Part shown: in pieces, positions 1 to 64,000 of the stretch
Layout of the letters: each line of letters starts with the position of its first letter
How positions within the stretch are numbered: position 1 is the stretch's first letter
From: Cyanobium sp.
GTDB taxonomy: Bacteria; Cyanobacteriota; Cyanobacteriia; PCC-6307; Cyanobiaceae
NCBI GenBank assembly: GCA_007135755.1
Contig: SLIG01000007.1
Coordinates: forward strand, 17,466 to 81,465
Length of the DNA stretch: 64,000 bases
Direction: 5' to 3'
Notes under the pieces: model-generated
Databases searched by the model: none
What the model saw: the letters and a program-made list of their open reading frames with translations, nothing else
Told to the model about the DNA's origin: nothing
Position numbers and translations under genes: made by a program

Positions 1-429
1 GGGAATCTGGGCGAGACGGGCTGCGTGGGCTACCTGTTCGAGCAGCGCAGCGTGGCCTGGGTGCAGCTCCCCGGCCTTGATGAGGAGCGGCTTCTGGAGA
101 TCCTGCTGACCCTCGAGAGCGAGGCTGGGGTGAGCGTGCTCGGGTATGAGCTGGGGGCTGACGGAGCGGGACGCGGGGATGGGTCGGCCGACGTGGTGGC
201 GCCCTTCGAGCAGCTGGAGGCCCTGCAGGACGGCCTGCGCCGCCAGGGGCTGACCGTGAACGGCTGGGAGCACCGCTGGATCCCCCAGCTCAGCTGCCCG
301 CTCAGCGATCCCGAGCCGCTGCGGGCCTGCCTGCGCATGCTCGATGCCCTCGAGGAACTCGATGACGTGCGCGCCGTGACCACGAACCTGGAGGCCGACG
401 CCGCGCTGCTGGAGGAACTGATGGTTTGA
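1..429 (+). CDS. YebC/PmpR-family transcriptional regulator, C-terminal part (5' end outside the window)
   Basis: Frame 1 is open from base 1 (GNLGETGCVGYLFEQRSV...). Length and pattern fit the C-terminal half of YebC-like proteins. GC3-rich codon usage. Confidence 0.7.
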   Translation, partial: GNLGETGCVGYLFEQRSVAWVQLPGLDEERLLEILLTLESEAGVSVLGYELGADGAGRGDGSADVVAPFEQLEALQDGLRRQGLTVNGWEHRWIPQLSCPLSDPEPLRACLRMLDALEELDDVRAVTTNLEADAALLEELMV

Positions 430-447
430 GCCGGCGGCCTGGCGAGC

Positions 448-1227
448 TCAGGCGACACCGGCCACGCGGCTGAGGGCGGCCCGGTCGGCGACCACCTCCA
501 CGGCCGGGTGCCCCTGTAGCCAGCTGGCCGGCAGTTCGGGGGATGGCCGACGGCGCAGCAGACGCCCCAGCACATCCGCCTTGGCCGCTCCTGTGACCAC
601 CAGCAGGATGCGCCGGGCCGCCAGGATCTCCGCCAGGCCCAGGGTGATGGCCCACTCGGGCACCGCGGCTGGATCCCCGGCGAAGGCAGCGGCATTGTGC
701 CGGCGGGTGGCGGCGCAGAGCCGCACGGGCCGGCAGGTGCTGGTGGCGTCGCAGGGCGGCTCGTTGAAGCCCACATGGCCGTTCACCCCCAGGCCCAGCA
801 GCTGCAGGCCGATGCCGCCCGCAGCGCGGATCTCGGCCGCATAGCGCTGAGCCTCGGCCATGGGATCGGACGCCAGGCCATCGGGCAGCCGCACAGCGGC
901 TGGATCCAGCCCCAGCGGCTCGGTGAGACGGCCCTGCATGAAGGCGGCGAAGGAGCGGGGATGGCTGCAGCCCAGGCCCACGTACTCGTCGAGGTTGTAA
1001 CTCAGCCAGTGGCGGCGCAGGTGCTGGCTCTGCCCGTCCGACAGCCGCCGCGCCGCCTCCACCAGGGCGGCGTACACGGGCAGCATGGTGGCGCCGGTGG
1101 CCAGTCCCAGGCAGCTCGGCTGCGGCGCCAACGCGTGGCTGAGCAGCTCCCGGGCCACGTGGCGGGCCACGGCCTTGCCGTCATCCAGGAGGGTGAGGGC
1201 CAGCCTTGGAGGACTGTCTGCACTCAA
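448..1227 (-). CDS. nagB: Glucosamine-6-phosphate deaminase / 6-phosphogluconolactonase family protein (NagB-like)
   Basis: 259 aa with LGLATGATM, NLDEYVGL and LGLGVNGHVGFNEP motifs typical of NagB. Apparent TTG start. Confidence 0.75.
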   Translation of the reverse strand: MSADSPPRLALTLLDDGKAVARHVARELLSHALAPQPSCLGLATGATMLPVYAALVEAARRLSDGQSQHLRRHWLSYNLDEYVGLGCSHPRSFAAFMQGRLTEPLGLDPAAVRLPDGLASDPMAEAQRYAAEIRAAGGIGLQLLGLGVNGHVGFNEPPCDATSTCRPVRLCAATRRHNAAAFAGDPAAVPEWAITLGLAEILAARRILLVVTGAAKADVLGRLLRRRPSPELPASWLQGHPAVEVVADRAALSRVAGVA

Positions 1228-1233
1228 GCGGGC

Positions 1234-2610
1234 TCAGGGCTGGCCGAACGGTCGCAGCACCGTACCCCGGTAGTAATGGCTGAGGATGCGCTCGTGGCTC
1301 TCACCCCGGCGAGCCATGGCCAGGGCGCCCCACTGGCTCATGCCCACGCCGTGGCCGAAGCCGCGGCCCACGGCCAGCAGCGCCGGCTGGGGGGCGGGGC
1401 GAGCAGGCCCGTCCGCCAGGGAGTGAGCGGCGGGGCCAGCAGCGGCACCGGCAGACTTCACGACGGGGATCGGCAGCCGCGGTGTGGCACCTACTGACGG
1501 GACAATCGGTATCCCCATCGGCGCTGGCGGCAGCGGCGGGGACTGGGCCAGGGCAGGCTGGGGATCAAGCACCTCGAAGCGCACCTGGGTGCTGCGCAGC
1601 CCCAGGCGCGAGCGCAGCTGGGGCCCGGTGACCACCAGGGTGCCGCTGGGACCCACCACCCGGGCCTGGCGCACCCGTCCTGTGGCGGTGGTGGACAGCA
1701 CATCGATGCGGTACACCCCACCCGTTTCCGTGAAGGCCTGCCGCAGCCGGTCGGCGGGCAGCAGTTCCTGCCACTGGTGCACGGGACTGTCGTGATCGAA
1801 ATCGGGCACGCTCACCAGATAGGGCAGCTGCTGCTGCCAGATGTCACCGCTGTTTTCGGTGAGGCCACCGCTGCTGCTGTGAAACACGGTGTTGGCGAGG
1901 TTGGAGCCGAACATCAGCACCTGACCGCGGGTGCTGACCACGGCCTCACGGGTGGAGGCGGTCTCCGCCTCCAGGCCCTTGTAGACCTGGCTGCTGACCG
2001 TGGCCTTGAGGTCGTAGGCGGCAGCGGGTCTGAGCTGGCGCAGGGCGTAGGTGCGGGCGGCCACCGCCTGGGCACGCAGGGCCTGCTGGGGCCAGCTGGC
2101 GGGCATCTCGCTGCCCACCACGCTGGGCAGATAGATCTCCAGGGGCACGTGGTTGATGGCCTGCAGCTTGCCGCCGGAGGCCAGCAGGCGCAGCCGGCCC
2201 GGGTAGCGCCGTTGCTGCAGCTGGAAGACTCCGTCGGCCTGGGGAGCGGTGCCGGGAACGGGCTCCAGCCAGTAGGCCGACGATGGGGGCAGCTGAACGT
2301 TGGTGGGGGCCTGCCCGCCGCTGGCCCCCGGCAGCAGCAGACGCACGGTTCCGCCCTGGACGGACACGGTGGCGGTGGTGCGGGCGGGAAGCTGAACGCC
2401 GCCGGGCTGGATCCGCAGCGGCTGGCCCAGGGAGGCCAGCGACAGGGTCGGGCCTTCCGCCAGCAACACCCGCACGTCGGGCTCACCGGGGCGGGCCTGG
2501 AGGGGGGTATCGCCAGAGACGGCAGCTGGGACGGTGATGGCCACCAGAGCGAGCACCGGTGTCCACGGGCGCAGGGACAGCGACACGGTGAAGTTCACGG
2601 GGTCGCCCAT
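1234..2610 (-). CDS. SpoIID/LytB domain protein (peptidoglycan remodelling)
   Basis: Motifs [17 protein letters not shown] and [18 protein letters not shown] at 2610 gives an N-terminal signal/TM segment ([18 protein letters not shown]). The longer ORF to 2703 would overlap rnz. Confidence 0.8.
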
Positions 2611-2650
2611 TGTGGCTGGCGTGGCAACATGCGCCAGAGGTCCTCCCCCT

Positions 2651-3631
2651 GTGCAGGTCACGTTTCTCGGCACCAGTTCCGGGGTGCCAACCCGGGGCCG
2701 CAATGTGTCCGCCGTGGCCCTGCGCCTGCCTCAGCGCGCAGAGCTCTGGCTGTTCGACTGCGGCGAGGGAACCCAGCATCAGTTCCTGCGCAGCGACCTG
2801 CGGGTGAGTCAGCTGCGGCGGATCTTCGTGACGCACATGCACGGCGACCATGTGTTTGGTCTGCCGGGCCTGCTGGCCAGTCTCGGCCTGGCGGGCACCT
2901 GCCCGGGCATCGACCTCTACGGCCCCGACCGGCTGCGCGATTTCCTCGAGGGGGTGCTGCACACCAGCTCCACCCGTATCAGCTACCCCCTGCGCCACCA
3001 CCGCGTGGGGCCGGCGGCGGCGGCCGGCACAGCGGTGCTGGAGCTGGAGGACATCAGCGTGCGCTGCACCCCCTTGACGCACCGGGTACCCGCCTTCGCC
3101 TACCGGGTGGATCAGAAGCCCCGCCCGGGGCGCTTCGATGTGGCCAGGGCCAGGCAACTGGGCATACCGCCGGGCCCGATCTACGCCCGGCTGAAGCAAG
3201 GGGCCAGCGTCACCCTGGAGGACGGGCGGATCATTAACGGCGCCAGCCTCTGCGGTCCGGAGAGGCCGGGCGCCAGCGTGGTGTACTGCACCGACACCGT
3301 GTTCTGTGAGGCGGCGGTGGAGCTGGCGGCAGGCGCCGATCTGCTCATCCATGAGAGCACCTTCGCCCACGCCGAGGCCGAGCTGGCCTTTGCCCGCCAG
3401 CACTCCACCACCACCATGGCGGCCCAGACGGCCCTGGCCGCGGGGGTGAAGCAGCTGGCCCTCACCCACTTCAGCCCCCGCTACGGGCCCGGCAACGCCG
3501 TCACCCCCGACGATCTGCTGGCGGAGGCCCGGGCGATCTTTCCCAGCACCGTGCTCGCCCGTGATTTTCTCAGCATCGATGTGCTGGCAGAGGAGCCGGA
3601 CGTGATGGCGGCGGATGGGCCAGGCGCCTGA
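2651..3631 (+). CDS. rnz: Ribonuclease Z (tRNA 3' endonuclease)
   Basis: [20 protein letters not shown]-terminus and metallo-beta-lactamase motif [14 protein letters not shown]. In-frame GTG at 2651 fits the homologue N-terminus. The ORF is open from 2534. Confidence 0.85.
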
Positions 3632-3729
3632 GCCTGCAACAGTTCTCCCGAATCCGGAGCGGAGCCCCCGGCCCCCGTGATACAAGATCTGCGACGCGGT
3701 TGTCACCGCCAACCTTCCGGCTTCTCTCC

Positions 3730-4272
3730 ATGGCCTCCACCCCTCCGGCCTTCGCCACCCTCTCCCTCCACCGGGCCCTGCGCGCGTGCCTGCGCGCCCT
3801 GGTGGCCCTGCCCCTGATGTTCTCGCTCTGCGTGGGCTTCAGCGGTCCGGCCCTTGCCGCGCAGTGGACCGCCGAGCAGCTCACCGTGCCCGCCGGCCCC
3901 GATGGCAGCACCGTGACCTTCACCGAGCAGGAGATCAAGGCCGGGCGCAGGCAGTTCAACCGGAGCTGCGGCGAATGCCACGCCGGCGGAATCACCAAGA
4001 CCAACCAGAACGTGGGGCTGGATCCGGAGACCCTGGCCCTGGCCACCCCGTCACGGGACAACGTGGAGGCCCTGGTGGATTACATGAAGGATCCCACCAG
4101 CTACGACGGTGAGTACTCCATCGCCGATGTGCACCCCAGCATCCGCAGCAGCGACATCTTCGTGAAGATGCGCGATCTGGACGATGAGGATCTGCGCCTG
4201 ATGGCCGGTTTCATCCTCACCGCACCCAAGGCGCAGGGCGTGCAGTGGGGCGGCGGCAAGATCTACTTCTGA
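3730..4272 (+). CDS. psbV: Cytochrome c-550 (PsbV) of photosystem II
   Basis: Signal peptide followed by heme motif CGECHAGG and ...DNVEALVDYMKDPTSYDG... typical of PsbV. ATG at 3730; an in-frame TTG lies at 3700. Confidence 0.9.
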   Translation: MASTPPAFATLSLHRALRACLRALVALPLMFSLCVGFSGPALAAQWTAEQLTVPAGPDGSTVTFTEQEIKAGRRQFNRSCGECHAGGITKTNQNVGLDPETLALATPSRDNVEALVDYMKDPTSYDGEYSIADVHPSIRSSDIFVKMRDLDDEDLRLMAGFILTAPKAQGVQWGGGKIYF

Positions 4273-4328
4273 CCCCTTCGCCGCAAGCCGGCTTCTCCAA
4301 CCCCGGGAGCCAACGCAGTGGACGCCTC

Positions 4329-4354
4329 ACCGGTGCCTCAGGCACCGGTTTTTT
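4329..4354 (+). terminator. Rho-independent terminator after psbV
   Basis: ACCGGTGCC-TCA-GGCACCGGT perfect 9-bp stem followed by TTTTTT. Confidence 0.8.
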
Positions 4355-4793
4355 CATGGGAATCAATCGGCTCCTGGCCCGCTGCTTCCGCCCCGCCGTG
4401 GGCTGAACCTGTGGGGGGTGAGACGTTGGCGGGATCCATGGAGCCAGGCTGCTTGCTGTACCACCACTCCTGCAGGGCAGGCCGCAGCCGCACGGGGAAC
4501 AACGTCACCACCGTGCGGGTGGGCCTGGCACCGGGCAGCAGCAGGTCCACGGCGTAGGAGGGACAGCGGCGGGCGGCCAGGTCGGCCACGAAACGGCGGC
4601 CGACGCGGCGCCAGCTGGGCTCCTTGCTGCGCCAGGCCAGGCGGCAGCAGGGCCAGGGCAGCTCATCACGGTCAAACAGGCGGCAGCAGGGCCCCAGGAT
4701 CCGGTAGCTGTACTGGCCGCCGGCGCTGGTGTGTTCAGAGCCGGGCGGCAGCAGCTGCTTAGCGGCGCGGGCGAACGGGAACAGGGCAGACAT
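4338..4793 (-). CDS. Hypothetical protein with duplicated PCCRL motif
   Basis: 151 aa from the ATG at 4793 (MSALFPFARAAKQLL...). Host-like GC3 codon usage. Two PCCRL motifs 13 residues apart. No family recognised. Confidence 0.5.
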   Translation of the reverse strand: MSALFPFARAAKQLLPPGSEHTSAGGQYSYRILGPCCRLFDRDELPWPCCRLAWRSKEPSWRRVGRRFVADLAARRCPSYAVDLLLPGARPTRTVVTLFPVRLRPALQEWWYSKQPGSMDPANVSPPTGSAHGGAEAAGQEPIDSHEKTGA

Positions 4794-4794
4794 G

Positions 4795-4817
4795 AAAAAG
4801 CCACCCCGGAGGGTGGC
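4795..4817 (-). terminator. Rho-independent terminator after petF
   Basis: Minus strand reads GCCACCC-TCCG-GGGTGGC followed by TTTTT, 30 nt downstream of the petF stop. Confidence 0.75.
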
Positions 4818-4848
4818 GGAAGGATGGGCCGGATTCAACCCACTGGGC

Positions 4849-5148
4849 TCAATAGAGCTCTTCTTCGGCGTGGGTGGTGATGGTGCAGTCGCTGGTGGGG
4901 TAGGCGACGCAGGTGAGCACGAAGCCCGCCTCAATCTGATCGTCGTCGAGGAAGCTCTGGTCGGACTGGTCAACGGTTCCGGCGGTGAGCTTGCCGGCAC
5001 AGGTGCTGCAGGCACCGGCGCGGCAGGAGTACGGAAGGTCGATGCCCTGCTCTTCAGCGGCGTCGAGGATGTACTGGTCGTCGGGAACCTCGATGGTCTT
5101 GTTGAGGCCCTCGCTCTCGTTGATGAGGGTGACCTTGTAGGAAGCCAT
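4849..5148 (-). CDS. petF: Ferredoxin I, plant-type [2Fe-2S]
   Basis: [54 protein letters not shown], the canonical PetF sequence and cysteine pattern. Confidence 0.95.
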
Positions 5149-5326
5149 GGAAGGGATAGGGGCTCGCAGGCACCCGGGCGACCGGGCCTGTGGGACCTGC
5201 CCTTCCTACATCGGGCGGCCACCGTTCCTGTCGGTTTCGGGGGCTGGGCGGCGGAAGCCCAATCAAAGCCAGATCACCTATCAGCGTGCCTTATGCAACA
5301 CCCCGGCCAGCCGGGGCCGCCGCGCT

Positions 5327-6226
5327 TCAGGCCCTGCGAATCGTCAGCAAACCCCAGTCGCTCTGGCGGGCCGTGAGGGCAGCACTCCACCCCTGGGCCG
5401 CCAGCGCCTGGCGCAGCCGCGGCTCCTGGGACACCAGCAGGCCGCTCAGCAACCCCAGCCCAGCCGGGGCGAGCACGGCCTCGAAGGCGGGGCAGAGGGC
5501 CTCGATCACCGAGGCCAGGATGTTGCATAGCAGCAGGTCGGCCGGCCGCGACTCCAGCAGCTCCGCCAACGTTTCCACCGAGCCCTGCCGCACCCGCAGA
5601 CGCTGCTGCAGGCCGCAGGCCCGGGCGTTGCCGGCCGTGGCCCGCACCGCCAGGGGATCGGTGTCCACCGCGGCCACGGACGGGGCGCCGAGCTGCAGGG
5701 CGGCAAGGCCGAGGATGCCGCTGCCACAACCCAGATCTGCCACCCGCAGGCCGCTCAGGTCCGGGGCCATCCCCTCCAGGGCCTCCAGGCAGAGCCGGGT
5801 GGTGGGATGGCTGCCTGTGCCGAAGACACTGCCGGGATCCATGCGGATCACCAACCTCTGGGCGCAATCGGCAGGCACCTCCAACCAGGAGGGGAGAATC
5901 AGCAGCCGCTCGCCCACCGGGTCGGGGCGCCAGTGCTGCTTCCAGCTCAGGCTCCAGTCCTCATCGTCCTGCTGCTCCCAGCTGATCGGCGGCAGGGGCA
6001 GGCCGAAGGGCTCCGCCAGGGGCGCCAGGGCCGCCTGCAGCCGCTGGCGCTCAGGCTCGGGCCAGTCGGCGGCCGGCAGCCAGGCCAGCAGCTGCCGCTG
6101 GTCGGGGTGTTCCGGGCGGTGACGCACGGCGAGGCGGGGAATGCCCAGGCTGTCGAGTTTCCAGAGCAGGGATTCCTCCAGCTCCGGGGGGCAGGGCATC
6201 TGCAGACGCCACCAGGACTGAGGCAT
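5327..6226 (-). CDS. prmA: Ribosomal protein L11 methyltransferase
   Basis: 299 aa. SAM motif VADLGCGSGILGLAA and FGTGSHPTTRLCLEALE, typical of PrmA. Confidence 0.85.
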   Translation of the reverse strand: MPQSWWRLQMPCPPELEESLLWKLDSLGIPRLAVRHRPEHPDQRQLLAWLPAADWPEPERQRLQAALAPLAEPFGLPLPPISWEQQDDEDWSLSWKQHWRPDPVGERLLILPSWLEVPADCAQRLVIRMDPGSVFGTGSHPTTRLCLEALEGMAPDLSGLRVADLGCGSGILGLAALQLGAPSVAAVDTDPLAVRATAGNARACGLQQRLRVRQGSVETLAELLESRPADLLLCNILASVIEALCPAFEAVLAPAGLGLLSGLLVSQEPRLRQALAAQGWSAALTARQSDWGLLTIRRA

Positions 6227-6252
6227 GACGATGGCGCGTCGGGTCAGACCGC

Positions 6253-7842
6253 TCAGAGCAGGGTCACCGGGTGGGCCTCCTGAATGCCATCGATCCCGTG
6301 GATGCTCTCCAGCAGGCTGGCGGGAATCGGGTCGTCGAGGCTGAGCACCATCACGGCATCGCCGCGCACGATCCGGCGCCCCACCTGCATGGAGGCGATG
6401 TTGACATTGTGCTCACCCAGCACCGAGCCGATGCAGCCGATGATCCCGGGCATGTCGCGGTGGCGGGTGAACAGCATGTGGCGGCTGGGGCTCACCGACA
6501 CGGGGAACTCGTCGATGGCGGTGACGCGCAGGTCGCCATCACCGAACACGGCCCCGCTGACGCTGTGGTTCCCCTTGCTGCTGCGGGAGCGGAGTTCCAG
6601 GGAGCCGCCGGCATAGTCACGGGCCGCCTCATCCTTCACCTCCAGCACGTGGATGCCGCGGTCCTTGGCTTCCAGGCTGGCGTTCACATAGTTGATGGCA
6701 TCGCCCAGAGCGGTGGAGAGCACCCCCTTGAGCACCGCCACCACCAGGGGCTGGGCGGGATGGGCGGCAAACTCACCCTGCAGCCTCACCTCCAGCTCAC
6801 TGATCTGGCCGCCGGCCAGCTGACTGAGCAGCTGGCCGAGGGTTTCCGCCAGCTGCAGATGGGGCCGGAGCTGCTCCATCACCTCGGCATTGAGGCCAGG
6901 GATGTTCACGGCGCTGCGGGCCGGCTGCCCGAGCAACACATCGCGGATCTGCTCGGCCACATCGATGGCCACGTTCTCCTGGGCCTCGGCGGTGCTGGCC
7001 CCCAGGTGGGGAGTGAGCACCAGCCGCTCCTTCACGGTGCGCAGCGCTGAATCGGCCGCCAGAGGTTCCTTGGCGAACACATCGAGGGCGGCGCCGGCGA
7101 TCACGCCCGCCTCCACCGCCTCGGCCAGGGCCGCCTCATCCACGATCCCGCCCCGGGCGCAGTTCACCAGCCGGGCCGTGGGCTTCATGGTGCGCAGCAG
7201 CTCGGCATTCACCAGGTTCTCGGTGTCGGGGGTGCGCTGCAGGTGCAGGGTGACGTAATCGGCCTGGACGAACAGATCGGCCAGGGGCAGCAGCTTCACC
7301 TGCATGCTCTGGGCCCGTTCCTCGGAGACGAACGGGTCGTAGGCCAGCAGCTCCATACCCATCGCCTTGGCCACCCGGGCCACATGGGAGCCGATCTTGC
7401 CCAGGCCCACCACGCCGAGCTTCTTCTTGTAGAGCTCGTTCCCCACGTAGGTCTTGCGGTCCCAGCCGCCGGCCATGGTGCTGGCGTGGGCGTGGGGCAC
7501 ATGGCGCGAGAGGGAGAGCATCAGCGCCAGGGCATGCTCAGCGGCGGCGATCGTGTTGCCCTCGGGAGAGTTCACCACCAGCACGCCGCGCCGGGTGGCG
7601 GCGGGCACGTCCACGTTGTCGACGCCCACCCCGGCCCGGCCGATGATGCGCAGCTTTGTGGCGGCCTCGATGATCTCAGCGGTCACCGTGGTGCCCGAGC
7701 GGATCATCAGGCCCTCGTAGTCGCCGACGATCGCCTTGAGGTCCTCGGCCGACAGGCCGGTGCGCACATCGACAGTGGCCACCTGGGAGAGGATGTCGAT
7801 CCCCGCCTGGTCAATGGGATCGGAAACGAGAACCTTGGTCAT
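6253..7842 (-). CDS. serA: D-3-phosphoglycerate dehydrogenase (with C-terminal ACT domain)
   Basis: 529 aa. MTKVLVSDPIDQAGIDIL N-terminus, NAD motif GVVGLGKIGSHVA, long-form SerA architecture. Confidence 0.9.
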   Translation of the reverse strand: MTKVLVSDPIDQAGIDILSQVATVDVRTGLSAEDLKAIVGDYEGLMIRSGTTVTAEIIEAATKLRIIGRAGVGVDNVDVPAATRRGVLVVNSPEGNTIAAAEHALALMLSLSRHVPHAHASTMAGGWDRKTYVGNELYKKKLGVVGLGKIGSHVARVAKAMGMELLAYDPFVSEERAQSMQVKLLPLADLFVQADYVTLHLQRTPDTENLVNAELLRTMKPTARLVNCARGGIVDEAALAEAVEAGVIAGAALDVFAKEPLAADSALRTVKERLVLTPHLGASTAEAQENVAIDVAEQIRDVLLGQPARSAVNIPGLNAEVMEQLRPHLQLAETLGQLLSQLAGGQISELEVRLQGEFAAHPAQPLVVAVLKGVLSTALGDAINYVNASLEAKDRGIHVLEVKDEAARDYAGGSLELRSRSSKGNHSVSGAVFGDGDLRVTAIDEFPVSVSPSRHMLFTRHRDMPGIIGCIGSVLGEHNVNIASMQVGRRIVRGDAVMVLSLDDPIPASLLESIHGIDGIQEAHPVTLL

Positions 7843-7954
7843 GCCCGGCGGGAGAAGGTCAGCCGGGGGTGCAGTGTAGTGACGGCCCCCTGCTGCAGCC
7901 CCTCGGGCGCAGCGGCCAGAATCAATCCGGCAACGCGCGAATGGGAGTCCGATC

Positions 7955-8455
7955 TTGACCAGTGTGGTGGTGGTGGTCGATGACCTGAAGCGTCTGCATC
8001 AGGTTCGTGATCGGCTTGCCGCCCTGCAGCCGCCGCCGGCCCAGCTGATCGCCGTGGGTGCCGGCGAGACGGCCATGGACGCGGTGGAGCGGCTCAACCC
8101 GGCTGCCGGTCGCCGGCGCCGGCAGCGCTCCCTGGCCCGCTGGTTGATTCCCTTCGGCTTCTTCGCCGGCCTCACGTTCACCTTCATCACCGACCTCGAC
8201 ACCTTCGCCTTCGCCGGCGACTGGGGCTCCCACCTGATCGGCGGTCTGCTGGGCCTGGGCTCGGGCTGGATGGGCAGCTTTGCCGCAGCCGCCAGCGTGC
8301 GCTCTGAGCAGGACGACCGCCTACGCAGCCTGCGCAACCGCGTGGAGGAAGGCAGCTGGCTGCTGCTGGTGGAAACCGCCGCCGGCGCCGAGATGCCCTG
8401 GAGCACTCTGCAGCAGGCCCGTCCCCAGGCGGTGGTGCGCCTGGGCGACAGCTGA
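7955..8455 (+). CDS. Conserved hypothetical membrane protein
   Basis: 166 aa with two central hydrophobic segments (WLIPFGFFAGLTFTFI, LIGGLLGLGSGWMGSF). Its stop overlaps the next start (TGATG). TTG or GTG start. Confidence 0.55.
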   Translation: MTSVVVVVDDLKRLHQVRDRLAALQPPPAQLIAVGAGETAMDAVERLNPAAGRRRRQRSLARWLIPFGFFAGLTFTFITDLDTFAFAGDWGSHLIGGLLGLGSGWMGSFAAAASVRSEQDDRLRSLRNRVEEGSWLLLVETAAGAEMPWSTLQQARPQAVVRLGDS

Positions 8456-9246
8456 TGCTGCCGCGCGTTGCGCTGCTCGAGGGCAGCTGCGATCCGGCCG
8501 CCCTGGCCAGCGTGCTCGATGCCGCCGACACGGCACTGCGCACCTGGGAGCCCTGCTGGACGGGCTTTCTCGATCCCGCCGTGCGCGACGAGGTCCTGCA
8601 ACGCCTTGAGCCCCTGGCGGAACTGGAGGTTCACAGCGACGGCGGCTTCGCCGGGGCAGAACGGCAGTGCCTGCTGCTGCAGCGCAGCCAGGATGAGCGT
8701 GCTCTGGACCGTCAGATCCCAGGGGCCGATCTGGCCGGGCTTGAGATCAGCGGCAACTTTCTCTTCGATCCGGCCGAACCCGCCGATCTGCGCCAGGCCC
8801 TGCTCGACCTGGGCACAGCCCCCGGGGCGATCGGCGATCTCTGGATGCGCGGTGACCGGGGCGGCCAGGGCGTGCTGAGCGGCGCCGCGGTCCGCAGCCT
8901 CGATGGGCTGGCGGGCCTGGTGCGCAGCGTGGAGGTGCGGCTGCAGGCCAGGCCCATCGACACGCTGCAGGTTCCCGTGCGCCGGCAGCCGCGGCGCTGG
9001 CACAGCGTGGAGGCCTCCTGCCGGCTGGATGCGGTCGCCTCCGCCGGCTTCGGGGTGTCGCGCACACGCATGGCCGAGCTGATCCGCAGCGGCCAGGTGC
9101 GCGTGAACTGGGGGGTGATCAACCGATCCAGCCGGGAACTGGCCGCAGGCGATCGGGTGCAGATCGCCGGCCGCGGTGAGCTGGCCGTGCTCAGCATTCA
9201 GCCCACGAAGCGCCAGCGCTGGCGGATCGAGCTGGAACGCCGCTGA
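8455..9246 (+). CDS. S4-domain RNA-binding protein (photosystem II S4 domain protein family)
   Basis: 263 aa. C-terminal S4 signature RLDAVASAGFGVSRTRMAELIRSGQVRVNW. Layout matches the cyanobacterial S4 family. Confidence 0.7.
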   Translation: MLPRVALLEGSCDPAALASVLDAADTALRTWEPCWTGFLDPAVRDEVLQRLEPLAELEVHSDGGFAGAERQCLLLQRSQDERALDRQIPGADLAGLEISGNFLFDPAEPADLRQALLDLGTAPGAIGDLWMRGDRGGQGVLSGAAVRSLDGLAGLVRSVEVRLQARPIDTLQVPVRRQPRRWHSVEASCRLDAVASAGFGVSRTRMAELIRSGQVRVNWGVINRSSRELAAGDRVQIAGRGELAVLSIQPTKRQRWRIELERR

Positions 9247-9515
9247 GGGCTGCGCCTGCGAGGGCCGGATCCGGGCGCAACTGGGCTGCTAGCTTTCTGC
9301 AGCACGGGAAACCGACAAACCCACCATGGATTCACCACCCCAGAGTGGTGCCCCATGGAGTCGACGCCACCTCGGCTGAACCCACCACACTGAAAACCAC
9401 CACTCACGGGTTTCAGTTCCTTGCGTCAAGACACCCTGCCCCAGGGCAGGTCCAATGTGTCAGATTCCGCACCATTGCGCAACGCGATGCGTGACGCGAT
9501 CGGCTTGACAATCAA

Positions 9516-9587
9516 GGGCGATTAGCTCAGAGGTAGAGCACTACCTTGACACGGTAGGAGTCACTGGTTCGATTCCAGTATCGCCCA
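9516..9587 (+). tRNA. tRNA-Val (anticodon GAC)
   Basis: Manual cloverleaf: acceptor GGGCGAT/ATCGCCC, D stem GCTC/GAGC, anticodon stem CTACC/GGTAG with loop TTGACAC, T arm ACTGG-TTCGATT-CCAGT. CCA is not encoded. Confidence 0.93.
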
Positions 9588-9616
9588 CTTCTTTCAGCGG
9601 AAGTTTCTGTCCAGCC

Positions 9617-11083
9617 ATGTCCGGCACCCGAGATACTTCCGCTGCCTTCACTGCTGCTCAGGAGGTCTCTGCCAGCGGATCGCCGGTCCCTCTGCCAGAT
9701 CTAGCGGCCGTGATCGGCATGGGCCGCTCGGGTATCGGAGCCGCCCGTTTGCTGCAGGCCCTCGGCGAACGGGTGGTGCTGCTTGAAAGCCGCAGCACGG
9801 AGACGATGCAGAAGCAGGCCGCACAACTGCGCCGCCAGGGCATCAACGTGCAGCTCAACCAGGGGCTGGATCTCGATGCCATCCTGGCGCTTGGCGCTGA
9901 CCTCAAGCGGGTGGTGGTGAGCCCGGGCATCCGCTGGGATCATCCGGTGCTGGAAGCCCTGCGCGCCCGGGGCATTGACGTGCAGGGTGAAGTGGAGCCG
10001 GCCTGGCACGCCAGCCGCCCGGTGCCCTGGATCGGCATCACCGGCACCAACGGCAAAACCACCGTCACCCATCTGGTGCACCACCTGCTGCGCAGCGCCG
10101 GCCGTGATGGGGAGATGGCCGGCAACGTGGGCCGCTCCGCGGCCGAAACCGTGCTGGAGCGGCGCCAGAGCACGCGAGGGCTTCCCGAGTGGCTGGTGGT
10201 GGAGCTGAGCAGCTACCAGATCGAGTCCTGCGACGCGGTGGCGCCGCAGGTGGGCATCTGGACCACCCTCACCCCCGACCATCTCGAGCGGCATGGCACG
10301 GTGGATCACTACCGCAGCATCAAACGCCGGTTGCTGGAGCGCAGTGCGGTGCGGGTGCTCAATGGCGATGATCCCGACCTGCGATCCAGGGCAGCGAGCT
10401 GGGATCAGGCGATCTGGGTGACGGCCGGGCCGCGGCAGCCCCTGGCCCCTGGGATCGAACCGGCCCTCTGGATCGAATCGGAGCGGGTGTTGCACATCCG
10501 GGGCGGGCAGCCCTGTGAGCTGATGGCCGCCGATGCCCTGGCCATGCCGGGATCCCACAACCGTCAGAACATGCTGCTGGCGGTGGCAGCCGGACTCGAG
10601 GCAGGCCTGGATGGCCCCACCATGGAGGCGGCCCTGCGCAGCTTCCCCGGAGTCCCCCACCGCCTGGAACTCATCCGCACCTGGCGGCAGGTGCGTTTCT
10701 TCAACGACAGCAAGGCCACCAACTACGACGCCGCCGAGGTGGCCCTCCAGGCCCTCGACGGGCCGCTGGTGGTTCTGGCCGGTGGCCAGGCGAAGATCGG
10801 TGAGGCCAGCGCCTGGGTGGCGGCCCTGAGGCAAAGCGCCAGGGCCGTGGTGCTCTTTGGAGAAGCGCAGGGGATGTTCGCGGGGCTGCTGCACGATCAG
10901 GGTTATGCCGGCCGCATCGACACCTGCCCCGGGCTGGAGCAGGCGGTGCCCCTGGCCGCGATGCTGGCCGAGCAACTGGGCTGCACGGCGGTGCTGCTCT
11001 CTCCGGCCTGTGCCAGCTTCGACCAGTACGCCGATTTCGAAGCCCGAGGGGAGCATTTCCGCGGCCTGGTGGCCCGGCTCTGA
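9617..11083 (+). CDS. murD: UDP-N-acetylmuramoyl-L-alanine--D-glutamate ligase
   Basis: 488 aa. Rossmann motif VIGMGRSGIGAA and Mur ligase P-loop GITGTNGKTTVTHL. C-terminal GGQAK...FDQY pattern. Confidence 0.9.
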   Translation: MSGTRDTSAAFTAAQEVSASGSPVPLPDLAAVIGMGRSGIGAARLLQALGERVVLLESRSTETMQKQAAQLRRQGINVQLNQGLDLDAILALGADLKRVVVSPGIRWDHPVLEALRARGIDVQGEVEPAWHASRPVPWIGITGTNGKTTVTHLVHHLLRSAGRDGEMAGNVGRSAAETVLERRQSTRGLPEWLVVELSSYQIESCDAVAPQVGIWTTLTPDHLERHGTVDHYRSIKRRLLERSAVRVLNGDDPDLRSRAASWDQAIWVTAGPRQPLAPGIEPALWIESERVLHIRGGQPCELMAADALAMPGSHNRQNMLLAVAAGLEAGLDGPTMEAALRSFPGVPHRLELIRTWRQVRFFNDSKATNYDAAEVALQALDGPLVVLAGGQAKIGEASAWVAALRQSARAVVLFGEAQGMFAGLLHDQGYAGRIDTCPGLEQAVPLAAMLAEQLGCTAVLLSPACASFDQYADFEARGEHFRGLVARL

Positions 11084-11154
11084 TCCGGGGAGCCCCGGAG
11101 CAGACGGCCAGCGCGGTGATCCGTAGCATCCACGCAGATGAGCAAACGCCTGCG

Positions 11155-11610
11155 GTGGCCTACTGGCTGATGAAGAGCGAGCCGGATGTCTATGGCATCG
11201 AGCATCTCCAGCGGGAGCAGACCACCCTCTGGGACGGCATCCGCAACTACCAGGCGCGCAACTTCATGCGCAGCATGGCGGTGGGCGACCTGGCCTTTTT
11301 TTATCACTCCAATACGAAACCACCTGGCATCGTGGGGCTGATGGAGGTGCTGGAGACCGGCTTGGTGGACCCCACCCAGTTCGATCCCAACTCCAAGTAT
11401 CACGACCCGGCCTCCAGCCAGGACAAACCCCGCTGGGACTGTGTGCGCCTGGGCTACGTGCGCCAGTTCCCCACCCTGCTGTCGCTGGAGACCCTGCGGC
11501 AGACCTTCACGCCGGAGCAATTGGGCGTGGTGCGCCGGGGTAACCGCCTCTCCATTGTGCCGGTGCCAGACAGCAGCGCCGAGCGGATCCTGAAGCTGCT
11601 GGAGAGCTGA
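11155..11610 (+). CDS. EVE (PUA-like) domain protein
   Basis: AYWLMKSEPDVYGIEHL...WDGIRNYQARNFMR...GDLAFFYHS is typical of EVE proteins. GTG at 11155 fits homologue N-termini. The ORF is open from 11116. Confidence 0.75.
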   Translation: MAYWLMKSEPDVYGIEHLQREQTTLWDGIRNYQARNFMRSMAVGDLAFFYHSNTKPPGIVGLMEVLETGLVDPTQFDPNSKYHDPASSQDKPRWDCVRLGYVRQFPTLLSLETLRQTFTPEQLGVVRRGNRLSIVPVPDSSAERILKLLES

Positions 11611-12392
11611 TGGGGGCCACCGCGCCCACAACCCCACCGATCGCCATCCGCCGCGCTCTGGAAGAGGGCTGGGATGGCTTCCGCCGCGGCAGCAGCACCC
11701 TGATCCCGTTCACCCTGCTGGTGGGCGGCCTGAATGTGCTCTGCCAACTGGCCATCCGCTTCAGCGGCGAGCGGATCGTGAATGTCTATGGCCAGACCGA
11801 CGCGCTGGCGCGCGCAGGCTTCCTGCTGGCCTGGCTCGCCTACCTGCTCAGCAACCTCTGGCTGGTGGTGGGCCTGCTGCGAGGGGCGAACACGGCGCTG
11901 AAACGGCAGCGGCCGCGGCTGCGGGATCTGTTGCGGCTGGACTGGCGGGCCCTGGGGCGAGCCGGCGGCACGTCAGCCCTGGTGCTGCTGGTGCTGGCGG
12001 TGATCTTCCGTCTGGCCCAGGCCAGCGCCTGGCTGCTGGCCCTGCTGCAGCCCCTGCTGGTGCCGCTGCCACTGCTGGCGGGGGGGGCCGCGGTGATCTA
12101 CGTGGTCACCGATCAGCTGCTCAGCCTGCCCCTGACCGTGCTGGGGGGGCATGGGCCCCTGGAGTCGTTCCGCCGCGGCCGGGCGGCCATCGACCCCCAC
12201 TGGCTGCAGGCGCTGGGCCTGACGCTGCTGCTGGGTCTGGTGCTGCTGTCGGGGTTTCTGCTGCTGGTGGTGGGCCTGGCGGCCTCCCTTCCGGTGACGG
12301 CCTGCATCCTGGTGGCGGCCTACCGCCAGCTGTTCAACCGCCGTGGAAGGGTCCCCGAGAGGGGAACAGATGGGCCAGGTAGCAGCGGGTGA
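11610..12392 (+). CDS. Polytopic integral membrane protein, function unknown
   Basis: 260 aa with about 5-6 hydrophobic spans. Its ATG overlaps the EVE stop (CTGATG). Confidence 0.6.
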   Translation: MGATAPTTPPIAIRRALEEGWDGFRRGSSTLIPFTLLVGGLNVLCQLAIRFSGERIVNVYGQTDALARAGFLLAWLAYLLSNLWLVVGLLRGANTALKRQRPRLRDLLRLDWRALGRAGGTSALVLLVLAVIFRLAQASAWLLALLQPLLVPLPLLAGGAAVIYVVTDQLLSLPLTVLGGHGPLESFRRGRAAIDPHWLQALGLTLLLGLVLLSGFLLLVVGLAASLPVTACILVAAYRQLFNRRGRVPERGTDGPGSSG

Positions 12393-12636
12393 CATCCCGG
12401 CTCTGCACCCCGTTCTGCACCAGGAAACCGGCCACGGCCGCCTGGAACAGGCGGTACTGATCCCAGTTGGGATGGGCATCGATGAACAGCCGCATCGACA
12501 CCAGCAGGGCCTCGGGCACCTCCGCCCGCAGGCTCACCATCGGCTCGCCCTGGTCTTCCGGCTGACCCCCGGCAGCCGGGGGATGGCCGGGTTCGGCAGC
12601 GCGGGTGGAGCGGCTGATCGTGACCTTCGTGTCCAT
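12334..12636 (-). CDS. DUF2811-like small cyanobacterial protein
   Basis: ...LRAEVPEALLVSMRLFIDAHPNWDQYRLFQAAVAGFLVQNG... matches my recollection of DUF2811. ATG at 12636. The 3' end overlaps the convergent membrane-protein gene by about 59 nt. Confidence 0.6.
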   Translation of the reverse strand: MDTKVTISRSTRAAEPGHPPAAGGQPEDQGEPMVSLRAEVPEALLVSMRLFIDAHPNWDQYRLFQAAVAGFLVQNGVQSRDVTRCYLAHLFPSRGPFHGG

Positions 12637-13020
12637 GGCTCTTCCCCCGAAGCGAGCCCAAGAATCCCGAACGCCCCCGGGGCCGTCAAATCCAGGCCAG
12701 TGCCCCATCTGCAGCCGCTCCCAGCCTGAGATCCCAGTGCAAACAAGGGTTCCCGGCGAGGAGCGCGACGCCCGCCCCGGACGCCGGGGGCACGGCCGCC
12801 GCTGTCAAGGGCAGGCTGGGCAAGCGGGCCGTATTCCACAGCACCAAGGGGGAGCGCGAGGGTCGCGGCCTTGCCCTGGGGAAAGCCTGGGGAAAAGCCA
12901 GGCCCCGCAGGGGGGATCCAGCCCCCAGCTGGAGTGATCAGCAGTGCTGATCAGCGGCCAGCAGCCTGGTCATTCTCAGGGCCACGGCTGCTTCATGCTG
13001 GTGCCCCGCATGCCTGGGCC

Positions 13021-13890
13021 ATGGCTGGCATCACCACCGTTGCTCTGCTGGGAACCGGGCTGCTCGGGACCGCCATCGGCCAGCGGCTGCTGGAGCAGGA
13101 CGTGGTGGTGCAGGCCTGGAATCGCAGCCACCAGCGGCTGCAGCCGTTGGTGGCGCTCGGTGCCAGGGGCTGCCGCGAACCGCAGGAGGCCCTGAAGGGC
13201 TGCGACTGGGTGATCACGGTGCTGAGCGATGGAGCCGCGACGCGCTCGGTGCTGCAGCGCTGCCCACTCCAGGACCAACGGGTGCTGCAGATGGGCACCA
13301 TCGCCCCTGCCGAGAGCCGCGAACTCGGGGCGGCGATCGGCGCGGCGGGCGGCGCCTACCTGGAGGTGCCGGTGCTGGGCAGCCGCCCGGAGGCCCTGGC
13401 CGGCAGGTTGCAGGTGATGGCCGCAGGCCCTGGGGCCCTGTTCGAGACGGCGCTGCCCGTGCTCACGCGGCTGGGCCCGGAGCCACGGCTGCTGGGCCCA
13501 CTGGGTGCTGCGCTGGAGACCAAGCTGGCTCTCAATCAGCTGATCGTCAGCCTCACCCACGCCTTCAGCCTGTCTCTGCATCTGGTGCAGTCCAGCGGCG
13601 TGGATGTGGAGCACTTCATGGACCTGCTGCGCGGCAGTGCTCTTTACGCCCCCACATTCGACAAGAAGCTGCCGCGCCTGCTGGCAGACGACTACGACCA
13701 GCCCAACTTCCCCACGGCTCACCTGCGCAAGGATCTGCTGCTGTTCCTGGCGGCGGCCCGGGAGCGGGGCCTCGACACCCGTGGCTTGCAGGGCCTGGTG
13801 GATCTCCTGGCCGAGGCCGAAGCAGGCCCGCTGGACGCCCTCGACTACAGCGCCCTGCACCGGCTCACCGCCAGGCCCGATCAGGACTGA
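13021..13890 (+). CDS. NAD(P)-dependent oxidoreductase, 3-hydroxyisobutyrate/6-phosphogluconate dehydrogenase-like
   Basis: ATG at 13021 gives MAGITTVALLGTGLLGTAIGQRL (Rossmann GxGxxG). The rest has beta-hydroxyacid dehydrogenase layout. Confidence 0.75.
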   Translation: MAGITTVALLGTGLLGTAIGQRLLEQDVVVQAWNRSHQRLQPLVALGARGCREPQEALKGCDWVITVLSDGAATRSVLQRCPLQDQRVLQMGTIAPAESRELGAAIGAAGGAYLEVPVLGSRPEALAGRLQVMAAGPGALFETALPVLTRLGPEPRLLGPLGAALETKLALNQLIVSLTHAFSLSLHLVQSSGVDVEHFMDLLRGSALYAPTFDKKLPRLLADDYDQPNFPTAHLRKDLLLFLAAARERGLDTRGLQGLVDLLAEAEAGPLDALDYSALHRLTARPDQD

Positions 13891-14254
13891 ACGCCAGGCC
13901 CTGGCGCAGGGCCGCCACCACGGACTGGGAGGCGACCTCACTCCAGCCGGCCTCGACCCCCCGGGCCGCAGCTCCGGGAGTGAGGACAAAGCGCAACCGC
14001 CAAGCCTGAGGACGCCCCTCCAGCTCCAACCAGAGCGGGCCCCGCTCAAACTCCAGGCTCACCTCCTCTTCGGGCATCAGGCGTTCGGACAGCTCGGCCA
14101 GCTCATCGGCCAGGCGGCAACACCCCTCTGCCAGAGACCTGGCCTCGTCGGCCTGCAGCTCCACCGCCCAGCCCTCGCCACCGAGCAACACCGGGAAGGA
14201 GCCGCGGCCGGGATCCAGGCACAACCTCCAGCCAGGACCCTCGTGAACCTCCAA
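13865..14254 (-). CDS. DUF1818-like conserved cyanobacterial protein
   Basis: 129 aa, MEVHEGPGWRLCLDPGRGSFPVLLGGEGWAVEL.... Lies directly downstream of rpoZ. Family assignment is from memory. Confidence 0.55.
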   Translation of the reverse strand: MEVHEGPGWRLCLDPGRGSFPVLLGGEGWAVELQADEARSLAEGCCRLADELAELSERLMPEEEVSLEFERGPLWLELEGRPQAWRLRFVLTPGAAARGVEAGWSEVASQSVVAALRQGLAFSPDRAWR

Positions 14255-14256
14255 GC

Positions 14257-14487
14257 TCAGCCGGGCAGCAGGGCAGGTTGATCCTGCTCGTCGCTGAGTT
14301 CGATGATGGCCCGCTGCACCGGCTTGATCATGGAGTCGTCCAGCAGTCCGTCGAAATCATCGAAGCGGCGCTGCTTGGCCCGAAAGGCGATGCGCACGGT
14401 GGTGAGGTAGCGGTTGCTGGAGTGGCGGATGAGGCTCTCGGCCCGCTGGGCCAGGTCCTTGGAATTCACCTCGAGTCCAGTTTGCAT
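14257..14487 (-). CDS. rpoZ: DNA-directed RNA polymerase subunit omega
   Basis: 76 aa. [41 protein letters not shown] is typical of cyanobacterial RpoZ. Confidence 0.85.
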
Positions 14488-14553
14488 CCGACGGCAGCCA
14501 CAGCCCCCAACCTAGTGGAAGGCCGCTAGAAGTCCCTGATTCAGGGCAGCGCG

Positions 14554-16101
14554 ATGCAAGGCACCGTGGCCATCGACCTGGGCAGCACCACCACCGTGGT
14601 GGCCCATCAGGCCCCCGCTGGCACGCCCGAGCTGCTGGCCCTGCCCCCCTACAGCCTGGCCTCCCCTGTGGTGGTGCCCTCGCTGCTGTGGTTCCACCAC
14701 GACACCCACTCCCGCCCCCTGATCGGCCGGCAGGTGCTGGAGGCGGGTCTGGCCCACCAGGACGATCCCCGCCTTCAGCGCGACTTCAAACGCCGCATCG
14801 CCTCCGGTCCGGCGTCCCGCGGAGCCGGTGGGGTCAGCCCTGAACAGGCCGGCAGCCTGCTGCTGCACCATCTCTGGCGGGCCCTACCGGCCGGGCTGGA
14901 GCCCCGGCGGCTGGTGCTCACCGCCCCGGTGGAGGCCTACCGCGGCTACCGCCAGTGGCTGCTGGAGGTGTGCAGCGACCTGGAGGTGCCCGAGCTGGCC
15001 CTGGTGGATGAACCCACCGCCGCGGCGATCGGAGCCGGCCTGCCCGCCGGCAGCACGGTGCTGGTGCTGGATCTGGGAGGGGGCACGATCGATCTCTCCC
15101 TGGTGCAGCTGGAGGGGGGGGAAGGCCGGGCGGCACCGATCGCCCAGCTGCTGCGCTTCGCCGGCCGCGACCTCCAGGACAGCCGCCAGCAGCTGCGCTG
15201 CGCCCGGGTGATCGGCAAGGCCGGGGTGTCGCTTGGCGGTCGCGACATCGACCGCTGGATCGCCGCGCTGCTCTGCCCCGACCAGGCGACCAGCGGGCCG
15301 TTGCTGGAGGCCTGCGAACGGCTGAAGTGCCAGCTCAGCGAGCAGAACGAGGCCCTGGTGGTGTGGAGTCCGCCCCAGGCTCCCCCGCGGGAGCTGCGGC
15401 TGAGCCGGGCTGCCCTGGACGACCTGTTGCACGGGTGCGGCCTGATCGAGCAGCTCGACGCCCTGCTCGCCGACGTGCTGGCGGCCGGCCGCAGCTCCGG
15501 CATCTCCCTGGAGCGGATCACGGCCGTGCTGCCGGTGGGCGGCACCAGCCAGCTGCCGACGATCCGCGACTGGATCCTCCAGCGCTGTGCCGACTTGCCG
15601 ATCCGGGACCAGCGGCCCGTGGAGGCCGTGGCCCTCGGTGCCCTGGCGCTGACCCCTGGTGTGCAGGTGAAGGACGTGCTGGCACGGGGGGTGTCGCTGC
15701 GCTGCTGGGAACAACGCAGTGGACGCCACCACTGGCATCCGTTGTTCGTGGCCGGCCAGAGCTGGCCCACGGATCAGCCCCTGGAGCTGGTGCTGGCCTG
15801 CAGCTGTGACGGCCAGCAGGCACTGGAACTGGTGCTGGGGGACCCGCTGGACGAGCGGCGCCGCGAAGTGGTGTTTGAAGCGGGTCTGCCGGTGCTGCGC
15901 AGCCGGGACGCCGGCGCCGCCAGGGTGCAGCCCTGGGCCCAGCGCCCCGTGGCCCTGCCCATGAACCCGCCCGGCCAACAGGGGCAGGATCGCCTGCGGC
16001 TGCAGTTCCGCATCGACGCCGAAAGCCAGTTGCTGGTGGAGGCCACCGACCTGCTCAGCGGCGAACGGCGCGGACCCCTTCGCCTGGGAGCGGTGCGCTG
16101 A
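14554..16101 (+). CDS. Hsp70-family protein, DnaK-like but short (no helical lid)
   Basis: AIDLGSTTTVVA (phosphate 1), LVDEPTAAAIG, LVLDLGGGTIDLSLV (phosphate 2) and VLPVGGTSQLP. Only about 130 aa follow the ATPase domain. Confidence 0.85.
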   Translation: MQGTVAIDLGSTTTVVAHQAPAGTPELLALPPYSLASPVVVPSLLWFHHDTHSRPLIGRQVLEAGLAHQDDPRLQRDFKRRIASGPASRGAGGVSPEQAGSLLLHHLWRALPAGLEPRRLVLTAPVEAYRGYRQWLLEVCSDLEVPELALVDEPTAAAIGAGLPAGSTVLVLDLGGGTIDLSLVQLEGGEGRAAPIAQLLRFAGRDLQDSRQQLRCARVIGKAGVSLGGRDIDRWIAALLCPDQATSGPLLEACERLKCQLSEQNEALVVWSPPQAPPRELRLSRAALDDLLHGCGLIEQLDALLADVLAAGRSSGISLERITAVLPVGGTSQLPTIRDWILQRCADLPIRDQRPVEAVALGALALTPGVQVKDVLARGVSLRCWEQRSGRHHWHPLFVAGQSWPTDQPLELVLACSCDGQQALELVLGDPLDERRREVVFEAGLPVLRSRDAGAARVQPWAQRPVALPMNPPGQQGQDRLRLQFRIDAESQLLVEATDLLSGERRGPLRLGAVR

Positions 16102-16103
16102 GG

Positions 16104-17012
16104 GTGGACGACGCCGGCGCCGCACCAGCAGACAGCCAGCCAGGCCCGCCCTCCCATCAAAATGGGAGATCGCGCTCGATCGCCTTGGCCCTGCGCCACC
16201 ACAGGCTGCCTCGACTCTGGCTGGGCCTCACCCTGGGGGTGGTGGCCCTCGGCCTGGGTACGGTGTACTGGTGGGAGCGGGAGCTGCCCGAGCGGCTTGA
16301 ACAGGCCGCCGAGCGGGGTGATCTCGATGCCTGTGTGCGCTACGGGGAGCAACTGCAGGCCCTGCGCTGGCTGGGGGACCGGACACCGGGCGCCCAGGGG
16401 GAGTGCCGCCGCCGCAAGGCCGCCCAGCTATGGGAGCAGCGGCGCTGGGCCGAGGCCCTGCAGCTGCAGCTGCAGCTGGTGAACTCCGAGACCGGCACTC
16501 CCGAGGACCGCAGCCTCCTCGACGCCTGGCAGCAGAGCCTCAAGCAGCAGGCCCTGGAGCTCTTCCAGACCGGAGATCTGGACGCCAGCCTCGCCCGGCT
16601 TGAGCCCATGGGCGAGCACACCCGGCCCGACCGCTCCGCCCTTGGCGATCAGTTACGCCAGATCTGGGAGCGCAACCGTCAGGGTCTGGAGCGATCACGG
16701 CGCCTGGTGGCGGAACAGCGCTGGTGGGAGGCCCTCGATGCCCTCAACCGCCTGGACCATCCCTGGTGGCAGCAGCAGGGGGAGGCGGTGCGTGCCCAGG
16801 TGAAGGCCAACCTCAACCGCCTGAGCGAGCAGGAGCGCCAGCGCGACAGCCACGGAGAGCTGCGCCACAGCGTGCCGGTCGAGCGCCTGGATGCGGAGGT
16901 GAGCCGGCTGATTGCCCAGGGGATGGATGACTGGGAGGCCTTCAACAAGGGCTGTGCAGCCCTGGGTGGACGGGTGGTGGAGCTTGGCCCGGAATCGGCC
17001 TGCCAGCGCTGA
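16104..17012 (+). CDS. Single-pass membrane protein with helical-repeat domain, partner of the Hsp70-like gene
   Basis: GTG start 2 nt after the Hsp70 stop. One TM (LWLGLTLGVVALGLGTVYWW), then a Trp/Glu/Leu/Gln-rich helical region. Confidence 0.6.
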   Translation: MDDAGAAPADSQPGPPSHQNGRSRSIALALRHHRLPRLWLGLTLGVVALGLGTVYWWERELPERLEQAAERGDLDACVRYGEQLQALRWLGDRTPGAQGECRRRKAAQLWEQRRWAEALQLQLQLVNSETGTPEDRSLLDAWQQSLKQQALELFQTGDLDASLARLEPMGEHTRPDRSALGDQLRQIWERNRQGLERSRRLVAEQRWWEALDALNRLDHPWWQQQGEAVRAQVKANLNRLSEQERQRDSHGELRHSVPVERLDAEVSRLIAQGMDDWEAFNKGCAALGGRVVELGPESACQR

Positions 17013-17053
17013 CGGCCTGCGTGACAGGATTGGCAGCACATCCCGGGGAGGCC

Positions 17054-17272
17054 ATGCAGCCAGGAGATCAGGTCAAGGTCTGCAGCAGCGTGGTGGTGTA
17101 TCACCATCCCCAGCACCGTGGTCAGGCCTTCGATCTGCAGGGACAGCAGGGTGAAGTGCTGTCGGTTCTCAACGACTGGAAAGGCCGGGTGATCAGCCCC
17201 ACCCTGCCTGTGGTGGTGGCCTTCGGCAAATTCCGCGCCCACTTCCGCGCCGACGAATTGGAGCAGACCTGA
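17054..17272 (+). CDS. ftrV: Ferredoxin-thioredoxin reductase variable subunit
   Basis: MQPGDQVKVCSSVVVYHHPQHRGQAFDLQGQQGEVLSVLNDWKGRVISPTLPVVVAF is typical of FtrV. Confidence 0.8.
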   Translation: MQPGDQVKVCSSVVVYHHPQHRGQAFDLQGQQGEVLSVLNDWKGRVISPTLPVVVAFGKFRAHFRADELEQT

Positions 17273-17288
17273 AGGCGGGGCTGGGCCC

Positions 17289-17819
17289 TCAAGGGCGCAG
17301 CAGGTAGACCCCCTCCTCCCCATCCACGCCCATGAGGCAGAGCTGGATGGTCTCCTGACGGCTGGTGGGCAGGACGCGTCCACAGAAATCCGGCTGGATG
17401 GGCAGTTCCCGGTGCCCCCGGTCCACCATCACCAGCAGGCTCACCCGCCGCGGCCGTCCCCAGGCCTGAAGCGCGTCGAGGGCGGCCCTGACGGTGCGGC
17501 CGGTGAAGATCACATCATCCACCAGCAACACGTGTCGCCCGTCGAGATCCACCGGCAGATCGGTGGCCTGCACCAGGCGGGTGCCGATGCGGTCGAGATC
17601 GTCGCGGTGAAAGGTGGGGTCGAGACTGCCCTGTTCCACCGCGTGGCCGCAGAGCTCGGCCAGGCGGTTGCCAAGCACCTCAGCCAGGGCCACCCCACGC
17701 GTGGGGATTCCGAGCAAGACCAGATGACGGCTGTCGACCACCGCTTCCAGCACCTGGGTTGCCAACCGGTCCAGGGTGCGGGACAGCTCAGCCCTGGAGA
17801 GGATTTCCAGGCGCTCCAT
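17289..17819 (-). CDS. pyrR: Bifunctional pyrimidine operon regulator / uracil phosphoribosyltransferase PyrR
   Basis: 176 aa. PRPP motif VLLVDDVIFTGRTVRAALDAL and an N-terminus typical of PyrR. Confidence 0.85.
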   Translation of the reverse strand: MERLEILSRAELSRTLDRLATQVLEAVVDSRHLVLLGIPTRGVALAEVLGNRLAELCGHAVEQGSLDPTFHRDDLDRIGTRLVQATDLPVDLDGRHVLLVDDVIFTGRTVRAALDALQAWGRPRRVSLLVMVDRGHRELPIQPDFCGRVLPTSRQETIQLCLMGVDGEEGVYLLRP

Positions 17820-18214
17820 CGGGCCGCCGCGGCTGGCTAAATCCTAGGGACCCGGGGATGTGACCAAAACCTGACGAGAGAGGGGAATCGAAAGAAAATG
17901 GCAACATTCGGGCTGTAGGTTGGGATTTCCTGGCGTGCGTCAGCATCCCCCACCGGCGACTACAGCCCTGCCACCGGATCCCCTCGCACCGCAACCCTGC
18001 CTTGCCGGTGCAACCCTGACTCCACACGGCGCCCCGCACCAGTGCACCCTGCACCACTGCACAGCGCCCCCGCACCACGCCTGAGTTCCACTGCGCACAA
18101 CCATTTCCCAGTCCATTCCTTCAGAACGCCTGCATTCGGTCTCAGACATTCCGTCTCATCCCTTCCGTCTCAACACTGAGTGCACGCCGTCCGGTGAATT
18201 CAGGTTCGTCCCCG

Positions 18215-19903
18215 ATGTCAGCTTTCCCCTCCCAGGATTCAGTCGCCTCGGCCAGCACGACATCCGCTCCCGGCACCGGCACCGCGATCGGCAGCAACGG
18301 CTCTGAATCCCGTGCGCCTGTCGCCCCGGTGGTGCTCACCATCCTCGATGGCTGGGGATACCGCCATGAGGATGAACACAACGCCATCCGCAGCGCCGAC
18401 ACCCCGGTGATGGACGCGCTCTGGCACGCCTATCCCCACACCCTCATCGAAGCCAGCGGGGCGGCCGTGGGTCTGCCCGATGACCAGATGGGCAACTCCG
18501 AGGTGGGCCACCTCACCATCGGCAGTGGTCGCATCATCCGCCAGGAGCTGGTGCGCATCAGCCAGGCCGTGCGCGATGGCTCCCTGGCGACCAATCCCGC
18601 CCTGGACGCCCTGGCAGAGCGTCTGCTGGGCAGCGGCGGCACGCTGCACCTGATCGGTCTCTGCTCCGACGGTGGTGTGCACAGCCACATCGACCACGTC
18701 GGGGGGTTGCTGCACTGGGCGGCCGGCCGGGGCCTCCGCGATGTGTGTGTCCATGTCATCACCGACGGCCGCGACACGGCCCCGAACAGCGCGCCGCGGT
18801 TCGTCGCCGAGTTGGAGCGGCAGATCGAGGCGGCCGGCGTGGGCCGCATCGCCACCCTCTGCGGCCGCTACTGGGCCATGGACCGCGACACCCGCTGGGA
18901 CCGCACCGAGAAGGCCTACCGGCTGCTCACGGAAGCCGAGCCCCTCACAACGCTGAGCCCGGCAGAGGTGATTGAGGCCTCCTACCAGGCAGACGTGGGC
19001 GATGAATTTCTCGAGCCGGTGCGCGTGAGCAATGGACACATGAAGTCCGGCGACAGCCTGGTGTGTTTCAACTTCCGTCCCGACCGCGTGCGCCAGTTGA
19101 TCCGGGCTCTGGTGCTGCCCGACTTCAGCGCCTTTCCCCGCACCCTGCTGAACGATCTGGACGTGGTCACCTTCACCCAGTACGAGAAGGGTCTGCCGGT
19201 GGCGGTGGCCTTTCCGCCCGAATCCCTCGACGGCCTGCTCGGGCAGGTGGTGTCAGAGGCTGGACTGCGGCAGTTCCGCACCGCCGAAACCGAGAAATAC
19301 CCCCATGTCACCTACTTCATGAACGGGGGCATCGAGCAGGCGTTCCCCGGTGAGGATCGTCACCTGGTGCCCTCTCCGCGGGTGGCCACCTACGACCAGG
19401 CACCTGAGATGTCGGCTGAGCAGCTCACCGACAGCTGCATCGCCGCGATTGAAAAGGGGATGTATGCCCTGGTGGTGATCAACTACGCCAACCCCGACAT
19501 GGTGGGCCACACCGGCAAGATGCAGGCCGCCACCACCGCCATCGGCACGGTTGACCGCTGTGTGGGCCGGCTGCTGGAGGCCACCGGCCGGATGGGCGGC
19601 ACGATGCTGATCACGGCCGACCACGGCAACGCCGAAGTGATGCAGGGCAGCGACGGCCGGCCCTGGACGGCCCACACCACCAATCCGGTGCCGGTGATCC
19701 TGGTGGAGGGCGAGCGCCGCAAGCTGCCCGGCCACGGCAATGACATCCAGCTGCGCGAACACGGCGGGCTTGCCGACATCGCCCCCACGCTGCTGGAGAT
19801 CCTCAACCTGCCCAAACCGGCGTCCATGAGTGGGGTGTCACTGGTGGTCCCCGCCGCGGTCAGTGCCGCCGCCAAGCGCATACCCCAGGCCCTGGGCGTC
19901 TGA
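18215..19903 (+). CDS. gpmI: 2,3-bisphosphoglycerate-independent phosphoglycerate mutase
   Basis: [25 protein letters not shown] and TADHGNAE motifs. ATG at 18215; an in-frame GTG lies at 18194. Confidence 0.9.
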
Positions 19904-19960
19904 GGATCAGGGGCCTGGGCTCAGAACCCTTAGGCTTCAGCCTGCCAACCGGGAATTTCC

Positions 19961-20191
19961 ATGCTCACCAGCGTGCTCACCTGGGTCTGGGTGGGCTCAG
20001 CCGTGCTGCTGATCATCACCGTGCTGCTCCACAGTCCGAAGGGTGACGGCATGGGCGGACTGGCCGCGAGCGGCGGCTCGATGTTCACCAGCGCCCGCAG
20101 TGCGGAACAGACCCTCAACCGCATCACCTGGACGCTGCTGCTGGTGTTTCTGTCACTGGCGGTGGTGTTGAGCGCCGGCTGGCTGGGTTGA
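19961..20191 (+). CDS. secG: Preprotein translocase subunit SecG
   Basis: 76 aa with two TM segments and LLHSPKGDGMGG, typical of SecG. Confidence 0.8.
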   Translation: MLTSVLTWVWVGSAVLLIITVLLHSPKGDGMGGLAASGGSMFTSARSAEQTLNRITWTLLLVFLSLAVVLSAGWLG

Positions 20192-20198
20192 GGGCCTG

Positions 20199-20699
20199 AT
20201 GCTCAAGCGCCGCAGCCTCATCGCCATTCTCGGACTGAGCTCGCTGGGGTCCGCCCTGGCGGCCCTGCTGGGCCGGGCCGCCACCGCCGATGCCGCCAGC
20301 CCGGCCGCAGATCCGGCCTGGCAGCTCAGTGACAGCCAATGGCAGGAGCGCCTGAGCCCGGAGAGCTATGCCGTTCTGCGGCGTGAGGCCACCGAACGGC
20401 CGTTCTCCAGCGCCCTCAACGCCGAGAAACGCCCGGGCACCTACCGCTGCGCCGGCTGCGAACTGCCCCTGTTCCGATCCGAGGCGAAATACGACAGTGG
20501 CACCGGCTGGCCCAGTTTCTTCGCCGCCCTGCCGGAGGCGATCGGCAGCAGAAGGGATTTCAAGCTGATCGTGCCCCGCACCGAGTATCACTGCAGCCGT
20601 TGCGGAGGCCATCAGGGCCACGTGTTCAACGACGGGCCGCGTCCCACCGGCAGGCGCTACTGCAACAACGGTGTGGCCCTCAGCTTCGAAGCTGACTGA
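20199..20699 (+). CDS. msrB: Peptide-methionine (R)-S-oxide reductase MsrB with twin-arginine-type signal peptide
   Basis: Mature part has YRCAGCELPLF and YHCSRCGGHQGHVF (Zn CxxC pairs) and catalytic RYCNNG. The N-terminus is MLKRRSLIAILGLSSLGSALAALLGRAATADA. Confidence 0.85.
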   Translation: MLKRRSLIAILGLSSLGSALAALLGRAATADAASPAADPAWQLSDSQWQERLSPESYAVLRREATERPFSSALNAEKRPGTYRCAGCELPLFRSEAKYDSGTGWPSFFAALPEAIGSRRDFKLIVPRTEYHCSRCGGHQGHVFNDGPRPTGRRYCNNGVALSFEAD

Positions 20700-20737
20700 C
20701 ACCCAACCCGGGCCCCGGCCAGACTTCAGCACGCCAT

Positions 20738-20763
20738 GAAAAAAGGAGGGCCGAAGCCCTCCT
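20738..20763 (-). terminator. Rho-independent terminator after groEL
   Basis: Minus strand reads AGGAGGGC-TTCG-GCCCTCCT followed by TTTTTT. Confidence 0.8.
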
Positions 20764-20811
20764 GTGGATCTGGATCGTTTGGCCTGGATCAGTGTCCAGC
20801 CAGGTGAGCGA

Positions 20812-22491
<1,680 letters not shown>

Positions 22492-22537
22492 TCAGCACCA
22501 GACGTTGACGGCCGGCTCGGCTGAGCACGCGCTGGGA

Positions 22538-22849
22538 TCAGCTGACGACGGCGAGGATGTCCTTTTCGGACAACAGCACGTACTCGTCGGCACCAAGCTT
22601 GACGTCGGTACCGGCGTACTTGCTGTAGAGGACCTTGTCACCCACTCCCACTTCAGGGGCCTGGCGGGTGCCGTCGTCATTGCGCTTGCCGGGGCCCACC
22701 TGCACCACTTCACCAACCTGGGGCTTTTCCTTGGCGGTGTCGGGCAGCAGGATGCCGCCGGCGGTTTTTTCTTCGGACTCGGAAACCTTGATGAACACGC
22801 GATCTCCAAGGGGTTTGACCGTGGAGACGCTGAGAGAAACAGCAGCCAT
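22538..22849 (-). CDS. groES: Co-chaperonin GroES
   Basis: ATG at 22849 gives [37 protein letters not shown]... (103 aa). Confidence 0.93.
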
Positions 22850-22928
22850 GGATGAATGCGACAGCAACGACATGGCGTCACGGACGCCATTGCAGCGATG
22901 AGGGCCTGGCCTTGGGCAATGCCCGGAG

Positions 22929-22955
22929 CTGGCACTCAAGCGCTACGAGTGCCAA
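22929..22955 (-). promoter_or_regulatory. CIRCE operator (HrcA binding site) upstream of groES-groEL
   Basis: Minus strand reads TTGGCACTC-GTAGCGCTT-GAGTGCCAG, versus consensus TTAGCACTC-N9-GAGTGCTAA. It lies 80-106 nt upstream of the groES ATG. Confidence 0.8.
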
Positions 22956-23062
22956 CCTATGCGGGCCGTCATGCCACGCACCAGCGCCGCGCTGTGCGGG
23001 TGACCGAACCGCCGCCCGGCGGCAGGGCTCGGTGGTAAGGTTGCCCCGCTTATCAGCGGTGA

Positions 23063-24586
<1,524 letters not shown>

Positions 24587-24619
24587 TCGCCCTCGCCGTT
24601 GTCCTGAGGAGCACAAGCC

Positions 24620-25027
24620 ATGACCCTGACCCTGCGCGTTCTGGCCCCTGACCAGAGCGTTTTCGATGGCAGCGCCGATGAGGTGATCCTGCCCTGCACC
24701 ACTGGCCAGATGGGCATCCTGCCTGGCCACATCACCCTGCTCACCGCCCTGGAAACGGGAGTCATGCGGCTGCGGGCCGGGGGTGAGTGGACGTCCATCG
24801 CCCTGCTGGGTGGATTTGCTGAAGTGGAGGCGGATGATGTGACCGTGCTGGTGAACGGAGCCGAACTGGGAAGCCGCATTGATGCCGCCGCGGCCCAGAC
24901 CACCTTTGAAACAGCCCAACAGGCCGCCCAAGGCTACGAGGGCCAGCCCCCCAGCACGGAGAAAATCAAGGCCGCTCAGAATCTGTCCCGCGCCAGGGCC
25001 TGGCTCCAGGCCAGCCAGACCGCCTGA
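24620..25027 (+). CDS. atpC: ATP synthase F1 epsilon subunit
   Basis: 135 aa. MTLTLRVLAPDQSVFDGSADEVILPCTTGQMGILPGH is typical of epsilon. Lies directly after the beta subunit. Confidence 0.9.
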   Translation: MTLTLRVLAPDQSVFDGSADEVILPCTTGQMGILPGHITLLTALETGVMRLRAGGEWTSIALLGGFAEVEADDVTVLVNGAELGSRIDAAAAQTTFETAQQAAQGYEGQPPSTEKIKAAQNLSRARAWLQASQTA

Positions 25028-25102
25028 GCGATCCCCTCCGGAGCGATCCTTTCCAGCACCCCGATTCCGGCGCCCCCATTCCAGCGCCCTCGATTGCATC
25101 AG

Positions 25103-25129
25103 ACCCATCCCGCAAGGGGTGGGTTTTTT
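25103..25129 (+). terminator. Rho-independent terminator after atpDC
   Basis: ACCCATCCC-GCAA-GGGGTGGGT (one G-U pair) followed by TTTTTT. Confidence 0.75.
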
Positions 25130-25169
25130 GCTGGCCAGACCAGCTGCAGCCAAACCCGCAGAAACCATG

Positions 25170-25195
25170 AAAAAAGCGCCCCGGGTGTGGGGCGC
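25170..25195 (-). terminator. Rho-independent terminator after the PSRP-3 gene
   Basis: Minus strand reads GCGCCCC-ACACCC-GGGGCGC followed by TTTTTT. Confidence 0.75.
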
Positions 25196-25223
25196 GCTCG
25201 GCGGGTGGATCAGGCGGAGCGGA

Positions 25224-25736
<513 letters not shown>

Positions 25737-25791
25737 TCAAAGAACTAACCTACCAGCCGCGTTGCCCAGGCCCCTGCCGCCGCCCCAGCCA

Positions 25792-26577
25792 GTGCCCCAG
25801 CCCGCCCTCGCTCCCAGGGCCGTGTTGTTGTTTGACATCGATGGCGTGGTGCGCGACGTGGCGGCCAGCTACCGCCGTGCCCTGGCCGAAACGGTGCACC
25901 ACTACAGCGGCTGGCGGCCGGATGCGGGCTGCATCGACGCCCTCAAGGGCGAGGGACGCTGGAACAACGACTGGGAAGCGAGCCTGGAGCTGCTGCGGCG
26001 CCGCGGCCTGGATCCCCTGCCGGCGTTCGGGGCCCTGGTGGACGTGTTCAGCGGCTTCTACTTCGGTGGCGACCCCGACGCCGATCCCCGGCAGTGGCAG
26101 GGGTTCATCGGCGACGAGGCCCTGCTGATGGACCGCTCCTGCTTCGAGCGCCTGGGCGCGGCGGGAATCGCCTGGGGATTCGTGAGCGGGGCGGAGCCAG
26201 CCTCGGCGCGTTACGTGCTCGAGCAGCGTCTGGGTCTGAGCAAGCCACCCCTGGTGGCCATGGGCGACGCCCCGGACAAGCCCGACCCCACCGGACTGCT
26301 GCAGCTGGCCCTGGTGCTCGGGGGCAAGCCCGGCCCGCAGGCCCCTCCGGTGGCCTACCTGGGGGACACGGTCGCCGATGTGCTCACGGTTCAGAACGCC
26401 CGGCGGGCCTGCCCAAACCGGCGCTTCCTCAGCCTGGCGGTTGCCCCTCCCCACCTGCACAGCCAACCCGAGGCCCGCCGCCACTACGAGCGCGGCCTGT
26501 GGGCCGCCGGCGCCGATGCCGTCATCGCCAGCAGTTCCAGCGCCCTCGAGGAGCTTGAGGCGTTGCTGGACGCTTGA
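25792..26577 (+). CDS. HAD-superfamily hydrolase (subfamily IA-like)
   Basis: LLFDIDGVVRDV (motif I DxDG) and GDTVADV (motif IV). Start uncertain: in-frame ATG 25711, TTG 25762, GTG 25792 or GTG 25822. Confidence 0.7.
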   Translation: MPQPALAPRAVLLFDIDGVVRDVAASYRRALAETVHHYSGWRPDAGCIDALKGEGRWNNDWEASLELLRRRGLDPLPAFGALVDVFSGFYFGGDPDADPRQWQGFIGDEALLMDRSCFERLGAAGIAWGFVSGAEPASARYVLEQRLGLSKPPLVAMGDAPDKPDPTGLLQLALVLGGKPGPQAPPVAYLGDTVADVLTVQNARRACPNRRFLSLAVAPPHLHSQPEARRHYERGLWAAGADAVIASSSSALEELEALLDA

Positions 26578-26603
26578 GCCGTTGCTGACGCTGGCCGCCA
26601 GCG

Positions 26604-27926
26604 CTAGCCGCGCTGCATCGCTGCTGGTGCCTTGAGGGCGGCGGCGCTGAGCACCTCATGGCCGTGGTCGGTCACGGCCACATCGTCCTCGATGCGGATG
26701 CCGATGCCCTTCCAGCGCTCCTCGATGGCGGGCTGGTCCTCCGGCACCGGCAGGCGATCGCTCACGTACAGCCCCGGCTCCACGGTGAGCACCATCCCCG
26801 GCTCCAGCTGCTGGGGGTGCTCACCCAGCCGGTAGGCGCCCACATCGTGCACGTCGAGGCCGAGCCAGTGGCCTGTGCGGTGCATGTAGAGGTGGCGATA
26901 GGCGCCGCGTTCAATGATCCCGTCCACCTCGCCGCACAGCAGGCCCAGCTCCACCAGGCCCTCCACCAGCACGCGCACGGCGGTTCCGTGCACCCCCTCG
27001 GCGGTCTGCCCGGGAGCCACGGCGGCCACCGCGGCCTCCTGGGCAGCGAGCACCAGCTCGTAGAGCTGCCGCTGCTCCGGCGAGAAGCGACCATTCACCG
27101 GAAAGGTGCGGGTGATGTCGCCGTTGTAGTAGTCGGCCAGCGAGCAGCCGGCATCGATCAGCAGCAGATCCCCATCACGCAGTGGAGCGTTGTTGGCCGT
27201 GTAGTGCAGCACGCAGGCATTGTCGCCACCGGCGACGATCGAGCCGTAGGCCGGCCCGCGGGCTCCCTGCTCGAGGAAGTGCTGCTCGATCACCGCCTGC
27301 ACCTGCCGTTCATTGAGGCCGGGTCGCACCACCTCCCGGGCCAGCTCATGGGCCTCGGCGGAGATCCGGCAGGCCTCCCGCATCCGCTCCAGTTCCTCGG
27401 CCTGCTTGCGCAGCCGCAGCTGGTGCAGCAGCGGGCAGGGGGCCACCAGGCCCAGGGCCGCCGCGCCGCTGCGTGGGGCCCGATCGAGCTGACGGGCCCA
27501 GGCGGAGAGCACCAGGGGCTCCACCGTCGGGTGCCTGCCGATGCGGAAGGCAATGCCCTCGGCCCCGTCCAGGTAGTCGCCCAGGCGAGCGGGCAGCTCA
27601 CTGAGGGGATGGGCGAGGTCGGCGCCGAACCGCTCCACCGCCCCCTCCGTGCCCCAGCGGAACCCGGTCCACACCTCGGCGCTGGCTTCGCGGGGCTGCA
27701 CGAACAGCACGAAGCGCTCGCCCGGGGGGCGGTGGGGGAGCAGCAGCGCCACGGCATCGGGCTCATCGAATCCGATGAGGTACCAGAAATCGCTGTCCTG
27801 ACGGAACGGATACTCGCAGTCGGCGTGATGGGTGACCAGAGGCGCCGCCGGAATCACAGCCGCCGCCCCCCCCAGTCGCTCCAGAAAGCGCTGACGGCGC
27901 TGGGCGTGGATCGACGTCAAGGGCAC
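26604..27926 (-). CDS. pepP: Xaa-Pro aminopeptidase (M24B)
   Basis: N-terminal HAQRRQRFLERL, metal ligands in LLLIDAGCSLADYYNGDITRTFP and HRTGHWLGLDVHD, and IEDDV. A GTG/TTG start near 27920-27926 fits homologues. The ORF is open to 28238. Confidence 0.85.
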   Translation of the reverse strand: MPLTSIHAQRRQRFLERLGGAAAVIPAAPLVTHHADCEYPFRQDSDFWYLIGFDEPDAVALLLPHRPPGERFVLFVQPREASAEVWTGFRWGTEGAVERFGADLAHPLSELPARLGDYLDGAEGIAFRIGRHPTVEPLVLSAWARQLDRAPRSGAAALGLVAPCPLLHQLRLRKQAEELERMREACRISAEAHELAREVVRPGLNERQVQAVIEQHFLEQGARGPAYGSIVAGGDNACVLHYTANNAPLRDGDLLLIDAGCSLADYYNGDITRTFPVNGRFSPEQRQLYELVLAAQEAAVAAVAPGQTAEGVHGTAVRVLVEGLVELGLLCGEVDGIIERGAYRHLYMHRTGHWLGLDVHDVGAYRLGEHPQQLEPGMVLTVEPGLYVSDRLPVPEDQPAIEERWKGIGIRIEDDVAVTDHGHEVLSAAALKAPAAMQRG

Positions 27927-28014
27927 CCCTCTCAAACCCAATCGAAGGGCCAGTCTGGAGCAATCCCCTCCGCGACCGATTAAATGGGGTGATGGCCCAG
28001 GGCCCCACCACTCC

Positions 28015-29028
28015 ATGAACGACCTGCTGGTCCTGGCCCTCCTGGTGCTGGTGGTGCTGGCCGGCTCAGCGCTCTGCTCCGGGGTGGAGGCTGCGCTGCT
28101 CACGGTGAACCCGGTGCGCATCCACGAACTGGCGCAGCGGCCGCGGCCGGTGAGAGGTGCTCTTCGGCTGGAGCAGCTGCGGCAACGGCTTGGCCGCACC
28201 CTGGCCGTGCTGGTGATCGCCAACAACGGCTTCAACATCTTCGGCAGCCTGATGCTGGGCGCCGTCGCCGCCCAGGTGTTTCAGCGGCGGGGCATCGAAG
28301 GCCTCGCCCTGCCTCTGTTCTCGGTGGGACTCACGGTGCTGGTGATTCTGCTGGGGGAAATCCTGCCCAAGGCCGTGGGCAGCCGCCTGGCCCTGCCGGT
28401 GGCCCTGGCCAGCGCCCCGCCCCTGCACCTGCTCGGCATGCTGATGCGGCCTCTGGTGCTGCTGCTGGAGCAGCTGCTGCCGGCGATCACCACCGAGAAC
28501 GAACTCAGCACCGACGAGAACGAGATCCGTCTGCTGGCCCGGCTGGGGTCCCAGAAGGGGCAGATCGAGGCCGACGAGGCGGCCATGATCGCCAAGGTGT
28601 TTCAGCTCAACGACCTCACGGCCAGGGATCTGATGATCCCGCGGGTGGCCGCACCGACCCTGGCGGCGGCTGAGCGGCTGGAACTGGCCGGGCCCCAGCT
28701 GCTGGCCAACCCCGCCCCATGGTGGGTGGTGCTCGGCGACGAAGTGGACGAGATCGTGGGGGTTGTGAGCCGCGAACGTCTGCTCACCGCCCTGCTCCAG
28801 GGCCAGGGGCAGCGCACGCCGGCCGACCTCAGCGAAGCGGTGGAATACGTGCCGGAGATGATCCGGGCCGACCGCCTGCTCACCGGCTTCCGGCGCAACA
28901 GCGGCGGGGTGCGCGTGGTGGTGGATGAGTTCGGCGGCTTCGTGGGGGTGATCGGCGCCGAGGCCGTGCTGGCCATGCTGGCCGGCTGGTGGCGCCCCCC
29001 GCAGCCCGCGGGGCAGGAGGCCGACTGA
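28015..29028 (+). CDS. CNNM/DUF21-CBS domain membrane protein (hemolysin-C-like, putative divalent cation efflux)
   Basis: N-terminal DUF21-like TM region (CSGVEAALLTV, GEILPKAVG) followed by a CBS pair region. Confidence 0.75.
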   Translation: MNDLLVLALLVLVVLAGSALCSGVEAALLTVNPVRIHELAQRPRPVRGALRLEQLRQRLGRTLAVLVIANNGFNIFGSLMLGAVAAQVFQRRGIEGLALPLFSVGLTVLVILLGEILPKAVGSRLALPVALASAPPLHLLGMLMRPLVLLLEQLLPAITTENELSTDENEIRLLARLGSQKGQIEADEAAMIAKVFQLNDLTARDLMIPRVAAPTLAAAERLELAGPQLLANPAPWWVVLGDEVDEIVGVVSRERLLTALLQGQGQRTPADLSEAVEYVPEMIRADRLLTGFRRNSGGVRVVVDEFGGFVGVIGAEAVLAMLAGWWRPPQPAGQEAD

Positions 29029-30407
29029 TGACCAGCCGCACCAGCCCAGGCCAGGCCTCCGTTGCGGCCCTGCCGGAGCCCCCTCCCGCCAGAGAGCGCT
29101 GCCGGCTGCTGCTGCGGCAGTGGCGCCATGAGCTGCAGCTCAATGGCCGAGAACGCAGCCTGCTGGGCGGCGCTCTGGCGGTGCTCGACCGTCAGCTGGA
29201 GCGCCTCGAGCAGCGCCACCTGCGGGTGGCGGTGTTCGGCCGCGTGGGGGTGGGCAAGTCGAGCCTGCTCAATGCCCTGCTGGGGGGGCCGGTGTTCGCC
29301 ACCGATGTGGCCCATGGCTGCACGCGCAGCCAGCAGGCGGCCCGATGGGATGTGGCGCTGCGCGCACTGGAGCGGGTGGATCTGGTGGACACCCCCGGCA
29401 TCGACGAGATCGCCGCTGCAGGCCGGGGACGGCTGGCGGCGCGGGTGGCCCGCGGGGTGGACCTGGTGCTGATGGTGCTCGATGGGGACCTCACCGGCGT
29501 GGATCTGGAGGCGATCGCGGCCCTGCTCCAGAGCGGCAAACCGTTGCTGCTGGTGCTCAACCGCTGCGACTGCTGGCCCGGCGAGCAGTGCCGGGCGCTG
29601 GAGGCCAGCATTCAGAGGCGGCTGCGGACCGTGCTCCCGGTGGCGGCTGGCGCCTTGCCGCTGCTGGCGGTGGCAGCCGCGCCCCGCCGGGCGCGGCTGC
29701 GGGCCGATGGCCGGGTGCGCAGCGACCCGGAGCCCCCCCGGGTGGAGCCCCTGCGCCGCCAGCTGATTGAACTGCTGGAGGGGCAGGGCGAACTGCTCCT
29801 GGCCCTCAACAGCCTGGGCGCCGCCGAATCGCTCCAGCGCCAGCTGCATCAGGGCCGCCTGGGCCGCGGTCGCCAGGCGGCCCAGGGACTGATCGGCCGC
29901 TACGCCGCCCTCAAGGCCACGGGCCTGGCCGCCAATCCGCTGCTGCTGCTGGATCTGGCCGGCGGCCTGGCCTGCGACGCCGCGCTGGTGGCCCAGCTCT
30001 GCCAGCTCTACGGCCTGCCGATGAACGGTGCGGCGGCACGGGAACTGCTCAGCCAGCTCACCCGCCAGAACGCGCTCATCGGCGGCGCCCAGATCGGCAT
30101 TCAGCTGGTGCTGGGAGTCCTGCGTCAGCTGCTGCTGCTGGCGTCTCCCTTCACCGGCGGCCTCAGCCTGGCCCCGGCAGCGCCGGTGGCCCTGGCCCAG
30201 GCCGCCCTGGCGGTGCACACCACGCGCCGTACAGGACGGCTGGCGGCACGGGAACTGCTGCGCCGGGGAGAGCTGGGTGGCCAGCCAGGGGCCCTGCGGC
30301 GCCGGCTGATGGCCAGCGACCCGCTGGTGCGGCAGTGGCTCGCTGGCCGGGCCACAGCCGACGGCGGCGCTCGCAGCCCGGCCTCTCTGCAGGCGCTGCT
30401 GCCGTGA
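29028..30407 (+). CDS. GTP-binding protein with C-terminal DUF697-like membrane domain
   Basis: G1 GRVGVGKSSLLNAL, G3 DTPG, G4 NRCD. Hydrophobic C-terminal half. Its ATG overlaps the upstream stop (TGATG). Confidence 0.75.
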   Translation: MTSRTSPGQASVAALPEPPPARERCRLLLRQWRHELQLNGRERSLLGGALAVLDRQLERLEQRHLRVAVFGRVGVGKSSLLNALLGGPVFATDVAHGCTRSQQAARWDVALRALERVDLVDTPGIDEIAAAGRGRLAARVARGVDLVLMVLDGDLTGVDLEAIAALLQSGKPLLLVLNRCDCWPGEQCRALEASIQRRLRTVLPVAAGALPLLAVAAAPRRARLRADGRVRSDPEPPRVEPLRRQLIELLEGQGELLLALNSLGAAESLQRQLHQGRLGRGRQAAQGLIGRYAALKATGLAANPLLLLDLAGGLACDAALVAQLCQLYGLPMNGAAARELLSQLTRQNALIGGAQIGIQLVLGVLRQLLLLASPFTGGLSLAPAAPVALAQAALAVHTTRRTGRLAARELLRRGELGGQPGALRRRLMASDPLVRQWLAGRATADGGARSPASLQALLP

Positions 30408-30985
30408 GCGGTCCCGCCAGCGTCGCCCTGCTGGGCACCAGCGCCGATCCCCCCACCCGCGGGCATCAGGCGCTGCTGGAGGGGCTGCTCCGGCTCTATC
30501 CCCGCGTGGCCACCTGGGCCAGCGACAACCCGATGAAGGATCACGGCGCGCCCCTCGAGCAGCGCGCGGCGCTGCTGGCGGCGGTGGTGGCGGCGATCGG
30601 CGATCCGCGGCTGGAGCTGGTGCAGGAGCTCAGCAGTCCCTGGGCGATCACCACCCTGGAGCGGGCGGCCCAGCGCTGGCCGGCCACGCAACTGGTGTTC
30701 GTGGTGGGCAGCGACCTGGCCGGCCAGATCCCGCGCTGGAGACAGGCCGAGCAGGTGCTGCGACGCTGCCGCCTGGCCGTGGTGCCCCGCTCGGGCTGGC
30801 CCCTGGACGAACGCCAGCTCCAGGCACTGCGCCGCCTGGGGGGCGTGGTGGAGGAGCTGCCGCTGCGGATTCCGGCCACCACCAGCAGCCAGGCGCGGCG
30901 TCAGCCGTCACCGGATCAGGTGGCGGCCGCCGCCTGGCCGCTGCTGCGCCAGCACAATCTCTACGGCCTCAGCGTTCGCTCCTGA
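30404..30985 (+). CDS. nadD: Nicotinate-nucleotide adenylyltransferase
   Basis: GTG at 30404 overlaps the upstream TGA (GTGA). ALLGTSADPPTRGHQ has the (T/H)xGH nucleotidyltransferase motif. Confidence 0.75.
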   Translation: MSGPASVALLGTSADPPTRGHQALLEGLLRLYPRVATWASDNPMKDHGAPLEQRAALLAAVVAAIGDPRLELVQELSSPWAITTLERAAQRWPATQLVFVVGSDLAGQIPRWRQAEQVLRRCRLAVVPRSGWPLDERQLQALRRLGGVVEELPLRIPATTSSQARRQPSPDQVAAAAWPLLRQHNLYGLSVRS

Positions 30986-31016
30986 CTGGCCGCTGCTCAC
31001 CCCACGCTCTGCACCG

Positions 31017-32720
31017 ATGCGCCTCGCCCTGGCCCAGCTCAACCCGGTGGTGGGAGACCTGGCCGGCAACACCGCGCGCATCCTCAACGCCTGCCGTCAG
31101 GCCCACGGCATGGAGGCGGGGCTGGTGCTCACCCCCGAGCTCTCCCTGTGGGGCTACCCCCCCCGGGACCTGCTGCTGCTGCCGGCCCGTCTGCAGGAGC
31201 AGCAGCAGGCCCTGGGCCGGCTGACCCGCCAACTGGCCCTGGAGTGCCCCGGACTGGGGGTGCTGGTGGGTCTGGCCGAGCCCAGCGGCGATGCCCAGCT
31301 GCCCAACCTGCACAACGCCATCGCCCTGGTGCAGGACGGCCAGTGGCGGGTGGTGGCGCGGAAACAGCTGCTGCCCAGCTACGACGTCTTCGACGAGCGC
31401 CGTTACTTCCGCCCCGCCACCGCCCCGGCGGTGCTGGAGCTGCCCTGGGAGGGACGCAGCCTGCGCCTGGGCCTCACCATCTGCGAGGACCTCTGGGTGG
31501 AGGAGGAGCTGCTCGGCCAGCGGCTGGCAGGCCCCGATCCGGTGGCGGCCCTGGCCAACCAGGGCATCGACCTGCTGGTGAACCTCTCGGCGTCGCCCTT
31601 CGGCCAGGGCAAGCTGGCCCTGCGCCAGCAGCTGGCCGCTCAGGCTGCCCAACGCCTCGACTGCCCGGTGGTGTACGTGAACCAGGTGGGGGGCAACGAT
31701 GAGCTGGTGTTCGATGGCGCCAGTTTCGTGGTGGATGGCAGCGGCGCCGTGGTGGCCCGGATGCCCTGCTGCGCCGAAGCCCTGCAGCTGTGGCCGCTGG
31801 CCGCTGACGAGACAGCCCCTGCGGCCCGCTCCCTGCCGCCGCCCCAACCCCTGGAGCAGCTGCTGCTGGCCCTGGTGCTGGGGGTGCGCGACTACGTCAG
31901 CAAATGCGGCTTCCAGCGGGCCCTGCTGGGCCTCAGCGGCGGCATCGACTCGGCCCTGGTGGCCGTGATCGCCGCCGCGGCCCTGGGCGCCGATCAGCTG
32001 CTGGCCCTGCTGATGCCCTCCCCCTGGAGTTCGGAGGGCTCGATCCACGACGCCGAGGCCCTGGCCCAGCGCCTCGGCCTGGCCACCCATACCGTGCCGA
32101 TCAGCGCCCTGATGGGCGGCTTCGACGCCGCCCTCAGCCCCGCCCTGGGCCAGCCGCCCGAGGGGCTCACGGCGGAGAACCTGCAGTCGCGCATCCGCGG
32201 CACCCTGTTGATGGCCATGGCCAACCAGCAGGGCCGGCTGCTGCTCTCCACCGGTAACAAGTCGGAGCTGGCGGTGGGGTACTGCACCCTCTACGGCGAC
32301 ATGAACGGCGGCCTGGCGGTGATCGGCGACCTCTACAAAACAACCGTGTTCCGGCTGTGTGCCTGGCTGGACAGCCCGGACTCCCGCTCCTGCCGGAACG
32401 CCCTGGGGCTGCCGGCCGAGGGGGAGCTGATCGGTGCCGCCATCCGGCTCAAACCCCCCAGCGCCGAACTGCAACCCAACCAGCGCGACAGCGACTCCCT
32501 GCCGGACTATGCCCTACTCGATCCGGTGCTGAAGGCCTTGGTGGAACGTCGCCACAGCCCTGAGCAACTGGCGGCTGAGGGCACCGACCCCCAGCTGGCC
32601 CAGCGGGTCATGGCCCTGCTGCAACGGGCCGAGTTCAAGCGCCGCCAGGCGGCGCCGGTGCTCAAGGTGAGCAGCCAGGCCTTCGGCAGCGGCTGGCGCA
32701 TGCCGATCGCCGCCGTCTGA
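31017..32720 (+). CDS. nadE: Glutamine-dependent NAD+ synthetase
   Basis: 567 aa. N-terminal nitrilase-like domain (MRLALAQLNPVVGD, ICEDLW) plus a synthetase domain with LGLSGGIDSALV. Confidence 0.9.
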   Translation: MRLALAQLNPVVGDLAGNTARILNACRQAHGMEAGLVLTPELSLWGYPPRDLLLLPARLQEQQQALGRLTRQLALECPGLGVLVGLAEPSGDAQLPNLHNAIALVQDGQWRVVARKQLLPSYDVFDERRYFRPATAPAVLELPWEGRSLRLGLTICEDLWVEEELLGQRLAGPDPVAALANQGIDLLVNLSASPFGQGKLALRQQLAAQAAQRLDCPVVYVNQVGGNDELVFDGASFVVDGSGAVVARMPCCAEALQLWPLAADETAPAARSLPPPQPLEQLLLALVLGVRDYVSKCGFQRALLGLSGGIDSALVAVIAAAALGADQLLALLMPSPWSSEGSIHDAEALAQRLGLATHTVPISALMGGFDAALSPALGQPPEGLTAENLQSRIRGTLLMAMANQQGRLLLSTGNKSELAVGYCTLYGDMNGGLAVIGDLYKTTVFRLCAWLDSPDSRSCRNALGLPAEGELIGAAIRLKPPSAELQPNQRDSDSLPDYALLDPVLKALVERRHSPEQLAAEGTDPQLAQRVMALLQRAEFKRRQAAPVLKVSSQAFGSGWRMPIAAV

Positions 32721-32780
32721 GCCAGGCTTGGGAGCACTTGTCCCGGCTTGATGGCAGCCTCGCCCACCCTCTCTGCCCCG

Positions 32781-33893
32781 ATGGCCAGCATCGGCGTGCC
32801 CACGGAAATCAAGCGCGACGAGCGCCGCGTGGCCCTCACCCCCGATGGGGTGCGGGAGTTGGTGGGCCAGGGCATGGAGGTACGGGTGCAGGCCGGCGCC
32901 GGCCTGGGGGCCGGCATCGACGACCGGGACTTCGCCGAGGCCGGCGCCCGGCTGGTGAGCCGTGAAGAAGCCTGGGCCGCCCATCTGGTGGTGAAGGTGA
33001 AGGAACCTCAGCCCGAGGAGTTCACCTACCTGCGCTCCGATCTGGTGCTGTTCACCTACCTGCACCTGGCGGCCTATCCCGATGTGGGCCGGGCCCTGCT
33101 GGAGGCCGGCACCACCGCCATGGCCTACGAAACCGTGCAGCTGGAGGACGGCAGCCTGCCGCTGCTGGCGCCGATGAGCGAGATCGCCGGACGGCTGGCT
33201 GCCCAGGTGGGAGCCCATCTGCTCGAACGGCCCCATGGCGGGCGGGGCGTGCTGATCGGCGGCTGCACGGGCGTGCGTCCGGCGCGTGTGGTGGTGCTTG
33301 GTGCCGGCACCGTGGGCTGGAACGCCGCCCGGATCGCCGCCGCCATGGATGCGGAGGTGTTCCTGCTCGACCGCTCCCCCCAGCGCCTGCGCGAACGGGA
33401 GGCCGAGCGCCGCGGCCGGCTGGTGAGCCTGGTGAGCAGCCGCAGCCTGGTGGAGCGGCTGGTGCCGGCCGCCGACCTGGTGATCGGCGCCGTGCTCACC
33501 CCCGGCGGCCGCGCTCCCACCCTGGTGGACGAGGCCCTCGTGGAGCGCATGAAACCCGGTTCGGTGATCGTGGATGTGGCCATCGACCAGGGCGGCTGCA
33601 TCGCCACCAGCCGCGAAACCACCCACACCGATCCAGTGCACACGCTCCATGGGGTGCTGCACTACGCGGTGGGCAACATGCCCGGCGCCGTGCCCTTCAC
33701 CTCCACCGAAGCGCTGGTGAGCGTCACCCTCCCCTACATCCTGGTGATGGCCGGCCGCGGGCTGGCGGAGGCTGTCACCGACCGACCCGAATTGCTCTCC
33801 GGTCTGAACACCGCCGCCGGGGCGGTGTGCCATCCCGGCGTGGCCCGCGCCCTGGGGGTGGCCACCCGCCATCCGATGGCCTGCCTGCGCTGA
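32781..33893 (+). CDS. ald: Alanine dehydrogenase
   Basis: [22 protein letters not shown]-terminus and NAD motif [14 protein letters not shown]. Confidence 0.9.
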
Positions 33894-33904
33894 GGGACCG
33901 GGCC

Positions 33905-34342
33905 GTGCTCAACCCCGCCCGCATCCGCATCCTGGCCGTGGGCAGGGTGCGCAAGAGCTGGATCCGCGAGGGTGTGGAGCTCTACTGCAAGCGGCTGCCG
34001 GGCCTGTCGGTGGTGGAGATCCGCGACTCCAGCCCGGCTCGCGAAGCCGCAGCCATCGCCGCCGAACTGCGCGCCGATGAGCGGCTGGTGGCGCTGGCCG
34101 AAGAGGGGAACGCGCTGGGTTCGCGGGCCTTCGCCGATCGTCTGGGCCAGGGCGGCTCGGCCCGGCTGGCCTTCGCCATCGGCGGAGCCGATGGCCTGGC
34201 AGCGGAACTGAAGGCCCGCGCCAGCTGGCGCCTCAGCCTCTCGCCGATGACCTTCCCCCACGAACTGGCGCGCCTGTTGCTGCTGGAGCAGCTGTTCCGC
34301 GCCCAGGCGATCCTGCAGGGCAGCCCCTACCACCGGGGCTGA
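33905..34342 (+). CDS. rlmH: 23S rRNA (pseudouridine1915-N3)-methyltransferase
   Basis: GTG at 33905 gives [19 protein letters not shown]... and a C-terminal [19 protein letters not shown], typical of RlmH/SPOUT. Confidence 0.8.
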
Positions 34343-34386
34343 GACAGCACCGGAGCTGGGCGATCACCGGAGCAGGTGCGGGCGGC

Positions 34387-35457
34387 TCAACCCTCCAGCG
34401 GCCTGATCGGCCTGGCCAGAGCAGCCGGGGCGATGCCCTCCCGCAGCGCCAGTACCAGCCCGGCGGCCTCGCCGTAGCTGGTCGCCGGCAGCACCGTGGC
34501 GCCGACCTCAGCCAGGGCCAGGGCCGCGGCGGTGACCTCCAGCACACAGGGATTGTCCACGGCGATCAGGGGCACCCCCCGCTCCACGCTGGCCAGCACC
34601 GCCTCGCCCCCGAGAGCGCCCGCCGGTGCCACCACCGCCCCGATCCGCTCAGCGCTGAGCAACGGCCCGTGAGCTGCGGCGACCTGGGCCGCTGGGGGCA
34701 GGGGCAGCAGATCCGGCGCTCGGCTCAGGCCCACCAGCACGCAGGGCAGAAAGGTGCTGCCCAGCTCCTCGCCGGCGGCCCGGGGATCGAGGCCGGGCTG
34801 CAGAGGCAACGGCCGCAGGGCCGGGGCGTGGGCGCAGGGCAGCAGCAGGTGACGGCTGAGCAGATGGCTGATCACCGCCTCGGCACCGGCCAGGACGTCC
34901 ACACCCGCCCCGTTGCGGTAGGCCGCCAGCGCCTCGCTGGCGGGATCCTCGGGGAACCGGGCCACCACCGCGATCGCCGTGGCCCCGGCGTCGCGCAGCC
35001 GTTCACCGGCCCGCAGCAGGGCGTCGGGCCGAGCCAGGCCCCCCCAGCTGGCGCCGCTGGGGCCCACCTCCAGCCGCACGCCAAGGGGGGCATCGGTCGT
35101 CACCACCGGGCCGATGTCCAGACCCAGGCTGGCCCGGCAGCCATCGGCCGCCTGCAGGTGGCGCAGACGCAGATCGTCATCGATGCCTGCGTCGAGCAGA
35201 AGACCAACGCGCTGACACCGCACCGGACGGAGATCGAGCTCTCCGGCAGCGAAGCGATCGAGAGCCCAGCCCTCCACGTAGTGAATGCGGGGGTCGCTCC
35301 AGTACAGGGCCGCCCCGTTCAGCACATTGGGATGGGTGATCAGACAGCCGCTGGAGGCCGCGAGGAGCCGGGCGGCCGGCAGGGCGTCACCGGCGAAGCC
35401 CCCGGTGGCACAGCCCACCCCGGTGGGCACCACCATCAGCGTGGGCAGAGCCGTCAT
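34387..35457 (-). CDS. DUF3326-like conserved cyanobacterial/plastid-lineage protein
   Basis: MTALPTLMVVPTGVGCATGGFAGDALPAARLLA...ITHPNVLNGA. Family assignment from memory. Its ATG overlaps the stop of the upstream small ORF (ATGA). Confidence 0.65.
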   Translation of the reverse strand: MTALPTLMVVPTGVGCATGGFAGDALPAARLLAASSGCLITHPNVLNGAALYWSDPRIHYVEGWALDRFAAGELDLRPVRCQRVGLLLDAGIDDDLRLRHLQAADGCRASLGLDIGPVVTTDAPLGVRLEVGPSGASWGGLARPDALLRAGERLRDAGATAIAVVARFPEDPASEALAAYRNGAGVDVLAGAEAVISHLLSRHLLLPCAHAPALRPLPLQPGLDPRAAGEELGSTFLPCVLVGLSRAPDLLPLPPAAQVAAAHGPLLSAERIGAVVAPAGALGGEAVLASVERGVPLIAVDNPCVLEVTAAALALAEVGATVLPATSYGEAAGLVLALREGIAPAALARPIRPLEG

Positions 35458-35654
35458 GGCGGCGGCGTGCACCCGATCGGCGGGGCGGAGCTCAGCACCA
35501 CCGACTCCAGGCACAGCTCCTCGCCCTGCACGGTAGTGATCGCCCAGCGCAGGGGCTCACCGTGGGGCGCCAGAGCTGCCCTGATCTGGGGCAGCAGGGG
35601 GCCCGGCCGGCGGCGAACGCGCAACGTCAGGGAGCGCAGAGCCAGTCTGCTCAA
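35454..35654 (-). CDS. Small hypothetical protein (about 66 aa), candidate only
   Basis: In-frame TTG 10 nt after the ferredoxin stop. Host-like codon usage. Its stop overlaps the DUF3326 ATG by 4 nt, which suggests translational coupling. Confidence 0.4.
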   Translation of the reverse strand: MSRLALRSLTLRVRRRPGPLLPQIRAALAPHGEPLRWAITTVQGEELCLESVVLSSAPPIGCTPPP

Positions 35655-35664
35655 GGCGATCCCG

Positions 35665-35988
35665 TCACTTCTGGAACTGCCCGAACTGGGCCTCATAGAG
35701 GGCGTCCTCCATGCCGGCCTGGAGTTTGAGATCACTGCGGGGATAGGCCACGCACAGCAGGGCATAGCCCTGCTGCTGAAGCTCCGCCTTCACCCCCATG
35801 GCATCGGGCTGGTGCACCGTGCCCTCGCTGAGCAGGGCCGCACAGGTGGTGCACACGCCGGAGCAGCAGGAACTGGGCAGGGGAACCCCGGCCTCTTCGG
35901 CCGCCGCCAGCACCGTCTGGTCGTCGCGACAGGAAAAGGTGTGGGTGGTGCCATCCAGGCTGGCCACGACGGTGAAGCTGGCACTCAT
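35665..35988 (-). CDS. Plant-type [2Fe-2S] ferredoxin paralogue
   Basis: 107 aa from the ATG at 35988. Cys pattern SSCCSGVCTTCAALL ... LLCVAYPRSD (CX4CX2C...C). Confidence 0.8.
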   Translation of the reverse strand: MSASFTVVASLDGTTHTFSCRDDQTVLAAAEEAGVPLPSSCCSGVCTTCAALLSEGTVHQPDAMGVKAELQQQGYALLCVAYPRSDLKLQAGMEDALYEAQFGQFQK

Positions 35989-36026
35989 GGTGGGATTACG
36001 GATCGAGCGGGGGCGCGGCGGCTGCT

Positions 36027-36776
36027 TCAGGCCGGCGGCTGTCCATCTTCGGTGATCGCCTGCCACTGGCTGGGGTGGGGGGCGAGGTATTCCGGTGGGG
36101 CCTGGCCCGCGGGCAGCGGCGCTGCCGTGAGCACCAGATCCATGCTCAACGAGCAGCGCAGCGACTCCGGATCCCCATTGGGCAGGACGGCGTGATCGAT
36201 GCAGGCCGGAAACACCAGCAGCAGCCCGGCGCGGGGGGCCACGTCGAGCCAGGGCCGTGTCCAGGACGTGGGAGTCAGGGGCCCACCGTGGCCGACAGCA
36301 AACCCCGGCACCAATTCATTGGCCTGCCGAAGAGGCCACAGCCTCAGCGACCCACAACGGCCGCTGCCGTCACCGCTGAGGTAGTAGATCGCCGTGAGAT
36401 GGGCATTGGGGTGGTGGTGCCGGCCCACCTCCTGTCCTGGCTCGCTGAGCACCGGCCAGCAGCGCTGCAGGTGCAGGCTGATCCGGCGGCGATCGAACCC
36501 AAGCTGGTCAAGGTAGGTGCGGATGTGACCGGTGAGCTCAGCGATCAGCGGCGCGAAGGTGGGGTGGCGGTGGAGCTGCCACACCCCGTTGAGGTCACCA
36601 GTCCAGGCGCAGCCAGGCTCAGGGTTGCCCTCCGCCTCCCCGCGCAGCTCGTGCAGCTGCTGCAGCTGAGCGGCCAGATCCAGAGGGTCGGGACGGCATT
36701 GGACCCGGCCCAGGGCCAGCGGGAAGAAGCCCTCGATCTCGAGAGCACCCGCTGCTCCGGGCGGTGGCGTTGCCAT
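36027..36776 (-). CDS. Putative 2OG-Fe(II) oxygenase-like protein (TIGR02466-type conserved hypothetical)
   Basis: 249 aa. HHHPNAHLTAIYYLSGDG...GSLRLW and ...VFPACIDHAVLPN resemble the 2OG-FeII_Oxy_5 family as I recall it. Confidence 0.55.
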   Translation of the reverse strand: MATPPPGAAGALEIEGFFPLALGRVQCRPDPLDLAAQLQQLHELRGEAEGNPEPGCAWTGDLNGVWQLHRHPTFAPLIAELTGHIRTYLDQLGFDRRRISLHLQRCWPVLSEPGQEVGRHHHPNAHLTAIYYLSGDGSGRCGSLRLWPLRQANELVPGFAVGHGGPLTPTSWTRPWLDVAPRAGLLLVFPACIDHAVLPNGDPESLRCSLSMDLVLTAAPLPAGQAPPEYLAPHPSQWQAITEDGQPPA

Positions 36777-36786
36777 CCGGCAACCG

Positions 36787-37740
36787 TCAGGCCATGGCGG
36801 CGGAACCACCCACCACTTCCAGAATTTCCTGGGTGATGGCGGCCTGACGGGCCTTGTTGTAATCGAGCGTGAGGCTCTTGGCCAACGCCTTGGCGTTGTC
36901 GCTGGCGTTGTTCATGGCCGTCATCCGGCTGGCGAGCTCGGAAGCGGCGGCCTCCTGCAGGGAGCGCAGCAGTTGATTCTGCACATAGAGCGGCAGCAGC
37001 GCATCCAGCAGTTGGTCGGGATCCTGCTCGAAGACAATGTCGGCCGGCAGGTTGGGTTCGGGGTTGGGCTCGCTGCCGGTCTCCACCACCAAACGACCCT
37101 CGCGGGTGGTGAGGCGGAAGATTTCGTCCTCCGGAGTGGCAATGCCCTGGGGATCGAGAGGCAGGAGGGTCTGGATCACAGGCCGGGAGCTCACCAGATT
37201 GATGAACTTGGTGAAGATCATTTCCACCCGATCACAGGACCCCGACAGAAATTCCGCCAGCACCTCGTTGGCGATCGCGCCCGCCTCTTCGGCGTTGGGC
37301 ACCTGCTCCAGGCCCATGAACTTGGCGCGGATGGTGTAGGTGTCGGAGCGGTTCTGGAAATAGGTGATGGCCTTGCGGCCGATCAACACCAGATCCACCT
37401 TGAACCCCTGGCCGCTGAGCTCGGCGTAACGCTGTTCGGTGCGCTTGATGATGTTGGCGTTGTAGCCGCCACAGAGGCCGCGATCACCAGTCACCGCCAG
37501 CAGGGTGATGCACTCCACGGGGTGGTCGCGGAAGAGGGGCACGTCCACATCGGCAAAACCGATGCGCGACTGCAGGGTTTCCAGTACCCGAGCCAGGCGG
37601 TCGGCAAACGGACGACTGCGCAGCACCTGCTCCTGGGCGCGGCGGACCTTGGCGGCCGCCACAAGGCGCATGGCCTCGGTGATCTTGCGGGTGTTCTTGA
37701 CCGAACTGATGCGGTCGCGGATTTCCTTGAGATTAGCCAT
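36787..37740 (-). CDS. atpG: ATP synthase F1 gamma subunit
   Basis: [37 protein letters not shown] is canonical gamma. Confidence 0.95.
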
Positions 37741-37753
37741 CGGCTGAACTCCC

Positions 37754-39364
<1,611 letters not shown>

Positions 39365-39913
39365 CTAGCTGACCTTGGCCAGGGCCAGACCCAGGCGCCT
39401 GACCTGACCGGACAGGCTGGCATCAATGACCTCTGAGCCCATGCTGACGATGAACCCACCAATCAGGGAAGGGTCGACAGCGAGATCGAACTCCACGGAC
39501 TTGCTGCCCGCGATGGCACGCACCCGCTCGTTGAGGGCGCTCTGCTGGTCCTCGCTCAGGGGGGTAGCGGAGGTTACCCGGGCCAGGGTGATGTCACGCA
39601 ACTGCCGGTAGAGCTCGAGGAAGCGCTGCAGTACAGACTCGATGACACCGGTGCGCTGGCGGTCGGCCAGCAGCTTGAGCAGATTCTGAAGCGAGGGGGT
39701 GAGCTGCTCGCCGAAGAGCGCCATCAGCGCTTGCTTTTTGGCCTCCGGCTCCAGCACCGGTGAGGCCATGGCCGCACGCAACGGGGGAGCGGACTCCCAG
39801 ATGGCCAGAAGGTCCCTGGCCTGCTGAGCCACGGTATCGGTTTCCTGGCGCGCCTCGGTGACCTGCAGCAGGGCCTCGGCGTAGGGGGTGGCGATGGTGT
39901 TGAGCAGAGGCAT
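39365..39913 (-). CDS. atpH: ATP synthase F1 delta subunit (OSCP)
   Basis: 182 aa. MPLLNTIATPYAEALLQV N-terminus. Position between b and alpha. Confidence 0.88.
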   Translation of the reverse strand: MPLLNTIATPYAEALLQVTEARQETDTVAQQARDLLAIWESAPPLRAAMASPVLEPEAKKQALMALFGEQLTPSLQNLLKLLADRQRTGVIESVLQRFLELYRQLRDITLARVTSATPLSEDQQSALNERVRAIAGSKSVEFDLAVDPSLIGGFIVSMGSEVIDASLSGQVRRLGLALAKVS

Positions 39914-40443
39914 CAGGAATTCCCCAGCGTCTGGATGGACTGATCGATCAGACGGGCCTGGGCCGCGTCATCCAGCTTCGTGGGCAGGGTGGTGAGGGCC
40001 TGCTCGATGGCCTGGCGTGCGGCTTCACGGCGGAGCAGGGCCGTGACTCTGGCGGCCTCCGCCTGCAGATCTGCGCTGGCGTCTTCCTTCATCCGGGCCA
40101 TCTCCTCGATGGTGCGCTGTTCGCTCTCGGAGCGGACAGCCTGGGCACGAGCCTGTCCGTCGATACGGATCTGATCGGCCTTCTGCTGGGCCGCAGCCAG
40201 GTCGTGCTGGGCCTGCGCCAGGGCACTGGTGGCGGCCTGCAGACGTTGTTCGGCATCGCTGAGCTCGGCCAGGATGGCCTGGCGGCGTCGCTCGAGAATG
40301 CCGCCCAGGAAACCCCTGAGGAACCAGACCAGAACACCGATCACGATGACCAGGTTGATCAGATTGGTCTCGAACAGGTTGAGGTTGAGGCCAAAGCCAC
40401 CGTGGTGGGCCAGCAGGGTGGGGGTGGGGATGGAGAGGCTCAT
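39913..40443 (-). CDS. atpF: ATP synthase F0 subunit b
   Basis: One N-terminal TM then a long Ala/Glu/Gln-rich helix. Start and stop overlap the neighbouring genes. Confidence 0.85.
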   Translation of the reverse strand: MSLSIPTPTLLAHHGGFGLNLNLFETNLINLVIVIGVLVWFLRGFLGGILERRRQAILAELSDAEQRLQAATSALAQAQHDLAAAQQKADQIRIDGQARAQAVRSESEQRTIEEMARMKEDASADLQAEAARVTALLRREAARQAIEQALTTLPTKLDDAAQARLIDQSIQTLGNS

Positions 40444-40934
40444 CAGGCTGGAAGCAGGCGGTCGACAATCAGGCGGCCGAGGCCGTCGGCCTCTTTGCGG
40501 AGCGCACCGAGAGCCTGGTTCTTTTCCGCTTCAATCACACTGCGGGCCTTTTCCCGCACTGCGATCGCCTCGGCCTGGGCTGCGGCCAGGGCCTCGCGGT
40601 AGAGCTTGTCCGACTCCTGCTCAGCCTCGAGTATCAGAGACTGGGCCGCCTGACGGGCTTCGCGGAGTTGCTCGGAGAGATCAGCGGCCAGCCGCTCGGC
40701 CTGGGCCAGCTTCTGCTTGGCCTCCGCTTTGCTGGTGGCGATGTAGCCCTCACGATCCTCCACGGCTCGACCGACGGGGCGGAAGAACAGGGCATTGAGG
40801 ATGAAGGTGAGGAGAACCACCTGCACCGCCATCAGCGGCAGGGTGGCGTCAAGGTCGAACAGACCTCCCTCCGGAGCGGCAGGCGCTGCGCCGGTGGCGG
40901 CAGCAGCTGTGGCGAGCAGAAGCCAGCTGGTCAT
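40443..40934 (-). CDS. ATP synthase F0 subunit b'
   Basis: ATG at 40934. [32 protein letters not shown] is typical of cyanobacterial b'. Confidence 0.85.
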
Positions 40935-41006
40935 GGGGACGGGAACGCCGGGATGAAGGGTGAGCAATCACGAGGGGGCGGACGCAGCCGCCCCCGACGT
41001 GCGCGA

Positions 41007-41321
<315 letters not shown>

Positions 41322-41421
41322 TCAGGGAGCGGGCCCGGGGCAACCGGACCTGCGCGCGTTGAGTTTGCCAGATGGCCTGGCGGGGGCCGAAAGGGCGCAG
41401 CCAGGTGATGGCAGGCGTCGC

Positions 41422-42150
41422 TCAGTGCGATTCCTCGTGCACCGCCTCACCGATGTAGTTGGCGGCAAGCGTGGCGAAGATCAGGGCCTGGATGGCGCTG
41501 GTGAACAGACCGAGGAACATGGCCGGCAAGGGCACGATCACGGGCACCAGAAAAGCCAGCACCGCAACCACGAGTTCGTCAGCAAGGATGTTGCCGAACA
41601 GACGGAAGGAGAGGGACAGTGGCTTCGTGAAGTCTTCGATGATCTTGAACGGGAGCATGATCGGCGTGGGCTCCACGTAGTACTCGAAGTAGCGCAGGCC
41701 TTTGCGGCTCAAGCCGGCGTAGAAATAGGAAAGAGACACCAGCAGCGCCATGGCCACGGTGGTGTTGATGTCAGCCGTGGGTGCCCCGAGCTCTCCGTTG
41801 GGAAGTTCGACGATCTTCCACGGGATCAAGGCCCCGCCCCAGTTGCAGACAAAGATGAAGAGGAACAGAGTGCCGATGAAGGGAAGCCAGTCGCGATAAG
41901 CCTTTTCACCGATCTGTTCACGGGCCAGATCACGGATGTAGGTCCACAGATACTCCAGAAGGTTCTGCACACCGCGGGGATCCCGCTCCATCTTGCGGCT
42001 GCCCAGCACCACCAGCGCCAGCAGGGCACCAATCACAACCCAGGAGCTGAGGAACACCTGGCCGTGAACCCGGAGATTGCCGAGCTGCCAGTACAGCTGC
42101 TGACCCACCTCCAGTTCGGCGAACGGCAGCACAAGGGGCATGGGAACCAT
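41422..42150 (-). CDS. atpB: ATP synthase F0 subunit a
   Basis: 242 aa. ...[19 protein letters not shown]... is the conserved Arg-containing helix of subunit a. Confidence 0.93.
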
Positions 42151-42165
42151 GGTGAAGGGATTGGT

Positions 42166-42642
42166 TCAGGGGGCGATGAAGGCCTGCAGCAGCAGGGCCG
42201 GTTTGTAGAGCACGAAGCCAGCCAGGGCCGGCAGGATCTCGATCGCGGGAATCCTGGCGGCAGCCACCACGAGCAGGGCGGGCACCAGGATCTGGAACCG
42301 GCCGAGAGAGCGGGACTGAGGGCCGATACGGCCCACACTCCTTGCCAGCAGACGCAGGTAGAGCAGACCGCAGGCTCCTCCCAGAGCCAGACTGCGGGCG
42401 GCTTGGGCGCCGAACACAAGCCAGCAGATCAGGGAGGCCACCGCCGTCACCAGCAGCGTCGCCACCAGCAACCGACGTTGAAGCCTGGCGTAGTCGTCCA
42501 GGGGAGCGGAAGCAGCCGGAACCTCAGCGGGGGGAACCGCGTCGGCGATTGAGCCAGCCGGGACTGTGTCAGCTGGGATGACGGTGGTGGCGGAGGTGGA
42601 GGCCTGCAAGCGCCAGGCGCAGAAGCCCGCGCAACTTATCAC
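42166..42642 (-). CDS. ATP synthase protein I-like (atp1) membrane protein
   Basis: Hydrophobic C-terminal half immediately upstream of subunit a, as in cyanobacterial atp1 operons. Start uncertain. Confidence 0.6.
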   Translation of the reverse strand: MISCAGFCAWRLQASTSATTVIPADTVPAGSIADAVPPAEVPAASAPLDDYARLQRRLLVATLLVTAVASLICWLVFGAQAARSLALGGACGLLYLRLLARSVGRIGPQSRSLGRFQILVPALLVVAAARIPAIEILPALAGFVLYKPALLLQAFIAP

Positions 42643-42648
42643 GCAGCG

Positions 42649-43848
42649 TTAAGCCACCAGCTGCAGCACCCCCTGCTCCAGGAGCCGGCGTGCCCGCTGG
42701 CAGCGCTCGCGTGCCTCCAGGGGCAAGGACAGATCGCCCAGGGGGCACTGGGGAGCCGCTTCAGCGGCCCGCACCAGCTCCAGATCCTGCTCGTCGATGG
42801 TCAGCGGCATCAGGTCGGGCCCCAGCAAAGCCGTGGAGGGCCAGCCCCACAGACAGCGGTTGCGCTCGCCCCGGGCAGCCAGCAGAGAACCGTCGTCGTC
42901 CCACTGCTGGCGTCGCAGTGGTCCCTTGGCGAGGAAGAACTCAAAGTGGCTGATGTCGGGATCGAGATCCTCCACCAGGCTCCAGCGTTCCAGCTCCGGC
43001 AGTTCCAGGGCCCGCTCCAGCAGTTCGCCGCTCAACAGCCGGGCCGGGTTCCACACCTGGGGATTGGAGAAGCCGGCGAACTCCAGATCGGCAGCGGCCA
43101 CGAAGGCCATCAGCCGGCTGATGCTGTAGCTGCTCTCCTGGGGATGGAGGTACATGTCGGCGAAATTGGCGTCCGCCGCGGTGTCCAGGGCCCAGCGCTG
43201 CTCGTGGTGGCGGCGCAGACGGTTGTTCTCCGGCAGCTCACTGAACAATTGCCTGCCGAGCCGCAGGCCCTCGTCATCCGAGCCCACGCCCAGACGGCTG
43301 AGGCTGCGCTGAACGCGGTGAATCTCCCAGCGGCCCCCGTCTGCATACAGAAACAGATGCAGCAGTCCCCCAGGCGCCAGCAGGTCGGCCAGGGCCCGCA
43401 GGCCGGCCTGGGGCTCGCGCAGATGGTGCAGAACGCCCACCGAATTGATGTAGTCGAAGGGGCCCTCGGCGGCCAGATCCAGCAGGCTGTGCTGCTCGAT
43501 GCGCAGCTGGGCCACGTGCCCGGCAGCCCCCGAGCGGCGGGTGCGTTCACGGGCCACCTGCAGGGCCCCGGCACTGATGTCCACCGCCAGCACCATTGCC
43601 CCCGGGTTGAGGTGGCAGAGGTAGTCGGTGCTCACCCCGGTGCCGCAGCCTGCATCAAGAATCCGCCAGGGTCGCGGCCCCCCCGGCGGAGGCGGCGGCA
43701 GCGCCCCGGTGCAGAAGGAGCGGACGCTGTCCACGCACCACCGCCAGTTGTAGCCAGGAGGTGGCCCATCCTGCAGGGGATCGGCCGGGTAGGGGAAGCG
43801 GTCGTAGAAGGCGCTCACCACCGGAGTGGCGGCATCGCTGGCGGACAC
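42649..43848 (-). CDS. Class I SAM-dependent methyltransferase with extended C-terminal domain
   Basis: ILDAGCGTGVSTDYL (motif I) and ...INSVGVLHHL.... 399 aa. Confidence 0.75.
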   Translation of the reverse strand: MSASDAATPVVSAFYDRFPYPADPLQDGPPPGYNWRWCVDSVRSFCTGALPPPPPGGPRPWRILDAGCGTGVSTDYLCHLNPGAMVLAVDISAGALQVARERTRRSGAAGHVAQLRIEQHSLLDLAAEGPFDYINSVGVLHHLREPQAGLRALADLLAPGGLLHLFLYADGGRWEIHRVQRSLSRLGVGSDDEGLRLGRQLFSELPENNRLRRHHEQRWALDTAADANFADMYLHPQESSYSISRLMAFVAAADLEFAGFSNPQVWNPARLLSGELLERALELPELERWSLVEDLDPDISHFEFFLAKGPLRRQQWDDDGSLLAARGERNRCLWGWPSTALLGPDLMPLTIDEQDLELVRAAEAAPQCPLGDLSLPLEARERCQRARRLLEQGVLQLVA

Positions 43849-43973
43849 GGCTGTGGGGTCGCTGCAGGGAGCATTTCACGCCGGCGGTGCCGACGCTGCA
43901 AATATTTGTTCATGGGCTCCCGGGGCCCTGAGGGGGCAGCCGTAGGTTGACCCAGCCCGGTTCGCTCTCGTCC

Positions 43974-46900
43974 ATGACCGTGACCGCCAGCAGCGGCAGC
44001 ACCAGGGTTGCTCCCCAGCGCTACGACACACTGCCGCTGTCCAGCGTCCGTCAGGCAGAACAGGAAGACCGCTTCCCCGACGGAGGGGAACTGGACAGCC
44101 TGATCACGTTTTTCCAGAGCGGTCAGCGGCGCGTGGAAGCCGCCCGGCGGATCACGGCCAACGCCGAGTTCATCGTGGCCAGGGCCGCCAACCGGATCTT
44201 CACGGGCGGCACACCGCTGTCCTACCTCGACGCACCGCTGACGCCGGCCAGTGGCGCCGAGGGCACCCCGCTGGCGGCCGATCAGGCGGCCTTCCGTCGC
44301 TCGGTGCAGACCTTTGTGGGCGAGGCAGGCACCAGCGAGGGCCGCGGGAACCTGATCCGGCGGCTGCTGGATGGCGCCGGTGGCGACGCCGACGTGCGGG
44401 TGATTCTGCCCCCGGGGTTCAGCCCCATCGCCGTAAGCCTCTATGGCACGGCGCGGATGAAGAAGTCGATCCGCGACCTGGCCTGGTTCCTGCGCTACGT
44501 CGGCTACGCCCTTGTGGCCGGCGATCCCAGCATCCTTGCGGTGAACACCCGTGGCCTGCGGGACGTGCTGGAGAAAGCCTGCTCCCTGGCCGCCACCAAC
44601 GTGGCCCTGCAGGAAATGCGGGCGGCCGCGGCAGGTCTGTTCAAGGAGGAGCCAGAGACGAGGTCGCTGGTGATCCAGTACTTCAATGTGCTGATCGCCG
44701 AGTTGGCGGTGGCCACGCCGTCCGCCCGCCAGCGGCTGGGCAGTCCCCTGAACCAGGGCCTGCAGCTGCCTGCCACCTACGCCCTTGGGGCCCAGGGCAA
44801 GGCGCAGCGCTTCAACATGAAGCCGGGCATGAGCGGTGCCCAGAAGGCCCAGGTGGTGCGTGCCGCCTACCGGCAGGTGTTCGAGAGGGACATCGTCAAG
44901 GGCTACAGCCTGGAGGTGTGCCCGGTGGAAGCCACCCAGGTGCGCCAGGGTCAGATCTCCATGCGCGAGTTCATCCGTGCCCTGGGCCGCAGCAAGGAAT
45001 ATCAGAAGCAGTTCTACGGCCGTTTCTCCAACAGCCGCGCCGTGGAACTGGCCTTCCGTCACTTTCTCGGAAGGGGCATCAGTTCGCGGGAGGAATTCAC
45101 CCGTTACTTCGACATCGTCAGCGAGCAGGGGCTGGCGGGTCTGGTTGATTCGCTGGTGAACTCAATGGAGTACGCCAGGGTGTTCGGGGAGGAAACCGTG
45201 CCCTTCCTGCGCGACCTCGGCGAGGAGGCCCAGGAGAGCGCCGGCTGGGGCAGCAACCGCAAACTGTTCCGCTTCAGCGCCCCGTTCGAGGGGGCACCGC
45301 AGTACGTCACGCTCTACGCCTCCTACCGTCAGCCCCTGGCCGACCAACACGTCTACGGCGGCGGGAATGACCCCCTGGGCCTCACCTATGGCGCCATCTT
45401 CCCTTCGGCCACGGCGATGGTCTCCACCAGGCCCGCGCCGTTCAGCTACGACACCCGCCGGATTCTGATCGGCAACGGCCTGGCCCAGCCCGGCCAGATG
45501 GACAGCGCCCAGTTCCGCCAGGCCAGCCCCCGCAAGGTGGGGCCCCGGGTCGTGCGGCTGCGGCAGATCGCCACCGGAGGCAGTTCCGTGCCCCGCCGCG
45601 GTGGCCAGCCCAGCGTGCGCAACACCGAGAGCAGCACCCAGGCCGTGATCAATGCGGTGTACGTGCAGGTTCTGGGCACGTCCGGCTACGCCGGAGAGCG
45701 CAACAAGGTGGAGGAGATCAAGCTGGAGAACGGCGACATCAGCTTGAGGGAATTTGTTCGTCAGGTGGCACGCAGCAAGGCATTCCGCCGTCGTTACTGG
45801 AGCGGCCTCTACATCACCAAGGCCATCGAGGTGATGCACCGCCGCCTGCTCGGCCGGCCCACCTTTGGCCGCTGGGAGATCGACGCCTACTTCGACACTG
45901 CCGCCCGCAAGGGGTTCTACGGGGTCGTCGACCGGATGCTCGAGAGCCAGGAATACAACGACTGCTTCGGGGAAGACACCGTTCCCTTCGAGCGCTTCGT
46001 CACCCCGGCCGATCGCAATGCCCGTAAGGTCCCGGCCCTCAACCGGGGCTTTGACGCCAGCCGGTTCATCGATCCACGACCCCGCCAGCGCCCTGAGGCC
46101 CAGGCCGATCAGACCCTGCGCACCACCGCCGACATCACCCCCCGCAACCTGCCCGATCGGCGCACGGTGGTGCGTGGGCTGTGGACCGCCAAGGTCGCCG
46201 GTGGGGAACGCCCGGCGACCGCCGGCGTCACCAGGAGCAGCGGCCCCGGCAGCATTCGCACCAGCCCGCTGCCCAGCCGGCGTTGGCAGGCCGACGATGC
46301 AGCTGGGTTCTGGCGAACCCCCGGGGGGAATGGTGTCCAGCCAGCAGCCGCGCCCTCCGTTGGCGGCTGGACCAAAGCGCTGAGCACCAACCTGGCCGCC
46401 ACTCCGGCGCGGCAGCCCGGGGCGGCCATGGCCGAGGCCCTGCAGACGAGCCGTCCCCAGGGTTTTGCCCGACGCCAGAGCCTCGGCCCGGCGATTCAGG
46501 TGGGCCGCACAACCAGTGAAACGGATGTGCAGACTGCCATCGAGGCGGTGTACCGGCAATTGCTCAACCGGGTGCCGCTGGCGGCCGAGCGGCTCAGCGA
46601 CAGCGAGTCGCAGTTCCGCAACGGTCAGCTCACGGTGGCCGAATTCGTGGCCGTGGTGGCGGCCAGTGATCTGTTCCAGCAACGGCTCAACCGCCTGGCA
46701 CCCCTGCGCGCCGCCGCTGCTGCTCACCTGGCCCTGCTGGGCAGAGCCGCCCAGCCAGCCGAATCGAGCCGGTTCCTGGCCCTGCGCACCAGCCGAGGGC
46801 TGCCGGCGGCGATCGAGGATCTGCTCAACAGCTCCGACTACGCCTCCGCCTTCGCTCAGGACACGGTGCCCTACGTGCGTGGCCTGGCCACCAGTGATGG

Positions 46901-46985
46901 CGTGCCCCTGGTCACAGTGAATCGCACGGCCGCCCTCTATGGCGGTAACGCCGGTCTGACGCCCTCCCCGAAGGGAGCGATCTGA
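43974..46985 (+). CDS. apcE: Phycobilisome core-membrane linker ApcE (LCM), three REP domains
   Basis: N-terminal phycobiliprotein-like domain (...FFQSGQRRVEAARRITANAEFIVARAANRIF...), then three linker REP repeats starting near AYRQVFERDI, VINAVYVQVLG and AIEAVYRQLLNR. Confidence 0.93.
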   Translation: MTVTASSGSTRVAPQRYDTLPLSSVRQAEQEDRFPDGGELDSLITFFQSGQRRVEAARRITANAEFIVARAANRIFTGGTPLSYLDAPLTPASGAEGTPLAADQAAFRRSVQTFVGEAGTSEGRGNLIRRLLDGAGGDADVRVILPPGFSPIAVSLYGTARMKKSIRDLAWFLRYVGYALVAGDPSILAVNTRGLRDVLEKACSLAATNVALQEMRAAAAGLFKEEPETRSLVIQYFNVLIAELAVATPSARQRLGSPLNQGLQLPATYALGAQGKAQRFNMKPGMSGAQKAQVVRAAYRQVFERDIVKGYSLEVCPVEATQVRQGQISMREFIRALGRSKEYQKQFYGRFSNSRAVELAFRHFLGRGISSREEFTRYFDIVSEQGLAGLVDSLVNSMEYARVFGEETVPFLRDLGEEAQESAGWGSNRKLFRFSAPFEGAPQYVTLYASYRQPLADQHVYGGGNDPLGLTYGAIFPSATAMVSTRPAPFSYDTRRILIGNGLAQPGQMDSAQFRQASPRKVGPRVVRLRQIATGGSSVPRRGGQPSVRNTESSTQAVINAVYVQVLGTSGYAGERNKVEEIKLENGDISLREFVRQVARSKAFRRRYWSGLYITKAIEVMHRRLLGRPTFGRWEIDAYFDTAARKGFYGVVDRMLESQEYNDCFGEDTVPFERFVTPADRNARKVPALNRGFDASRFIDPRPRQRPEAQADQTLRTTADITPRNLPDRRTVVRGLWTAKVAGGERPATAGVTRSSGPGSIRTSPLPSRRWQADDAAGFWRTPGGNGVQPAAAPSVGGWTKALSTNLAATPARQPGAAMAEALQTSRPQGFARRQSLGPAIQVGRTTSETDVQTAIEAVYRQLLNRVPLAAERLSDSESQFRNGQLTVAEFVAVVAASDLFQQRLNRLAPLRAAAAAHLALLGRAAQPAESSRFLALRTSRGLPAAIEDLLNSSDYASAFAQDTVPYVRGLATSDGVPLVTVNRTAALYGGNAGLTPSPKGAI

Positions 46986-47013
46986 AGCCTCACGCCCAGG
47001 CCTACACCCATGG

Positions 47014-47041
47014 ACGCCCGCCACTTGGCGGGCGTTATTTT
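47014..47041 (+). terminator. Rho-independent terminator after apcE
   Basis: ACGCCCGCC-ACTT-GGCGGGCGT perfect 9-bp stem followed by TATTTT. Confidence 0.8.
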
Positions 47042-47324
47042 GCAGCAGCTGTTTGCAGCCTGATCAGATAGCAATCCAGGGCTATTAAACACACCCAGCG
47101 GTTAACTTCCGTGAACCGCTGAAGCTATGAACAGCACCGCCCAGACCCATTGGGCCGCAAGGGATCTAGCGAAAGCGACGGCCGTGAAGAACTGTTACCA
47201 CCCCAGGGGAAGGGTCGCGGCGCTGGCACAGAATGCCTGAGCGACCGACGCCGTCGGTCACACCCAAACACTCACCGGATACCGGTCTCCGTCAAGGCGA
47301 CCGCTTGTTTCGAGGCAGAACTGC

Positions 47325-47810
47325 ATGAGCATCGTCTCCAACTCGATCATCAACGCGGACGCCGAAGCCCGCTATCTCAGCCCTGGCGAACTTGACCAGA
47401 TCAAGTCGTTTGTGGCCGCTGGCCAGCGCCGGGTGCGCGTCGCCCAGGTGCTCAGCGAGAGCCGCGAGCGCATCGTCAAGAGCGCTGGCGCCGCCCTGTT
47501 CCAGCGTCGTCCCGACGTGATTTCCCCCGGTGGCAACGCCTACGGCGAGGAAATGACTGCCACCTGCCTGCGGGACATGGATTACTACCTGCGCCTTGTC
47601 ACCTACGGCGTCGTTGCCGGTGACGTCACCCCCATCGAAGAGATCGGCGTGATCGGTGCCAAGGAGATGTACCGCGCACTCGGCACTCCCTTGGATGCCA
47701 TGGCTGAGGCCGTGCGGGAAATGAAGAATGCCGCCATGGGCCTGCTCACCGGTGCCGACGCTGAAGAAGCCGGCTTCTACTTCGACTACATCGTCGGCGC
47801 CCTCTCCTGA
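47325..47810 (+). CDS. apcA: Allophycocyanin alpha subunit
   Basis: [30 protein letters not shown]...[19 protein letters not shown]. Confidence 0.96.
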
Positions 47811-47852
47811 GGCCACGTCCCTTCCCATCCCACCGCCCCAACCGAAGGATTC

Positions 47853-48341
47853 ATGCAAGACGCCATCACCAACGTCATCAACCAGGCCGACGTTCAGGGG
47901 CTCTACCTGGACGGCTCCGCCATGGGCCGGCTGGAGCAGTACTTCGCCAGTGGTGAGCTTCGGGTTCGAGCAGCCGCCGCGATCAGCTCCAACGCCTCGG
48001 CCATCATCAAGGAAGCCGTCGCCAAGTCGCTGCTCTACTCGGACATCACCCGTCCGGGCGGCAACATGTACACCACCCGCCGGTATGCGGCCTGCATCCG
48101 CGATCTCGACTACTACCTGCGCTACGCCACCTACGCCATGCTCGCGGGTGATACCTCGATCCTCGATGAGCGCGTGCTGAACGGCCTCAAGGAGACCTAC
48201 AACTCCCTGGGTGTGCCCATCGGTGCCACGGTGCAGTCGATCCAGGCCATGAAGGAAGTCACCGCTTCTCTGGTGGGTCCCGACGCCGGCCGCGAAATGG
48301 CTGTGTATTTCGACTACATCTGCTCCGGCCTGGGCAACTGA
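47853..48341 (+). CDS. apcB: Allophycocyanin beta subunit
   Basis: [31 protein letters not shown]...[23 protein letters not shown]. Confidence 0.96.
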
Positions 48342-48374
48342 TCCGGTCCCCAGCCCATCCATCGGATCCTTGCC

Positions 48375-48575
48375 ATGCGTCTGTTCAAGATCACAGCCTG
48401 CATTCCTTCACCGGAAAAAACCCGCACCCAGCGCGAGTTGCAGAACACCTTCTTCACCAAGTGGGTGCCCTATGAGAGTTGGTTTGCTGAACAGCAGCGG
48501 ATCATGAAACAGGGCGGCAAGATCCTGAAGGTGGAACTGGCCACCGGGCGTCCCCAGGTGAACGTGGGCAACTGA
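48375..48575 (+). CDS. apcC: Phycobilisome small core linker LC7.8
   Basis: 66 aa. MRLFKITACIPSPEKTRTQRELQNTFFTKWVPYESWFAEQQRIMKQGGKILKVELATG. Confidence 0.93.
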   Translation: MRLFKITACIPSPEKTRTQRELQNTFFTKWVPYESWFAEQQRIMKQGGKILKVELATGRPQVNVGN

Positions 48576-48666
48576 ACGACTGGCGATCGAGCCTCTCGTT
48601 TACCCCAGTTCACCACTCCCCGCATCACTCCCCTCGGGCCCTGCCAGCGCAACCCGTGCGCACGCC

Positions 48667-48691
48667 GCCCGGCCCATGGCCGGGCTTTTTT
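48667..48691 (+). terminator. Rho-independent terminator after apcABC
   Basis: GCCCGGCC-CAT-GGCCGGGC perfect 8-bp stem followed by TTTTTT. Confidence 0.8.
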
Positions 48692-48794
48692 GTTGACCAG
48701 CCTGCCGCCGGACGCCAGCCCCGCGGGACTCGACAAGCCCACCCCCGGCGCGGCTCAATGAGGGAGCAATCCCTGCCCCTCGGCCCCAGGCACC

Positions 48795-50045
48795 TTGAGC
48801 ATCACCGTTCTGCGCCCGACCGATCAGCGCCCCGGGGATCGGAGAACGAACCCGCGGGCTCCGAACGGGGGCCGGCTTGCCGCATCCCTGCGGGGCCTGC
48901 TGCCCTGGCCCTGGGAAGCCTGGCCCACCGAGGCCAGGCTTCTGCTCGGCCTCGTGGGACTGTGGTGCGCCCTCGGGGTGCTGGTGCTCGCCTCCGCCAG
49001 CTGGTGGGTTGCCGAGCGGGAGATGGGCGACGGGGCCTACTACCTCAAGCGCCAGCTGATCTGGATGACAGCCAGCTGGGGGCTGCTGTTGCTGGGCGTG
49101 CGCATTCCCATGCGCCGCTGGCTGCACCTGGCCCCTATGGCCCTGCTGGTGGGCTGCCTGCTGGTGGCGGCCACGCTGGTGATGGGCAGCACGGTGAACG
49201 GGGCCAGCCGCTGGCTTGTGCTGGGGCCCCTGCAGCTGCAGCCCTCCGAACTGGTGAAACCGTTCGTGGTGCTCCAGGGGGCCGCCCTGTTCGCCCACTG
49301 GCAGCGCATCGGCCTCGACCAGAAGCTGCTCTGGCTGGGGGTGTTCGGGGCCTTGATCCTGATGATCCTCAAGCAGCCCAACCTCAGCACCGCCGCGCTC
49401 ACCGGGCTGCTGCTGTGGCTGATGGCCCTGGCGGCGGGGCTGGGGCTGCCCCTGCTGCTGGGCGCCGCCACGGCCGGCGGCCTGCTGGGGGCGGCGAGCA
49501 TCACGCTCAACACCTATCAGCGCCTGCGGGTGGTGTCGTTCCTGGATCCCTGGCGTGATGCCCAGGGGGATGGCTACCAGCTGGTGCAGAGCCTGCTGGC
49601 CATCGGCTCGGGGGGCGTGTTCGGCGAAGGCTTCGGCCTCTCCACCCAGAAATTGCAATACCTGCCGATCCAGAGCACGGATTTCATCTTCGCCGTGTTC
49701 GCCGAGGAGTTCGGCTTCGTGGGGTCGGTGGCGCTGCTGCTGTTCCTGCTGCTGTTCGGCTTTGTAGGGCTGCGGGTGGCCCTGAGTTGTCGCAGCAACC
49801 AGCAGCGGCTCGTCGCCATGGGCTGCACCACCCTGCTGGTGGGCCAGTCGATCCTGAACATCGCCGTGGCCAGTGGCGCCATGCCCACCACCGGCCTGCC
49901 TCTGCCGATGATCAGCTACGGCGGCAACTCCCTGATGGCCAGCCTGCTGATCTGCGGCCTGCTGATCCGTTGCGCGCTGGAATCCGGCGGTCTGGTTCCC
50001 ATCAGCCGCGTCAGCAGCCGGCGCCGCCCCGTCCCCGCCCGATAG
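48795..50045 (+). CDS. ftsW: FtsW/RodA/SpoVE-family peptidoglycan glycosyltransferase
   Basis: 416 aa, about 10 TM. QPSELVKP, GDGYQLVQSLLAIGSGGVFGEGFG, TDFIFAVFAEEFGF and GLPLPMISYGGNS. TTG start. Confidence 0.88.
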   Translation: MSITVLRPTDQRPGDRRTNPRAPNGGRLAASLRGLLPWPWEAWPTEARLLLGLVGLWCALGVLVLASASWWVAEREMGDGAYYLKRQLIWMTASWGLLLLGVRIPMRRWLHLAPMALLVGCLLVAATLVMGSTVNGASRWLVLGPLQLQPSELVKPFVVLQGAALFAHWQRIGLDQKLLWLGVFGALILMILKQPNLSTAALTGLLLWLMALAAGLGLPLLLGAATAGGLLGAASITLNTYQRLRVVSFLDPWRDAQGDGYQLVQSLLAIGSGGVFGEGFGLSTQKLQYLPIQSTDFIFAVFAEEFGFVGSVALLLFLLLFGFVGLRVALSCRSNQQRLVAMGCTTLLVGQSILNIAVASGAMPTTGLPLPMISYGGNSLMASLLICGLLIRCALESGGLVPISRVSSRRRPVPAR

Positions 50046-50054
50046 GGTGTGTGA

Positions 50055-50921
50055 ATGAGCACAATCGGGTTGGCACTCTCCAGCTGGCCTCCAGCCAACG
50101 GGTCCCTGGCCACTTTGTCCCTGGCCAACTCCCTGGCCAACTCAGTGGCCAACTCAGTGGCCAACCTGTCCCTGGTCGTCAGCGATCTGGCCCAGCAGAG
50201 TGAAGTCCTCCTGCAGCGGTCGCTGAGCGCACCCGGCCCCGGCACGCTGGCCCTGGTGTTCGGAGGAGGACTGCTCACCAGCCTGGGCCCCTGCTCGCTG
50301 TCGTTGCTGCCGGTGACCCTGGCCTACCTGGCCGGGTTCGGAGCTGACGAGGGCGGTGGCGACCATGGCGCCGGCCGTGCCCTGAGCCCCGCCACCACCC
50401 CCTGGCTGCGCAGCCTCTGCTTCGCTGGCGGCATCGTCAGCGCCCTGGTGCTGCTGGGCCTGGCCAGCGGGCTACTGGGCCGCCTCTACGGCCAGTTACC
50501 CGGCCTGATTCCCACCCTGGTGGCGGTCCTGGCCCTGGCCATGGGGCTCAACCTGCTGGGGCTGCTGCGGCTGCCCCTGCCGGCCGGCCCCGATCCAGAG
50601 CGCTGGCGGCAGCGGGTGCCGGCGCCCCTGGGCCCCCTGACAGCCGGTCTGGCCTTCGGACTGGCGGCCACGCCCTGCACCACACCGGTGCTGGCCGTGC
50701 TGCTGGGCTGGATGGCCCAGACTGGCCAACCCCTGGCCGGCATGCTCCTGCTCACCTGCTTCGGTGCCGGACAGGTACTTCCCCTGCTCGTGGCCGGCAC
50801 CGCCGCCGCCAGCCTGCCCAGCCTGCTGCGCCTGCGGCAGGTTGGGCAGTGGGTACCCCCCATCAGTGGGGCGGTACTGGTGGGCACGGGCCTGCTCACC
50901 CTGGTGGCCAACTGGTCGTGA
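50055..50921 (+). CDS. ccdA: Cytochrome c biogenesis thiol-disulfide transporter CcdA
   Basis: [25 protein letters not shown] and [17 protein letters not shown], the two conserved Cys-containing helices. The N-terminal extension contains a tandem repeat. Confidence 0.85.
50121..50168 (+). repeat. In-frame 12-bp tandem repeat x4 inside the ccdA 5' region
   Basis: ctggccaactcc / ctggccaactca / gtggccaactca / gtggccaacctg, encoding [16 protein letters not shown]. Confidence 0.9.
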
Positions 50922-52246
50922 CCATCCCGGCATCCAGGACAATCAACCGGCTGGCGGGCTGGATCTCGGATCTGCGGGTGGCCATCGGCCTGCTGGTGGT
51001 GATCGCCGTCGCCAGCGGCGTGGGGACAGTGATCCCCCAGAAGGAGCCCGAAGGCCTCTACCACCAGCTCTACGACAACCAGCCCTGGCTGGGGTTGCTG
51101 AACGCCGATCGGCTGCTCGATCTGCAGCTCGACCACGTGTATTCGAGCTCCTGGTTTCTGGGGCTGCTGGCCTGGCTGGGGCTGTCGCTGCTTCTGTGCA
51201 GCTGGAGGCGGCAGTGGCCGGCCCTGCAGGCGGCACTGCGCTGGATCGACTACCGCTCGCCGCGCCAGCTCAGCAAGATGAGCGTGGCCCAGTCCCTGCA
51301 CGCTGACGACTCCAGCGCCAGCCTGGCCCATCTGGAGCAGCTGCTGCGGCAGCAGGGCTGGCAGGTGCGCCGCCACCCCGACCGCCTGGCGGCCCGCCGT
51401 GGGCTGCTGGGCCGCGTGGGCCCGTTGCTGGTGCACGCCGGGCTGGTGGTGCTGCTGGTGGGTGCCGCCTGGGGGGTGCTGGGCGGGCAGCGGGCCGAGC
51501 AGTTTCTGGCCCCCGGCCGCAGCCTCGACCTGATCGACAGTCGCGGCCACAGCCAACTCGTGCTGGCCCTCGACTCCTTCGCCGTGGAACGCGACCCGGC
51601 CGGACGGCCGGAGCAGTTCCGCTCCCAGCTGCGGCTGCTGGAGGGGTCGGGAGACGACACCCCAGCCCTGCTGCGCCAGGCCGAGATCAGCGTCAACCAC
51701 CCCTTGCGCTTCCGCGGCGTGACCCTCTACCAGGCCGACTGGAGCCTGGCGGCGATCAGCGTGCAGCTGGGCCGAAGCCCGCTGCTGCAGTTGCCGCTGC
51801 AGTCCTTCCCCCAGCTGGGCGAGCAGGTGTGGGGGCTGGTGATGCCAACCCGCCCGGACGGCAGCGATCCCGTGCTGCTCAGCCTGGGGAGCGAACAGGG
51901 CCCCGTGGACGTCTACGGCGCCGACGGCCGTCTGATCGGCTCGCTCGCAGTAGGGGGCGAACCCCTGGAGGTCAATGGCCTGCCGCTGCGGGTCGGGTCG
52001 GTGCTGCCGGCCAGCGGCATCCTGCTCAAGCGAGACCCGGGAGTGCCTCTGGTGTATGCGGGCTTTGCCATCGCCATGGTGGGCGGAGCCCTGAGCCTGC
52101 TGGCCACCCGCCAGCTCTGGGCAATTGCCGAAGACACCCCGTCCAGCAGCCGGCTGCACGTGGCCGGGCTGTGCAACCGCAACCTCACGGCCTTCGCCAC
52201 CGAGCTGCCCCTGCTGCTCAGCAGGGTTGCCGCTGGCCGTGACTGA
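50918..52246 (+). CDS. ccs1: Cytochrome c biogenesis protein Ccs1/ResB (CcsB)
   Basis: GTG overlaps the ccdA stop (GTGA). [32 protein letters not shown]-terminus and the classic ccdA-ccs1 pairing. Confidence 0.85.
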
Positions 52247-52622
52247 CCCGCACCACGGTGTGCACATTGCCCCGGGGATTGAAGTCGGCCTCCAGCTGCA
52301 TCCATTGCGGCTCACAGGCGGCCACGAAGTCGTCGAGGATGCGGTTGGCGGCCTCCTCGTGGCAAATGGCGCGGTTGCGGTAGCTGTTCACGTAGAGCTT
52401 GATCGCCTTCAGCTCCATCACCCGGGGGCCGGGTTGATAAAGCAGGCGGAGGGTGGCGAAATCGGGATAGCCGGAAAAGGGACACAGGCAGGTGAACTCC
52501 GGCAGGCTGATGGCGATCTCGTAGCTGCGGCCCGGCCGGGGATTCTCGAAACAGATGAGTTCCGCTGCGGCGATCGCCCTCTCTCCATAGCGGGGCGTAC
52601 GGGTCTGATCAGGGGACGACAT
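52218..52622 (-). CDS. queF: NADPH-dependent 7-cyano-7-deazaguanine (preQ0) reductase
   Basis: 134 aa. [17 protein letters not shown] and HEEAANRI are typical of type I QueF. The 3' end overlaps convergent ccs1 by 29 nt. Confidence 0.88.
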
Positions 52623-52671
52623 GGAGGTGTGGCCGGGGCTGGGGGGATCCTATGGAGGGTCCCGGACAGCC

Positions 52672-52685
52672 GTAACAACCGCTAC
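52672..52685 (+). promoter_or_regulatory. Candidate NtcA binding site upstream of glnB
   Basis: GTAACAACCGCTAC is an exact GTA-N8-TAC, about 110 nt upstream of the glnB ATG. I could not identify a convincing -10 box about 22 nt downstream. Confidence 0.45.
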
Positions 52686-52748
52686 GACAACCCCCGATCA
52701 GCTCAGGTCTGATGGTCCTCGTTCCGGCCCCAGGCCGGGACGCTCTGA

Positions 52749-53130
<382 letters not shown>

Positions 53131-53132
<2 letters not shown>

Positions 53133-53163
53133 GGGCCGGCGCTCCGCCGTGACGCCGGCCCTC
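53131..53163. terminator. Shared stem-loop between convergent glnB and tlyA (no U-tract)
   Basis: GAGGGCCGGCG-11 nt loop-CGCCGGCCCTC, a perfect 11-bp stem overlapping both stop codons. Confidence 0.45.
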
Positions 53164-54022
53164 AGGGCCCGGTCTGGGTGGCCTCCACCAGCCGTTTGAT
53201 CGCGGCCGCGTCCAGGGCCCCGGGGGCACACCCACCTGGGGCCGGACCCTGATCCCGGGAGCGCAGCCAGAGCAGATACTCGTGGTTTCCGGCCGGGCCG
53301 GTGATCGGTGAGGCCACCAGTCCCGCTGGCTCCAGAGCGAGCTGGGCCGCAGCGCTGACCACCCCGGCGATGGCATCCACATGGGCCGCCGGGTCTCGCA
53401 CCACGCCACCCTTGCCCACCCGGCCCCTGCCCACCTCGAACTGGGGCTTCACGAGCACCACCAGATCCACCCCGGCACCAGGGGCCTGGGGGTCCAGCAG
53501 CGCCAGCAGGGCGGGCAGCACCAGGGCCAGGGAAATGAACGACACATCGGCCACGGCCAGATCCGGCAGCGGATCCCCGGGGCCATAGAGCTCGGCCGCG
53601 CTGAGGTGGCGCAGGTTGGTGCGCTCCCGCAGCACCACCCGCGGATCGGTGCGCAGACTCCAGGCCGTCTGGCCGTAGCCCACATCAATGCCGTAGATGC
53701 GCGCAGCCCCGTGCTGGAGCAGGCAGTCACTGAAGCCACCGGTGGAGATGCCGCCATCGAGGCACACCCGCCCGCGCACCGGCAGCGCGAACGCCCGCAG
53801 GGCGGCCTCCAGCTTCTCGCCGCCGCGGGAGACGAAACGCGGTGGCTGGCGCACCTCCAGGACCAGATCGGCGGAGATGTCGGTGCCGGGCTTGTCCAGC
53901 AGCCGGTCCCCACTGCGCACCCGGCCAGCCCGGATCAGCTGCTGGGCCTGCTGGCGGCTGGCGGCCAAGCCTCGGGCCACCAGCTCCAGGTCGAGGCGTT
54001 GCTTGCGGGTGCTTGGGGCCAT
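53162..54022 (-). CDS. tlyA: TlyA-family rRNA (cytidine-2'-O)-methyltransferase
   Basis: N-terminal S4-like RLDLELVARGLAASRQQAQQLIRAGRV, FVSRGGEKLEAAL, and SAM motif LDGGISTGGFSDCLL. Confidence 0.85.
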   Translation of the reverse strand: MAPSTRKQRLDLELVARGLAASRQQAQQLIRAGRVRSGDRLLDKPGTDISADLVLEVRQPPRFVSRGGEKLEAALRAFALPVRGRVCLDGGISTGGFSDCLLQHGAARIYGIDVGYGQTAWSLRTDPRVVLRERTNLRHLSAAELYGPGDPLPDLAVADVSFISLALVLPALLALLDPQAPGAGVDLVVLVKPQFEVGRGRVGKGGVVRDPAAHVDAIAGVVSAAAQLALEPAGLVASPITGPAGNHEYLLWLRSRDQGPAPGGCAPGALDAAAIKRLVEATQTGP

Positions 54023-54149
54023 GGCGCCCGGGAGCGGGCCGGAGGGCGGATTGTGTGATCAAACCACAATCGAAACGAAACAGATTCTTCCCAGGCTCCG
54101 GGTTGTCCGGTAGATCGCGGGAAGATGGCGACAGACCAGCCTTGCCGTC

Positions 54150-54440
54150 ATGGCCTCGCGCCCTGCCAGTAGCTCATCCCCGGCCCGTTCTTCATCCTTG
54201 GCCAGCCGCCAGCCCGTCGGCCGCTCACCCGCCCGCCGCTCGCCCACCCGCACCGGGGGCGCCACGGTGCTGGATCTGCTCCAGCCCGGCAGCTTCGTGA
54301 AACTGCGCAACCAGCCCAGGGATCTGCCACCCTTCGAACTGATCCGCTGCCGCGGCGGCCGCTGCTGGGTGCGGCAGCAGGCCTGGGGGGGCGCGGTGCA
54401 GTGGGAGGTGGCACACCAGCGGCTCACCGCAGTGGCCTGA
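54150..54440 (+). CDS. Small hypothetical protein
   Basis: 96-aa ORF. The C-terminal about 55 aa (VLDLLQPGSFVKLRNQPRDLPPFELIRCRGGRCWVRQQAWGGAVQWEV) looks like a real small domain. The N-terminal Ser/Arg/Pro-rich part may be untranslated. Confidence 0.4.
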   Translation: MASRPASSSSPARSSSLASRQPVGRSPARRSPTRTGGATVLDLLQPGSFVKLRNQPRDLPPFELIRCRGGRCWVRQQAWGGAVQWEVAHQRLTAVA

Positions 54441-54552
54441 GGGGGCTGGCGGGGGTGGAGCCCAAGCACAAGTCAGCAGGCCCGTTCCACTTAGCCCACG
54501 TTCCGGGATCCGGCGACCCATACATTGGGACGACTGTGAGCCCCTGGCGGCC

Positions 54553-55848
54553 TTGATCGAGCGTTACACCCTGCCCGAGATGGGCAACCTCTGGAGCGAA
54601 CAGGCCAAGTTCCAGAGCTGGCTGGATGTGGAGATCGCCGCCACCGAAGCCAACTGCGAGCTGGGCCGGGTGCCGGCCGCGGCGGTGGCCACGATCAAGC
54701 TGAAGGCCGCCTTCAGCGTGGAGCGCATCCTCGAGATCGAGGCGGAGGTGCGCCACGACGTGATCGCCTTCCTCACCAACGTGAATGAGCACGTGGGCGA
54801 CGCCGGGCGCTACATCCACGTGGGCATGACCAGCTCCGATGTGCTCGACACCGGCCTGGCCCTGCAGCTGAAGGCCTCGGTGCAGCTCCTGCGCCGTGAG
54901 CTCGACCGGCTGGCCGACGCCATCCGGACGCTGGCGCGTGAGCACAAGGCCACGGTGATGATCGGCCGCAGCCACGCCATCCATGGCGAGCCGATCACCT
55001 TCGGCTTCAAAGTGGCCGGCTGGCTGGCGGAGGTGGAGCGCAACCGCGAGCGGCTGGAGCGCCTGGAGACCGTGGTGAGCGTGGGCCAGATCAGCGGCGC
55101 CATGGGCACCTACGCCAACACCGATCCCAAGGTGGAGGACCTGGCCTGCGCTCGCCTCGGCCTGGTGCCCGACACCGCCAGCACCCAGGTGATCAGCCGC
55201 GACCGCCACGCCGAATACGTGCAGACCCTGGCCCTGGTGGGGGCGGCCCTGGAGCGCTTCTCCACCGAGATCCGCAACTTGCAGCGCACCGACGTGCTCG
55301 AGGTGGAGGAGAACTTCGCCAAGGGCCAGAAGGGCAGCTCGGCCATGCCCCACAAGCGCAACCCGATCCGCAGCGAGCGCATCAGCGGCCTGGCGCGGGT
55401 GCTGCGGAGCTATGTGGTGGCGGCCCTGGAGAACTGCGCCCTCTGGCACGAGCGCGACATCAGCCACAGTTCGGTGGAGCGGATGATGCTGCCCGACTGC
55501 TCCGTGACCCTGCACTTCATGCTGCGGGAGATGACCGAGGTGGTGAAGGGCCTGGGCGTCTACCCCGACAACATGGCCCGCAACATGAATGTGTATGGCG
55601 GGGTGGTGTTCAGCCAGCGGGTGCTGCTGGCGCTGGTGGAGGCGGGCCTCAGCCGCGAAGAGGCCTATCTGATCGTGCAGCGCAACGCCCACAGCGCCTG
55701 GAACACCGCCGGCGGTGACTTCCGCGCCAACCTCGAAGCCGATACTGATGTGGCCACCCGACTCAGCCCCGCCGGGCTGGCCGCGTGCTTCTCCACCGAA
55801 CTGCACCAGGCCAACCTGGAGGTGATCTGGGAGCGGCTGGGGATCTGA
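54553..55848 (+). CDS. purB: Adenylosuccinate lyase
   Basis: 431 aa. (M)IERYTLPEMGNLWSEQAKFQSWLDVE and GSSAMPHKRNP signature. TTG start. Confidence 0.93.
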   Translation: MIERYTLPEMGNLWSEQAKFQSWLDVEIAATEANCELGRVPAAAVATIKLKAAFSVERILEIEAEVRHDVIAFLTNVNEHVGDAGRYIHVGMTSSDVLDTGLALQLKASVQLLRRELDRLADAIRTLAREHKATVMIGRSHAIHGEPITFGFKVAGWLAEVERNRERLERLETVVSVGQISGAMGTYANTDPKVEDLACARLGLVPDTASTQVISRDRHAEYVQTLALVGAALERFSTEIRNLQRTDVLEVEENFAKGQKGSSAMPHKRNPIRSERISGLARVLRSYVVAALENCALWHERDISHSSVERMMLPDCSVTLHFMLREMTEVVKGLGVYPDNMARNMNVYGGVVFSQRVLLALVEAGLSREEAYLIVQRNAHSAWNTAGGDFRANLEADTDVATRLSPAGLAACFSTELHQANLEVIWERLGI

Positions 55849-55896
55849 ACGGGCTGTCCCCAGGCCTCGGCCCATCACCATTGGGCCAGGTTTCGA

Positions 55897-57189
55897 TCAG
55901 TCCGCAAAGATGCGGTAGATCGAGGCGGCGTTGAGCACGGGGCCGAAGGGGGTGACGGCCTGGATCAGGAAGTCGTTGAAGCGGGTCCAGCCGTTGCGGG
56001 GCACCACCACCATGTCGCCATTGTGCAGCGCCGGGTTGGCCGGCGAATCCAGAGCCGCAGAGGGATCGAAGGCAATGCTGCGCACATCGATCTCGCCGCT
56101 GGGCTGCACCCGGATCAGACGGATCTCACGGGCGTTGGCCCGGCCCGGATCCACATCCCCGGCGGCGATCACCGCCGCGGCCAGGGGGCTGTTGGAGCGC
56201 ACCTGCATCAGGCCGGGCTGACGCACCTCACCCACCACCGTCACGCCGATGGTGTCGGGAGCGAAGTTGGAGGCGGCGGTGCGGATCAGCACATCGCTGG
56301 GCTTGGGCACCTCCGAGCGGGCCACCCGCACCATGTCACCGTCGTACAGAAGAGGGTTGACGGTGCTGGTGTTGTTCATCAGCAGCTCCTGGTAGTCGAA
56401 GCGGTACTCCACCACCCGGCCCCCGGGCATGGGACTGGGGCGGGTGAGCACCACCTCGGCCAGGTTGGCCACCGCCGTGATGCCGCCGGCCCGTTGCACC
56501 GCGTCCACCAGGGTGGGCCAACCGGCCGTGGTGATGGTGGTACCGGTGGTGGCCGGTCCGGCCGCCGCCAGGGTGGCTGCCTGGCTGCCCTGGGTGAGGG
56601 TGTAGAAGCCGGGCTTCTGCACCTCCCCCAGCAGGGTCACGCGCACCGGACGCGGCGCCACCAGGTCAAGATACACAAGGGGATTGCGCAGGAAGCGGTC
56701 GTAACCCTCGGTGATCCGCTGCCGGGCCTCATCGAGCGTCAGCCCCCAGACGGGAACCGACCCCAGCCGTGGCAGGTTGATGGTGCCATCCCCGAGCACC
56801 TCAACCTGGGCAGCGTACCCCTCCACCATGAACACCGACATGGTGAGGCGATCGCCCGGGCCGAGGCGGTAGCGCACGCTGCCGATGCCCGGATCCACGC
56901 TGGGCGAGGCGAATCTGGTGGCCGTGGTGACCGCGGGCGGCGAGGCCACCTCCCCCAGAGGGGCTGGTGTCCGCAGCCGGGGACGTTCAGGCGGAGCAGG
57001 GGGTTGGGAGTCGTCGCCAGCGGGATCGGGGATCGGGAAGGCGTCGGGTTGAACTCCCGGCTGAGCGAGGGCTGTGGCGGCGACGCCGAGGGGAACCAGG
57101 GCCACGGGCGTGAGCAGCAGGGCCAGGGATCGCCGGCGCAGGCGGCGGCCACCGGTTCGGTCTGCAGAGTTGAGCGGAGATGAAGACAC
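55897..57189 (-). CDS. Polysaccharide export protein (Wza/KpsD family: Poly_export + SLBB domains)
   Basis: YRLGPGDRLTMSVF...DGTINLPRLGSVPVWGLTLDEARQRI (Poly_export), then VRVTLLGEVQKPGFYTL and IGVTVVGEVRQPGLMQV (SLBB). Signal peptide without a lipobox Cys. Start is GTG 57189 or TTG 57246. Confidence 0.8.
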   Translation of the reverse strand: MSSSPLNSADRTGGRRLRRRSLALLLTPVALVPLGVAATALAQPGVQPDAFPIPDPAGDDSQPPAPPERPRLRTPAPLGEVASPPAVTTATRFASPSVDPGIGSVRYRLGPGDRLTMSVFMVEGYAAQVEVLGDGTINLPRLGSVPVWGLTLDEARQRITEGYDRFLRNPLVYLDLVAPRPVRVTLLGEVQKPGFYTLTQGSQAATLAAAGPATTGTTITTAGWPTLVDAVQRAGGITAVANLAEVVLTRPSPMPGGRVVEYRFDYQELLMNNTSTVNPLLYDGDMVRVARSEVPKPSDVLIRTAASNFAPDTIGVTVVGEVRQPGLMQVRSNSPLAAAVIAAGDVDPGRANAREIRLIRVQPSGEIDVRSIAFDPSAALDSPANPALHNGDMVVVPRNGWTRFNDFLIQAVTPFGPVLNAASIYRIFAD

Positions 57190-57279
57190 GGGGCCTGGGG
57201 GCGGAGGGAACCGGGGCCGGCCGGGCGGAGGGGGACACCAGGGCAAGCGGGCTAATCTTCACGCACCTCCAACCCCATC

Positions 57280-58248
57280 GTGAAGACGAGCGGCGGAAAT
57301 CCGTTGAATCTCTCCGCCGCGATCGCTCTTCCCCCTGATCGGATCCAAGCGGATCTGGCCCCCTTCCGCCTGTTGTGTTCCCAGGGGCTCGATCTCTACC
57401 TGCTTCCCGGCGAGCGCTTCGGGCCCTACGCCGAAGCCGTGGGCGAACTGCGCGAGCTCACCTACCGCCAGCAACTCTCAGGCTCCGGCAACAGCAGGGA
57501 CCTGGACAGCCGTGACCCCCATTACGACCACTTCCTGCTGGTGGAGGCCAGCAGTGGCGAGCTGGCGGGCTCGGCCCGGTTGCAGTTCGTGCCCGCTCAC
57601 CCAACCACTGGACCCGGCGGCCCGGGTGCCGCGCCCCTGCCGGGCAGCCAGCAGTCGTATCTGGAGCACGTGTACCCAGGCATCAAGGCCGACCTGGCCA
57701 GCCAGGGCAACCATCTGGAAATCGGCCGCGTGGCCCTGGCGCCCCGTTTCCAGCGCCAGCCCCACACCTTGATGCTGTTGTTCCGGGGCGGCCTGCAGGC
57801 GGCCGTGAGCGCGGGCTACAGCTCCATCCATGGCCTGGTGTCTTACAACCACTTCGCCTATGGGGAAGCGGTGAACCGGGAGTTTCTGGGCACCCTGCTG
57901 CGCTCCCCCTTCCTGGATGCCTCGTCGCCCCATCCCCAGCCCCGCCATCCGCTGGAGGGCCTGACACCCGATCCGAGGCAGGCAGCAGTGGCCACCATCC
58001 AGGAGCTGGAACTGGACATCCGCCACCGCCTCGATCCAGCCTTCCGGCTGCCCGTGCTGCTGCGCCAGTACATCAATCTGATGGAAGCCCGGGTGCGCAA
58101 CCTGTCGCTGGCCCGCGACTTCAACCAGATCACCGAGATCCTGATGGCCGCCGATCTGGCGCGGATCCCGGCCCGCAGGCTGGCCCACTTCATCGCCTTC
58201 GAGCACGAGCCGATCTACCGGACCTTCAGCTGGTATCGGGGGGGATGA
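57280..58248 (+). CDS. GNAT-fold N-acyltransferase of the OlsB/FeeM (Acetyltransf_5, 'putative hemolysin') family
   Basis: RELTYRQQ...DSRDPHYDHFLLVEASSGELAGSARL and C-terminal LPVLLRQYINLMEARV...DFNQITEILMAADLARIPARRLAHF parallel OlsB-type proteins. GTG start. Confidence 0.7.
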   Translation: MKTSGGNPLNLSAAIALPPDRIQADLAPFRLLCSQGLDLYLLPGERFGPYAEAVGELRELTYRQQLSGSGNSRDLDSRDPHYDHFLLVEASSGELAGSARLQFVPAHPTTGPGGPGAAPLPGSQQSYLEHVYPGIKADLASQGNHLEIGRVALAPRFQRQPHTLMLLFRGGLQAAVSAGYSSIHGLVSYNHFAYGEAVNREFLGTLLRSPFLDASSPHPQPRHPLEGLTPDPRQAAVATIQELELDIRHRLDPAFRLPVLLRQYINLMEARVRNLSLARDFNQITEILMAADLARIPARRLAHFIAFEHEPIYRTFSWYRGG

Positions 58249-58305
58249 GACAGTGCCAGTGAACTGGTACGTTGCCATCCGATCAGGGCGGGGCCGAGGG
58301 ACTTG

Positions 58306-58614
58306 ATGCACGCAGGCCCCGACAACGACAGCCGCGGAGCCTCGTCCCCAGCTCCTGGCGGGGAGAGCCTGCAGGGCCGTCTGATCGAGATCCTGCAGCG
58401 CATCTCCGGTGCCGATCTGGAGCAGATCACACCTGAGGCGCGCCTGATCGAGGACATCGGCATCGATTCCCTGGGCTTCTACGAGATCCTGATCGAGGCC
58501 GACGAGTGCCTCGGCATCAAGATCCGGGAGGAGGACCTGCTGCGCTTCCGCACCGTCGGGGATGTCCAGCGACACCTGGAATCGCTGGAGTCAGGCGATG
58601 GCACGAACAGCTGA
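58306..58614 (+). CDS. Dedicated acyl carrier protein (non-housekeeping)
   Basis: Phosphopantetheine site IEDIGIDSLGFYEILIEADE (DSL). Clearly different from canonical AcpP (DLGADSLDTVELVMALEE). About 35-aa low-complexity N-terminal extension. Confidence 0.8.
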   Translation: MHAGPDNDSRGASSPAPGGESLQGRLIEILQRISGADLEQITPEARLIEDIGIDSLGFYEILIEADECLGIKIREEDLLRFRTVGDVQRHLESLESGDGTNS

Positions 58615-59854
58615 GCGGGTCGCCGTGACCGGCTGGGGAGCGATCACCCCCCTGGCCGGTGATGCCGACGGCACCTGGACCGCCACCCTTGAGGGCCGCA
58701 GCGGCATCCGGGCTCTGCAGGAGGCATGGGCCAGCGACCTGCCCGCCCGCATCGCCGGCTGCGTCGACGCCGATGTGGCCGCAGCCCTCGAACCCCTGCA
58801 ACGCCGGCGCCTGGACCGCTGCTCCCAGCTGGGCCTGCTGGCGGCCCGCCAGGCCTGGAACCAGGCCCGGCCCCACCTGAGCGGCATCGACCCGGCCCGG
58901 GTGGCGGTGGTGATCGGCACGGGCATCGGCGGCCTGGCCACCCTGGAGCGGCAGCACTGCAACCTGCTGGAGGCCGGCCCCGGGCGCGTGAACCCACTCA
59001 CCGTGCCGATGCTGATCCCCAATGCCGCCGCGGGCCAGATCGCCATCGACCTGGGGCTCCACGGCGGCGCCCACACCCCCGTGTCGGCCTGTGCCTCCGG
59101 TGCCGAAGCGCTGCTGCTGGCCCAGATGCTGCTCAACGACGACCGGGCCGACGTGGTGATCGCCGGCGGCAGCGAAGCCCCCGTGAACCGGCTGGGGCTG
59201 GTGGGCTTTGCGGCCATGCGGGCTCTCTCCTGCCGCAATGAGGCCCCGGACCAGGCCTCCCGCCCCTACAGCCGCGACCGCGACGGCTTCGTGCTCTCCG
59301 AGGGTGCCGGGGCCCTGGTGCTGCAACGCCCGGACGACCTGCAGACCCATAATCCCAGACCCCTTGGCTGGCTGCTGGCCAGCGGCAGCAGCAGCGACGG
59401 GCACCACATCGTGGCACCAGAACCGGATGGGCTTAGGGCCAGTGCCGCCATGGCCGATGCCCTGAAAAGGGCCGATCTCGGGGTGGAGGCGCTCAGCTTC
59501 GTGCAGGCCCATGCCACCGGGACGCCGGTGGGCGATCTGGCAGAGGCGCGCGCCCTGGCGCGCACCCTCGGCGCCCGCAGCCACGACCTTCCGGTCACCG
59601 CCCCCAAAGGCCAGCTGGGGCATCTGCTCGGTGCAGCCGGCGCCGTGGAGACGATCCTTGCCCTGCAGGCCCTGCGCCGGGGCCTGGTGCCTCGCTCGTT
59701 GAATGCCGACCCCGTCGACCCGGCCATCGAGCTGGCGGTGGTGCGGGACGCTCCGCTGGCCCTGGCGGGCGGGGAGGCTGCCGGGGAGCGCTATGCCCTC
59801 AAGAACGCCTTCGGCTTCGGCGGCCACAACATCAGTCTGCTGCTGGCGGCCTGA
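58598..59854 (+). CDS. Beta-ketoacyl-ACP synthase II-like condensing enzyme (FabF paralogue)
   Basis: RVAVTGWGAITPLAG, active-site PVSACASGAEAL, HATGTPVGD and GHLLGAAGAVE (Cys-His-His triad), FGFGGHN. Its ATG overlaps the ACP 3' end by 17 nt. Confidence 0.88.
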   Translation: MARTAERVAVTGWGAITPLAGDADGTWTATLEGRSGIRALQEAWASDLPARIAGCVDADVAAALEPLQRRRLDRCSQLGLLAARQAWNQARPHLSGIDPARVAVVIGTGIGGLATLERQHCNLLEAGPGRVNPLTVPMLIPNAAAGQIAIDLGLHGGAHTPVSACASGAEALLLAQMLLNDDRADVVIAGGSEAPVNRLGLVGFAAMRALSCRNEAPDQASRPYSRDRDGFVLSEGAGALVLQRPDDLQTHNPRPLGWLLASGSSSDGHHIVAPEPDGLRASAAMADALKRADLGVEALSFVQAHATGTPVGDLAEARALARTLGARSHDLPVTAPKGQLGHLLGAAGAVETILALQALRRGLVPRSLNADPVDPAIELAVVRDAPLALAGGEAAGERYALKNAFGFGGHNISLLLAA

Positions 59855-61889
59855 GCTCGGCGGCGGCGTAGTGGGCCTGCACCGCCCGCACGAAAGTCTG
59901 GCGGTCGCAGCCCCGGTGGTCGGCGGAGCTCGCCGGCAGGGCCAGATCGCGGGAGCGCCCGCGGCGGCAGTGGATGGTGGCCAGGGGGGCGCTCAGCCGG
60001 GCGAGCAGCAGCCCCAGAGGGCGGTAGAGGTCGCGGCTGGAGGTGCTCAGGCCGTGGTAGCTGAAGGTCCAGGGCACGATCAGAGCCCCGTGTTTCCGGG
60101 CCAGCAGCAGGGCGCTGGCGGAGACGCGCTCACGGATGGGGGTCAGCAGGGAGCCGTTGGGAGCCAGCATCACCTCACCGCGCTCCGCCAGGGTGCGCGA
60201 GGCCCGGTAGAGGGCCGAGGTGCGCGAGCGGCCGTCGCGGTGGTCCATCAGGCCATGGCCGGCGTTGGCCGCTGAGGCCGAGAACCAGGGCATGATCCGG
60301 CTGAGGTGCAGGTTGGCCGTGGTGATGCTGGGCAGCCGCAGCACGCCCTGCACCACCAGCACATCGGCGGGGTGCTCATGGTTCCAGATGTGCACCAGGG
60401 GGATCCCCTCCGGTTCGCTGGGGTGGCTGTCATCCACCACCACGCTGATGCCCAGGGCCCGCAGGCCCACCTGAGCGGTCGCCACGAGTAACCGGGCAGC
60501 CAGCCGGCGCCGGCCCAGGGCCAGGGCCAGCAGCTGCAGGCCGTAGACCACGAAGTAGGAAACCCCCCAGAACAGGCGGGACAGCACCCGCAGGGGCAGC
60601 AACAGGGGAGAACTGGCTGACGCCTGGCCGGGGGCTGGCAACCGCGGCCGTGGCGCCAGCCGGCGCGCCTCCGGGCCGATCGGAAACGTGGTGCGGAAGG
60701 GAAAGTCGCCGTCGAAATTGCCATTCACCTGGGTGGAGGTCACCAGGTGGTCGTAGAAGCGGTAGAAGAGCGGCCGGTCGCTGGTGTGGGGCTCGCGCCA
60801 GAACTGATCCAGGGGTTGCTGGTCGGTGAGGCCTGGCAGGTTGTAGAAGGTCTGGCCCATGACCTTGGTGGGCACGGCGTGGTACAGCGCCTGCAGGCCC
60901 ACGGTGCTGTTCACGGTCACCACCCCCCGGCAGGTGCGCAGGAAACGGCTCAGGGCGCCGTCGTGGAAATAGTGCACCCGGCCCTCCACCCCGTAGCGGC
61001 GGGCCAGCAGCCGGATCAGCCGACCGTAGTGGTTGTAGCCGCGATCGCGAGGATGGTGCTTGAAAGCCAGATGATCGGAGGCATGGGCATGGCGAGCGAA
61101 GGAGCTGATCACGTCCTCGATGAAGTCGTGCATGCCCCGATAGGGCGACCCCAGCTGCACCTGGGAATCGCTGGACACCTGCAGCACGGCCAGGAAATAG
61201 GAGAGATGCTCCAGCAGACGCCGCTTGAGCCCCCGCTCCTGCCAGCGGTAGAGCCAGTAGCGCCAGCTGCCGCGCAGCTGGCACCAGAGAAACCGCGGCG
61301 AGGGTTGAAGCTTGTGCTCGCCCTCGATGATCGGGTAGCGGGTGGTGGCGTGCTGGATGAAGGTGGGGGCCTTCCAGAGCTTGCGCCAGCGCCAGCCCGG
61401 ATCCAGGGTGCCCTGGGGGAGAGCATCCACGGGCGGCAGCTGGCGGTAGAAGGCCACGGGCTGGTTGAGGTTGGAGCGGGCATTCACCCGCTCGCGCTCC
61501 AGGGTCACGTAGTTGGGACGGATGTAGCCCAGCTCGAACACCCAGGCCTCGATGCCGGCGCTGCGCGCCTCCTCGATGGCGATGCGGTGAGGAATGATGA
61601 AATCGCCATACATGAAGATGTGGCGGATGCCGCGCTCGCGGATCAGCTCGCGCACGAACGGCCGCCAGTCCTGCATCGAACCGCTGTAGGGCACCCGCAC
61701 CTCCCGCGGGAACCCGAACTCGCGGAGGGGAAAACTCACCTTGGTGACCGGGATGCCACAGCCGCGCAGGTAGCGGCAGAAGCGGGCGAAGAACAGCCCG
61801 ATCGGGCCCATCAGCAGCAGTACCGGGCCGTCGATCCGCACCTGAACCAACTGCACCGGCGCCGGAGCGGGGGCCCGTTCTGTGGTCAA
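59832..61889 (-). CDS. Fusion protein: KpsS-like capsule Kdo-transferase domain + TM linker + PlsC/OlsA-like lysolipid acyltransferase domain
   Basis: N-terminus LLLMGPIGLFF...MYGDFIIPHRIAIEEARSAGIEAWVFELGYIRPNYVTLERERVNARSNL parallels E. coli KpsS (LLLQGPMGPFF...FEEGYLRP...GVNA.S.L). Hydrophobic segment LFWGVSYFVVYGLQLLALAL. C-terminus has NHEHPAD (HX4D), then LAPNGS and IVPW. Confidence 0.8.
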   Translation of the reverse strand: MTTERAPAPAPVQLVQVRIDGPVLLLMGPIGLFFARFCRYLRGCGIPVTKVSFPLREFGFPREVRVPYSGSMQDWRPFVRELIRERGIRHIFMYGDFIIPHRIAIEEARSAGIEAWVFELGYIRPNYVTLERERVNARSNLNQPVAFYRQLPPVDALPQGTLDPGWRWRKLWKAPTFIQHATTRYPIIEGEHKLQPSPRFLWCQLRGSWRYWLYRWQERGLKRRLLEHLSYFLAVLQVSSDSQVQLGSPYRGMHDFIEDVISSFARHAHASDHLAFKHHPRDRGYNHYGRLIRLLARRYGVEGRVHYFHDGALSRFLRTCRGVVTVNSTVGLQALYHAVPTKVMGQTFYNLPGLTDQQPLDQFWREPHTSDRPLFYRFYDHLVTSTQVNGNFDGDFPFRTTFPIGPEARRLAPRPRLPAPGQASASSPLLLPLRVLSRLFWGVSYFVVYGLQLLALALGRRRLAARLLVATAQVGLRALGISVVVDDSHPSEPEGIPLVHIWNHEHPADVLVVQGVLRLPSITTANLHLSRIMPWFSASAANAGHGLMDHRDGRSRTSALYRASRTLAERGEVMLAPNGSLLTPIRERVSASALLLARKHGALIVPWTFSYHGLSTSSRDLYRPLGLLLARLSAPLATIHCRRGRSRDLALPASSADHRGCDRQTFVRAVQAHYAAAELRPPAAD

Positions 61890-61944
61890 CGCGGTGTCCT
61901 GAGGGGCAAGGCCTGGGCCAACTCTGCCATCCCAGGCAAGGGGC

Positions 61945-63981
61945 TCAGCGCCGCCGCAGCCGGCCCCAGTGGCGGAAGATGCGCTGGCGCAGGCTGAGGG
62001 GCACAGGCGGTGCCGAGCGCCAGGCCAGCAGCTCTTCGATCGCCTGCTCCGGCTCGATGAACAGGCCGCTGTGGCGGCTCACATAGCGGGGATAGTCGAT
62101 GAGGGCGCCATGCACCAGGGCATCGAGGCTGAGGCGGCGGCCCCGCCGCTCACAGCGCAGGCGGTCGTGGCTGAGGCCCCAGCCGGCATAGAAGGGCAGG
62201 CCCCAGGTGTGCACCTCGAGCTCCCGCAGCAGGGCCTCGAAGCCGGCGATCGAGGTGAGCACGTGCAGGGCGTCGATCTGGGTGAACAGCTGCTGGATCG
62301 CGGCATCGGCCACCAGCTCGTCACACCAGTCACGGGCTGCCGCCTCATTCGAGCCCGGCCGGCACAGCCCCGCCAACACGTCCGGGTGGGGCTTGTAGAG
62401 GAGGTAGGCCGCGGGCTCGGCGGCCCGCACCGCCTGCAGCAGGCCCAGGTTGGTGCGCACGCCTGGGGCGCCCAGCCTGATCGAGGCATCCGATTCCACC
62501 TGCCCCACCACCAGCACCACCCGCCGAACCCCGGCCGGTCGGAGCCAGGGGGGCGCCTGGAGGTTGTATTTGGTGATCGCCTCCGCCACCAGCCGCCGGC
62601 GCAGCGCCCGCGCCCGCCGCAGCTGCTGGTCGTTCCAGTGGCCGGTGGCCAGGCCATGTTCCAGATCACTGGGGCCACCGGCGTCGTAGTAGATGCCGCG
62701 CCGGTCGATCACCCAGGAGATCGGGTCGATCAGGTCGGCCCCCAGCCCCACCGAGCGCAGGAAACCATCCTCGGCATGGAGCAGCGGCAATGCCCGGCGG
62801 CGGGCCGCCTCCAGCAGCCGCGGGCGGGCCCGCCGGCCCCACACCGCCAGGGCCTGGGCATGGCGGTGTGGGGCCTGCCACTGGAACCGAAAGCGCAGCC
62901 GGCTGCCGGCCAGGAAGCGGCGCAGCACCCGTTGCTTCCAGGGGGTGAAGCCGAAAGCCTCGATGCGCTCCGGCAGCCGGCCCCGCAGCCTGCGCTGCAG
63001 GCCGATGGCCGCCACCAGCTCCTCCACCTGGCAGCGTTGGTGGCGGTGGGGATCCACATACACGGCGTAGTCCACCAGGGCGGCGTGGACCAGATCGGCC
63101 AGCTGGCGGGGAGCGGCGGCGGCGCGGCGCGGCGGCGGCGGCAGCGCGTCGCGGCTAAGGCCCCAGCCGGCATAGAAGGGCATGCCGAAGCAGTGCACCG
63201 GCCGGCCCCAGAGCAGGGCCTCGAAGCCCAGCTGAGAGGTGACGACGTACACCGCCTTGGCCCGCTCGAGCAGGGCCGCGGGATGGCCGCCACTGGCCTC
63301 GAGCCGGACGCGCGGATGCTGCAGTTGCCGGGCCTGGAAATGGCCGCGCTTTCGGCCGCGCACCACATCCGGATGGGTCTTGACGACCACCAGCCGGCCA
63401 GGATGGTCGGCCAGCGCGGTGGCGAGCATCGCCTCGAAGCTGGCGGCCGTGGCCCCGCCCAGGCCGATCGAGAGGTCGCCGGCGGTCTGATCGACCACCA
63501 GCACGAAGGGCTCCGCCGGCACCGGCGCCTCGCGACTGCCGTTGTACTTGCTCACCCGCTGCTCACACCACAGGCCGCGGATGGCCTCGGCCCGCTGCAG
63601 CTGGGCGGGAGTGCGGGGGGCGGCGATCAGGCGCTCCAGGCGGCAGGGGCGGCCAGCGTCGTAGTAGATGCCGGCGTCATCGAGCACCAGGCCCAGGGGA
63701 GCACTGTCGGGGCCCAGATCCAGGGAGCGCAGGAAGGCGTCCTCGCAGCGCCAGAGCGGCAGCTGCCGCCGGCGGGCCAGCCGCTCGGCCAGACGGGCGC
63801 TGGGTTTGCGTCCCCAGGCCAGCAGGGCATCGAGGTCGGCCCCGGCGCAGCGGGCCGCGCCGGTCACCAGCCGGTGGTCGGCCAGCAGGGCGGCCAAAGT
63901 GCGATGGCGCAGCATGCCGGCGGCCGGCAGACCCAGGCGGGCCGCTGGGAGAGGAGAGGCCAAGGGCGAGTCGGGGAGCAC
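61945..63981 (-). CDS. kpsC: KpsC-like capsule polysaccharide protein with two tandem Kdo-transferase modules
   Basis: N half has CEDAFLRSLDLG...DDAGIYYDAGRPCRLE...MPFYAGWGLS. C half has AEDGFLRSVGLG...DRRGIYYDAGGPSDLE...LPFYAGWGLS. 678 aa, as in E. coli KpsC. GTG start 19 nt from the window end. Confidence 0.85.
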   Translation of the reverse strand: MLPDSPLASPLPAARLGLPAAGMLRHRTLAALLADHRLVTGAARCAGADLDALLAWGRKPSARLAERLARRRQLPLWRCEDAFLRSLDLGPDSAPLGLVLDDAGIYYDAGRPCRLERLIAAPRTPAQLQRAEAIRGLWCEQRVSKYNGSREAPVPAEPFVLVVDQTAGDLSIGLGGATAASFEAMLATALADHPGRLVVVKTHPDVVRGRKRGHFQARQLQHPRVRLEASGGHPAALLERAKAVYVVTSQLGFEALLWGRPVHCFGMPFYAGWGLSRDALPPPPRRAAAAPRQLADLVHAALVDYAVYVDPHRHQRCQVEELVAAIGLQRRLRGRLPERIEAFGFTPWKQRVLRRFLAGSRLRFRFQWQAPHRHAQALAVWGRRARPRLLEAARRRALPLLHAEDGFLRSVGLGADLIDPISWVIDRRGIYYDAGGPSDLEHGLATGHWNDQQLRRARALRRRLVAEAITKYNLQAPPWLRPAGVRRVVLVVGQVESDASIRLGAPGVRTNLGLLQAVRAAEPAAYLLYKPHPDVLAGLCRPGSNEAAARDWCDELVADAAIQQLFTQIDALHVLTSIAGFEALLRELEVHTWGLPFYAGWGLSHDRLRCERRGRRLSLDALVHGALIDYPRYVSRHSGLFIEPEQAIEELLAWRSAPPVPLSLRQRIFRHWGRLRRR

Positions 63982-64000
63982 CCGACGAGGGCTGGCGGGA

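Follow-up and report, generated by a model that had tools for sequence, protein, structure and literature searches.

The E. coli/Neisseria group 2 capsule system consists of KpsMTED together with KpsC and KpsS, and poly-β-Kdo is built on (lyso)phosphatidylglycerol. Classical group 2 loci, unlike the locus described here, carry no lipid-making genes. In rhizobia, NodF/NodE and AcpXL/FabF-XL each pair a specialised acyl carrier protein (ACP) with its own FabF paralogue, and feed a single, dedicated surface or signal molecule that contains lipid. The Sinorhizobium rkp-1 genes, which include RkpA (FAS/PKS-like), RkpF (ACP) and RkpJ (KpsS-like), have been proposed to produce a lipid carrier of their own. 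The rkp-1 K antigen contains a pseudaminic-acid derivative (PMC4881576). In Salmonella Typhi, VexE is needed for surface retention of the Vi antigen (PMC8760489). The pathway logic of OlsB plus OlsA, or of OlsF, is established, and serine-glycine-type head groups have a free hydroxyl (PMC12971839). In marine Synechococcus, text and supplement passages of Doré et al. 2023 (PMC10119275) describe a block, Syn-eCAG_008/009 on island Syn_GI125, as "most similar to E. coli group 2/3 kps".

Six contiguous genes of this kind lie near the right end of the window, the whole 64,000-nucleotide stretch that was analysed. The six ORFs reported in an earlier note are all present, and their third-position GC is high, as in real genes of a 70%-GC genome. 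On the left, purB is immediately adjacent, followed by the core genes of the atp operon, apcEABC, ftsW, ccs1 and glnB. The region corresponds to flexible island Syn_GI125; an IS remnant and a low-GC GT2 gene are close by. The features, with start sites corrected from gene calls on contigs identical to the window, are:

55897..57189, minus strand: KpsD/Wza-type outer-membrane polysaccharide export protein (Poly_export 1.3e-18, SLBB 1.2e-16, SLBB_2 5.5e-15)
57280..58248, plus strand: OlsB/OlsF-C-terminal-like GNAT N-acyltransferase, 322 aa, divergent from kpsD (Acetyltransf_5 1e-10)
58306..58614, plus strand: dedicated acyl carrier protein, 102 aa, with a DSL phosphopantetheine site (PP-binding 4.2e-11)
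58598..59854, plus strand: FabF2-type beta-ketoacyl-ACP synthase II (KAS) paralogue, 418 aa (ketoacyl-synt 1.3e-46, Ketoacyl-synt_C 4.2e-30)
59832..60452, minus strand: LPLAT/PlsC-type acyltransferase catalytic domain, residues 480-685 of the fusion protein (PF01553 6.7e-6)
60453..60602, minus strand: two long amphipathic/hydrophobic linker helices, residues 430-478, a PlsC-type two-helix membrane motif (AF2)
60711..61889, minus strand: KpsS-like retaining ulosonic-acid (beta-Kdo) transferase domain, residues 1-393 (Capsule_synth 8.8e-58)
61945..63981, minus strand: two-module KpsC, 656-678 aa (Capsule_synth 2.8e-76 in 4 stretches)

The domain assignments of the earlier note hold for all six proteins in Pfam, NCBIfam, PDB and AlphaFold2 (AF2) comparisons, and so does the Kps-type nature of the locus. 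The kpsD ORF is open up to 57246, and gene calls on identical contigs give 350 and 430 aa; the start is probably 57189, with the signal peptide RRLRRRSLALLLTPVALVPLGVAATALA|QP retained. For KpsC the likely start is 63915 or 63981, and its halves match the solved KpsC modules (N-module 6MGB, 3e-62; C-module 6MGD, 6.8e-62). These six genes may well be the conserved anchor-and-export end of a ∼30-kb ABC-transporter-dependent capsule locus of the E. coli group 2-like, kps type. The locus is inserted beside purB in a Cyanobium-like picocyanobacterium.

The central protein is the 685-aa fusion (ORF 59832-61889, minus strand), in which Capsule_synth and KpsS matches at residues 22-392 are joined to an Acyltransferase domain (PF01553) at 493-608. 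The KpsS part matches NF050054 KpsS with 5.3e-84 over positions 14-387 of the 390-position model, and FKHHPRDRGY is among the motifs invariant in A1. In alignment, the linker helices (430-457 and 461-478; AF2 pLDDT about 90) fall on residues 8-60 of the T. maritima PlsC (5KYM), which is also the only PDB match of the LPLAT-domain profile A3 (7.3e-6). The LPLAT domain (AF2 pLDDT 82-93) carries the HX4D motif NHEHPAD at 60363-60383 and motif III, APNGS, at residues 576-580. For the GNAT, the sole NCBIfam match was to OlsF residues 319-569, the C-terminal N-acyltransferase half (4.3e-11); its AF2 model (pLDDT 81) retrieved GNATs with Foldseek, FeeM (2G0B) ranking 3-4, along with EsaI/MesI, which are AHL synthases. 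All matches of the acyltransferases lie far under the curated equivalog cut-offs (GNAT against the OlsF model, 42 bits with a cut-off of 620; LPLAT domain against the AGPAT model, 17-34 bits with a cut-off of 103), and hence homology does not reveal the substrates of the two acyltransferases.

Neighbourhoods were counted in related loci with enough flank (GNAT, n = 67; KpsD, n = 59; KpsC, n = 70). Full-length KpsS::LPLAT proteins make up only 4 of 1.84 billion (1.84e9) representative protein clusters, the remaining matches being KpsS proteins of about 400 aa or different fusions, and the best 80 of 126 species-representative genomes had it on picocyanobacterial contigs throughout. Gene order and orientation were invariant in all 67 loci, at 39-97% identity, at two chromosomal sites and over a GC range from 26% to 70%. 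KpsC lies directly upstream of the fusion in 70/70 loci, KpsD downstream in 59/59, and an OlsB/OlsF-like GNAT within 2.4 kb downstream in 67/67. Even next to the most divergent fusion (39% identity, on a 45% GC contig) KpsC is still upstream and the GNAT convergent downstream. The polymer genes vary: window-type loci have NeuB, DUF6716 and sulfotransferase genes, and a second locus type has GT2, PhyH and GT1 genes with KpsM, KpsT and KpsE adjacent. The GNAT is kept regardless of the polymer genes, and with or without the ACP/KAS pair; because it is independent of polymer type, it belongs to the conserved anchor/export set and not to the serotype-specific one.

Two further observations bear on the link between the KpsS and LPLAT activities. 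A 26%-GC marine contig carries unfused KpsS (410 aa), PlsC (244 aa, NHDNPLD) and GNAT (284 aa; OlsF 5e-11, OlsB 2e-5, GlsB 2e-4) genes in the same order, with KpsF adjoining this triad; the nearest KpsS outside the clade belongs to a kps locus of the conventional kind and has no acyltransferases around it. In addition, the NHxxxxD (HX4D) motif is retained in 105 of 117 full-length cluster representatives, and the 12 without it form one marine subclade. In one such locus, L092, the decayed fused LPLAT domain is followed by a separate, intact PlsC gene, and extended matches suggest the same stand-alone arrangement in L033, L034, L036 and L082. Synteny, the fusion itself and the unfused relative strongly reinforce the functional link of the Kdo-transferase homologue with two acyltransferases, which the earlier note had proposed.

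The ACP/KAS pair behaves differently: it was present in 39/67 loci and missing in 28/67, and therefore is accessory, not a constant part of the system as first assumed. It is nevertheless a private paralogue set, distinct from the housekeeping acpP-fabF by NCBIfam cut-offs and PDB comparison. The ACP falls under every housekeeping AcpP cut-off, and its closest solved relative is mycobacterial AcpM (1.9e-14), with E. coli AcpP at just 9e-4. The KAS, named fabF2 in Cyanorak, scores 417 bits against TIGR03150 fabF (cut-off 493.75), and alignment to 1J3N and 1E5M shows an intact Cys-His-His triad (ACAsG, HaTGT, GHLLGAAG). The ACP ORF is open from 58303 and the KAS ORF from 58562; the gene starts are probably 58306 and 58598. 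The ACP and KAS genes share 17 nt, where the 3′ end of the first meets the start of the second, and the 3′ ends of the KAS gene and of the convergent fusion gene share 23 nt.

The earlier note had suggested that export and CMP-sugar genes might lie past base 64000. Just beyond it are a CMP-nonulosonate synthetase gene (CTP_transf_3, starting about 330 bp past the window end), three DUF6716 glycosyltransferase genes, a NeuB fusion and two sulfotransferase genes; KpsE, KpsM and a motif-degenerate KpsT-like gene are found about 16-20 kb to the right. The suggestion was borne out for CTP_transf_3 and for KpsE and KpsM (16-19 kb further right), but the KpsT-like protein of this genome has no Walker A, Walker B or ABC signature, and no KdsA, KdsB, kpsF or kpsU/kdsB was seen in the locus. 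Since the CMP-synthetase is PseF-like, the sugar donor may not be CMP-Kdo.

Because the GNAT is invariant, the triad occurs unfused and, in the loci examined, a stand-alone PlsC accompanies the decayed fused HX4D, comparative genomics gives good support to a lipid acceptor that acyltransferases of the locus, coupled to KpsS, make or tailor. In such a scheme, the GNAT would move a fatty acyl group, probably 3-hydroxyacyl, from ACP onto an amino-bearing head group. In window-type loci the private ACP would carry the chain while the FabF2 paralogue makes or lengthens it, and housekeeping acyl-ACP would be the supply where the pair is missing. Following family chemistry and the conserved catalytic motifs, the LPLAT, presumably anchored to the cytoplasmic side of the membrane through its two helices, would add a second chain, as OlsA does after OlsB. 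By homology the KpsS domain would then place the first Kdo or Kdo-like residue on this lipid and the two-module KpsC would lengthen the linker. The genes outside the window would build a predicted sulfated acidic polymer on this primer, for export by the homologues KpsM, KpsE, KpsT-like protein and KpsD. The product may be an aminolipid, possibly a phosphorus-free one, and the sugar transferred may be Kdo rather than another ulosonic acid. As a whole, a locus-built lipid anchor for the capsule is the best explanation, and we consider it to stand midway between acceptance and doubt. Cyanobacteria do make phosphatidylglycerol, and ornithine-type aminolipids have no hydroxyl to glycosylate, both of which count against it, as does the use of phosphatidylglycerol by classical KpsS (PMC8760489).

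A possible, though rather doubtful, alternative keeps the E. coli anchor: KpsS would add Kdo to (lyso)phosphatidylglycerol, the LPLAT would only re-acylate or transacylate this glycerolipid, to supply or repair the acceptor or to set its lyso/diacyl state, and the GNAT would have another target near the reducing end. No explanation is known for how the lyso form arises in classical capsules. The sole significant named matches of the LPLAT are glycerolipid acyltransferases (AGPAT TIGR00530 and PlsC 5KYM), and KpsS and KpsC are homologous to phosphatidylglycerol-dependent enzymes (PMC8760489). However, the presence of an OlsB/OlsF/GlsB-type amino-acid N-acyltransferase in every locus, and of the unfused triad, is left unexplained, and conventional kps loci, that of the nearest KpsS relative included, work without such enzymes. 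It is unlikely that the terminus is instead lipid A-like or Vi-like, with the GNAT attaching a 3-hydroxy fatty acid to the nitrogen of an amino sugar, the LPLAT adding a secondary or second chain, and KpsS/KpsC adding Kdo. Such a terminus echoes the logic of Kdo on acylated glucosamine. The GNAT fold leaves the acceptor unfixed, acyloxyacyl logic is common to lipid A (PMC12971839), and the diacyl-HexNAc terminus of Vi needs the dedicated acyltransferase VexE; yet Vi-type systems lack the kpsSC genes that the window locus has (PMC8760489), the family-level matches of the GNAT are amino-acid N-acyltransferases only (OlsF, OlsB, GlsB), and no amino-sugar synthesis gene is conserved across locus types.

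We consider it slightly less probable still that GNAT/ACP/KAS and LPLAT acylate the polysaccharide and do not build the anchor, for instance by giving a nonulosonic acid an N-acyl group like 3-hydroxybutyryl, or by O-acylation. Nonulosonic acids often bear unusual N-acyl groups, the window-type locus is predicted to make a NeuB-type one, and KAS plus ACP could yield a short 3-oxo- or 3-hydroxyacyl unit; but GNAT and LPLAT persist where the polymer genes differ entirely and NeuB is absent, the parts that can be dispensed with are ACP/KAS, and the LPLAT has a two-helix motif embedded in the membrane, its fusion partner being the initiating enzyme rather than a glycosyltransferase of the polymer. 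It is very improbable that the product of the acyl genes is a free membrane aminolipid with no relation to the capsule, and that these genes merely share a flexible island (Syn_GI125, with its IS remnant and low-GC GT2 gene) with kps genes, since LPLAT is covalently joined to KpsS and the arrangement is invariant across all 67 loci, whatever their identity, site or GC.

The locus differs from each of the closest known systems. Like rkp-1, by description, the locus places fatty-acyl machinery with a dedicated ACP beside a KpsS homologue; rkp-1, however, uses a type I FAS/PKS-like megasynthase and the oxoamine-synthase-like RkpG, with no GNAT plus LPLAT and no KpsS fusion. The private ACP and KAS II resemble NodF/NodE and AcpXL/FabF-XL, but have overlapping genes, serve a different product and are accessory. 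Vi is likewise an ABC-transporter-dependent capsule with a non-standard lipid terminus from a dedicated locus-encoded acyltransferase (PMC8760489); its loci lack kpsS and kpsC entirely, and VexE is a different, TPR-containing enzyme. With OlsB plus OlsA, OlsF and GlsB plus GlsA the locus shares an Acetyltransf_5-type N-acyltransferase (family matches only to OlsF-C, OlsB and GlsB), paired with an HX4D LPLAT as in acyloxyacyl aminolipid synthases, OlsF having both activities fused (PMC12971839). Here, in contrast, the LPLAT is fused to a glycosyltransferase, scores are far under equivalog cut-offs, and the head group must offer a glycosylation site; we found no aminolipid reported from picocyanobacteria in the literature.

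The earlier note knew of no described cyanobacterial equivalent, which was wrong: passages of Doré et al. 2023 (PMC10119275) list the block as Syn-eCAG_008, with kpsD, acyl-CoA N-acyltransferase, PP-binding ACP, fabF2, kpsS, kpsC, neuA and glycosyltransferases, and Syn-eCAG_009 with DUF1997, kpsM, kpsE and kpsT. The marine loci are syntenic with that of the window at 63-72% identity, whereas the window comes from a high-GC Cyanobium lineage. Those passages treat the cluster just as a niche-associated capsule gene set, with kpsS annotated only as capsular polysaccharide export protein, and say nothing of a KpsS::LPLAT fusion, of OlsB/OlsA logic or of an anchor hypothesis. What seems to be new is the lipid module. 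With the E. coli/Neisseria group 2 system the locus shares a full-length KpsS homologue, a two-module KpsC, a KpsD-type outer-membrane exporter, KpsE and KpsM (a complete KpsMTE in the sister locus type), and a conserved anchor/export set beside a variable polymer region. It differs in that it is split into convergent and divergent operons beside purB, lacks kpsF and kpsU/kdsB, has a KpsT-like protein without ATPase motifs and has KpsS fused to a PlsC-type LPLAT with an OlsB-like N-acyltransferase invariably adjacent.

All six open reading frames that the earlier note had placed at the right end of the window were present at the stated coordinates, their GC content by codon position is that of real genes, and profile searches against Pfam and NCBIfam upheld each of the six domain assignments. 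The window has a GC content of ~70%, and contigs identical to it are present in ENA, NCBI and Logan assemblies. The closest species-representative genome is that of Cyanobium sp. PLM2.Bin73, whose fusion protein is 97% identical. The six genes are as follows:

KpsD, in the window: outer-membrane exporter with Poly_export and SLBB domains
57280-58248 (+), GNAT: N-acyltransferase with an Acetyltransf_5 domain, whose sole NCBIfam match is the C-terminal N-acyltransferase half of OlsF (4.3e-11)
ACP: acyl carrier protein with a PP-binding domain
KAS: condensing enzyme of the FabF subfamily
59832-61889 (-), KpsS::LPLAT fusion: KpsS match over residues 22-392 (5.3e-84), then a PF01553 acyltransferase domain at residues 493-608
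KpsC: two halves that match the solved N- and C-modules

To the left of purB lie core genes (the atp operon, apcEABC, ftsW, ccdA, ccs1, queF, glnB and tlyA). Between tlyA and purB, at 54150-54440 (+), there is a 96-aa Ser/Ala/Arg-rich ORF without a Pfam match; most related loci keep it, with 53-90% identity, so this small gene is probably real.

The KpsS domain of the fusion matches NF050054 over model positions 14-387 of 390, and Capsule_synth with 8.8e-58. Its score of 283 bits lies below the equivalog cut-off of 600, which makes it a divergent member of the KpsS family. In KpsC, residues 19-362 align with the solved N-module (1e-61) and residues 342-654 with the C-module (7e-62). The lipid acyltransferase (LPLAT) is physically fused to KpsS. 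When the whole fusion sequence was searched against the PDB no match was obtained, and a profile of the C-terminal domain matched exactly one PDB sequence, Thermotoga maritima PlsC (5KYM, 7.3e-6), in an alignment that spans the two-helix membrane motif, HX4D and motif III. An AlphaFold2 model of the fusion, built on an 11-sequence alignment, predicts an alpha/beta domain preceded by two long helices, at residues 430-457 and 461-478, with pLDDT values of 82-93 over residues 430-680. Foldseek with the whole model returned mainly GT-B folds (UDP-GlcNAc 2-epimerases, polysialyltransferase) and was uninformative on the LPLAT half.

The catalytic motifs of the LPLAT domain, NHEHPAD (HX4D) and APNGS, are conserved: NHxxxxD was found in 105 of the 117 full-length cluster representatives, and the 12 that lack it form one marine Synechococcus subclade. 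In the related locus L092 (8001-10673) a decayed LPLAT is followed by a separate 250-aa PlsC gene on the same strand, with NHENPLD and APNGS intact. An extended match, or spacing as in L092, was seen in four further loci (L033, L034, L036 and L082), the PlsC gene itself being read in L092 only. The pairing of a decayed LPLAT with an intact PlsC is a natural experiment, arguing that acyltransferase activity, rather than a mere membrane tether, is under selection. An apparent split gene in L093 (protein P0075) was set aside because the long-read assembly is ridden with frameshifts.

The fusion is rare. A HMMER scan of 1.84 billion representative proteins retrieved the KpsS::LPLAT two-domain architecture in 4 clusters only, the remaining matches being ~400-aa KpsS proteins or other fusions. 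Among 185,579 species genomes we obtained 126 matches, and the best 80 of these were all on Cyanobium, Synechococcus, Vulcanococcus or Prochlorococcaceae contigs. Five picocyanobacterial contigs that carry the locus flanked by purB, glnB and tlyA (L016, L040, L069, L073 and L076) come from MAGs titled Bradyrhizobium ivorense, Mesorhizobium carmichaelinearum, Pseudanabaena sp., Bifidobacterium breve and Sphingobacterium thalpophilum, which are evidently mislabelled or contaminated bins.

We then counted the neighbours of the fusion in those related loci that had enough flank for the given gene. KpsC lies directly upstream in 70/70 loci, the GNAT ≤2.4 kb downstream in 67/67, and KpsD is present in 59/59. 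ACP and KAS occur together in 39 of 67 loci and are missing from 28, so the pair is accessory. Two types of locus were distinguished. Type A, to which the window belongs, lies at purB and has ACP/KAS together with NeuB, DUF6716 and sulfotransferase polymer genes. Type B, from freshwater Cyanobium (~55% identity), lies at another genomic site, is without ACP/KAS, and has GT2, PhyH and GT1 as polymer genes. Co-localisation is thus invariant across polymer types and genomic sites, and because the GNAT is kept with either polymer, it travels with the conserved anchor/export set and not with the polymer-specific set. Even the most divergent fusion (39% identity, 45% GC) keeps the KpsC – fusion – GNAT arrangement.

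Of the closest unfused KpsS proteins, P0126 and P0127 had informative contexts (the contig of P0124 was too short). P0127 stands in the unfused KpsS/PlsC/GNAT triad of the 26%-GC marine sequence described next, and the next closest, P0126, in a conventional kps locus with no acyltransferases. Two marine contigs from Tara/JGI with 26% GC (L097 and L098) carry an unfused KpsC–KpsS–PlsC–GNAT–GT1-like–KpsF locus: the 410-aa KpsS and the 244-aa PlsC, which has NHDNPLD, overlap by 4 nt, the GNAT is convergent (OlsF 5e-11, OlsB 2e-5, GlsB 2e-4), and a type-B-like glycosyltransferase adjoins KpsF (1.5e-56). The gene order of these contigs resembles that of picocyanobacterial type B loci. The 26%-GC triad is an unfused, Rosetta-stone relative.

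The GNAT can be called OlsB-type at the superfamily level only (Acetyltransf_5 at 1e-10, above the gathering score). Its match to the C-terminal half of OlsF is shared by the type B protein (3.9e-13) and the unfused relative (5.4e-11), the latter also matching OlsB (2.3e-5) and GlsB (1.7e-4). The window protein scores 42 bits against an OlsF equivalog cut-off of 620. The OlsA model NF052553 was weakly matched (6.7e-4), solely by P0148, a 261-aa PlsC-only protein. Since all these scores lie far below the OlsF, OlsB and OlsA equivalog cut-offs, the system is not classed as an ornithine-lipid synthase, and the acceptor of the GNAT is not readable from homology. A profile of the GNAT gave chance-level matches only against PDB sequences. 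Its AlphaFold2 model (pLDDT 81) retrieved GNAT folds by Foldseek: the N-acyl amino acid synthase FeeM stands at ranks 3-4, closely followed by EsaI and MesI, which are AHL synthases. FeeM, EsaI and MesI represent the branch of the superfamily that uses acyl-ACP.

An acpP-fabF pair is often adjacent in cyanobacteria. The ACP and KAS genes of the window, which overlap by 17 nt, are not this housekeeping pair: the ACP scores 39 bits against a TIGR00517 cut-off of 70.45 and reaches none of the AcpP cut-offs, among solved structures the specialised AcpM comes closest to it (E. coli AcpP gives just 9e-4), and, as noted, the pair is absent from many of the loci. The KAS passes the PRK07314 subfamily model and has an intact Cys-His-His triad; it scores 417 bits against the TIGR03150 equivalog cut-off of 493.75, resembles Thermus FabF more closely than Synechocystis FabF, and its marine orthologue is annotated fabF2 in Cyanorak. 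The sub-cut-off scores, the AcpM-like ACP and the fabF2 naming mark an extra, dedicated pair.

The right flank was read from contigs identical to the window (L001 and L089), and contains:

right of the window, divergent: CMP-sugar synthetase (PseF 6e-31; weakly KdsB 2.5e-11)
L001:3152-6809 (-), ~1-4 kb right of the window end: putative glycosyltransferases with DUF6716, three in tandem (429/352/438 aa)
L001:831-3116 (-), equal to L089:7719-10004 (+), ~4-6 kb right of the window end: CBS–NeuB–AP_endonuc_2 fusion, 761 aa
L089:10001-11640 (+): two adjacent sulfotransferases (Sulfotransfer_2; Sulfotransfer_1/3)
L089:12223-14347: IS remnant (HTH_Tnp_1 transposase fragment) and a GT2 gene
L089:16398-17747, same genome as the window: KpsE-like, 449 aa (TIGR01010 1.4e-46)
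L089:18948-19805 (-), in the same genome, ~19-20 kb beyond the end of the window: KpsT-like, 285 aa

Past the GT2 gene the rightmost genes are, in order, the KpsE-like gene, a KpsM-like gene (NF050053 2.4e-26), an 88-aa ORF and the KpsT-like gene. No kpsM, kpsT or kpsE was found inside the window by tblastn with type B queries. The export genes that the earlier note thought might lie past base 64000 are therefore there as far as KpsE and KpsM are concerned; the KpsT-like protein is also present, without its ATPase motifs. Alignment with the intact type B KpsT (25% identity, 8e-24) revealed that Walker A (GANGAGKST to SVNNYEAQT), the ABC signature and Walker B are all lost. Either this protein would be a dead nucleotide-binding domain, or an active ATPase may be encoded elsewhere. 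In the type B locus KpsE (6e-66) and intact KpsM and KpsT adjoin KpsC. The system as a whole belongs to the kps, or group 2-like, kind (PMC8760489).

The 761-aa synthase, kept at 70-92% identity across type A loci, has three domains: a CBS pair at the N-terminus (KpsF/GutQ-like, 1e-6), a NeuB-type nonulosonate synthase (1.3e-90) and, at the C-terminus, an AP_endonuc_2 TIM barrel. NeuC and Pse/Leg amino-sugar genes were not found near it, and the ulosonic acid it makes may therefore lack an amino group (Kdn-like) or be unusual in another way. The DUF6716 proteins had no match in NCBIfam or among PDB sequences; their family shows a weak relation to Capsule_synth, DUF6716 being matched at 7e-4 by the KpsS domain itself. 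As candidate CMP-ulosonic-acid transferases, these proteins would polymerise the capsule. The two sulfotransferases, of which the Sulfotransfer_2 gene is labelled 'dermatan 4-sulfotransferase 1' by JGI, imply a sulfated polymer. The GT2 gene beside the transposase fragment has ~46% GC against 65-70% for the locus, and the two are a recent insertion in a variable part of the capsule island. At the equivalent position Cyanobium CH-040 (L095) has Glyco_transf_61, methyltransferase and dTDP-sugar enzymes instead. The sugar donor is uncertain, since the pathway encoded at the window locus is of the NeuB/PseF type and not KdsA/KdsB. No KpsF was found in ~30 kb of the locus. Within the KpsS family, transfer of pseudaminic acid has precedents (PMC12887879). 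A DUF1997 protein is kept beside KpsC/KpsM in type B loci (L086:7273-7848 (-)), and Doré et al. (PMC10119275) group it with kpsM and kpsE in marine Syn-eCAG_009; no homologue was found within 20 kb to the right of the window.

From the chemistry of these families, the GNAT would N-acylate an amino-bearing head group using acyl-ACP, and the LPLAT domain would then O-acylate the N-acylated product, in the OlsB-then-OlsA order outlined in a 2026 aminolipid review (PMC12971839). The KpsS domain of the same polypeptide may glycosylate the acylated product, KpsC would extend the primer, and polymer synthesis and export would follow. An ornithine-type head group would offer no hydroxyl; the pathway would call for a head group that contains serine or is otherwise hydroxylated, or for an amino sugar. 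The main rival is that the LPLAT merely remodels the usual (lyso)phosphatidylglycerol acceptor, which gives no reason for an obligatory GNAT. The earlier observation is confirmed and its interpretation supported in part. We put forward, tentatively and as a possibility on the doubtful side, that the Kps-type capsule of picocyanobacteria is anchored not on phosphatidylglycerol but on an N-acyl (acyloxyacyl) aminolipid, or a lipid like it, that is free of phosphorus and made for the purpose, with the OlsB-like enzyme and the KpsS-fused LPLAT as its makers.

To our knowledge, how the acceptor is acquired or selected in ABC-transporter-dependent capsules is unresolved, as is why the classical terminus is a lyso-lipid. 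A KpsS fused to a lipid acyltransferase, with an aminolipid-type GNAT locked beside it, allows the acceptor question to be addressed directly by genetics, and the anchor idea is testable, since the fusion is present in several strains in culture (Cyanobium NS01, NIES-981, CH-040 and ATX 6A2; Synechococcus M16CYN and PH41509). Picocyanobacteria are among the most abundant phototrophs. If the aminolipid proposal is true, the anchor could be an adaptation that saves phosphorus where it is scarce, as well as the phosphatidylglycerol pool that the photosystems need. Recognition by phages and grazers, aggregation, carbon export and phosphorus economy would all be affected by a capsule that combines a custom, possibly phosphorus-free anchor with a sulfated nonulosonic-acid polymer.

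The earlier note knew of no described cyanobacterial equivalent. This was mistaken: Doré et al. 2023 (PMC10119275) catalogue the same cluster in marine Synechococcus as Syn-eCAG_008/009, on island Syn_GI125, describe the capsule as closest to the group 2/3 kps loci of E. coli, and report these capsule clusters to be enriched in N- and P-poor ocean regions. An earlier phylum-wide survey remarks only that KpsS/KpsC are confined in their distribution in cyanobacteria (PMC4594306). Term searches of these two papers and of the aminolipid review (PMC12971839) returned no mention of a KpsS::LPLAT fusion or of the anchor hypothesis. The cluster itself is therefore already known, and the conserved KpsS–LPLAT–GNAT module appears to be undescribed. 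Capsule loci with their own lipid machinery have precedents. One is the Sinorhizobium rkp-1 region, likened here from a review statement (a literature search by rkp gene names returned nothing); the other is that of the Vi antigen, with VexE (PMC8760489). If the proposed anchor is real, it would be the third kind of lipid terminus for a capsule, after Kdo-(lyso)phosphatidylglycerol and the diacyl-HexNAc of Vi, and the first glycosylated aminolipid primer.

Follow-up and report, generated by a model that had tools for sequence, protein, structure and literature searches.

[quoted passage not shown] Capsule loci of rhizobia and Burkholderia encode their own ACP (RkpF) and polyketide synthase (PKS; RkpA/WcbR), which are thought to make a special polysaccharide lipid. 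The Vi antigen is an ABC-transporter-dependent capsule whose non-phospholipid, acylated terminus depends on the locus-encoded acyltransferase VexE; to our knowledge, Vi loci lack KpsS and KpsC. KpsS of E. coli primes polysaccharide on (lyso)phosphatidylglycerol (PMC10148158), and known OlsB draws on the housekeeping AcpP (PMC12971839). Here we analysed a 64,000-nucleotide stretch of Cyanobium DNA (the window) containing an operon of a GNAT-type N-acyltransferase, an ACP and a KAS. We give about even chances to the reading in which this operon supplies the lipid for a picocyanobacterial capsular polysaccharide locus of the KpsS/KpsC type (group-2-like, ABC-transporter-dependent).

Gene order in the region was OPX (minus strand); GNAT, ACP and KAS (plus strand); and PlsC-KpsS and KpsC (both minus strand). 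GNAT occupies 57280..58248 (+), and the ACP 58306..58614 (+), with an ORF opening at TTG 58303 and an ATG at 58306, leaving a gap of 54-57 nt. KAS follows at 58598..59854 (+). Its ATG at 58598 lies inside the ACP gene, which stops at 58612-58614; the resulting 17-nt overlap is found identically in the gene calls of Cyanobium M30B3 and NAT70. The arrangement of three co-directional genes described in an earlier note on this DNA, including coordinates and overlap, was thus confirmed. A longer ORF starting at ATG 58562 is also present.

The 322-aa GNAT matches PF13444 (Acetyltransf_5; 1e-10 by profile search) and belongs to a capsule-locus-associated subfamily with the motif SYLEHxYPG. In NCBIfam, its residues 49-305 aligned to positions 319-569 of the 570-position OlsF model (4.3e-11), corresponding to the C-terminal N-acyltransferase domain of OlsF, which could be aligned whole, including its C-terminal extension. 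The score of 42.1 bits is far under the OlsF cut-off, and relatives P0124-P0140 scored 27-63 bits (equivalog cut-offs: OlsF 620, OlsB 320-350, GlsB 300 bits); the OlsB and GlsB models gave no report for the GNAT at E up to 0.01. Outside the subfamily, its nearest relatives were OlsF-type bifunctional aminolipid synthases (PlsC-like plus OlsB-like), and identity to OlsF-like proteins was 22-36%. An AF2 model (pLDDT 92.9) displayed a GNAT fold that Foldseek placed nearest FeeM, AHL synthases and CurA GNAT-L, with a TM-score on target of 0.66 for FeeM 2G0B. FeeM had no sequence-level match to the GNAT in PDB at E up to 10, and the exosortase-associated model was not among its NCBIfam matches at E up to 0.01. 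Glu147 and Arg150 were invariant across 122 sequences. These sequence comparisons support grouping the GNAT with OlsB/OlsF/GlsB-type acyl-ACP-dependent N-acyltransferases, although below their equivalog cut-offs. The earlier label of OlsB/FeeM-like stands with respect to PF13444, the OlsF-domain alignment and the FeeM-like fold, and fails at the equivalog cut-offs and at a FeeM sequence match.

The divergent ACP (PP-binding, 4e-11) carries the phosphopantetheine-attachment Ser56 in IGIDSLG, with Asp-Ser-Leu invariant in 49 orthologues. As previously claimed, it is unlike housekeeping AcpP: identity was 28% with AcpP of E. coli and 31% with the canonical Cyanobium protein, and these two are 59% identical to each other. 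The near-invariant housekeeping motif is DLGADSLDTVELVMALEE, at which the module ACP has IGIDSLGFYEILIEADE, and the module ACP scored under the cut-off of every ACP equivalog model. KAS, a 418-aa FabF-like KAS II paralogue with both ketoacyl-synthase domains, retains the Cys-His-His triad reported earlier; Cys165, His305 and His342, along with Lys337, align with T. thermophilus FabF 1J3N and were invariant in 51 distinct orthologues (42-97% identity). KAS scored below the fabF model TIGR03150 (417 bits versus a cut-off of 493.75), passed the NCBIfam subfamily model NF005589 (410.7 versus 387 bits) and was 40% identical to canonical Cyanobium FabF. Its intact active site and its match to NF005589 would suit the genome's housekeeping acpP-fabF, yet we regard that explanation as extremely improbable. 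The canonical locus in Cyanobium genomes is psaC-acpP-fabF-tktA, encoding an 80-aa AcpP identical across many assemblies, and the identities and missed equivalog cut-offs given above separate the module proteins from it. Moreover, Cyanobium NIES-981 has canonical AcpP plus a KpsS-PlsC fusion, and the module pair is present in only roughly half of GNAT-bearing picocyanobacterial loci, and thus is not part of the conserved core. Collectively, the data support a predicted private paralogous pair rather than a housekeeping one, in a comparison that runs across Cyanobium genomes and not within one; the expected canonical acpP-fabF was found elsewhere in this sense, rather than as both pairs in a single genome.

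Facing the operon is a 685-aa ORF (59832-61889, -), the 3' end of which overlaps that of KAS by 23 nt. It fuses an N-terminal KpsS-like domain (60700..61889, -; PF05159 Capsule_synth, 8.8e-58) to a C-terminal PlsC/LPLAT-like acyltransferase domain (59832..60500, -; PF01553 at residues 493-608, 6.7e-6). The retaining ulosonic-acid transferases KpsS and KpsC (GT107) belong to PF05159. The best NCBIfam match of the KpsS-like domain was the KpsS model NF050054 (283 bits, cut-off 600), and Foldseek returned GT-B folds, among them KpsC 6MGD. In the acyltransferase domain, Asn503, His504 and Asp509 of the motif NHEHPAD (HX4D) were invariant in 41 homologues. This domain scored 17-26 bits with TIGR00530 (1-acylglycerol-3-phosphate acyltransferase), under the 103-bit cut-off, and phmmer detected no similarity to the O-acyltransferase N-domains of 72 OlsF-like proteins. 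An AF2 model of the fusion places two long helices (430-478) ahead of the alpha/beta domain. Most loci encode the acyltransferase as part of the KpsS protein, with a separate gene for it in three (L008, L047, L049). The proposal that the OlsB/OlsA pathway is recreated here finds an echo in the PF01553 domain that constantly neighbours the GNAT; the earlier note missed that this domain forms the C-terminal end of a KpsS homologue and that the entire unit lies within a capsule locus. Next to the fusion, the KpsC homologue (61945..63981, -) has two GT107 modules that match solved KpsC structures (N-module 6MGB/6MGC, C-module 6MGD; E about 1e-62), with conserved DQTxGD and GQVESDASI stretches, and is by these matches a bona fide dual GT107 protein. 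Divergently transcribed from GNAT is a Wza/KpsD-like outer-membrane polysaccharide export (OPX) protein with Poly_export, SLBB and SLBB_2 domains (55897..57189, -; longest ORF to 57246; 430-aa gene call in locus L001). The invariance seen in homologues of GNAT, ACP, KAS and the PlsC domain points to purifying selection on their predicted catalytic residues.

A scan of 185,579 species genomes yielded 85 GNAT relatives and 80 kept loci, all 80 of which were picocyanobacterial by locus content, with a few MAG titles bearing other names. Association of the GNAT with capsule genes was near-absolute: counting only the subfamily found by a SYLEHxYPG-type motif, in loci with enough flank, GNAT lay next to KpsS in 64/64, KpsC in 56/56 and OPX, on its upstream side, in 65/66 species-genome loci, and in 23/24, 16/16 and 26/28 metagenome loci, respectively. 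The link with KpsS/KpsC persisted down to GNATs sharing just 31-40% identity with the window GNAT and across differing polymer-specific gene sets. Three low-GC metagenomic relatives also had kps-type or PlsC-like neighbours, with the order KpsM-KpsT-x-GNAT | KpsS in L116, GNAT grouped with OPX, Capsule_synth and NeuB in L099, and, directly upstream of GNAT in L101, a PlsC-like gene sharing 41% identity with the domain in the window. GNAT, ACP and KAS occurred with a KpsS lacking the PlsC domain in L119, L123 and L144. The locus as a whole was found in only a subset of picocyanobacteria.

Polymer-specific genes differed with the presence of ACP and KAS. Just outside the window are a CMP-nonulosonate-type cytidylyltransferase, three DUF6716 glycosyltransferases, a NeuB fusion and two sulfotransferases. 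Of the loci with ACP+KAS, 34/37 also had genes for CMP-nonulosonate synthetase and DUF6716 proteins, versus 0/40 of those without the pair; L025, L057 and L146 have ACP+KAS but no DUF6716 genes. Loci without the pair have GT4, GT2, KpsM and KpsT in place of the DUF6716 and nonulosonic-acid (NulO) genes, with KpsM/KpsT directly after KpsC; for the ACP+KAS-type locus, KpsM/KpsT were not found in the last 8 kb of the window or 10 kb beyond. Because the neighbouring cytidylyltransferase is PseF-like (108 bits, its best score) and not KdsB-like (43 bits), the sugar moved by KpsS/KpsC here is uncertain.

Upstream of the operon we identified a conserved element, TAATCTTC(A/C)C(G/T)CA (57253..57265, +), in which TAATCT ends 21 nt before the GTG start of GNAT. 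It was found at the same position in 35/56 loci with ACP+KAS (55% to 70% GC) versus 3/86 without. Its resemblance to a -10 promoter box of the TAnnnT form suggests that it may act as the promoter of the operon. No convincing Pho box was found upstream of the operon, the lone match with 3 mismatches being not above chance. Parts of GNAT and KAS are covered by metatranscriptome contigs from a sample that also gave a DNA metagenome containing the sequence, which suggests transcription in situ; the signal may include DNA carry-over. GC3 of the module genes was 0.84-0.87, in line with the remaining window.

Since the trio lies inside a capsule-type locus beside a KpsS-acyltransferase fusion, its most likely role is to make a dedicated polysaccharide lipid anchor rather than a free, phosphorus-sparing membrane lipid. 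The anchor would be an aminolipid of N-acyl, possibly acyloxyacyl, type that comes from the module and is glycosylated by KpsS/KpsC. In the proposed chemistry, the private KAS II would join an acyl primer and malonyl on the private ACP, and a housekeeping reductase would yield a 3-hydroxyacyl chain that stays on this ACP, apart from bulk fatty-acid synthesis. GNAT would use the chain to N-acylate a small amine (probably an amino acid), giving a lyso-aminolipid, and the KpsS-fused PlsC-like domain could add a second acyl chain in the manner of OlsA. Assuming a lipid hydroxyl, the KpsS domain would then set the first ulosonic-acid residue on the lipid and KpsC would extend it. DUF6716 glycosyltransferases, nonulosonic-acid synthesis enzymes and sulfotransferases are predicted to build the chain, with export through OPX. 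In genomes lacking ACP+KAS, GNAT would take housekeeping acyl-AcpP. The KpsS-acyltransferase fusion, the OlsB-like partner and the PseF/NeuB-like genes suggest that the lipid acceptor is probably not plain phosphatidylglycerol. In its full form our proposal is tentative, and we hold it at somewhat less than even: picocyanobacteria would anchor a KpsS/KpsC-primed capsule-like polysaccharide not on (lyso)phosphatidylglycerol but on a phosphorus-free acyl(oxyacyl) aminolipid, made in situ by the OlsB-like GNAT and the KpsS-fused PlsC domain, with private ACP+KAS delivering an insulated 3-hydroxyacyl donor in about half of lineages and the polysaccharide of the window lineage probably rich in nonulosonic acid and sulfated.

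The tracking of ACP+KAS with the nonulosonic-acid/DUF6716 polymer type would also fit decoration of a sugar, whereby a GNAT fed by ACP+KAS attaches an acyl group such as 3-hydroxyacyl to the nitrogen of an amino sugar or of a nonulosonic-acid precursor, and no lipid anchor is made. Nonulosonic acids are known to carry varied N-acyl groups, 3-hydroxybutyryl among them, and PseB/PseC- or NeuB-type genes lie near GNAT in L116 and L099. We nevertheless consider sugar decoration unlikely, as about 40 loci keep GNAT beside KpsS/KpsC without nonulosonic-acid genes in their flanks and three have ACP+KAS without DUF6716 genes. Furthermore, GNAT is constantly partnered by a PlsC/LPLAT domain of the membrane type, and the nearest characterised relatives of the GNAT acylate amino acids using long 3-hydroxyacyl-ACP.

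The earlier note had instead favoured an OlsB/OlsA-like free membrane aminolipid, phosphorus-free and suited to the phospholipid sparing of marine picocyanobacteria, made merely beside capsule genes. Similarity of the GNAT to OlsF/OlsB/GlsB and its PF01553 partner agree with such a product, and in other marine bacteria aminolipids are reported to take the place of phospholipids when phosphorus is limiting (PMC6298996). This reading is distinctly unlikely, however, given an acyltransferase physically fused to KpsS and a GNAT found beside KpsS/KpsC in essentially every carrier genome. Upstream, the conserved element is a single -10-like box and no convincing Pho box was found; the locus is confined to a subset of picocyanobacteria; and this Cyanobium comes from a soda lake rather than the sea. 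According to a review (PMC12971839), ornithine lipids have yet to be identified in any cyanobacterium, which counts against a free aminolipid and agrees with the earlier statement that aminolipids are not an established cyanobacterial lipid class. With GNAT tied to KpsS/KpsC, the phosphorus-sparing part of the claim was not upheld; what the note observed is confirmed, and its interpretation is partly supported. A released N-acyl amino acid, akin to the products of N-acyl amino acid synthases in PEP-CTERM/exosortase loci, is very unlikely in our judgement. The FeeM-like fold speaks for it, as does a link of such synthases to exopolysaccharide/exosortase loci, documented by Craig et al. 2011 (cited in PMC11631085). 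Against it, neither FeeM nor the exosortase-associated model matched the GNAT in the searches described above, and the acyltransferase-KpsS fusion would be left unexplained.

If true, the lipid-anchor proposal would add a new class to the lipid termini of capsules and give cyanobacteria their first aminolipid function; we found no description of such an aminolipid capsule-anchor module in the searchable literature. The Cyanobium locus resembles the group 2 capsule systems of E. coli and Neisseria in its dual-module KpsC, KpsS-family glycosyltransferase and OPX, with KpsM/KpsT in sister loci. It departs from them in the fusion of KpsS to a PlsC-like acyltransferase, an ever-present OlsB-like GNAT partner, often a private ACP+KAS, and nearby sugar-activation genes that are PseF/NeuB-like rather than KdsB-like. 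With OlsB/OlsA, OlsF and GlsB/GlsA it shares a PF13444 GNAT alignable over the OlsF N-acyltransferase domain and a putative O-acyltransferase-type partner of the PF01553 family, whereas the GNAT reaches 42 bits versus 620 and the PlsC partner, which gave no phmmer similarity to OlsF N-domains, is glycosyltransferase-fused in a capsule locus. GNAT fold, predicted acyl-ACP-dependent chemistry and a link to exopolysaccharide loci recall FeeM and other N-acyl amino acid synthases, from which the Cyanobium GNAT differs by an extra C-terminal region of ~150 aa common to OlsB/OlsF. Judged by gene content and the literature, rhizobial rkp-1 and Burkholderia wcb may be analogous as ABC-transporter-type capsule loci with their own carrier protein and condensing enzyme, although they use a type I PKS plus other enzymes where Cyanobium has a discrete FabF-like KAS, an ACP and an OlsB-like GNAT. 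On the same basis, NodF/NodE and AcpXL/FabF-XL offer a possible parallel to a private ACP translationally coupled to a FabF paralogue and needing housekeeping reductase and dehydratase, while in Cyanobium the acyl chain would pass to an N-acyltransferase of the GNAT type, encoded among capsule genes, and not to NodA or LpxXL. The Vi antigen provides a likely analogy for an acyltransferase encoded in an ABC-transporter-type capsule locus; unlike it, the Cyanobium locus keeps KpsS/KpsC and combines them with acyltransferases.

Three co-directional genes at 57280-59854 (+) encode a 322-aa GNAT (57280-58248), an ACP of ~102 aa carrying the motif IGIDSLG (58306-58614) and a 418-aa FabF-like KAS (58598-59854). 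Their arrangement is as an earlier note on this DNA described it: the sequence places the KAS ATG (58598) inside the ACP gene with an overlap of 17 nt, and the identical overlap is present in gene calls from two distant relatives. The same note held that the KAS keeps its catalytic triad, and this was borne out by alignment of Cys165, His305, Lys337 and His342 with T. thermophilus FabF and by the invariance of these residues among 51 distinct orthologues of 42-97% identity. Asp-Ser-Leu of the ACP is invariant in 49 orthologues, and Glu147 and Arg150 of the GNAT are invariant in 122 sequences. GC3 of the trio is like that of the remainder of the window (GC ~69%), which contains the picocyanobacterial core genes of the ATP synthase operon, apcE/apcAB, groEL, serA, murD, ftsW, ccdA, ccs1, queF, glnB, tlyA and purB. 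A small ORF of ~96 aa with no Pfam match lies between tlyA and purB (54150-54440 (+)); gene calling of the source contig recovers it too, and Cyanobium M30B3 has a gene of 75 aa at the corresponding position.

The GNAT belongs to PF13444, with residues 49-305 aligning to the N-acyltransferase domain at the C-terminus of OlsF. Among family profiles it matches OlsF alone, while its relatives match GlsB and OlsB. The fold of its AlphaFold model (pLDDT 92.9) is predicted to be nearest that of CurA GNAT-L, the AHL synthases MesI, RpaI, EsaI and BjaI, and FeeM (target TM 0.66), neighbors that are acyl-ACP/CoA-dependent GNATs. Assignment as OlsB, OlsF, GlsB, FeeM or an exosortase-linked synthase was rejected, as all profile scores fall far below cut-off and PDB sequences gave no match at E values up to 10. 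Of the earlier description as OlsB/FeeM-like, similarity to the OlsF/OlsB group and a FeeM-like fold stand, but the protein is a member of neither family. Judged by sequence, it is a distinct subfamily within the aminolipid N-acyltransferase group.

The PlsC-like domain that had been noted next door is present, but not as a gene of its own. It makes up the last third of a protein of 685 aa (59832-61889 (-)), and the first 400 residues of that protein form a KpsS homologue (PF05159 at 9e-58; best NCBIfam match, the KpsS model). Within its HX4D motif region, N503, H504 and D509 are invariant in 41 sequences. Two long helices are predicted by the model to precede the domain, and membrane-associated PlsC is likewise preceded by two long helices. 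The domain could not be assigned as OlsA, GlsA or an OlsF N-domain: phmmer gave no match to OlsF-like N-terminal domains, and AGPAT scores in NCBIfam were weak. Foldseek with the full KpsS-PlsC model was uninformative for the acyltransferase domain because the GT-B domain dominates the matches.

KpsC (61945-63981 (-)) follows the fusion, and its two GT107 modules match KpsC-N and KpsC-C of known structure at E ~1e-62. On the other side of the trio, a gene for OPX, a Wza/KpsD-like outer-membrane exporter (55897-57189 (-)), diverges from GNAT. Polymer-specific genes lie beyond the window end (64000), at 1287-9650 of L001, the source contig past that point. These encode a cytidylyltransferase that scores as PseF-like, not KdsB-like, followed by three DUF6716 putative glycosyltransferases, a NeuB-type synthase of 761 aa that carries fused CBS and AP_endonuc_2 (AP-endonuclease-2) domains, and a pair of sulfotransferases. 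Collectively, the PseF-like, DUF6716, NeuB and sulfotransferase genes suggest a sulfated, nonulosonic-acid-containing polysaccharide. With OPX, KpsS, KpsC and polymer genes around it, the trio sits mid-way in a group-2-like capsule locus. The edge of an island is possibly marked by an HTH_Tnp_1 gene (L001 336-704).

An exhaustive, profile-free search with the GNAT returned only 11 cluster representatives at E <1e-30, below which lay OlsF-type bifunctional synthases (~600 aa) and OlsB-like proteins (~300 aa) of 22-36% identity. Scanning one genome per species (n=185,579) for the subfamily motif SYLE[HF][CVS]YP[GD] yielded 85 relatives; 80 loci were kept, all picocyanobacterial by locus content. 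Carriers include Cyanobium, Vulcanococcus, Aphanothece and marine Synechococcus, the last with the complete genome MIT S1220, and the ~80 picocyanobacterial species representatives with the locus come from freshwater, soda-lake and marine habitats. Where flank was sufficient, tblastn with window proteins placed KpsS (64/64), KpsC (56/56) and OPX (65/66) beside GNAT, and the metagenome scan gave 23/24, 16/16 and 26/28, respectively. Several MAGs (loci L022, L053, L074 and L086) bear the names Bradyrhizobium ivorense, Mesorhizobium carmichaelinearum, Bifidobacterium breve or Pseudanabaena but contain a typical picocyanobacterial locus and so are apparent taxonomic mislabels. Present annotation conceals the link between fusion and GNAT: the former goes under '1-acyl-sn-glycerol-3-phosphate acyltransferase' or 'capsular biosynthesis protein', the latter under 'GNAT family N-acetyltransferase'.

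Several architectures were found. Type A has the window order, OPX / GNAT ACP KAS / PlsC-KpsS KpsC, and a GNAT at least 53% identical to that of the window; KpsM/KpsT were not found within 10 kb of the type A locus. Type B reads OPX GT4 / GNAT / PlsC-KpsS KpsC DUF1997 KpsM KpsT x GT2, with a GNAT 31-40% identical to that of the window and without ACP/KAS or DUF6716/NulO genes. Type B loci (L006, L054-L087, L102-L139) are a second family, from freshwater Cyanobium, with a GT4-like gene, DUF1997, an uncharacterised 419-aa protein, GT2 and a PhyH-like gene as extras. In type C (L119, L123 at 2290-6264, and L144), GNAT ACP KAS lies by a stand-alone 406-aa KpsS without PlsC. GNAT-ACP-KAS directly adjoins KpsC in a further locus, L146. 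In L008 (10001-12673), L047 and L049, from certain Synechococcus of marine or Black Sea origin, the acyltransferase stands as a gene of its own (250 aa) downstream of a 632-aa KpsS, which has an additional C-terminal region of no assigned family; the fusion is therefore split in those lineages. Three low-GC metagenomic loci carry GNAT relatives of 22-30% identity: L116 (GC 0.34), with PseB/PseC-like genes, then OPX / KpsM KpsT x GNAT / KpsS; L099 (0.40), with OPX, Capsule_synth, a cytidylyltransferase and NeuB plus GNAT; and L101 (0.37), where the gene directly upstream of GNAT is PlsC-like and shares 41% identity with the window PlsC domain. These kps-type settings indicate that the GNAT association reaches beyond picocyanobacteria. 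Comparison of architectures therefore defines a conserved core of GNAT, KpsS(-PlsC), KpsC and OPX, and ACP plus KAS are accessory, occurring in roughly half of lineages.

The window contains no second ACP/KAS and no housekeeping acpP/fabF, and the module pair might be taken for the genome's own housekeeping acpP-fabF. Judged by sequence comparison, this is very unlikely. Canonical picocyanobacterial AcpP is extremely conserved and, in Cyanobium assemblies and metagenomes, is encoded in a psaC-acpP-fabF-tktA locus; the module ACP is only 31% identical to it and the module KAS only 40% identical to canonical FabF. Canonical Cyanobium AcpP and E. coli AcpP share 59% identity. The KAS falls short of the equivalog cut-off for fabF, and the ACP of every ACP cut-off, in agreement with the earlier view that this ACP is clearly not AcpP. 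Moreover, the pair is absent from every type B genome. Canonical AcpP and the KpsS-PlsC fusion occur in one genome in Cyanobium NIES-981, whose fusion has its closest relatives (82% identity) in type A loci.

The most economical reading, drawn by analogy, is that a lipid made by GNAT and the PlsC domain would serve as acceptor and anchor of the polysaccharide. It is favored by fusion of the acyltransferase to KpsS, by the tie of GNAT to KpsS/KpsC whatever the polymer genes, and by priming in E. coli, where KpsS primes on (lyso)phosphatidylglycerol and KpsS and KpsC build the (lyso)phosphatidylglycerol-Kdo terminus (PMC10148158). With the OlsB/OlsA route as comparison (PMC12971839), GNAT would, like OlsB, generate an N-(3-hydroxyacyl) amino compound, onto which the PlsC domain, like OlsA, would esterify a second chain. 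The private ACP and KAS would carry out one condensation, and reduction by housekeeping FabG would leave a 3-hydroxyacyl chain on a private carrier that bulk fatty-acid enzymes would handle poorly. Alternatively, the acyl chain may decorate a sugar of the polysaccharide, an explanation kept alive by the way ACP plus KAS tracks the nonulosonic-acid/DUF6716 polymer type (34/37 versus 0/40 loci).

Upstream of GNAT, a TAATCTTC(A/C)C(G/T)CA box lies at 57253-57265 (+), with TAATCT ending 21 nt before the start codon. The box is conserved in 35/56 type A (ACP+KAS) loci of GC 55-70% and, from its sequence and position, is probably the -10 element of a GNAT-ACP-KAS operon with a short 5' UTR. Between 55.8 and 64 kb, scanning for promoters and terminators gave no match to the sigma-70 consensus and a single site resembling a terminator, not above chance. 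The sole Pho-box-like match in 64 kb, CTTCATCTCCGCTCAACTC at 57167-57185 (-), has 3 mismatches and lies just inside OPX, whose called start (57189), and with it the divergent intergenic region, is a few bases away. One match compares with 0.6 expected, and 46% of shuffles give at least one; orthologous loci were not found to conserve it as a repeat. A Pho box upstream of the operon was rejected as evidence of phosphate regulation, the intergenic enrichment in orthologues being the single conserved TAATCTTC box.

Positions 55800-64000 are represented in three soda-lake/alkali-sediment metagenomes at 99-100% of sampled words, with DNA contig depth at the locus of ~50x in sequencing run X25 and 12-20x in run X23. 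Metatranscriptome contigs from one of those samples cover parts of OPX, GNAT, KAS, the fusion and KpsC. The nearest species representative is Cyanobium sp. PLM2.Bin73 (94-97% protein identity). Given this source and a Pho-box match at chance, the earlier proposal of a marine phosphorus-sparing membrane lipid is unsupported. A phosphate-free anchor, if true, would suit that intuition in another form.

A phylum-wide cyanobacterial survey found a confined distribution of KpsS/KpsC, suggesting the absence of a poly-Kdo linker or another transfer mechanism (PMC4594306); the locus is a concrete candidate for the different mechanism. A 2026 review places OlsB homologues in Nostocales only and reports no aminolipids in cyanobacteria (PMC12971839), in accord with the earlier remark that such lipids are not established in the phylum. 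The searchable literature yielded no relevant account of KpsS together with Synechococcus or with acyltransferase. A KpsS-acyltransferase fusion beside an aminolipid-type GNAT suggests that the lipid acceptor can be purpose-built and possibly free of phosphate; as read from sequence, it is potentially a capsule lipid terminus of a new type. Surface polysaccharides of other bacteria govern grazing, phage adsorption and aggregation, and by analogy such roles are plausible here.

By its gene content, the locus brings together a KpsS/KpsC capsule system, a lipid pair of OlsB/OlsA-like kind and an ACP/KAS pair like NodFE. The proposed use of a private carrier would follow the logic of NodF/NodE, AcpXL and RkpF, and the capsule regions of rhizobia (rkp) and Burkholderia (wcb) likewise have their own ACP/PKS.

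What the first reader, a model, noticed from the sequence alone, without database searches (positions are those of the whole stretch)
59832..61889. Single 685-aa ORF fusing a KpsS-like Kdo transferase to a PlsC/OlsA-type acyltransferase through a hydrophobic linker
Seen in sequence: residues about 1-400 align by eye with E. coli KpsS (LLLxGPxGxFF, FExGYxRP, GVNAxSxL). About 40 residues later comes a strongly hydrophobic segment (LFWGVSYFVVYGLQLLALAL). The C-terminal about 230 aa carry the LPLAT block I motif NHEHPAD (HX4D) plus degenerate blocks (LAPNGS, IVPW). KpsS acts on a lyso-type lipid acceptor, and a covalently attached acyltransferase could make, re-acylate or edit that acceptor. I am not aware of this architecture being described. 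It would physically couple lipid acylation to the first Kdo transfer.
Basis: partly seen in the sequence, partly recalled or inferred. Interest (0 to 1): 0.72.

Follow-up and report, generated by a model that had tools for sequence, protein, structure and literature searches.

The report
KpsS fused to lipid acyltransferase
A small cyanobacterium (Cyanobium/Synechococcus group) encodes one protein that joins the enzyme starting a capsule's sugar-lipid anchor (KpsS) to a membrane lipid acyltransferase, and the neighbouring lipid-making genes suggest these cells build their own capsule anchor lipid.

Summary
Window 59832-61889 (-) is one uninterrupted 685-aa ORF. It has a full KpsS-type beta-Kdo transferase domain (aa ~16-404), a disordered linker, and a PlsC-fold acyltransferase (aa ~430-680) with HX4D (HEHPAD). 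It is not an artefact: 49 loci, nearly all picocyanobacterial genomes, carry the same in-frame fusion, and both domains are under purifying selection.

The "hydrophobic linker" is the acyltransferase's own N-terminal two-helix membrane anchor. A low-GC Prochlorococcus-like lineage encodes the two halves as adjacent separate genes, so this is a classic gene fusion. Some marine Synechococcus have lost the catalytic His in the fused domain, and those carry an intact stand-alone copy immediately downstream.

An OlsB-like GNAT N-acyltransferase lies next to the acyltransferase in 39 of 39 informative loci, usually with a dedicated ACP and FabF-like synthase, all inside a KpsC/KpsD/KpsMT capsule locus.

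Best reading: a locus-encoded lipid-anchor module whose O-acyltransferase is tethered to KpsS. The lipid itself is unknown; it could be an acyloxyacyl aminolipid or a remodelled phosphatidylglycerol. I found no description in the searched literature. I rate it a new variant of a known kind.

The parts
59832..61889 (-). Whole fused gene (685 aa): KpsS domain + linker + PlsC-fold acyltransferase
   Evidence: Uninterrupted ORF; Pfam PF05159 + PF01553; the same in-frame fusion in 49 loci.
60678..61844 (-). KpsS-type beta-Kdo transferase domain (aa ~16-404); invariant FKHHPRDR at 61041-61064
   Evidence: PF05159 E 8.8e-58. NCBIfam KpsS E 5e-84. Aligns at 44% identity to the 410-aa stand-alone KpsS of L056 over aa 16-404. 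Foldseek hits to KpsC and WbbB beta-Kdo transferases. dN/dS 0.08-0.12. HHP motif read directly.
60603..60677 (-). Inter-domain linker (aa ~405-429), poorly conserved and disordered
   Evidence: pLDDT below 50 at aa 416-424. Gap-rich, low-conservation columns. dN/dS 0.19-0.48. It coincides with the gene boundary in the unfused L056.
60456..60602 (-). Two-helix membrane-anchor motif of the acyltransferase (aa 430-478).
   Evidence: AF2 helices 430-457 and 461-478, pLDDT above 94. Present at the N-terminus of stand-alone homologues. Aligned to the N-terminal helices of TmPlsC 5KYM. Sequence read.
59853..60455 (-). Acyltransferase catalytic core (aa ~479-679): HX4D HEHPAD at 60363-60380; block III APNGSL at 60147-60164; IVPW block
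   Evidence: PF01553 above the gathering score. Clade profile hits 5KYM at E 8.8e-5. Foldseek 5KYM E 7e-6, TM 0.56/0.62. dN/dS 0.08-0.24. Motifs read.
61945..63981 (-). KpsC-like dual-module beta-Kdo transferase (678 aa), immediately upstream on the same strand
   Evidence: PF05159 with four matched stretches, E 2.8e-76. Adjacent to the fusion in every locus that reaches that far.
58562..59854 (+). FabF-like beta-ketoacyl-ACP synthase II (430 aa). Convergent with the fusion; the 3' ends overlap by 23 nt.
   Evidence: ketoacyl-synt N and C domains. PRK07314 410.7 bits, above its cutoff of 387. Present in 32 of 39 informative loci.
58303..58614 (+). Dedicated acyl carrier protein (103 aa, DSL phosphopantetheine site)
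   Evidence: PP-binding E 4e-11; ACP models; co-occurs with the KAS.
57280..58248 (+). OlsB-like GNAT N-acyltransferase (322 aa, Acetyltransf_5)
   Evidence: PF13444 E 1e-10. Aligns to the C-terminal (N-acyltransferase) part of the OlsF model, positions 319-569 of 570, E 4e-11. Lies within 2 kb of the acyltransferase in 39 of 39 loci with enough sequence, in genomes from 27% to 70% GC.
55897..57246 (-). KpsD/Wza-type outer-membrane polysaccharide export protein (449 aa)
   Evidence: Poly_export + SLBB domains; syntenic in all loci.

Best explanation
The gene is a natural fusion of kpsS with the neighbouring, locus-specific lipid O-acyltransferase of a picocyanobacterial ABC-transporter-type (Kps, 'group 2-like') capsule locus.

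Shown:
- The N-terminal 400 aa are a complete KpsS-type beta-Kdo transferase domain.
- The C-terminal 250 aa are a PlsC-fold LPLAT with HX4D and its own two-helix membrane anchor.
- The two parts are separate adjacent genes in a low-GC lineage and are fused in Cyanobium and Synechococcus.
- The acyltransferase always travels with an OlsB-like GNAT N-acyltransferase, and usually with a dedicated ACP and a FabF-like synthase.

Inferred mechanism:
1. The two-helix motif embeds the protein in the cytoplasmic leaflet. The protein has only one strongly hydrophobic helix, and both domains use cytoplasmic donors (acyl-ACP and CMP-Kdo), so both domains sit on the cytoplasmic face.
2. The GNAT, supplied by the dedicated ACP/KAS, makes a mono-acyl ('lyso') lipid.
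3. The fused LPLAT domain O-acylates it.
4. The tethered KpsS domain puts the first beta-Kdo on the product.
5. KpsC extends the Kdo linker, serotype-specific transferases build the polymer, and KpsMT/KpsD export it.

The fusion would keep a low-abundance, dedicated acceptor lipid next to the initiating glycosyltransferase. The chemical identity of the lipid is not established.
For: Domain identity. Fusion real and conserved in 49 loci. Purifying selection on both domains (dN/dS 0.08-0.12 for KpsS, 0.08-0.24 for the acyltransferase).

Unfused state: KpsS of 410 aa, then a 1-nt gap, then an acyltransferase of 252 aa, in two independent contigs.

The activity is retained by the locus. Where the fused domain has lost His and blocks II/III, an intact stand-alone paralogue with NHENPLD and APNGS follows directly. 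An intermediate state with both copies intact also exists.

GNAT adjacency in 39/39 loci and KAS+ACP in 32/39. The acyltransferase clade is tiny (77 representatives among 1.84 billion), and every genomic context examined was a kps locus.

The acceptor is unlikely to be lysophosphatidic acid. TmPlsC Arg159, which coordinates the LPA phosphate (PMC8319176), is Leu581 here (window 60147-60164, APNGSL) and Leu in the clade consensus.

The two-helix anchor holds PlsC in one leaflet (PMC8753187). Precedents exist for locus-encoded anchor-lipid enzymes in such capsules: rkp-1 (PMC3557214) and VexE (PMC8760489).
Against: There is no biochemical or lipidomic data for any member.

KpsS elsewhere uses ordinary phosphatidylglycerol and needs no dedicated lipid pathway.

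The acyltransferase domain scores only just above the Pfam threshold (26.4 against 23 bits). Block III is degenerate (APNGS rather than FPEGT).

About 10% of homologues carry a dead fused domain, and Prochlorococcus-like genomes work with split genes, so covalent coupling is not essential.

Seven of 39 loci lack the ACP and KAS.

I could not inspect model coordinates to check that both active sites face the same membrane plane.

The GNAT matches the OlsF model far below its cutoff (42 against 620 bits).
Confidence: 0.6

Rival explanations
1. Phosphatidylglycerol remodelling. The fused LPLAT re-acylates lyso-PG (or lyso-PG-Kdo), or makes a special PG species with fatty acids from the dedicated ACP/KAS. 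The anchor is still PG as in E. coli, and the GNAT has a separate job such as N-acylating an amino sugar of the polymer.
For: KpsS/KpsC systems characterised so far use PG, and a (lyso)PG terminus is found (PMC10148158, PMC11041684). PlsC-family enzymes typically act on lyso-glycerolipids. No aminolipid has been reported in cyanobacteria (PMC12971839). In picocyanobacterial KpsM a basic residue appears at position 45, so an anionic head group may still be bound.
Against: The GNAT-acyltransferase pairing is 39/39 across very divergent genomes, which fits a shared product better than two unrelated tasks. The phosphate-binding Arg159 of PlsC is Leu in the clade consensus. KpsM Arg94, which lies near the lipid phosphate in the solved complex, is Ser or Asn in all seven picocyanobacterial KpsM sequences examined.
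Confidence: 0.2
2. Mainly structural. The C-terminal domain serves chiefly to anchor and scaffold KpsS at the membrane, or to dock a partner acyltransferase, ACP or KpsMT. Its catalysis is secondary or dispensable.
For: A sub-clade keeps the fused domain in frame although His and blocks II/III are lost. E. coli-type KpsS has no membrane anchor of its own. The two-helix motif is the most confidently modelled part.
Against: HX4D is kept in about 105 of 118 homologues. The whole core, not only the helices, has dN/dS 0.08-0.24 in the window's lineage. Once dead, the domain diverges about 19 times faster than KpsS: 38% against 94% amino-acid identity between L004 and L045. An intact copy is then always adjacent. 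The Prochlorococcus-like KpsS works unfused.
Confidence: 0.1
3. Decoration enzyme. The acyltransferase (with the GNAT) acylates Kdo or the polysaccharide itself rather than making the lipid anchor.
For: Capsule loci often carry O-acyl or O-acetyl transferases. The locus also encodes sulfotransferases, so the polymer is heavily modified.
Against: The fold, the leaflet-embedded two-helix motif and the closest structural relatives (PlsC, PatA, LpxM) all belong to enzymes that acylate membrane lipids or glycolipids. As established knowledge, not tested here, polysaccharide O-acetyltransferases belong to other families.
Confidence: 0.05
4. Artefact. An assembly chimera or a sequencing frameshift joined two genes.
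For: Two of 51 loci are split. One of them (L018) is a 4-kb MAG contig whose break looks like a frameshift.
Against: There are 49 in-frame fusions, nearly all from distinct species-level genomes, including complete genomes (Cyanobium NS01, NIES-981, Synechococcus MIT S1220). The linker length is conserved. Both domains are under purifying selection.
Confidence: 0.01

Closest known systems
KpsS of E. coli group 2 capsules (retaining beta-Kdo transferase, Capsule_synth/GT107-type)
   Same: The N-terminal ~400 aa align end to end with the KpsS model. The HHP motif is invariant. The gene sits with a dual-module KpsC, a KpsD-type exporter and, in related loci, KpsM/KpsT and Kdo-synthesis genes.
   Different: Classical KpsS is a ~390-aa stand-alone protein that takes phosphatidylglycerol from the bulk membrane. 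Here it carries a 250-aa membrane-embedded acyltransferase. The score is well below the NCBIfam equivalog cutoff (283 against 600 bits).
PlsC / LPLAT (AGPAT) family; structure 5KYM of Thermotoga maritima PlsC
   Same: Same fold over the whole length, including the N-terminal two-helix anchor (Foldseek E 7e-6, TM 0.56/0.62). HX4D is present, as are the Gly of block III and the Pro of block IV.
   Different: Block III is APNGSL or FPSGSL instead of FPEGTR, so the Glu and the phosphate-binding Arg159 are replaced. The clade is tiny and found only in picocyanobacterial kps loci. It is therefore not a housekeeping lysophosphatidic acid acyltransferase.
OlsB/OlsA, OlsF and GlsB/GlsA aminolipid synthases
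   Same: They pair an Acetyltransf_5 GNAT N-acyltransferase with a PlsC-family O-acyltransferase, as in this locus (39/39). OlsF shows that such modules can become fused. The GNAT aligns to the N-acyltransferase half of the OlsF model.
   Different: Here the O-acyltransferase is fused to a glycosyltransferase, not to the GNAT. Both proteins are far below the equivalog thresholds, and the acyltransferase hits no OlsA model. No such lipid has been found in cyanobacteria (PMC12971839).
rkp-1 / wcb capsule regions of rhizobia and Burkholderia (RkpA/WcbR PKS, RkpG, RkpH, RkpI, RkpJ)
   Same: [quoted passage not shown] L055 shows a PKS with ACP, an alpha-oxoamine-synthase-type aminotransferase, an SDR and a KpsS-like gene in a row.
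   Different: The enzymology differs: a type I PKS instead of a type II KAS+ACP, and no GNAT or LPLAT. There is no fusion to KpsS.
VexE of the Vi antigen system
   Same: It is a locus-encoded acyltransferase that makes the lipid terminus of an ABC-transporter-dependent capsule and is needed for retention at the surface (PMC8760489).
   Different: It occurs in systems that lack KpsS and KpsC. It acylates a terminal HexNAc and carries TPR repeats rather than a glycosyltransferase.

Membership tests
KpsS (beta-Kdo transferase, Capsule_synth PF05159) | Full-length Capsule_synth domain | tested here: met
   PF05159 E 8.8e-58, profile positions 3-309 of 310.
KpsS (beta-Kdo transferase, Capsule_synth PF05159) | Reaches the NCBIfam KpsS equivalog threshold | tested here: not met
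   NF050054 scores 282.8 bits against a cutoff of 600, although the alignment covers 14-387 of 390 at E 5e-84. It is a distant orthologue, not an equivalog by NCBI's criterion.
KpsS (beta-Kdo transferase, Capsule_synth PF05159) | HP motif shared by CMP-sugar-dependent beta-Kdo and sialyl transferases | tested here: met
   FKHHPRDR at window 61041-61064. H278, H279, P280, R281 and D282 are invariant in 79 sequences. The motif is described in PMC10148158.
KpsS (beta-Kdo transferase, Capsule_synth PF05159) | Encoded with a dual-module KpsC and the Kps export machinery | tested here: met
   KpsC and KpsD lie in the window. KpsM/KpsT, KdsA, KdsB/C and KpsF are present in related loci.
KpsS (beta-Kdo transferase, Capsule_synth PF05159) | Transfers beta-Kdo from CMP-Kdo to phosphatidylglycerol | not testable with these tools
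   Needs an enzyme assay. The acceptor may differ in this system.
LPLAT/AGPAT acyltransferases (PF01553, PlsC fold) | Pfam Acyltransferase domain above the gathering score | tested here: met
   26.4 bits in the whole protein and 28.3 bits in the isolated domain, against 23. All 18 clade members hit, best E 3e-12.
LPLAT/AGPAT acyltransferases (PF01553, PlsC fold) | Catalytic HX4D (block I) | tested here: met
   H504 to D509 (HEHPAD). Kept in about 105 of 118 homologues and lost in one sub-clade.
LPLAT/AGPAT acyltransferases (PF01553, PlsC fold) | PlsC-like three-dimensional fold with N-terminal two-helix membrane motif | tested here: met
   AF2 model pLDDT 91.9. Foldseek best hits are 5KYM_B and 5KYM_A at E 7e-6 and 1.5e-5, TM 0.56-0.62, 264 aligned columns. 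The clade profile finds 5KYM as the only significant PDB sequence, E 8.8e-5.
PlsC sensu stricto (lysophosphatidic acid acyltransferase) | Block III FPEGTR with the Arg that binds the LPA phosphate (TmPlsC R159) | tested here: not met
   The window has APNGSL. The clade consensus has Leu at the R159 position and N or S at the Glu position. TIGR00530 scores 17-20 bits against a cutoff of 103. It should not be filed as an LPAAT, despite the NCBI names.
OlsBA/OlsF-type acyloxyacyl aminolipid synthases | Acetyltransf_5 GNAT N-acyltransferase encoded together with a PlsC-family O-acyltransferase | tested here: met
   39 of 39 loci with enough flanking sequence.
OlsBA/OlsF-type acyloxyacyl aminolipid synthases | Sequence membership in the OlsB/OlsF/GlsB and OlsA/GlsA models | tested here: not met
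   GNAT: OlsF 42 bits against a cutoff of 620; GlsB E 0.028. Acyltransferase domain: no OlsA or GlsA hit for the window protein.
OlsBA/OlsF-type acyloxyacyl aminolipid synthases | Product is an N-(acyloxyacyl) amino acid lipid | not testable with these tools
   Needs lipidomics or heterologous expression.

The most novel reading that the evidence does not exclude
Picocyanobacterial Kps-type capsules are not built on phosphatidylglycerol. They are built on a dedicated, phosphorus-free acyloxyacyl aminolipid. The OlsB-like GNAT (fed by its own ACP/KAS) makes the N-acyl lyso-lipid, the LPLAT domain adds the second chain, and the covalently attached KpsS domain glycosylates it at once. The remodelled lipid-binding canyon of KpsM (Arg94 to Ser/Asn, Trp45 to Arg/Lys) would then be the matching adaptation of the exporter. 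This would be a new class of capsule anchor. It would also be the first aminolipid pathway in cyanobacteria, in organisms known for sparing phosphorus in their lipids.
Probability: 0.3. Interest if true: 0.85.

Novelty: new variant of a known kind. Interest (0 to 1): 0.6.

Why it matters
How the lipid acceptor for ABC-transporter-dependent capsules is chosen and supplied is still poorly understood. So is the reason the finished polymer ends in a lyso form. All biochemistry so far comes from proteobacterial pathogens that use bulk phosphatidylglycerol.

This locus supplies a natural experiment in three states: split, fused, and fused-dead with a back-up copy. It ties KpsS physically and genetically to a lipid O-acyltransferase and an N-acyltransferase.

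That makes a concrete hypothesis directly testable by lipid mass spectrometry and heterologous expression. The hypothesis is that the capsule anchor is made to order, and possibly without phosphorus.

It also concerns globally abundant marine and freshwater picocyanobacteria. Their surface polysaccharides matter for grazing, phage adsorption and carbon export.

Finally, it flags a recurrent misannotation: pipelines name these proteins '1-acyl-sn-glycerol-3-phosphate acyltransferase', and stand-alone acyltransferases have been labelled with the KEGG identifier for kpsS.

Tried and rejected
- Foldseek with the full-length model returned only GT-B folds (UDP-GlcNAc 2-epimerases, KpsC, WbbB) at low TM and said nothing about the C-terminal part. 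I therefore modelled the domain alone.
- phmmer of the whole protein against PDB sequences gave only marginal WbbB hits.
- The first profile search against PDB (A2) included three canonical PlsC-like sequences, which inflated the 5KYM score to E 3e-25. I repeated it without them and got E 8.8e-5.
- Look-ups of P0016 and P0046 found no contig.
- The GNAT homologue search returned only close picocyanobacterial relatives with uninformative names. The GNAT profile found nothing in PDB. Its amine substrate therefore could not be inferred.
- I checked whether the KpsM residues that contact the lipid head group argue for a phosphate-free anchor. Arg94 is replaced, but a basic residue appears at position 45, and position 94 is Gln in 20 of 120 proteobacterial-type homologues. 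The result is suggestive, not decisive.
- dN/dS for the dead fused domain suffers from near-saturated synonymous sites, so only the contrast in amino-acid divergence is used.
- Five literature searches found no paper on a KpsS-acyltransferase fusion or on aminolipid-anchored capsules.
- The chimera/frameshift explanation was considered and rejected.
- I did not test whether unrelated LPLAT clades lie next to kpsS in other phyla.

Full report
**1. What is in the window**

Window 59832-61889 on the minus strand is one uninterrupted ORF of 685 aa with a TTG start. The region is about 70% G+C.

- Pfam finds Capsule_synth (PF05159) at aa 91-392, E 8.8e-58.
- Pfam finds Acyltransferase (PF01553) at aa 493-608, E 6.7e-6, 26.4 bits against a gathering score of 23.
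- The NCBIfam KpsS model aligns aa 22-392 to positions 14-387 of 390, E 5e-84. At 283 bits it is below the 600-bit equivalog cutoff.

- HEHPAD at 60363-60380.
- APNGSL at 60147-60164.
- The hydrophobic stretch within 60456-60602.
- FKHHPRDR, which holds the HP motif of CMP-sugar enzymes, at 61041-61064.

**2. Is the fusion real?**

Yes. The protein search returned 670 relatives. Of the 120 listed clusters (52-97% identity), about 100 carry both Pfam domains. They include complete genomes of Cyanobium sp. NS01 and NIES-981 and Synechococcus sp. M16CYN.

The scan of one genome per species found 51 loci. Forty-nine are picocyanobacterial (Cyanobium, Synechococcus, Parasynechococcus, 'Prochlorococcaceae'). 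The best match, at 97%, is Cyanobium sp. PLM2.Bin73, which is probably the source or a close relative of the window.

Across all fetched loci, the two halves are in one frame with no stop in 49. Two are split.

Nei-Gojobori estimates against nine relatives:

| Region | dN/dS |
|---|---|
| KpsS domain | 0.08-0.12 |
| Acyltransferase domain | 0.08-0.24 (one outlier, 0.37) |
| Linker | 0.19-0.48 |

Both domains are therefore under purifying selection in this lineage.

**3. Anatomy**

AlphaFold2 with 79 homologues gives mean pLDDT 85.9. The only disordered internal stretch is aa 416-424. Two long helices, 430-457 and 461-478, precede the acyltransferase core.

Modelled alone, the C-terminal 261 aa reach pLDDT 91.9 and pTM 0.89. 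Their best PDB match is T. maritima PlsC (5KYM), with E 7e-6, probability 1.0 and TM 0.56/0.62 over 264 columns. PatA and LpxM follow weakly.

A profile of this clade alone, without canonical PlsC sequences, finds 5KYM as the only significant PDB sequence (E 8.8e-5). The alignment starts in the N-terminal helices. All 18 clade members hit PF01553.

Stand-alone homologues of 240-266 aa begin with the same hydrophobic helix followed by an amphipathic helix. The 'hydrophobic linker' is therefore the acyltransferase's own two-helix motif. In PlsC that motif anchors the enzyme in one leaflet (PMC8753187, citing Robertson 2017).

Hydropathy shows no other membrane segment. A single full membrane crossing would put the two domains on opposite sides. 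Both need cytoplasmic donors, so I infer a monotopic anchor with both domains on the cytoplasmic face. I could not check this on coordinates.

**4. Natural variants**

(a) *Split.* In a 30%-GC marine contig, whose acyltransferase clusters with a protein named from Prochlorococcus sp. SP3034, kpsS (410 aa) stops 1 nt before a separate 252-aa acyltransferase gene. A second, independent contig shows the same arrangement. That KpsS aligns to aa 16-404 of the fusion at 44% identity. The gene boundary falls exactly at the disordered linker.

(b) *Fused only.* This is the majority state, including the window.

(c) *Fused plus a stand-alone paralogue, both with HX4D.* Found in L030-L032.

(d) *Fused but dead.* The motif reads QIFDYSSWFD, YVFDGLSLFD or QVFDGSSFFK, and blocks II and III are deleted. 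An intact stand-alone copy (NHENPLD, APNGS) follows immediately downstream. Between L004 and L045 the KpsS domain is 94% identical, while the dead domain is only 38% identical.

From these variants I draw two conclusions. The locus keeps one active acyltransferase, and covalent linkage is helpful but not essential.

**5. Context**

In the window the gene order is:

- KpsD-type exporter (55897-57246, -)
- GNAT (57280-58248, +)
- ACP (58303-58614, +)
- FabF-like KAS (58562-59854, +)
- the fusion (-)
- KpsC (61945-63981, -)

The GNAT is Acetyltransf_5. It aligns to the N-acyltransferase half of the OlsF model, E 4e-11, far below the cutoff.

A tblastn survey shows the GNAT within 2 kb of the acyltransferase in 39 of 39 loci that have enough sequence. 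This holds in genomes from 27% to 70% G+C and down to 27% protein identity. KAS and ACP are present in 32 of 39.

Related loci add:

- KpsM/KpsT, KdsA, KdsB/C and KpsF;
- a CMP-sugar synthetase, three DUF6716 transferases, a NeuB fusion and sulfotransferases.

This is therefore a Kps-type capsule locus with its own lipid-acylation module.

**6. Mechanism**

The only known partnerships of an Acetyltransf_5 N-acyltransferase with a PlsC-family O-acyltransferase are OlsB/OlsA, OlsF and GlsB/GlsA. All make acyloxyacyl aminolipids (PMC11631085, PMC12971839).

The major cyanobacterial membrane lipids carry no amino group (background knowledge, not tested here), so an N-acyltransferase points to a new lipid.

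TmPlsC Arg159 binds the LPA phosphate (PMC8319176). It is Leu in the clade consensus, which argues against lysophosphatidic acid as acceptor.

I therefore favour (0.6) a locus-encoded anchor-lipid module whose last acylation step is tethered to the enzyme that adds the first Kdo. Within that reading, an aminolipid anchor has an overall probability of about 0.3, and a remodelled PG about 0.2.

A side test on the exporter gave a suggestive but ambiguous result. In seven picocyanobacterial KpsM sequences aligned to the solved KpsM (8TSH):

- Arg35 is kept.
- Trp45 is Arg or Lys.
- Arg94, which lies near the lipid phosphate in the glycolipid complex (PMC11041684), is Ser or Asn.

Among 120 close homologues of the solved protein, these positions are R in 120, W in 118, and R/K in 100 with Q in 20.

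**7. Comparison with what is known**

- E. coli-type KpsS acts on phosphatidylglycerol and has no lipid-acylating domain (PMC10148158, PMC8760489).
- Dedicated lipid genes beside a KpsS-like gene are known in the rkp-1/wcb regions and are proposed to make a lipid anchor (PMC3557214, PMC3908369). A Rhizobium locus fetched here shows, in a row, a type I PKS with ACP, an alpha-oxoamine-synthase-type aminotransferase, an SDR, a sulfatase-family membrane protein and a KpsS-like gene.
- VexE is a locus-encoded acyltransferase for the Vi antigen anchor, in systems without KpsS/KpsC (PMC8760489).
- The phylum-wide cyanobacterial EPS survey noted the confined distribution of KpsS/KpsC but not this architecture (PMC4594306).
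- None of five literature searches found the fusion described.

**8. Verdict**

The finding is real, conserved and under selection.

Novelty is a new variant of a known kind: a KpsS joined to a clade-specific PlsC-fold acyltransferase within a GNAT/ACP/KAS lipid module. It is not a new category.

Interest is 0.6. It offers capsule biochemists and marine microbiologists a clear, testable hypothesis about how the anchor lipid is made. The key claim, the identity of the lipid, is still only inferred.

Noticed in passing
L002:6406-7248, plus the KpsM genes of L041, L043, L044, L050, L056 and L058: Picocyanobacterial KpsM differs from the solved KpsM (8TSH) at two of the three glycolipid-contact positions I checked: Trp45 is Arg/Lys and Arg94 is Ser/Asn, while Arg35 is kept. 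Close homologues of the solved protein have W in 118 of 120 and R/K in 100 of 120 at these positions.
   Followed up: partly
L040:10001-12037 (Cyanobium sp. CH-040): Against the window, the acyltransferase domain has dN 0.32 while the KpsS domain of the same gene has dN 0.054. This suggests domain-specific acceleration or recombination that replaced only the C-terminal domain.
   Followed up: no
L015 (CALRKN020000008.1); L035 and L003 (CALRKZ020000004.1): MAGs titled 'Bradyrhizobium ivorense' and 'Mesorhizobium carmichaelinearum' carry long contigs with a typical picocyanobacterial kps locus (82% and 66% identity to the window protein). The bins look mislabelled or contaminated.
   Followed up: no
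Proteins P0144, P0346 and P0353 (stand-alone acyltransferases): Tara Oceans catalogue entries label these 225-252-aa acyltransferases with KEGG K07265, which to my knowledge is the kpsS orthologue group. If so, the label was probably carried over from the fused proteins. NCBI in turn names many fusions '1-acyl-sn-glycerol-3-phosphate acyltransferase'.
   Followed up: partly
L056:10414-11418; L058:5045-6043; L059:4987-5961; L002:13005-13952: A conserved gene of about 315-335 aa lies between the GNAT and KpsD in the loci that lack ACP/KAS. It has no Pfam hit, apart from a weak Glyco_trans_1_2 match in L002. Its function is unknown.
   Followed up: partly
window 59832-59854: The 3' ends of the fused gene (-) and the KAS gene (+) overlap by 23 nt in convergent orientation. 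The close relative L005 shows a similar convergent overlap. There is no room for a terminator between the two operons.
   Followed up: no
L055:3-11215 (Rhizobium sp. CFBP 8762): This is an rkp-1-like region: a type I PKS (AT-DH-ER-KR-ACP), a class I/II aminotransferase of the alpha-oxoamine synthase type, an SDR, a sulfatase-family membrane protein and a KpsS-like gene in a row. The gene content resembles a sphingoid-type amino-lipid pathway placed next to KpsS.
   Followed up: partly
L005:1-7900 and L001:1-7700 (the sequence just beyond the window's 64000 end): The capsule locus continues with three DUF6716 putative glycosyltransferases, a 770-aa NeuB fusion (NeuB + SAF + AP_endonuc_2) and sulfotransferases. 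A CMP-sugar synthetase is also called in L001, L003 and L004. This suggests a sulfated polymer containing a nonulosonic acid.
   Followed up: no
L018:893-2911: This 4-kb MAG contig, closely related to the window, has the KpsS and acyltransferase parts out of frame, and the two-helix region is not recovered. It is probably a frameshift or assembly error rather than a true split.
   Followed up: no
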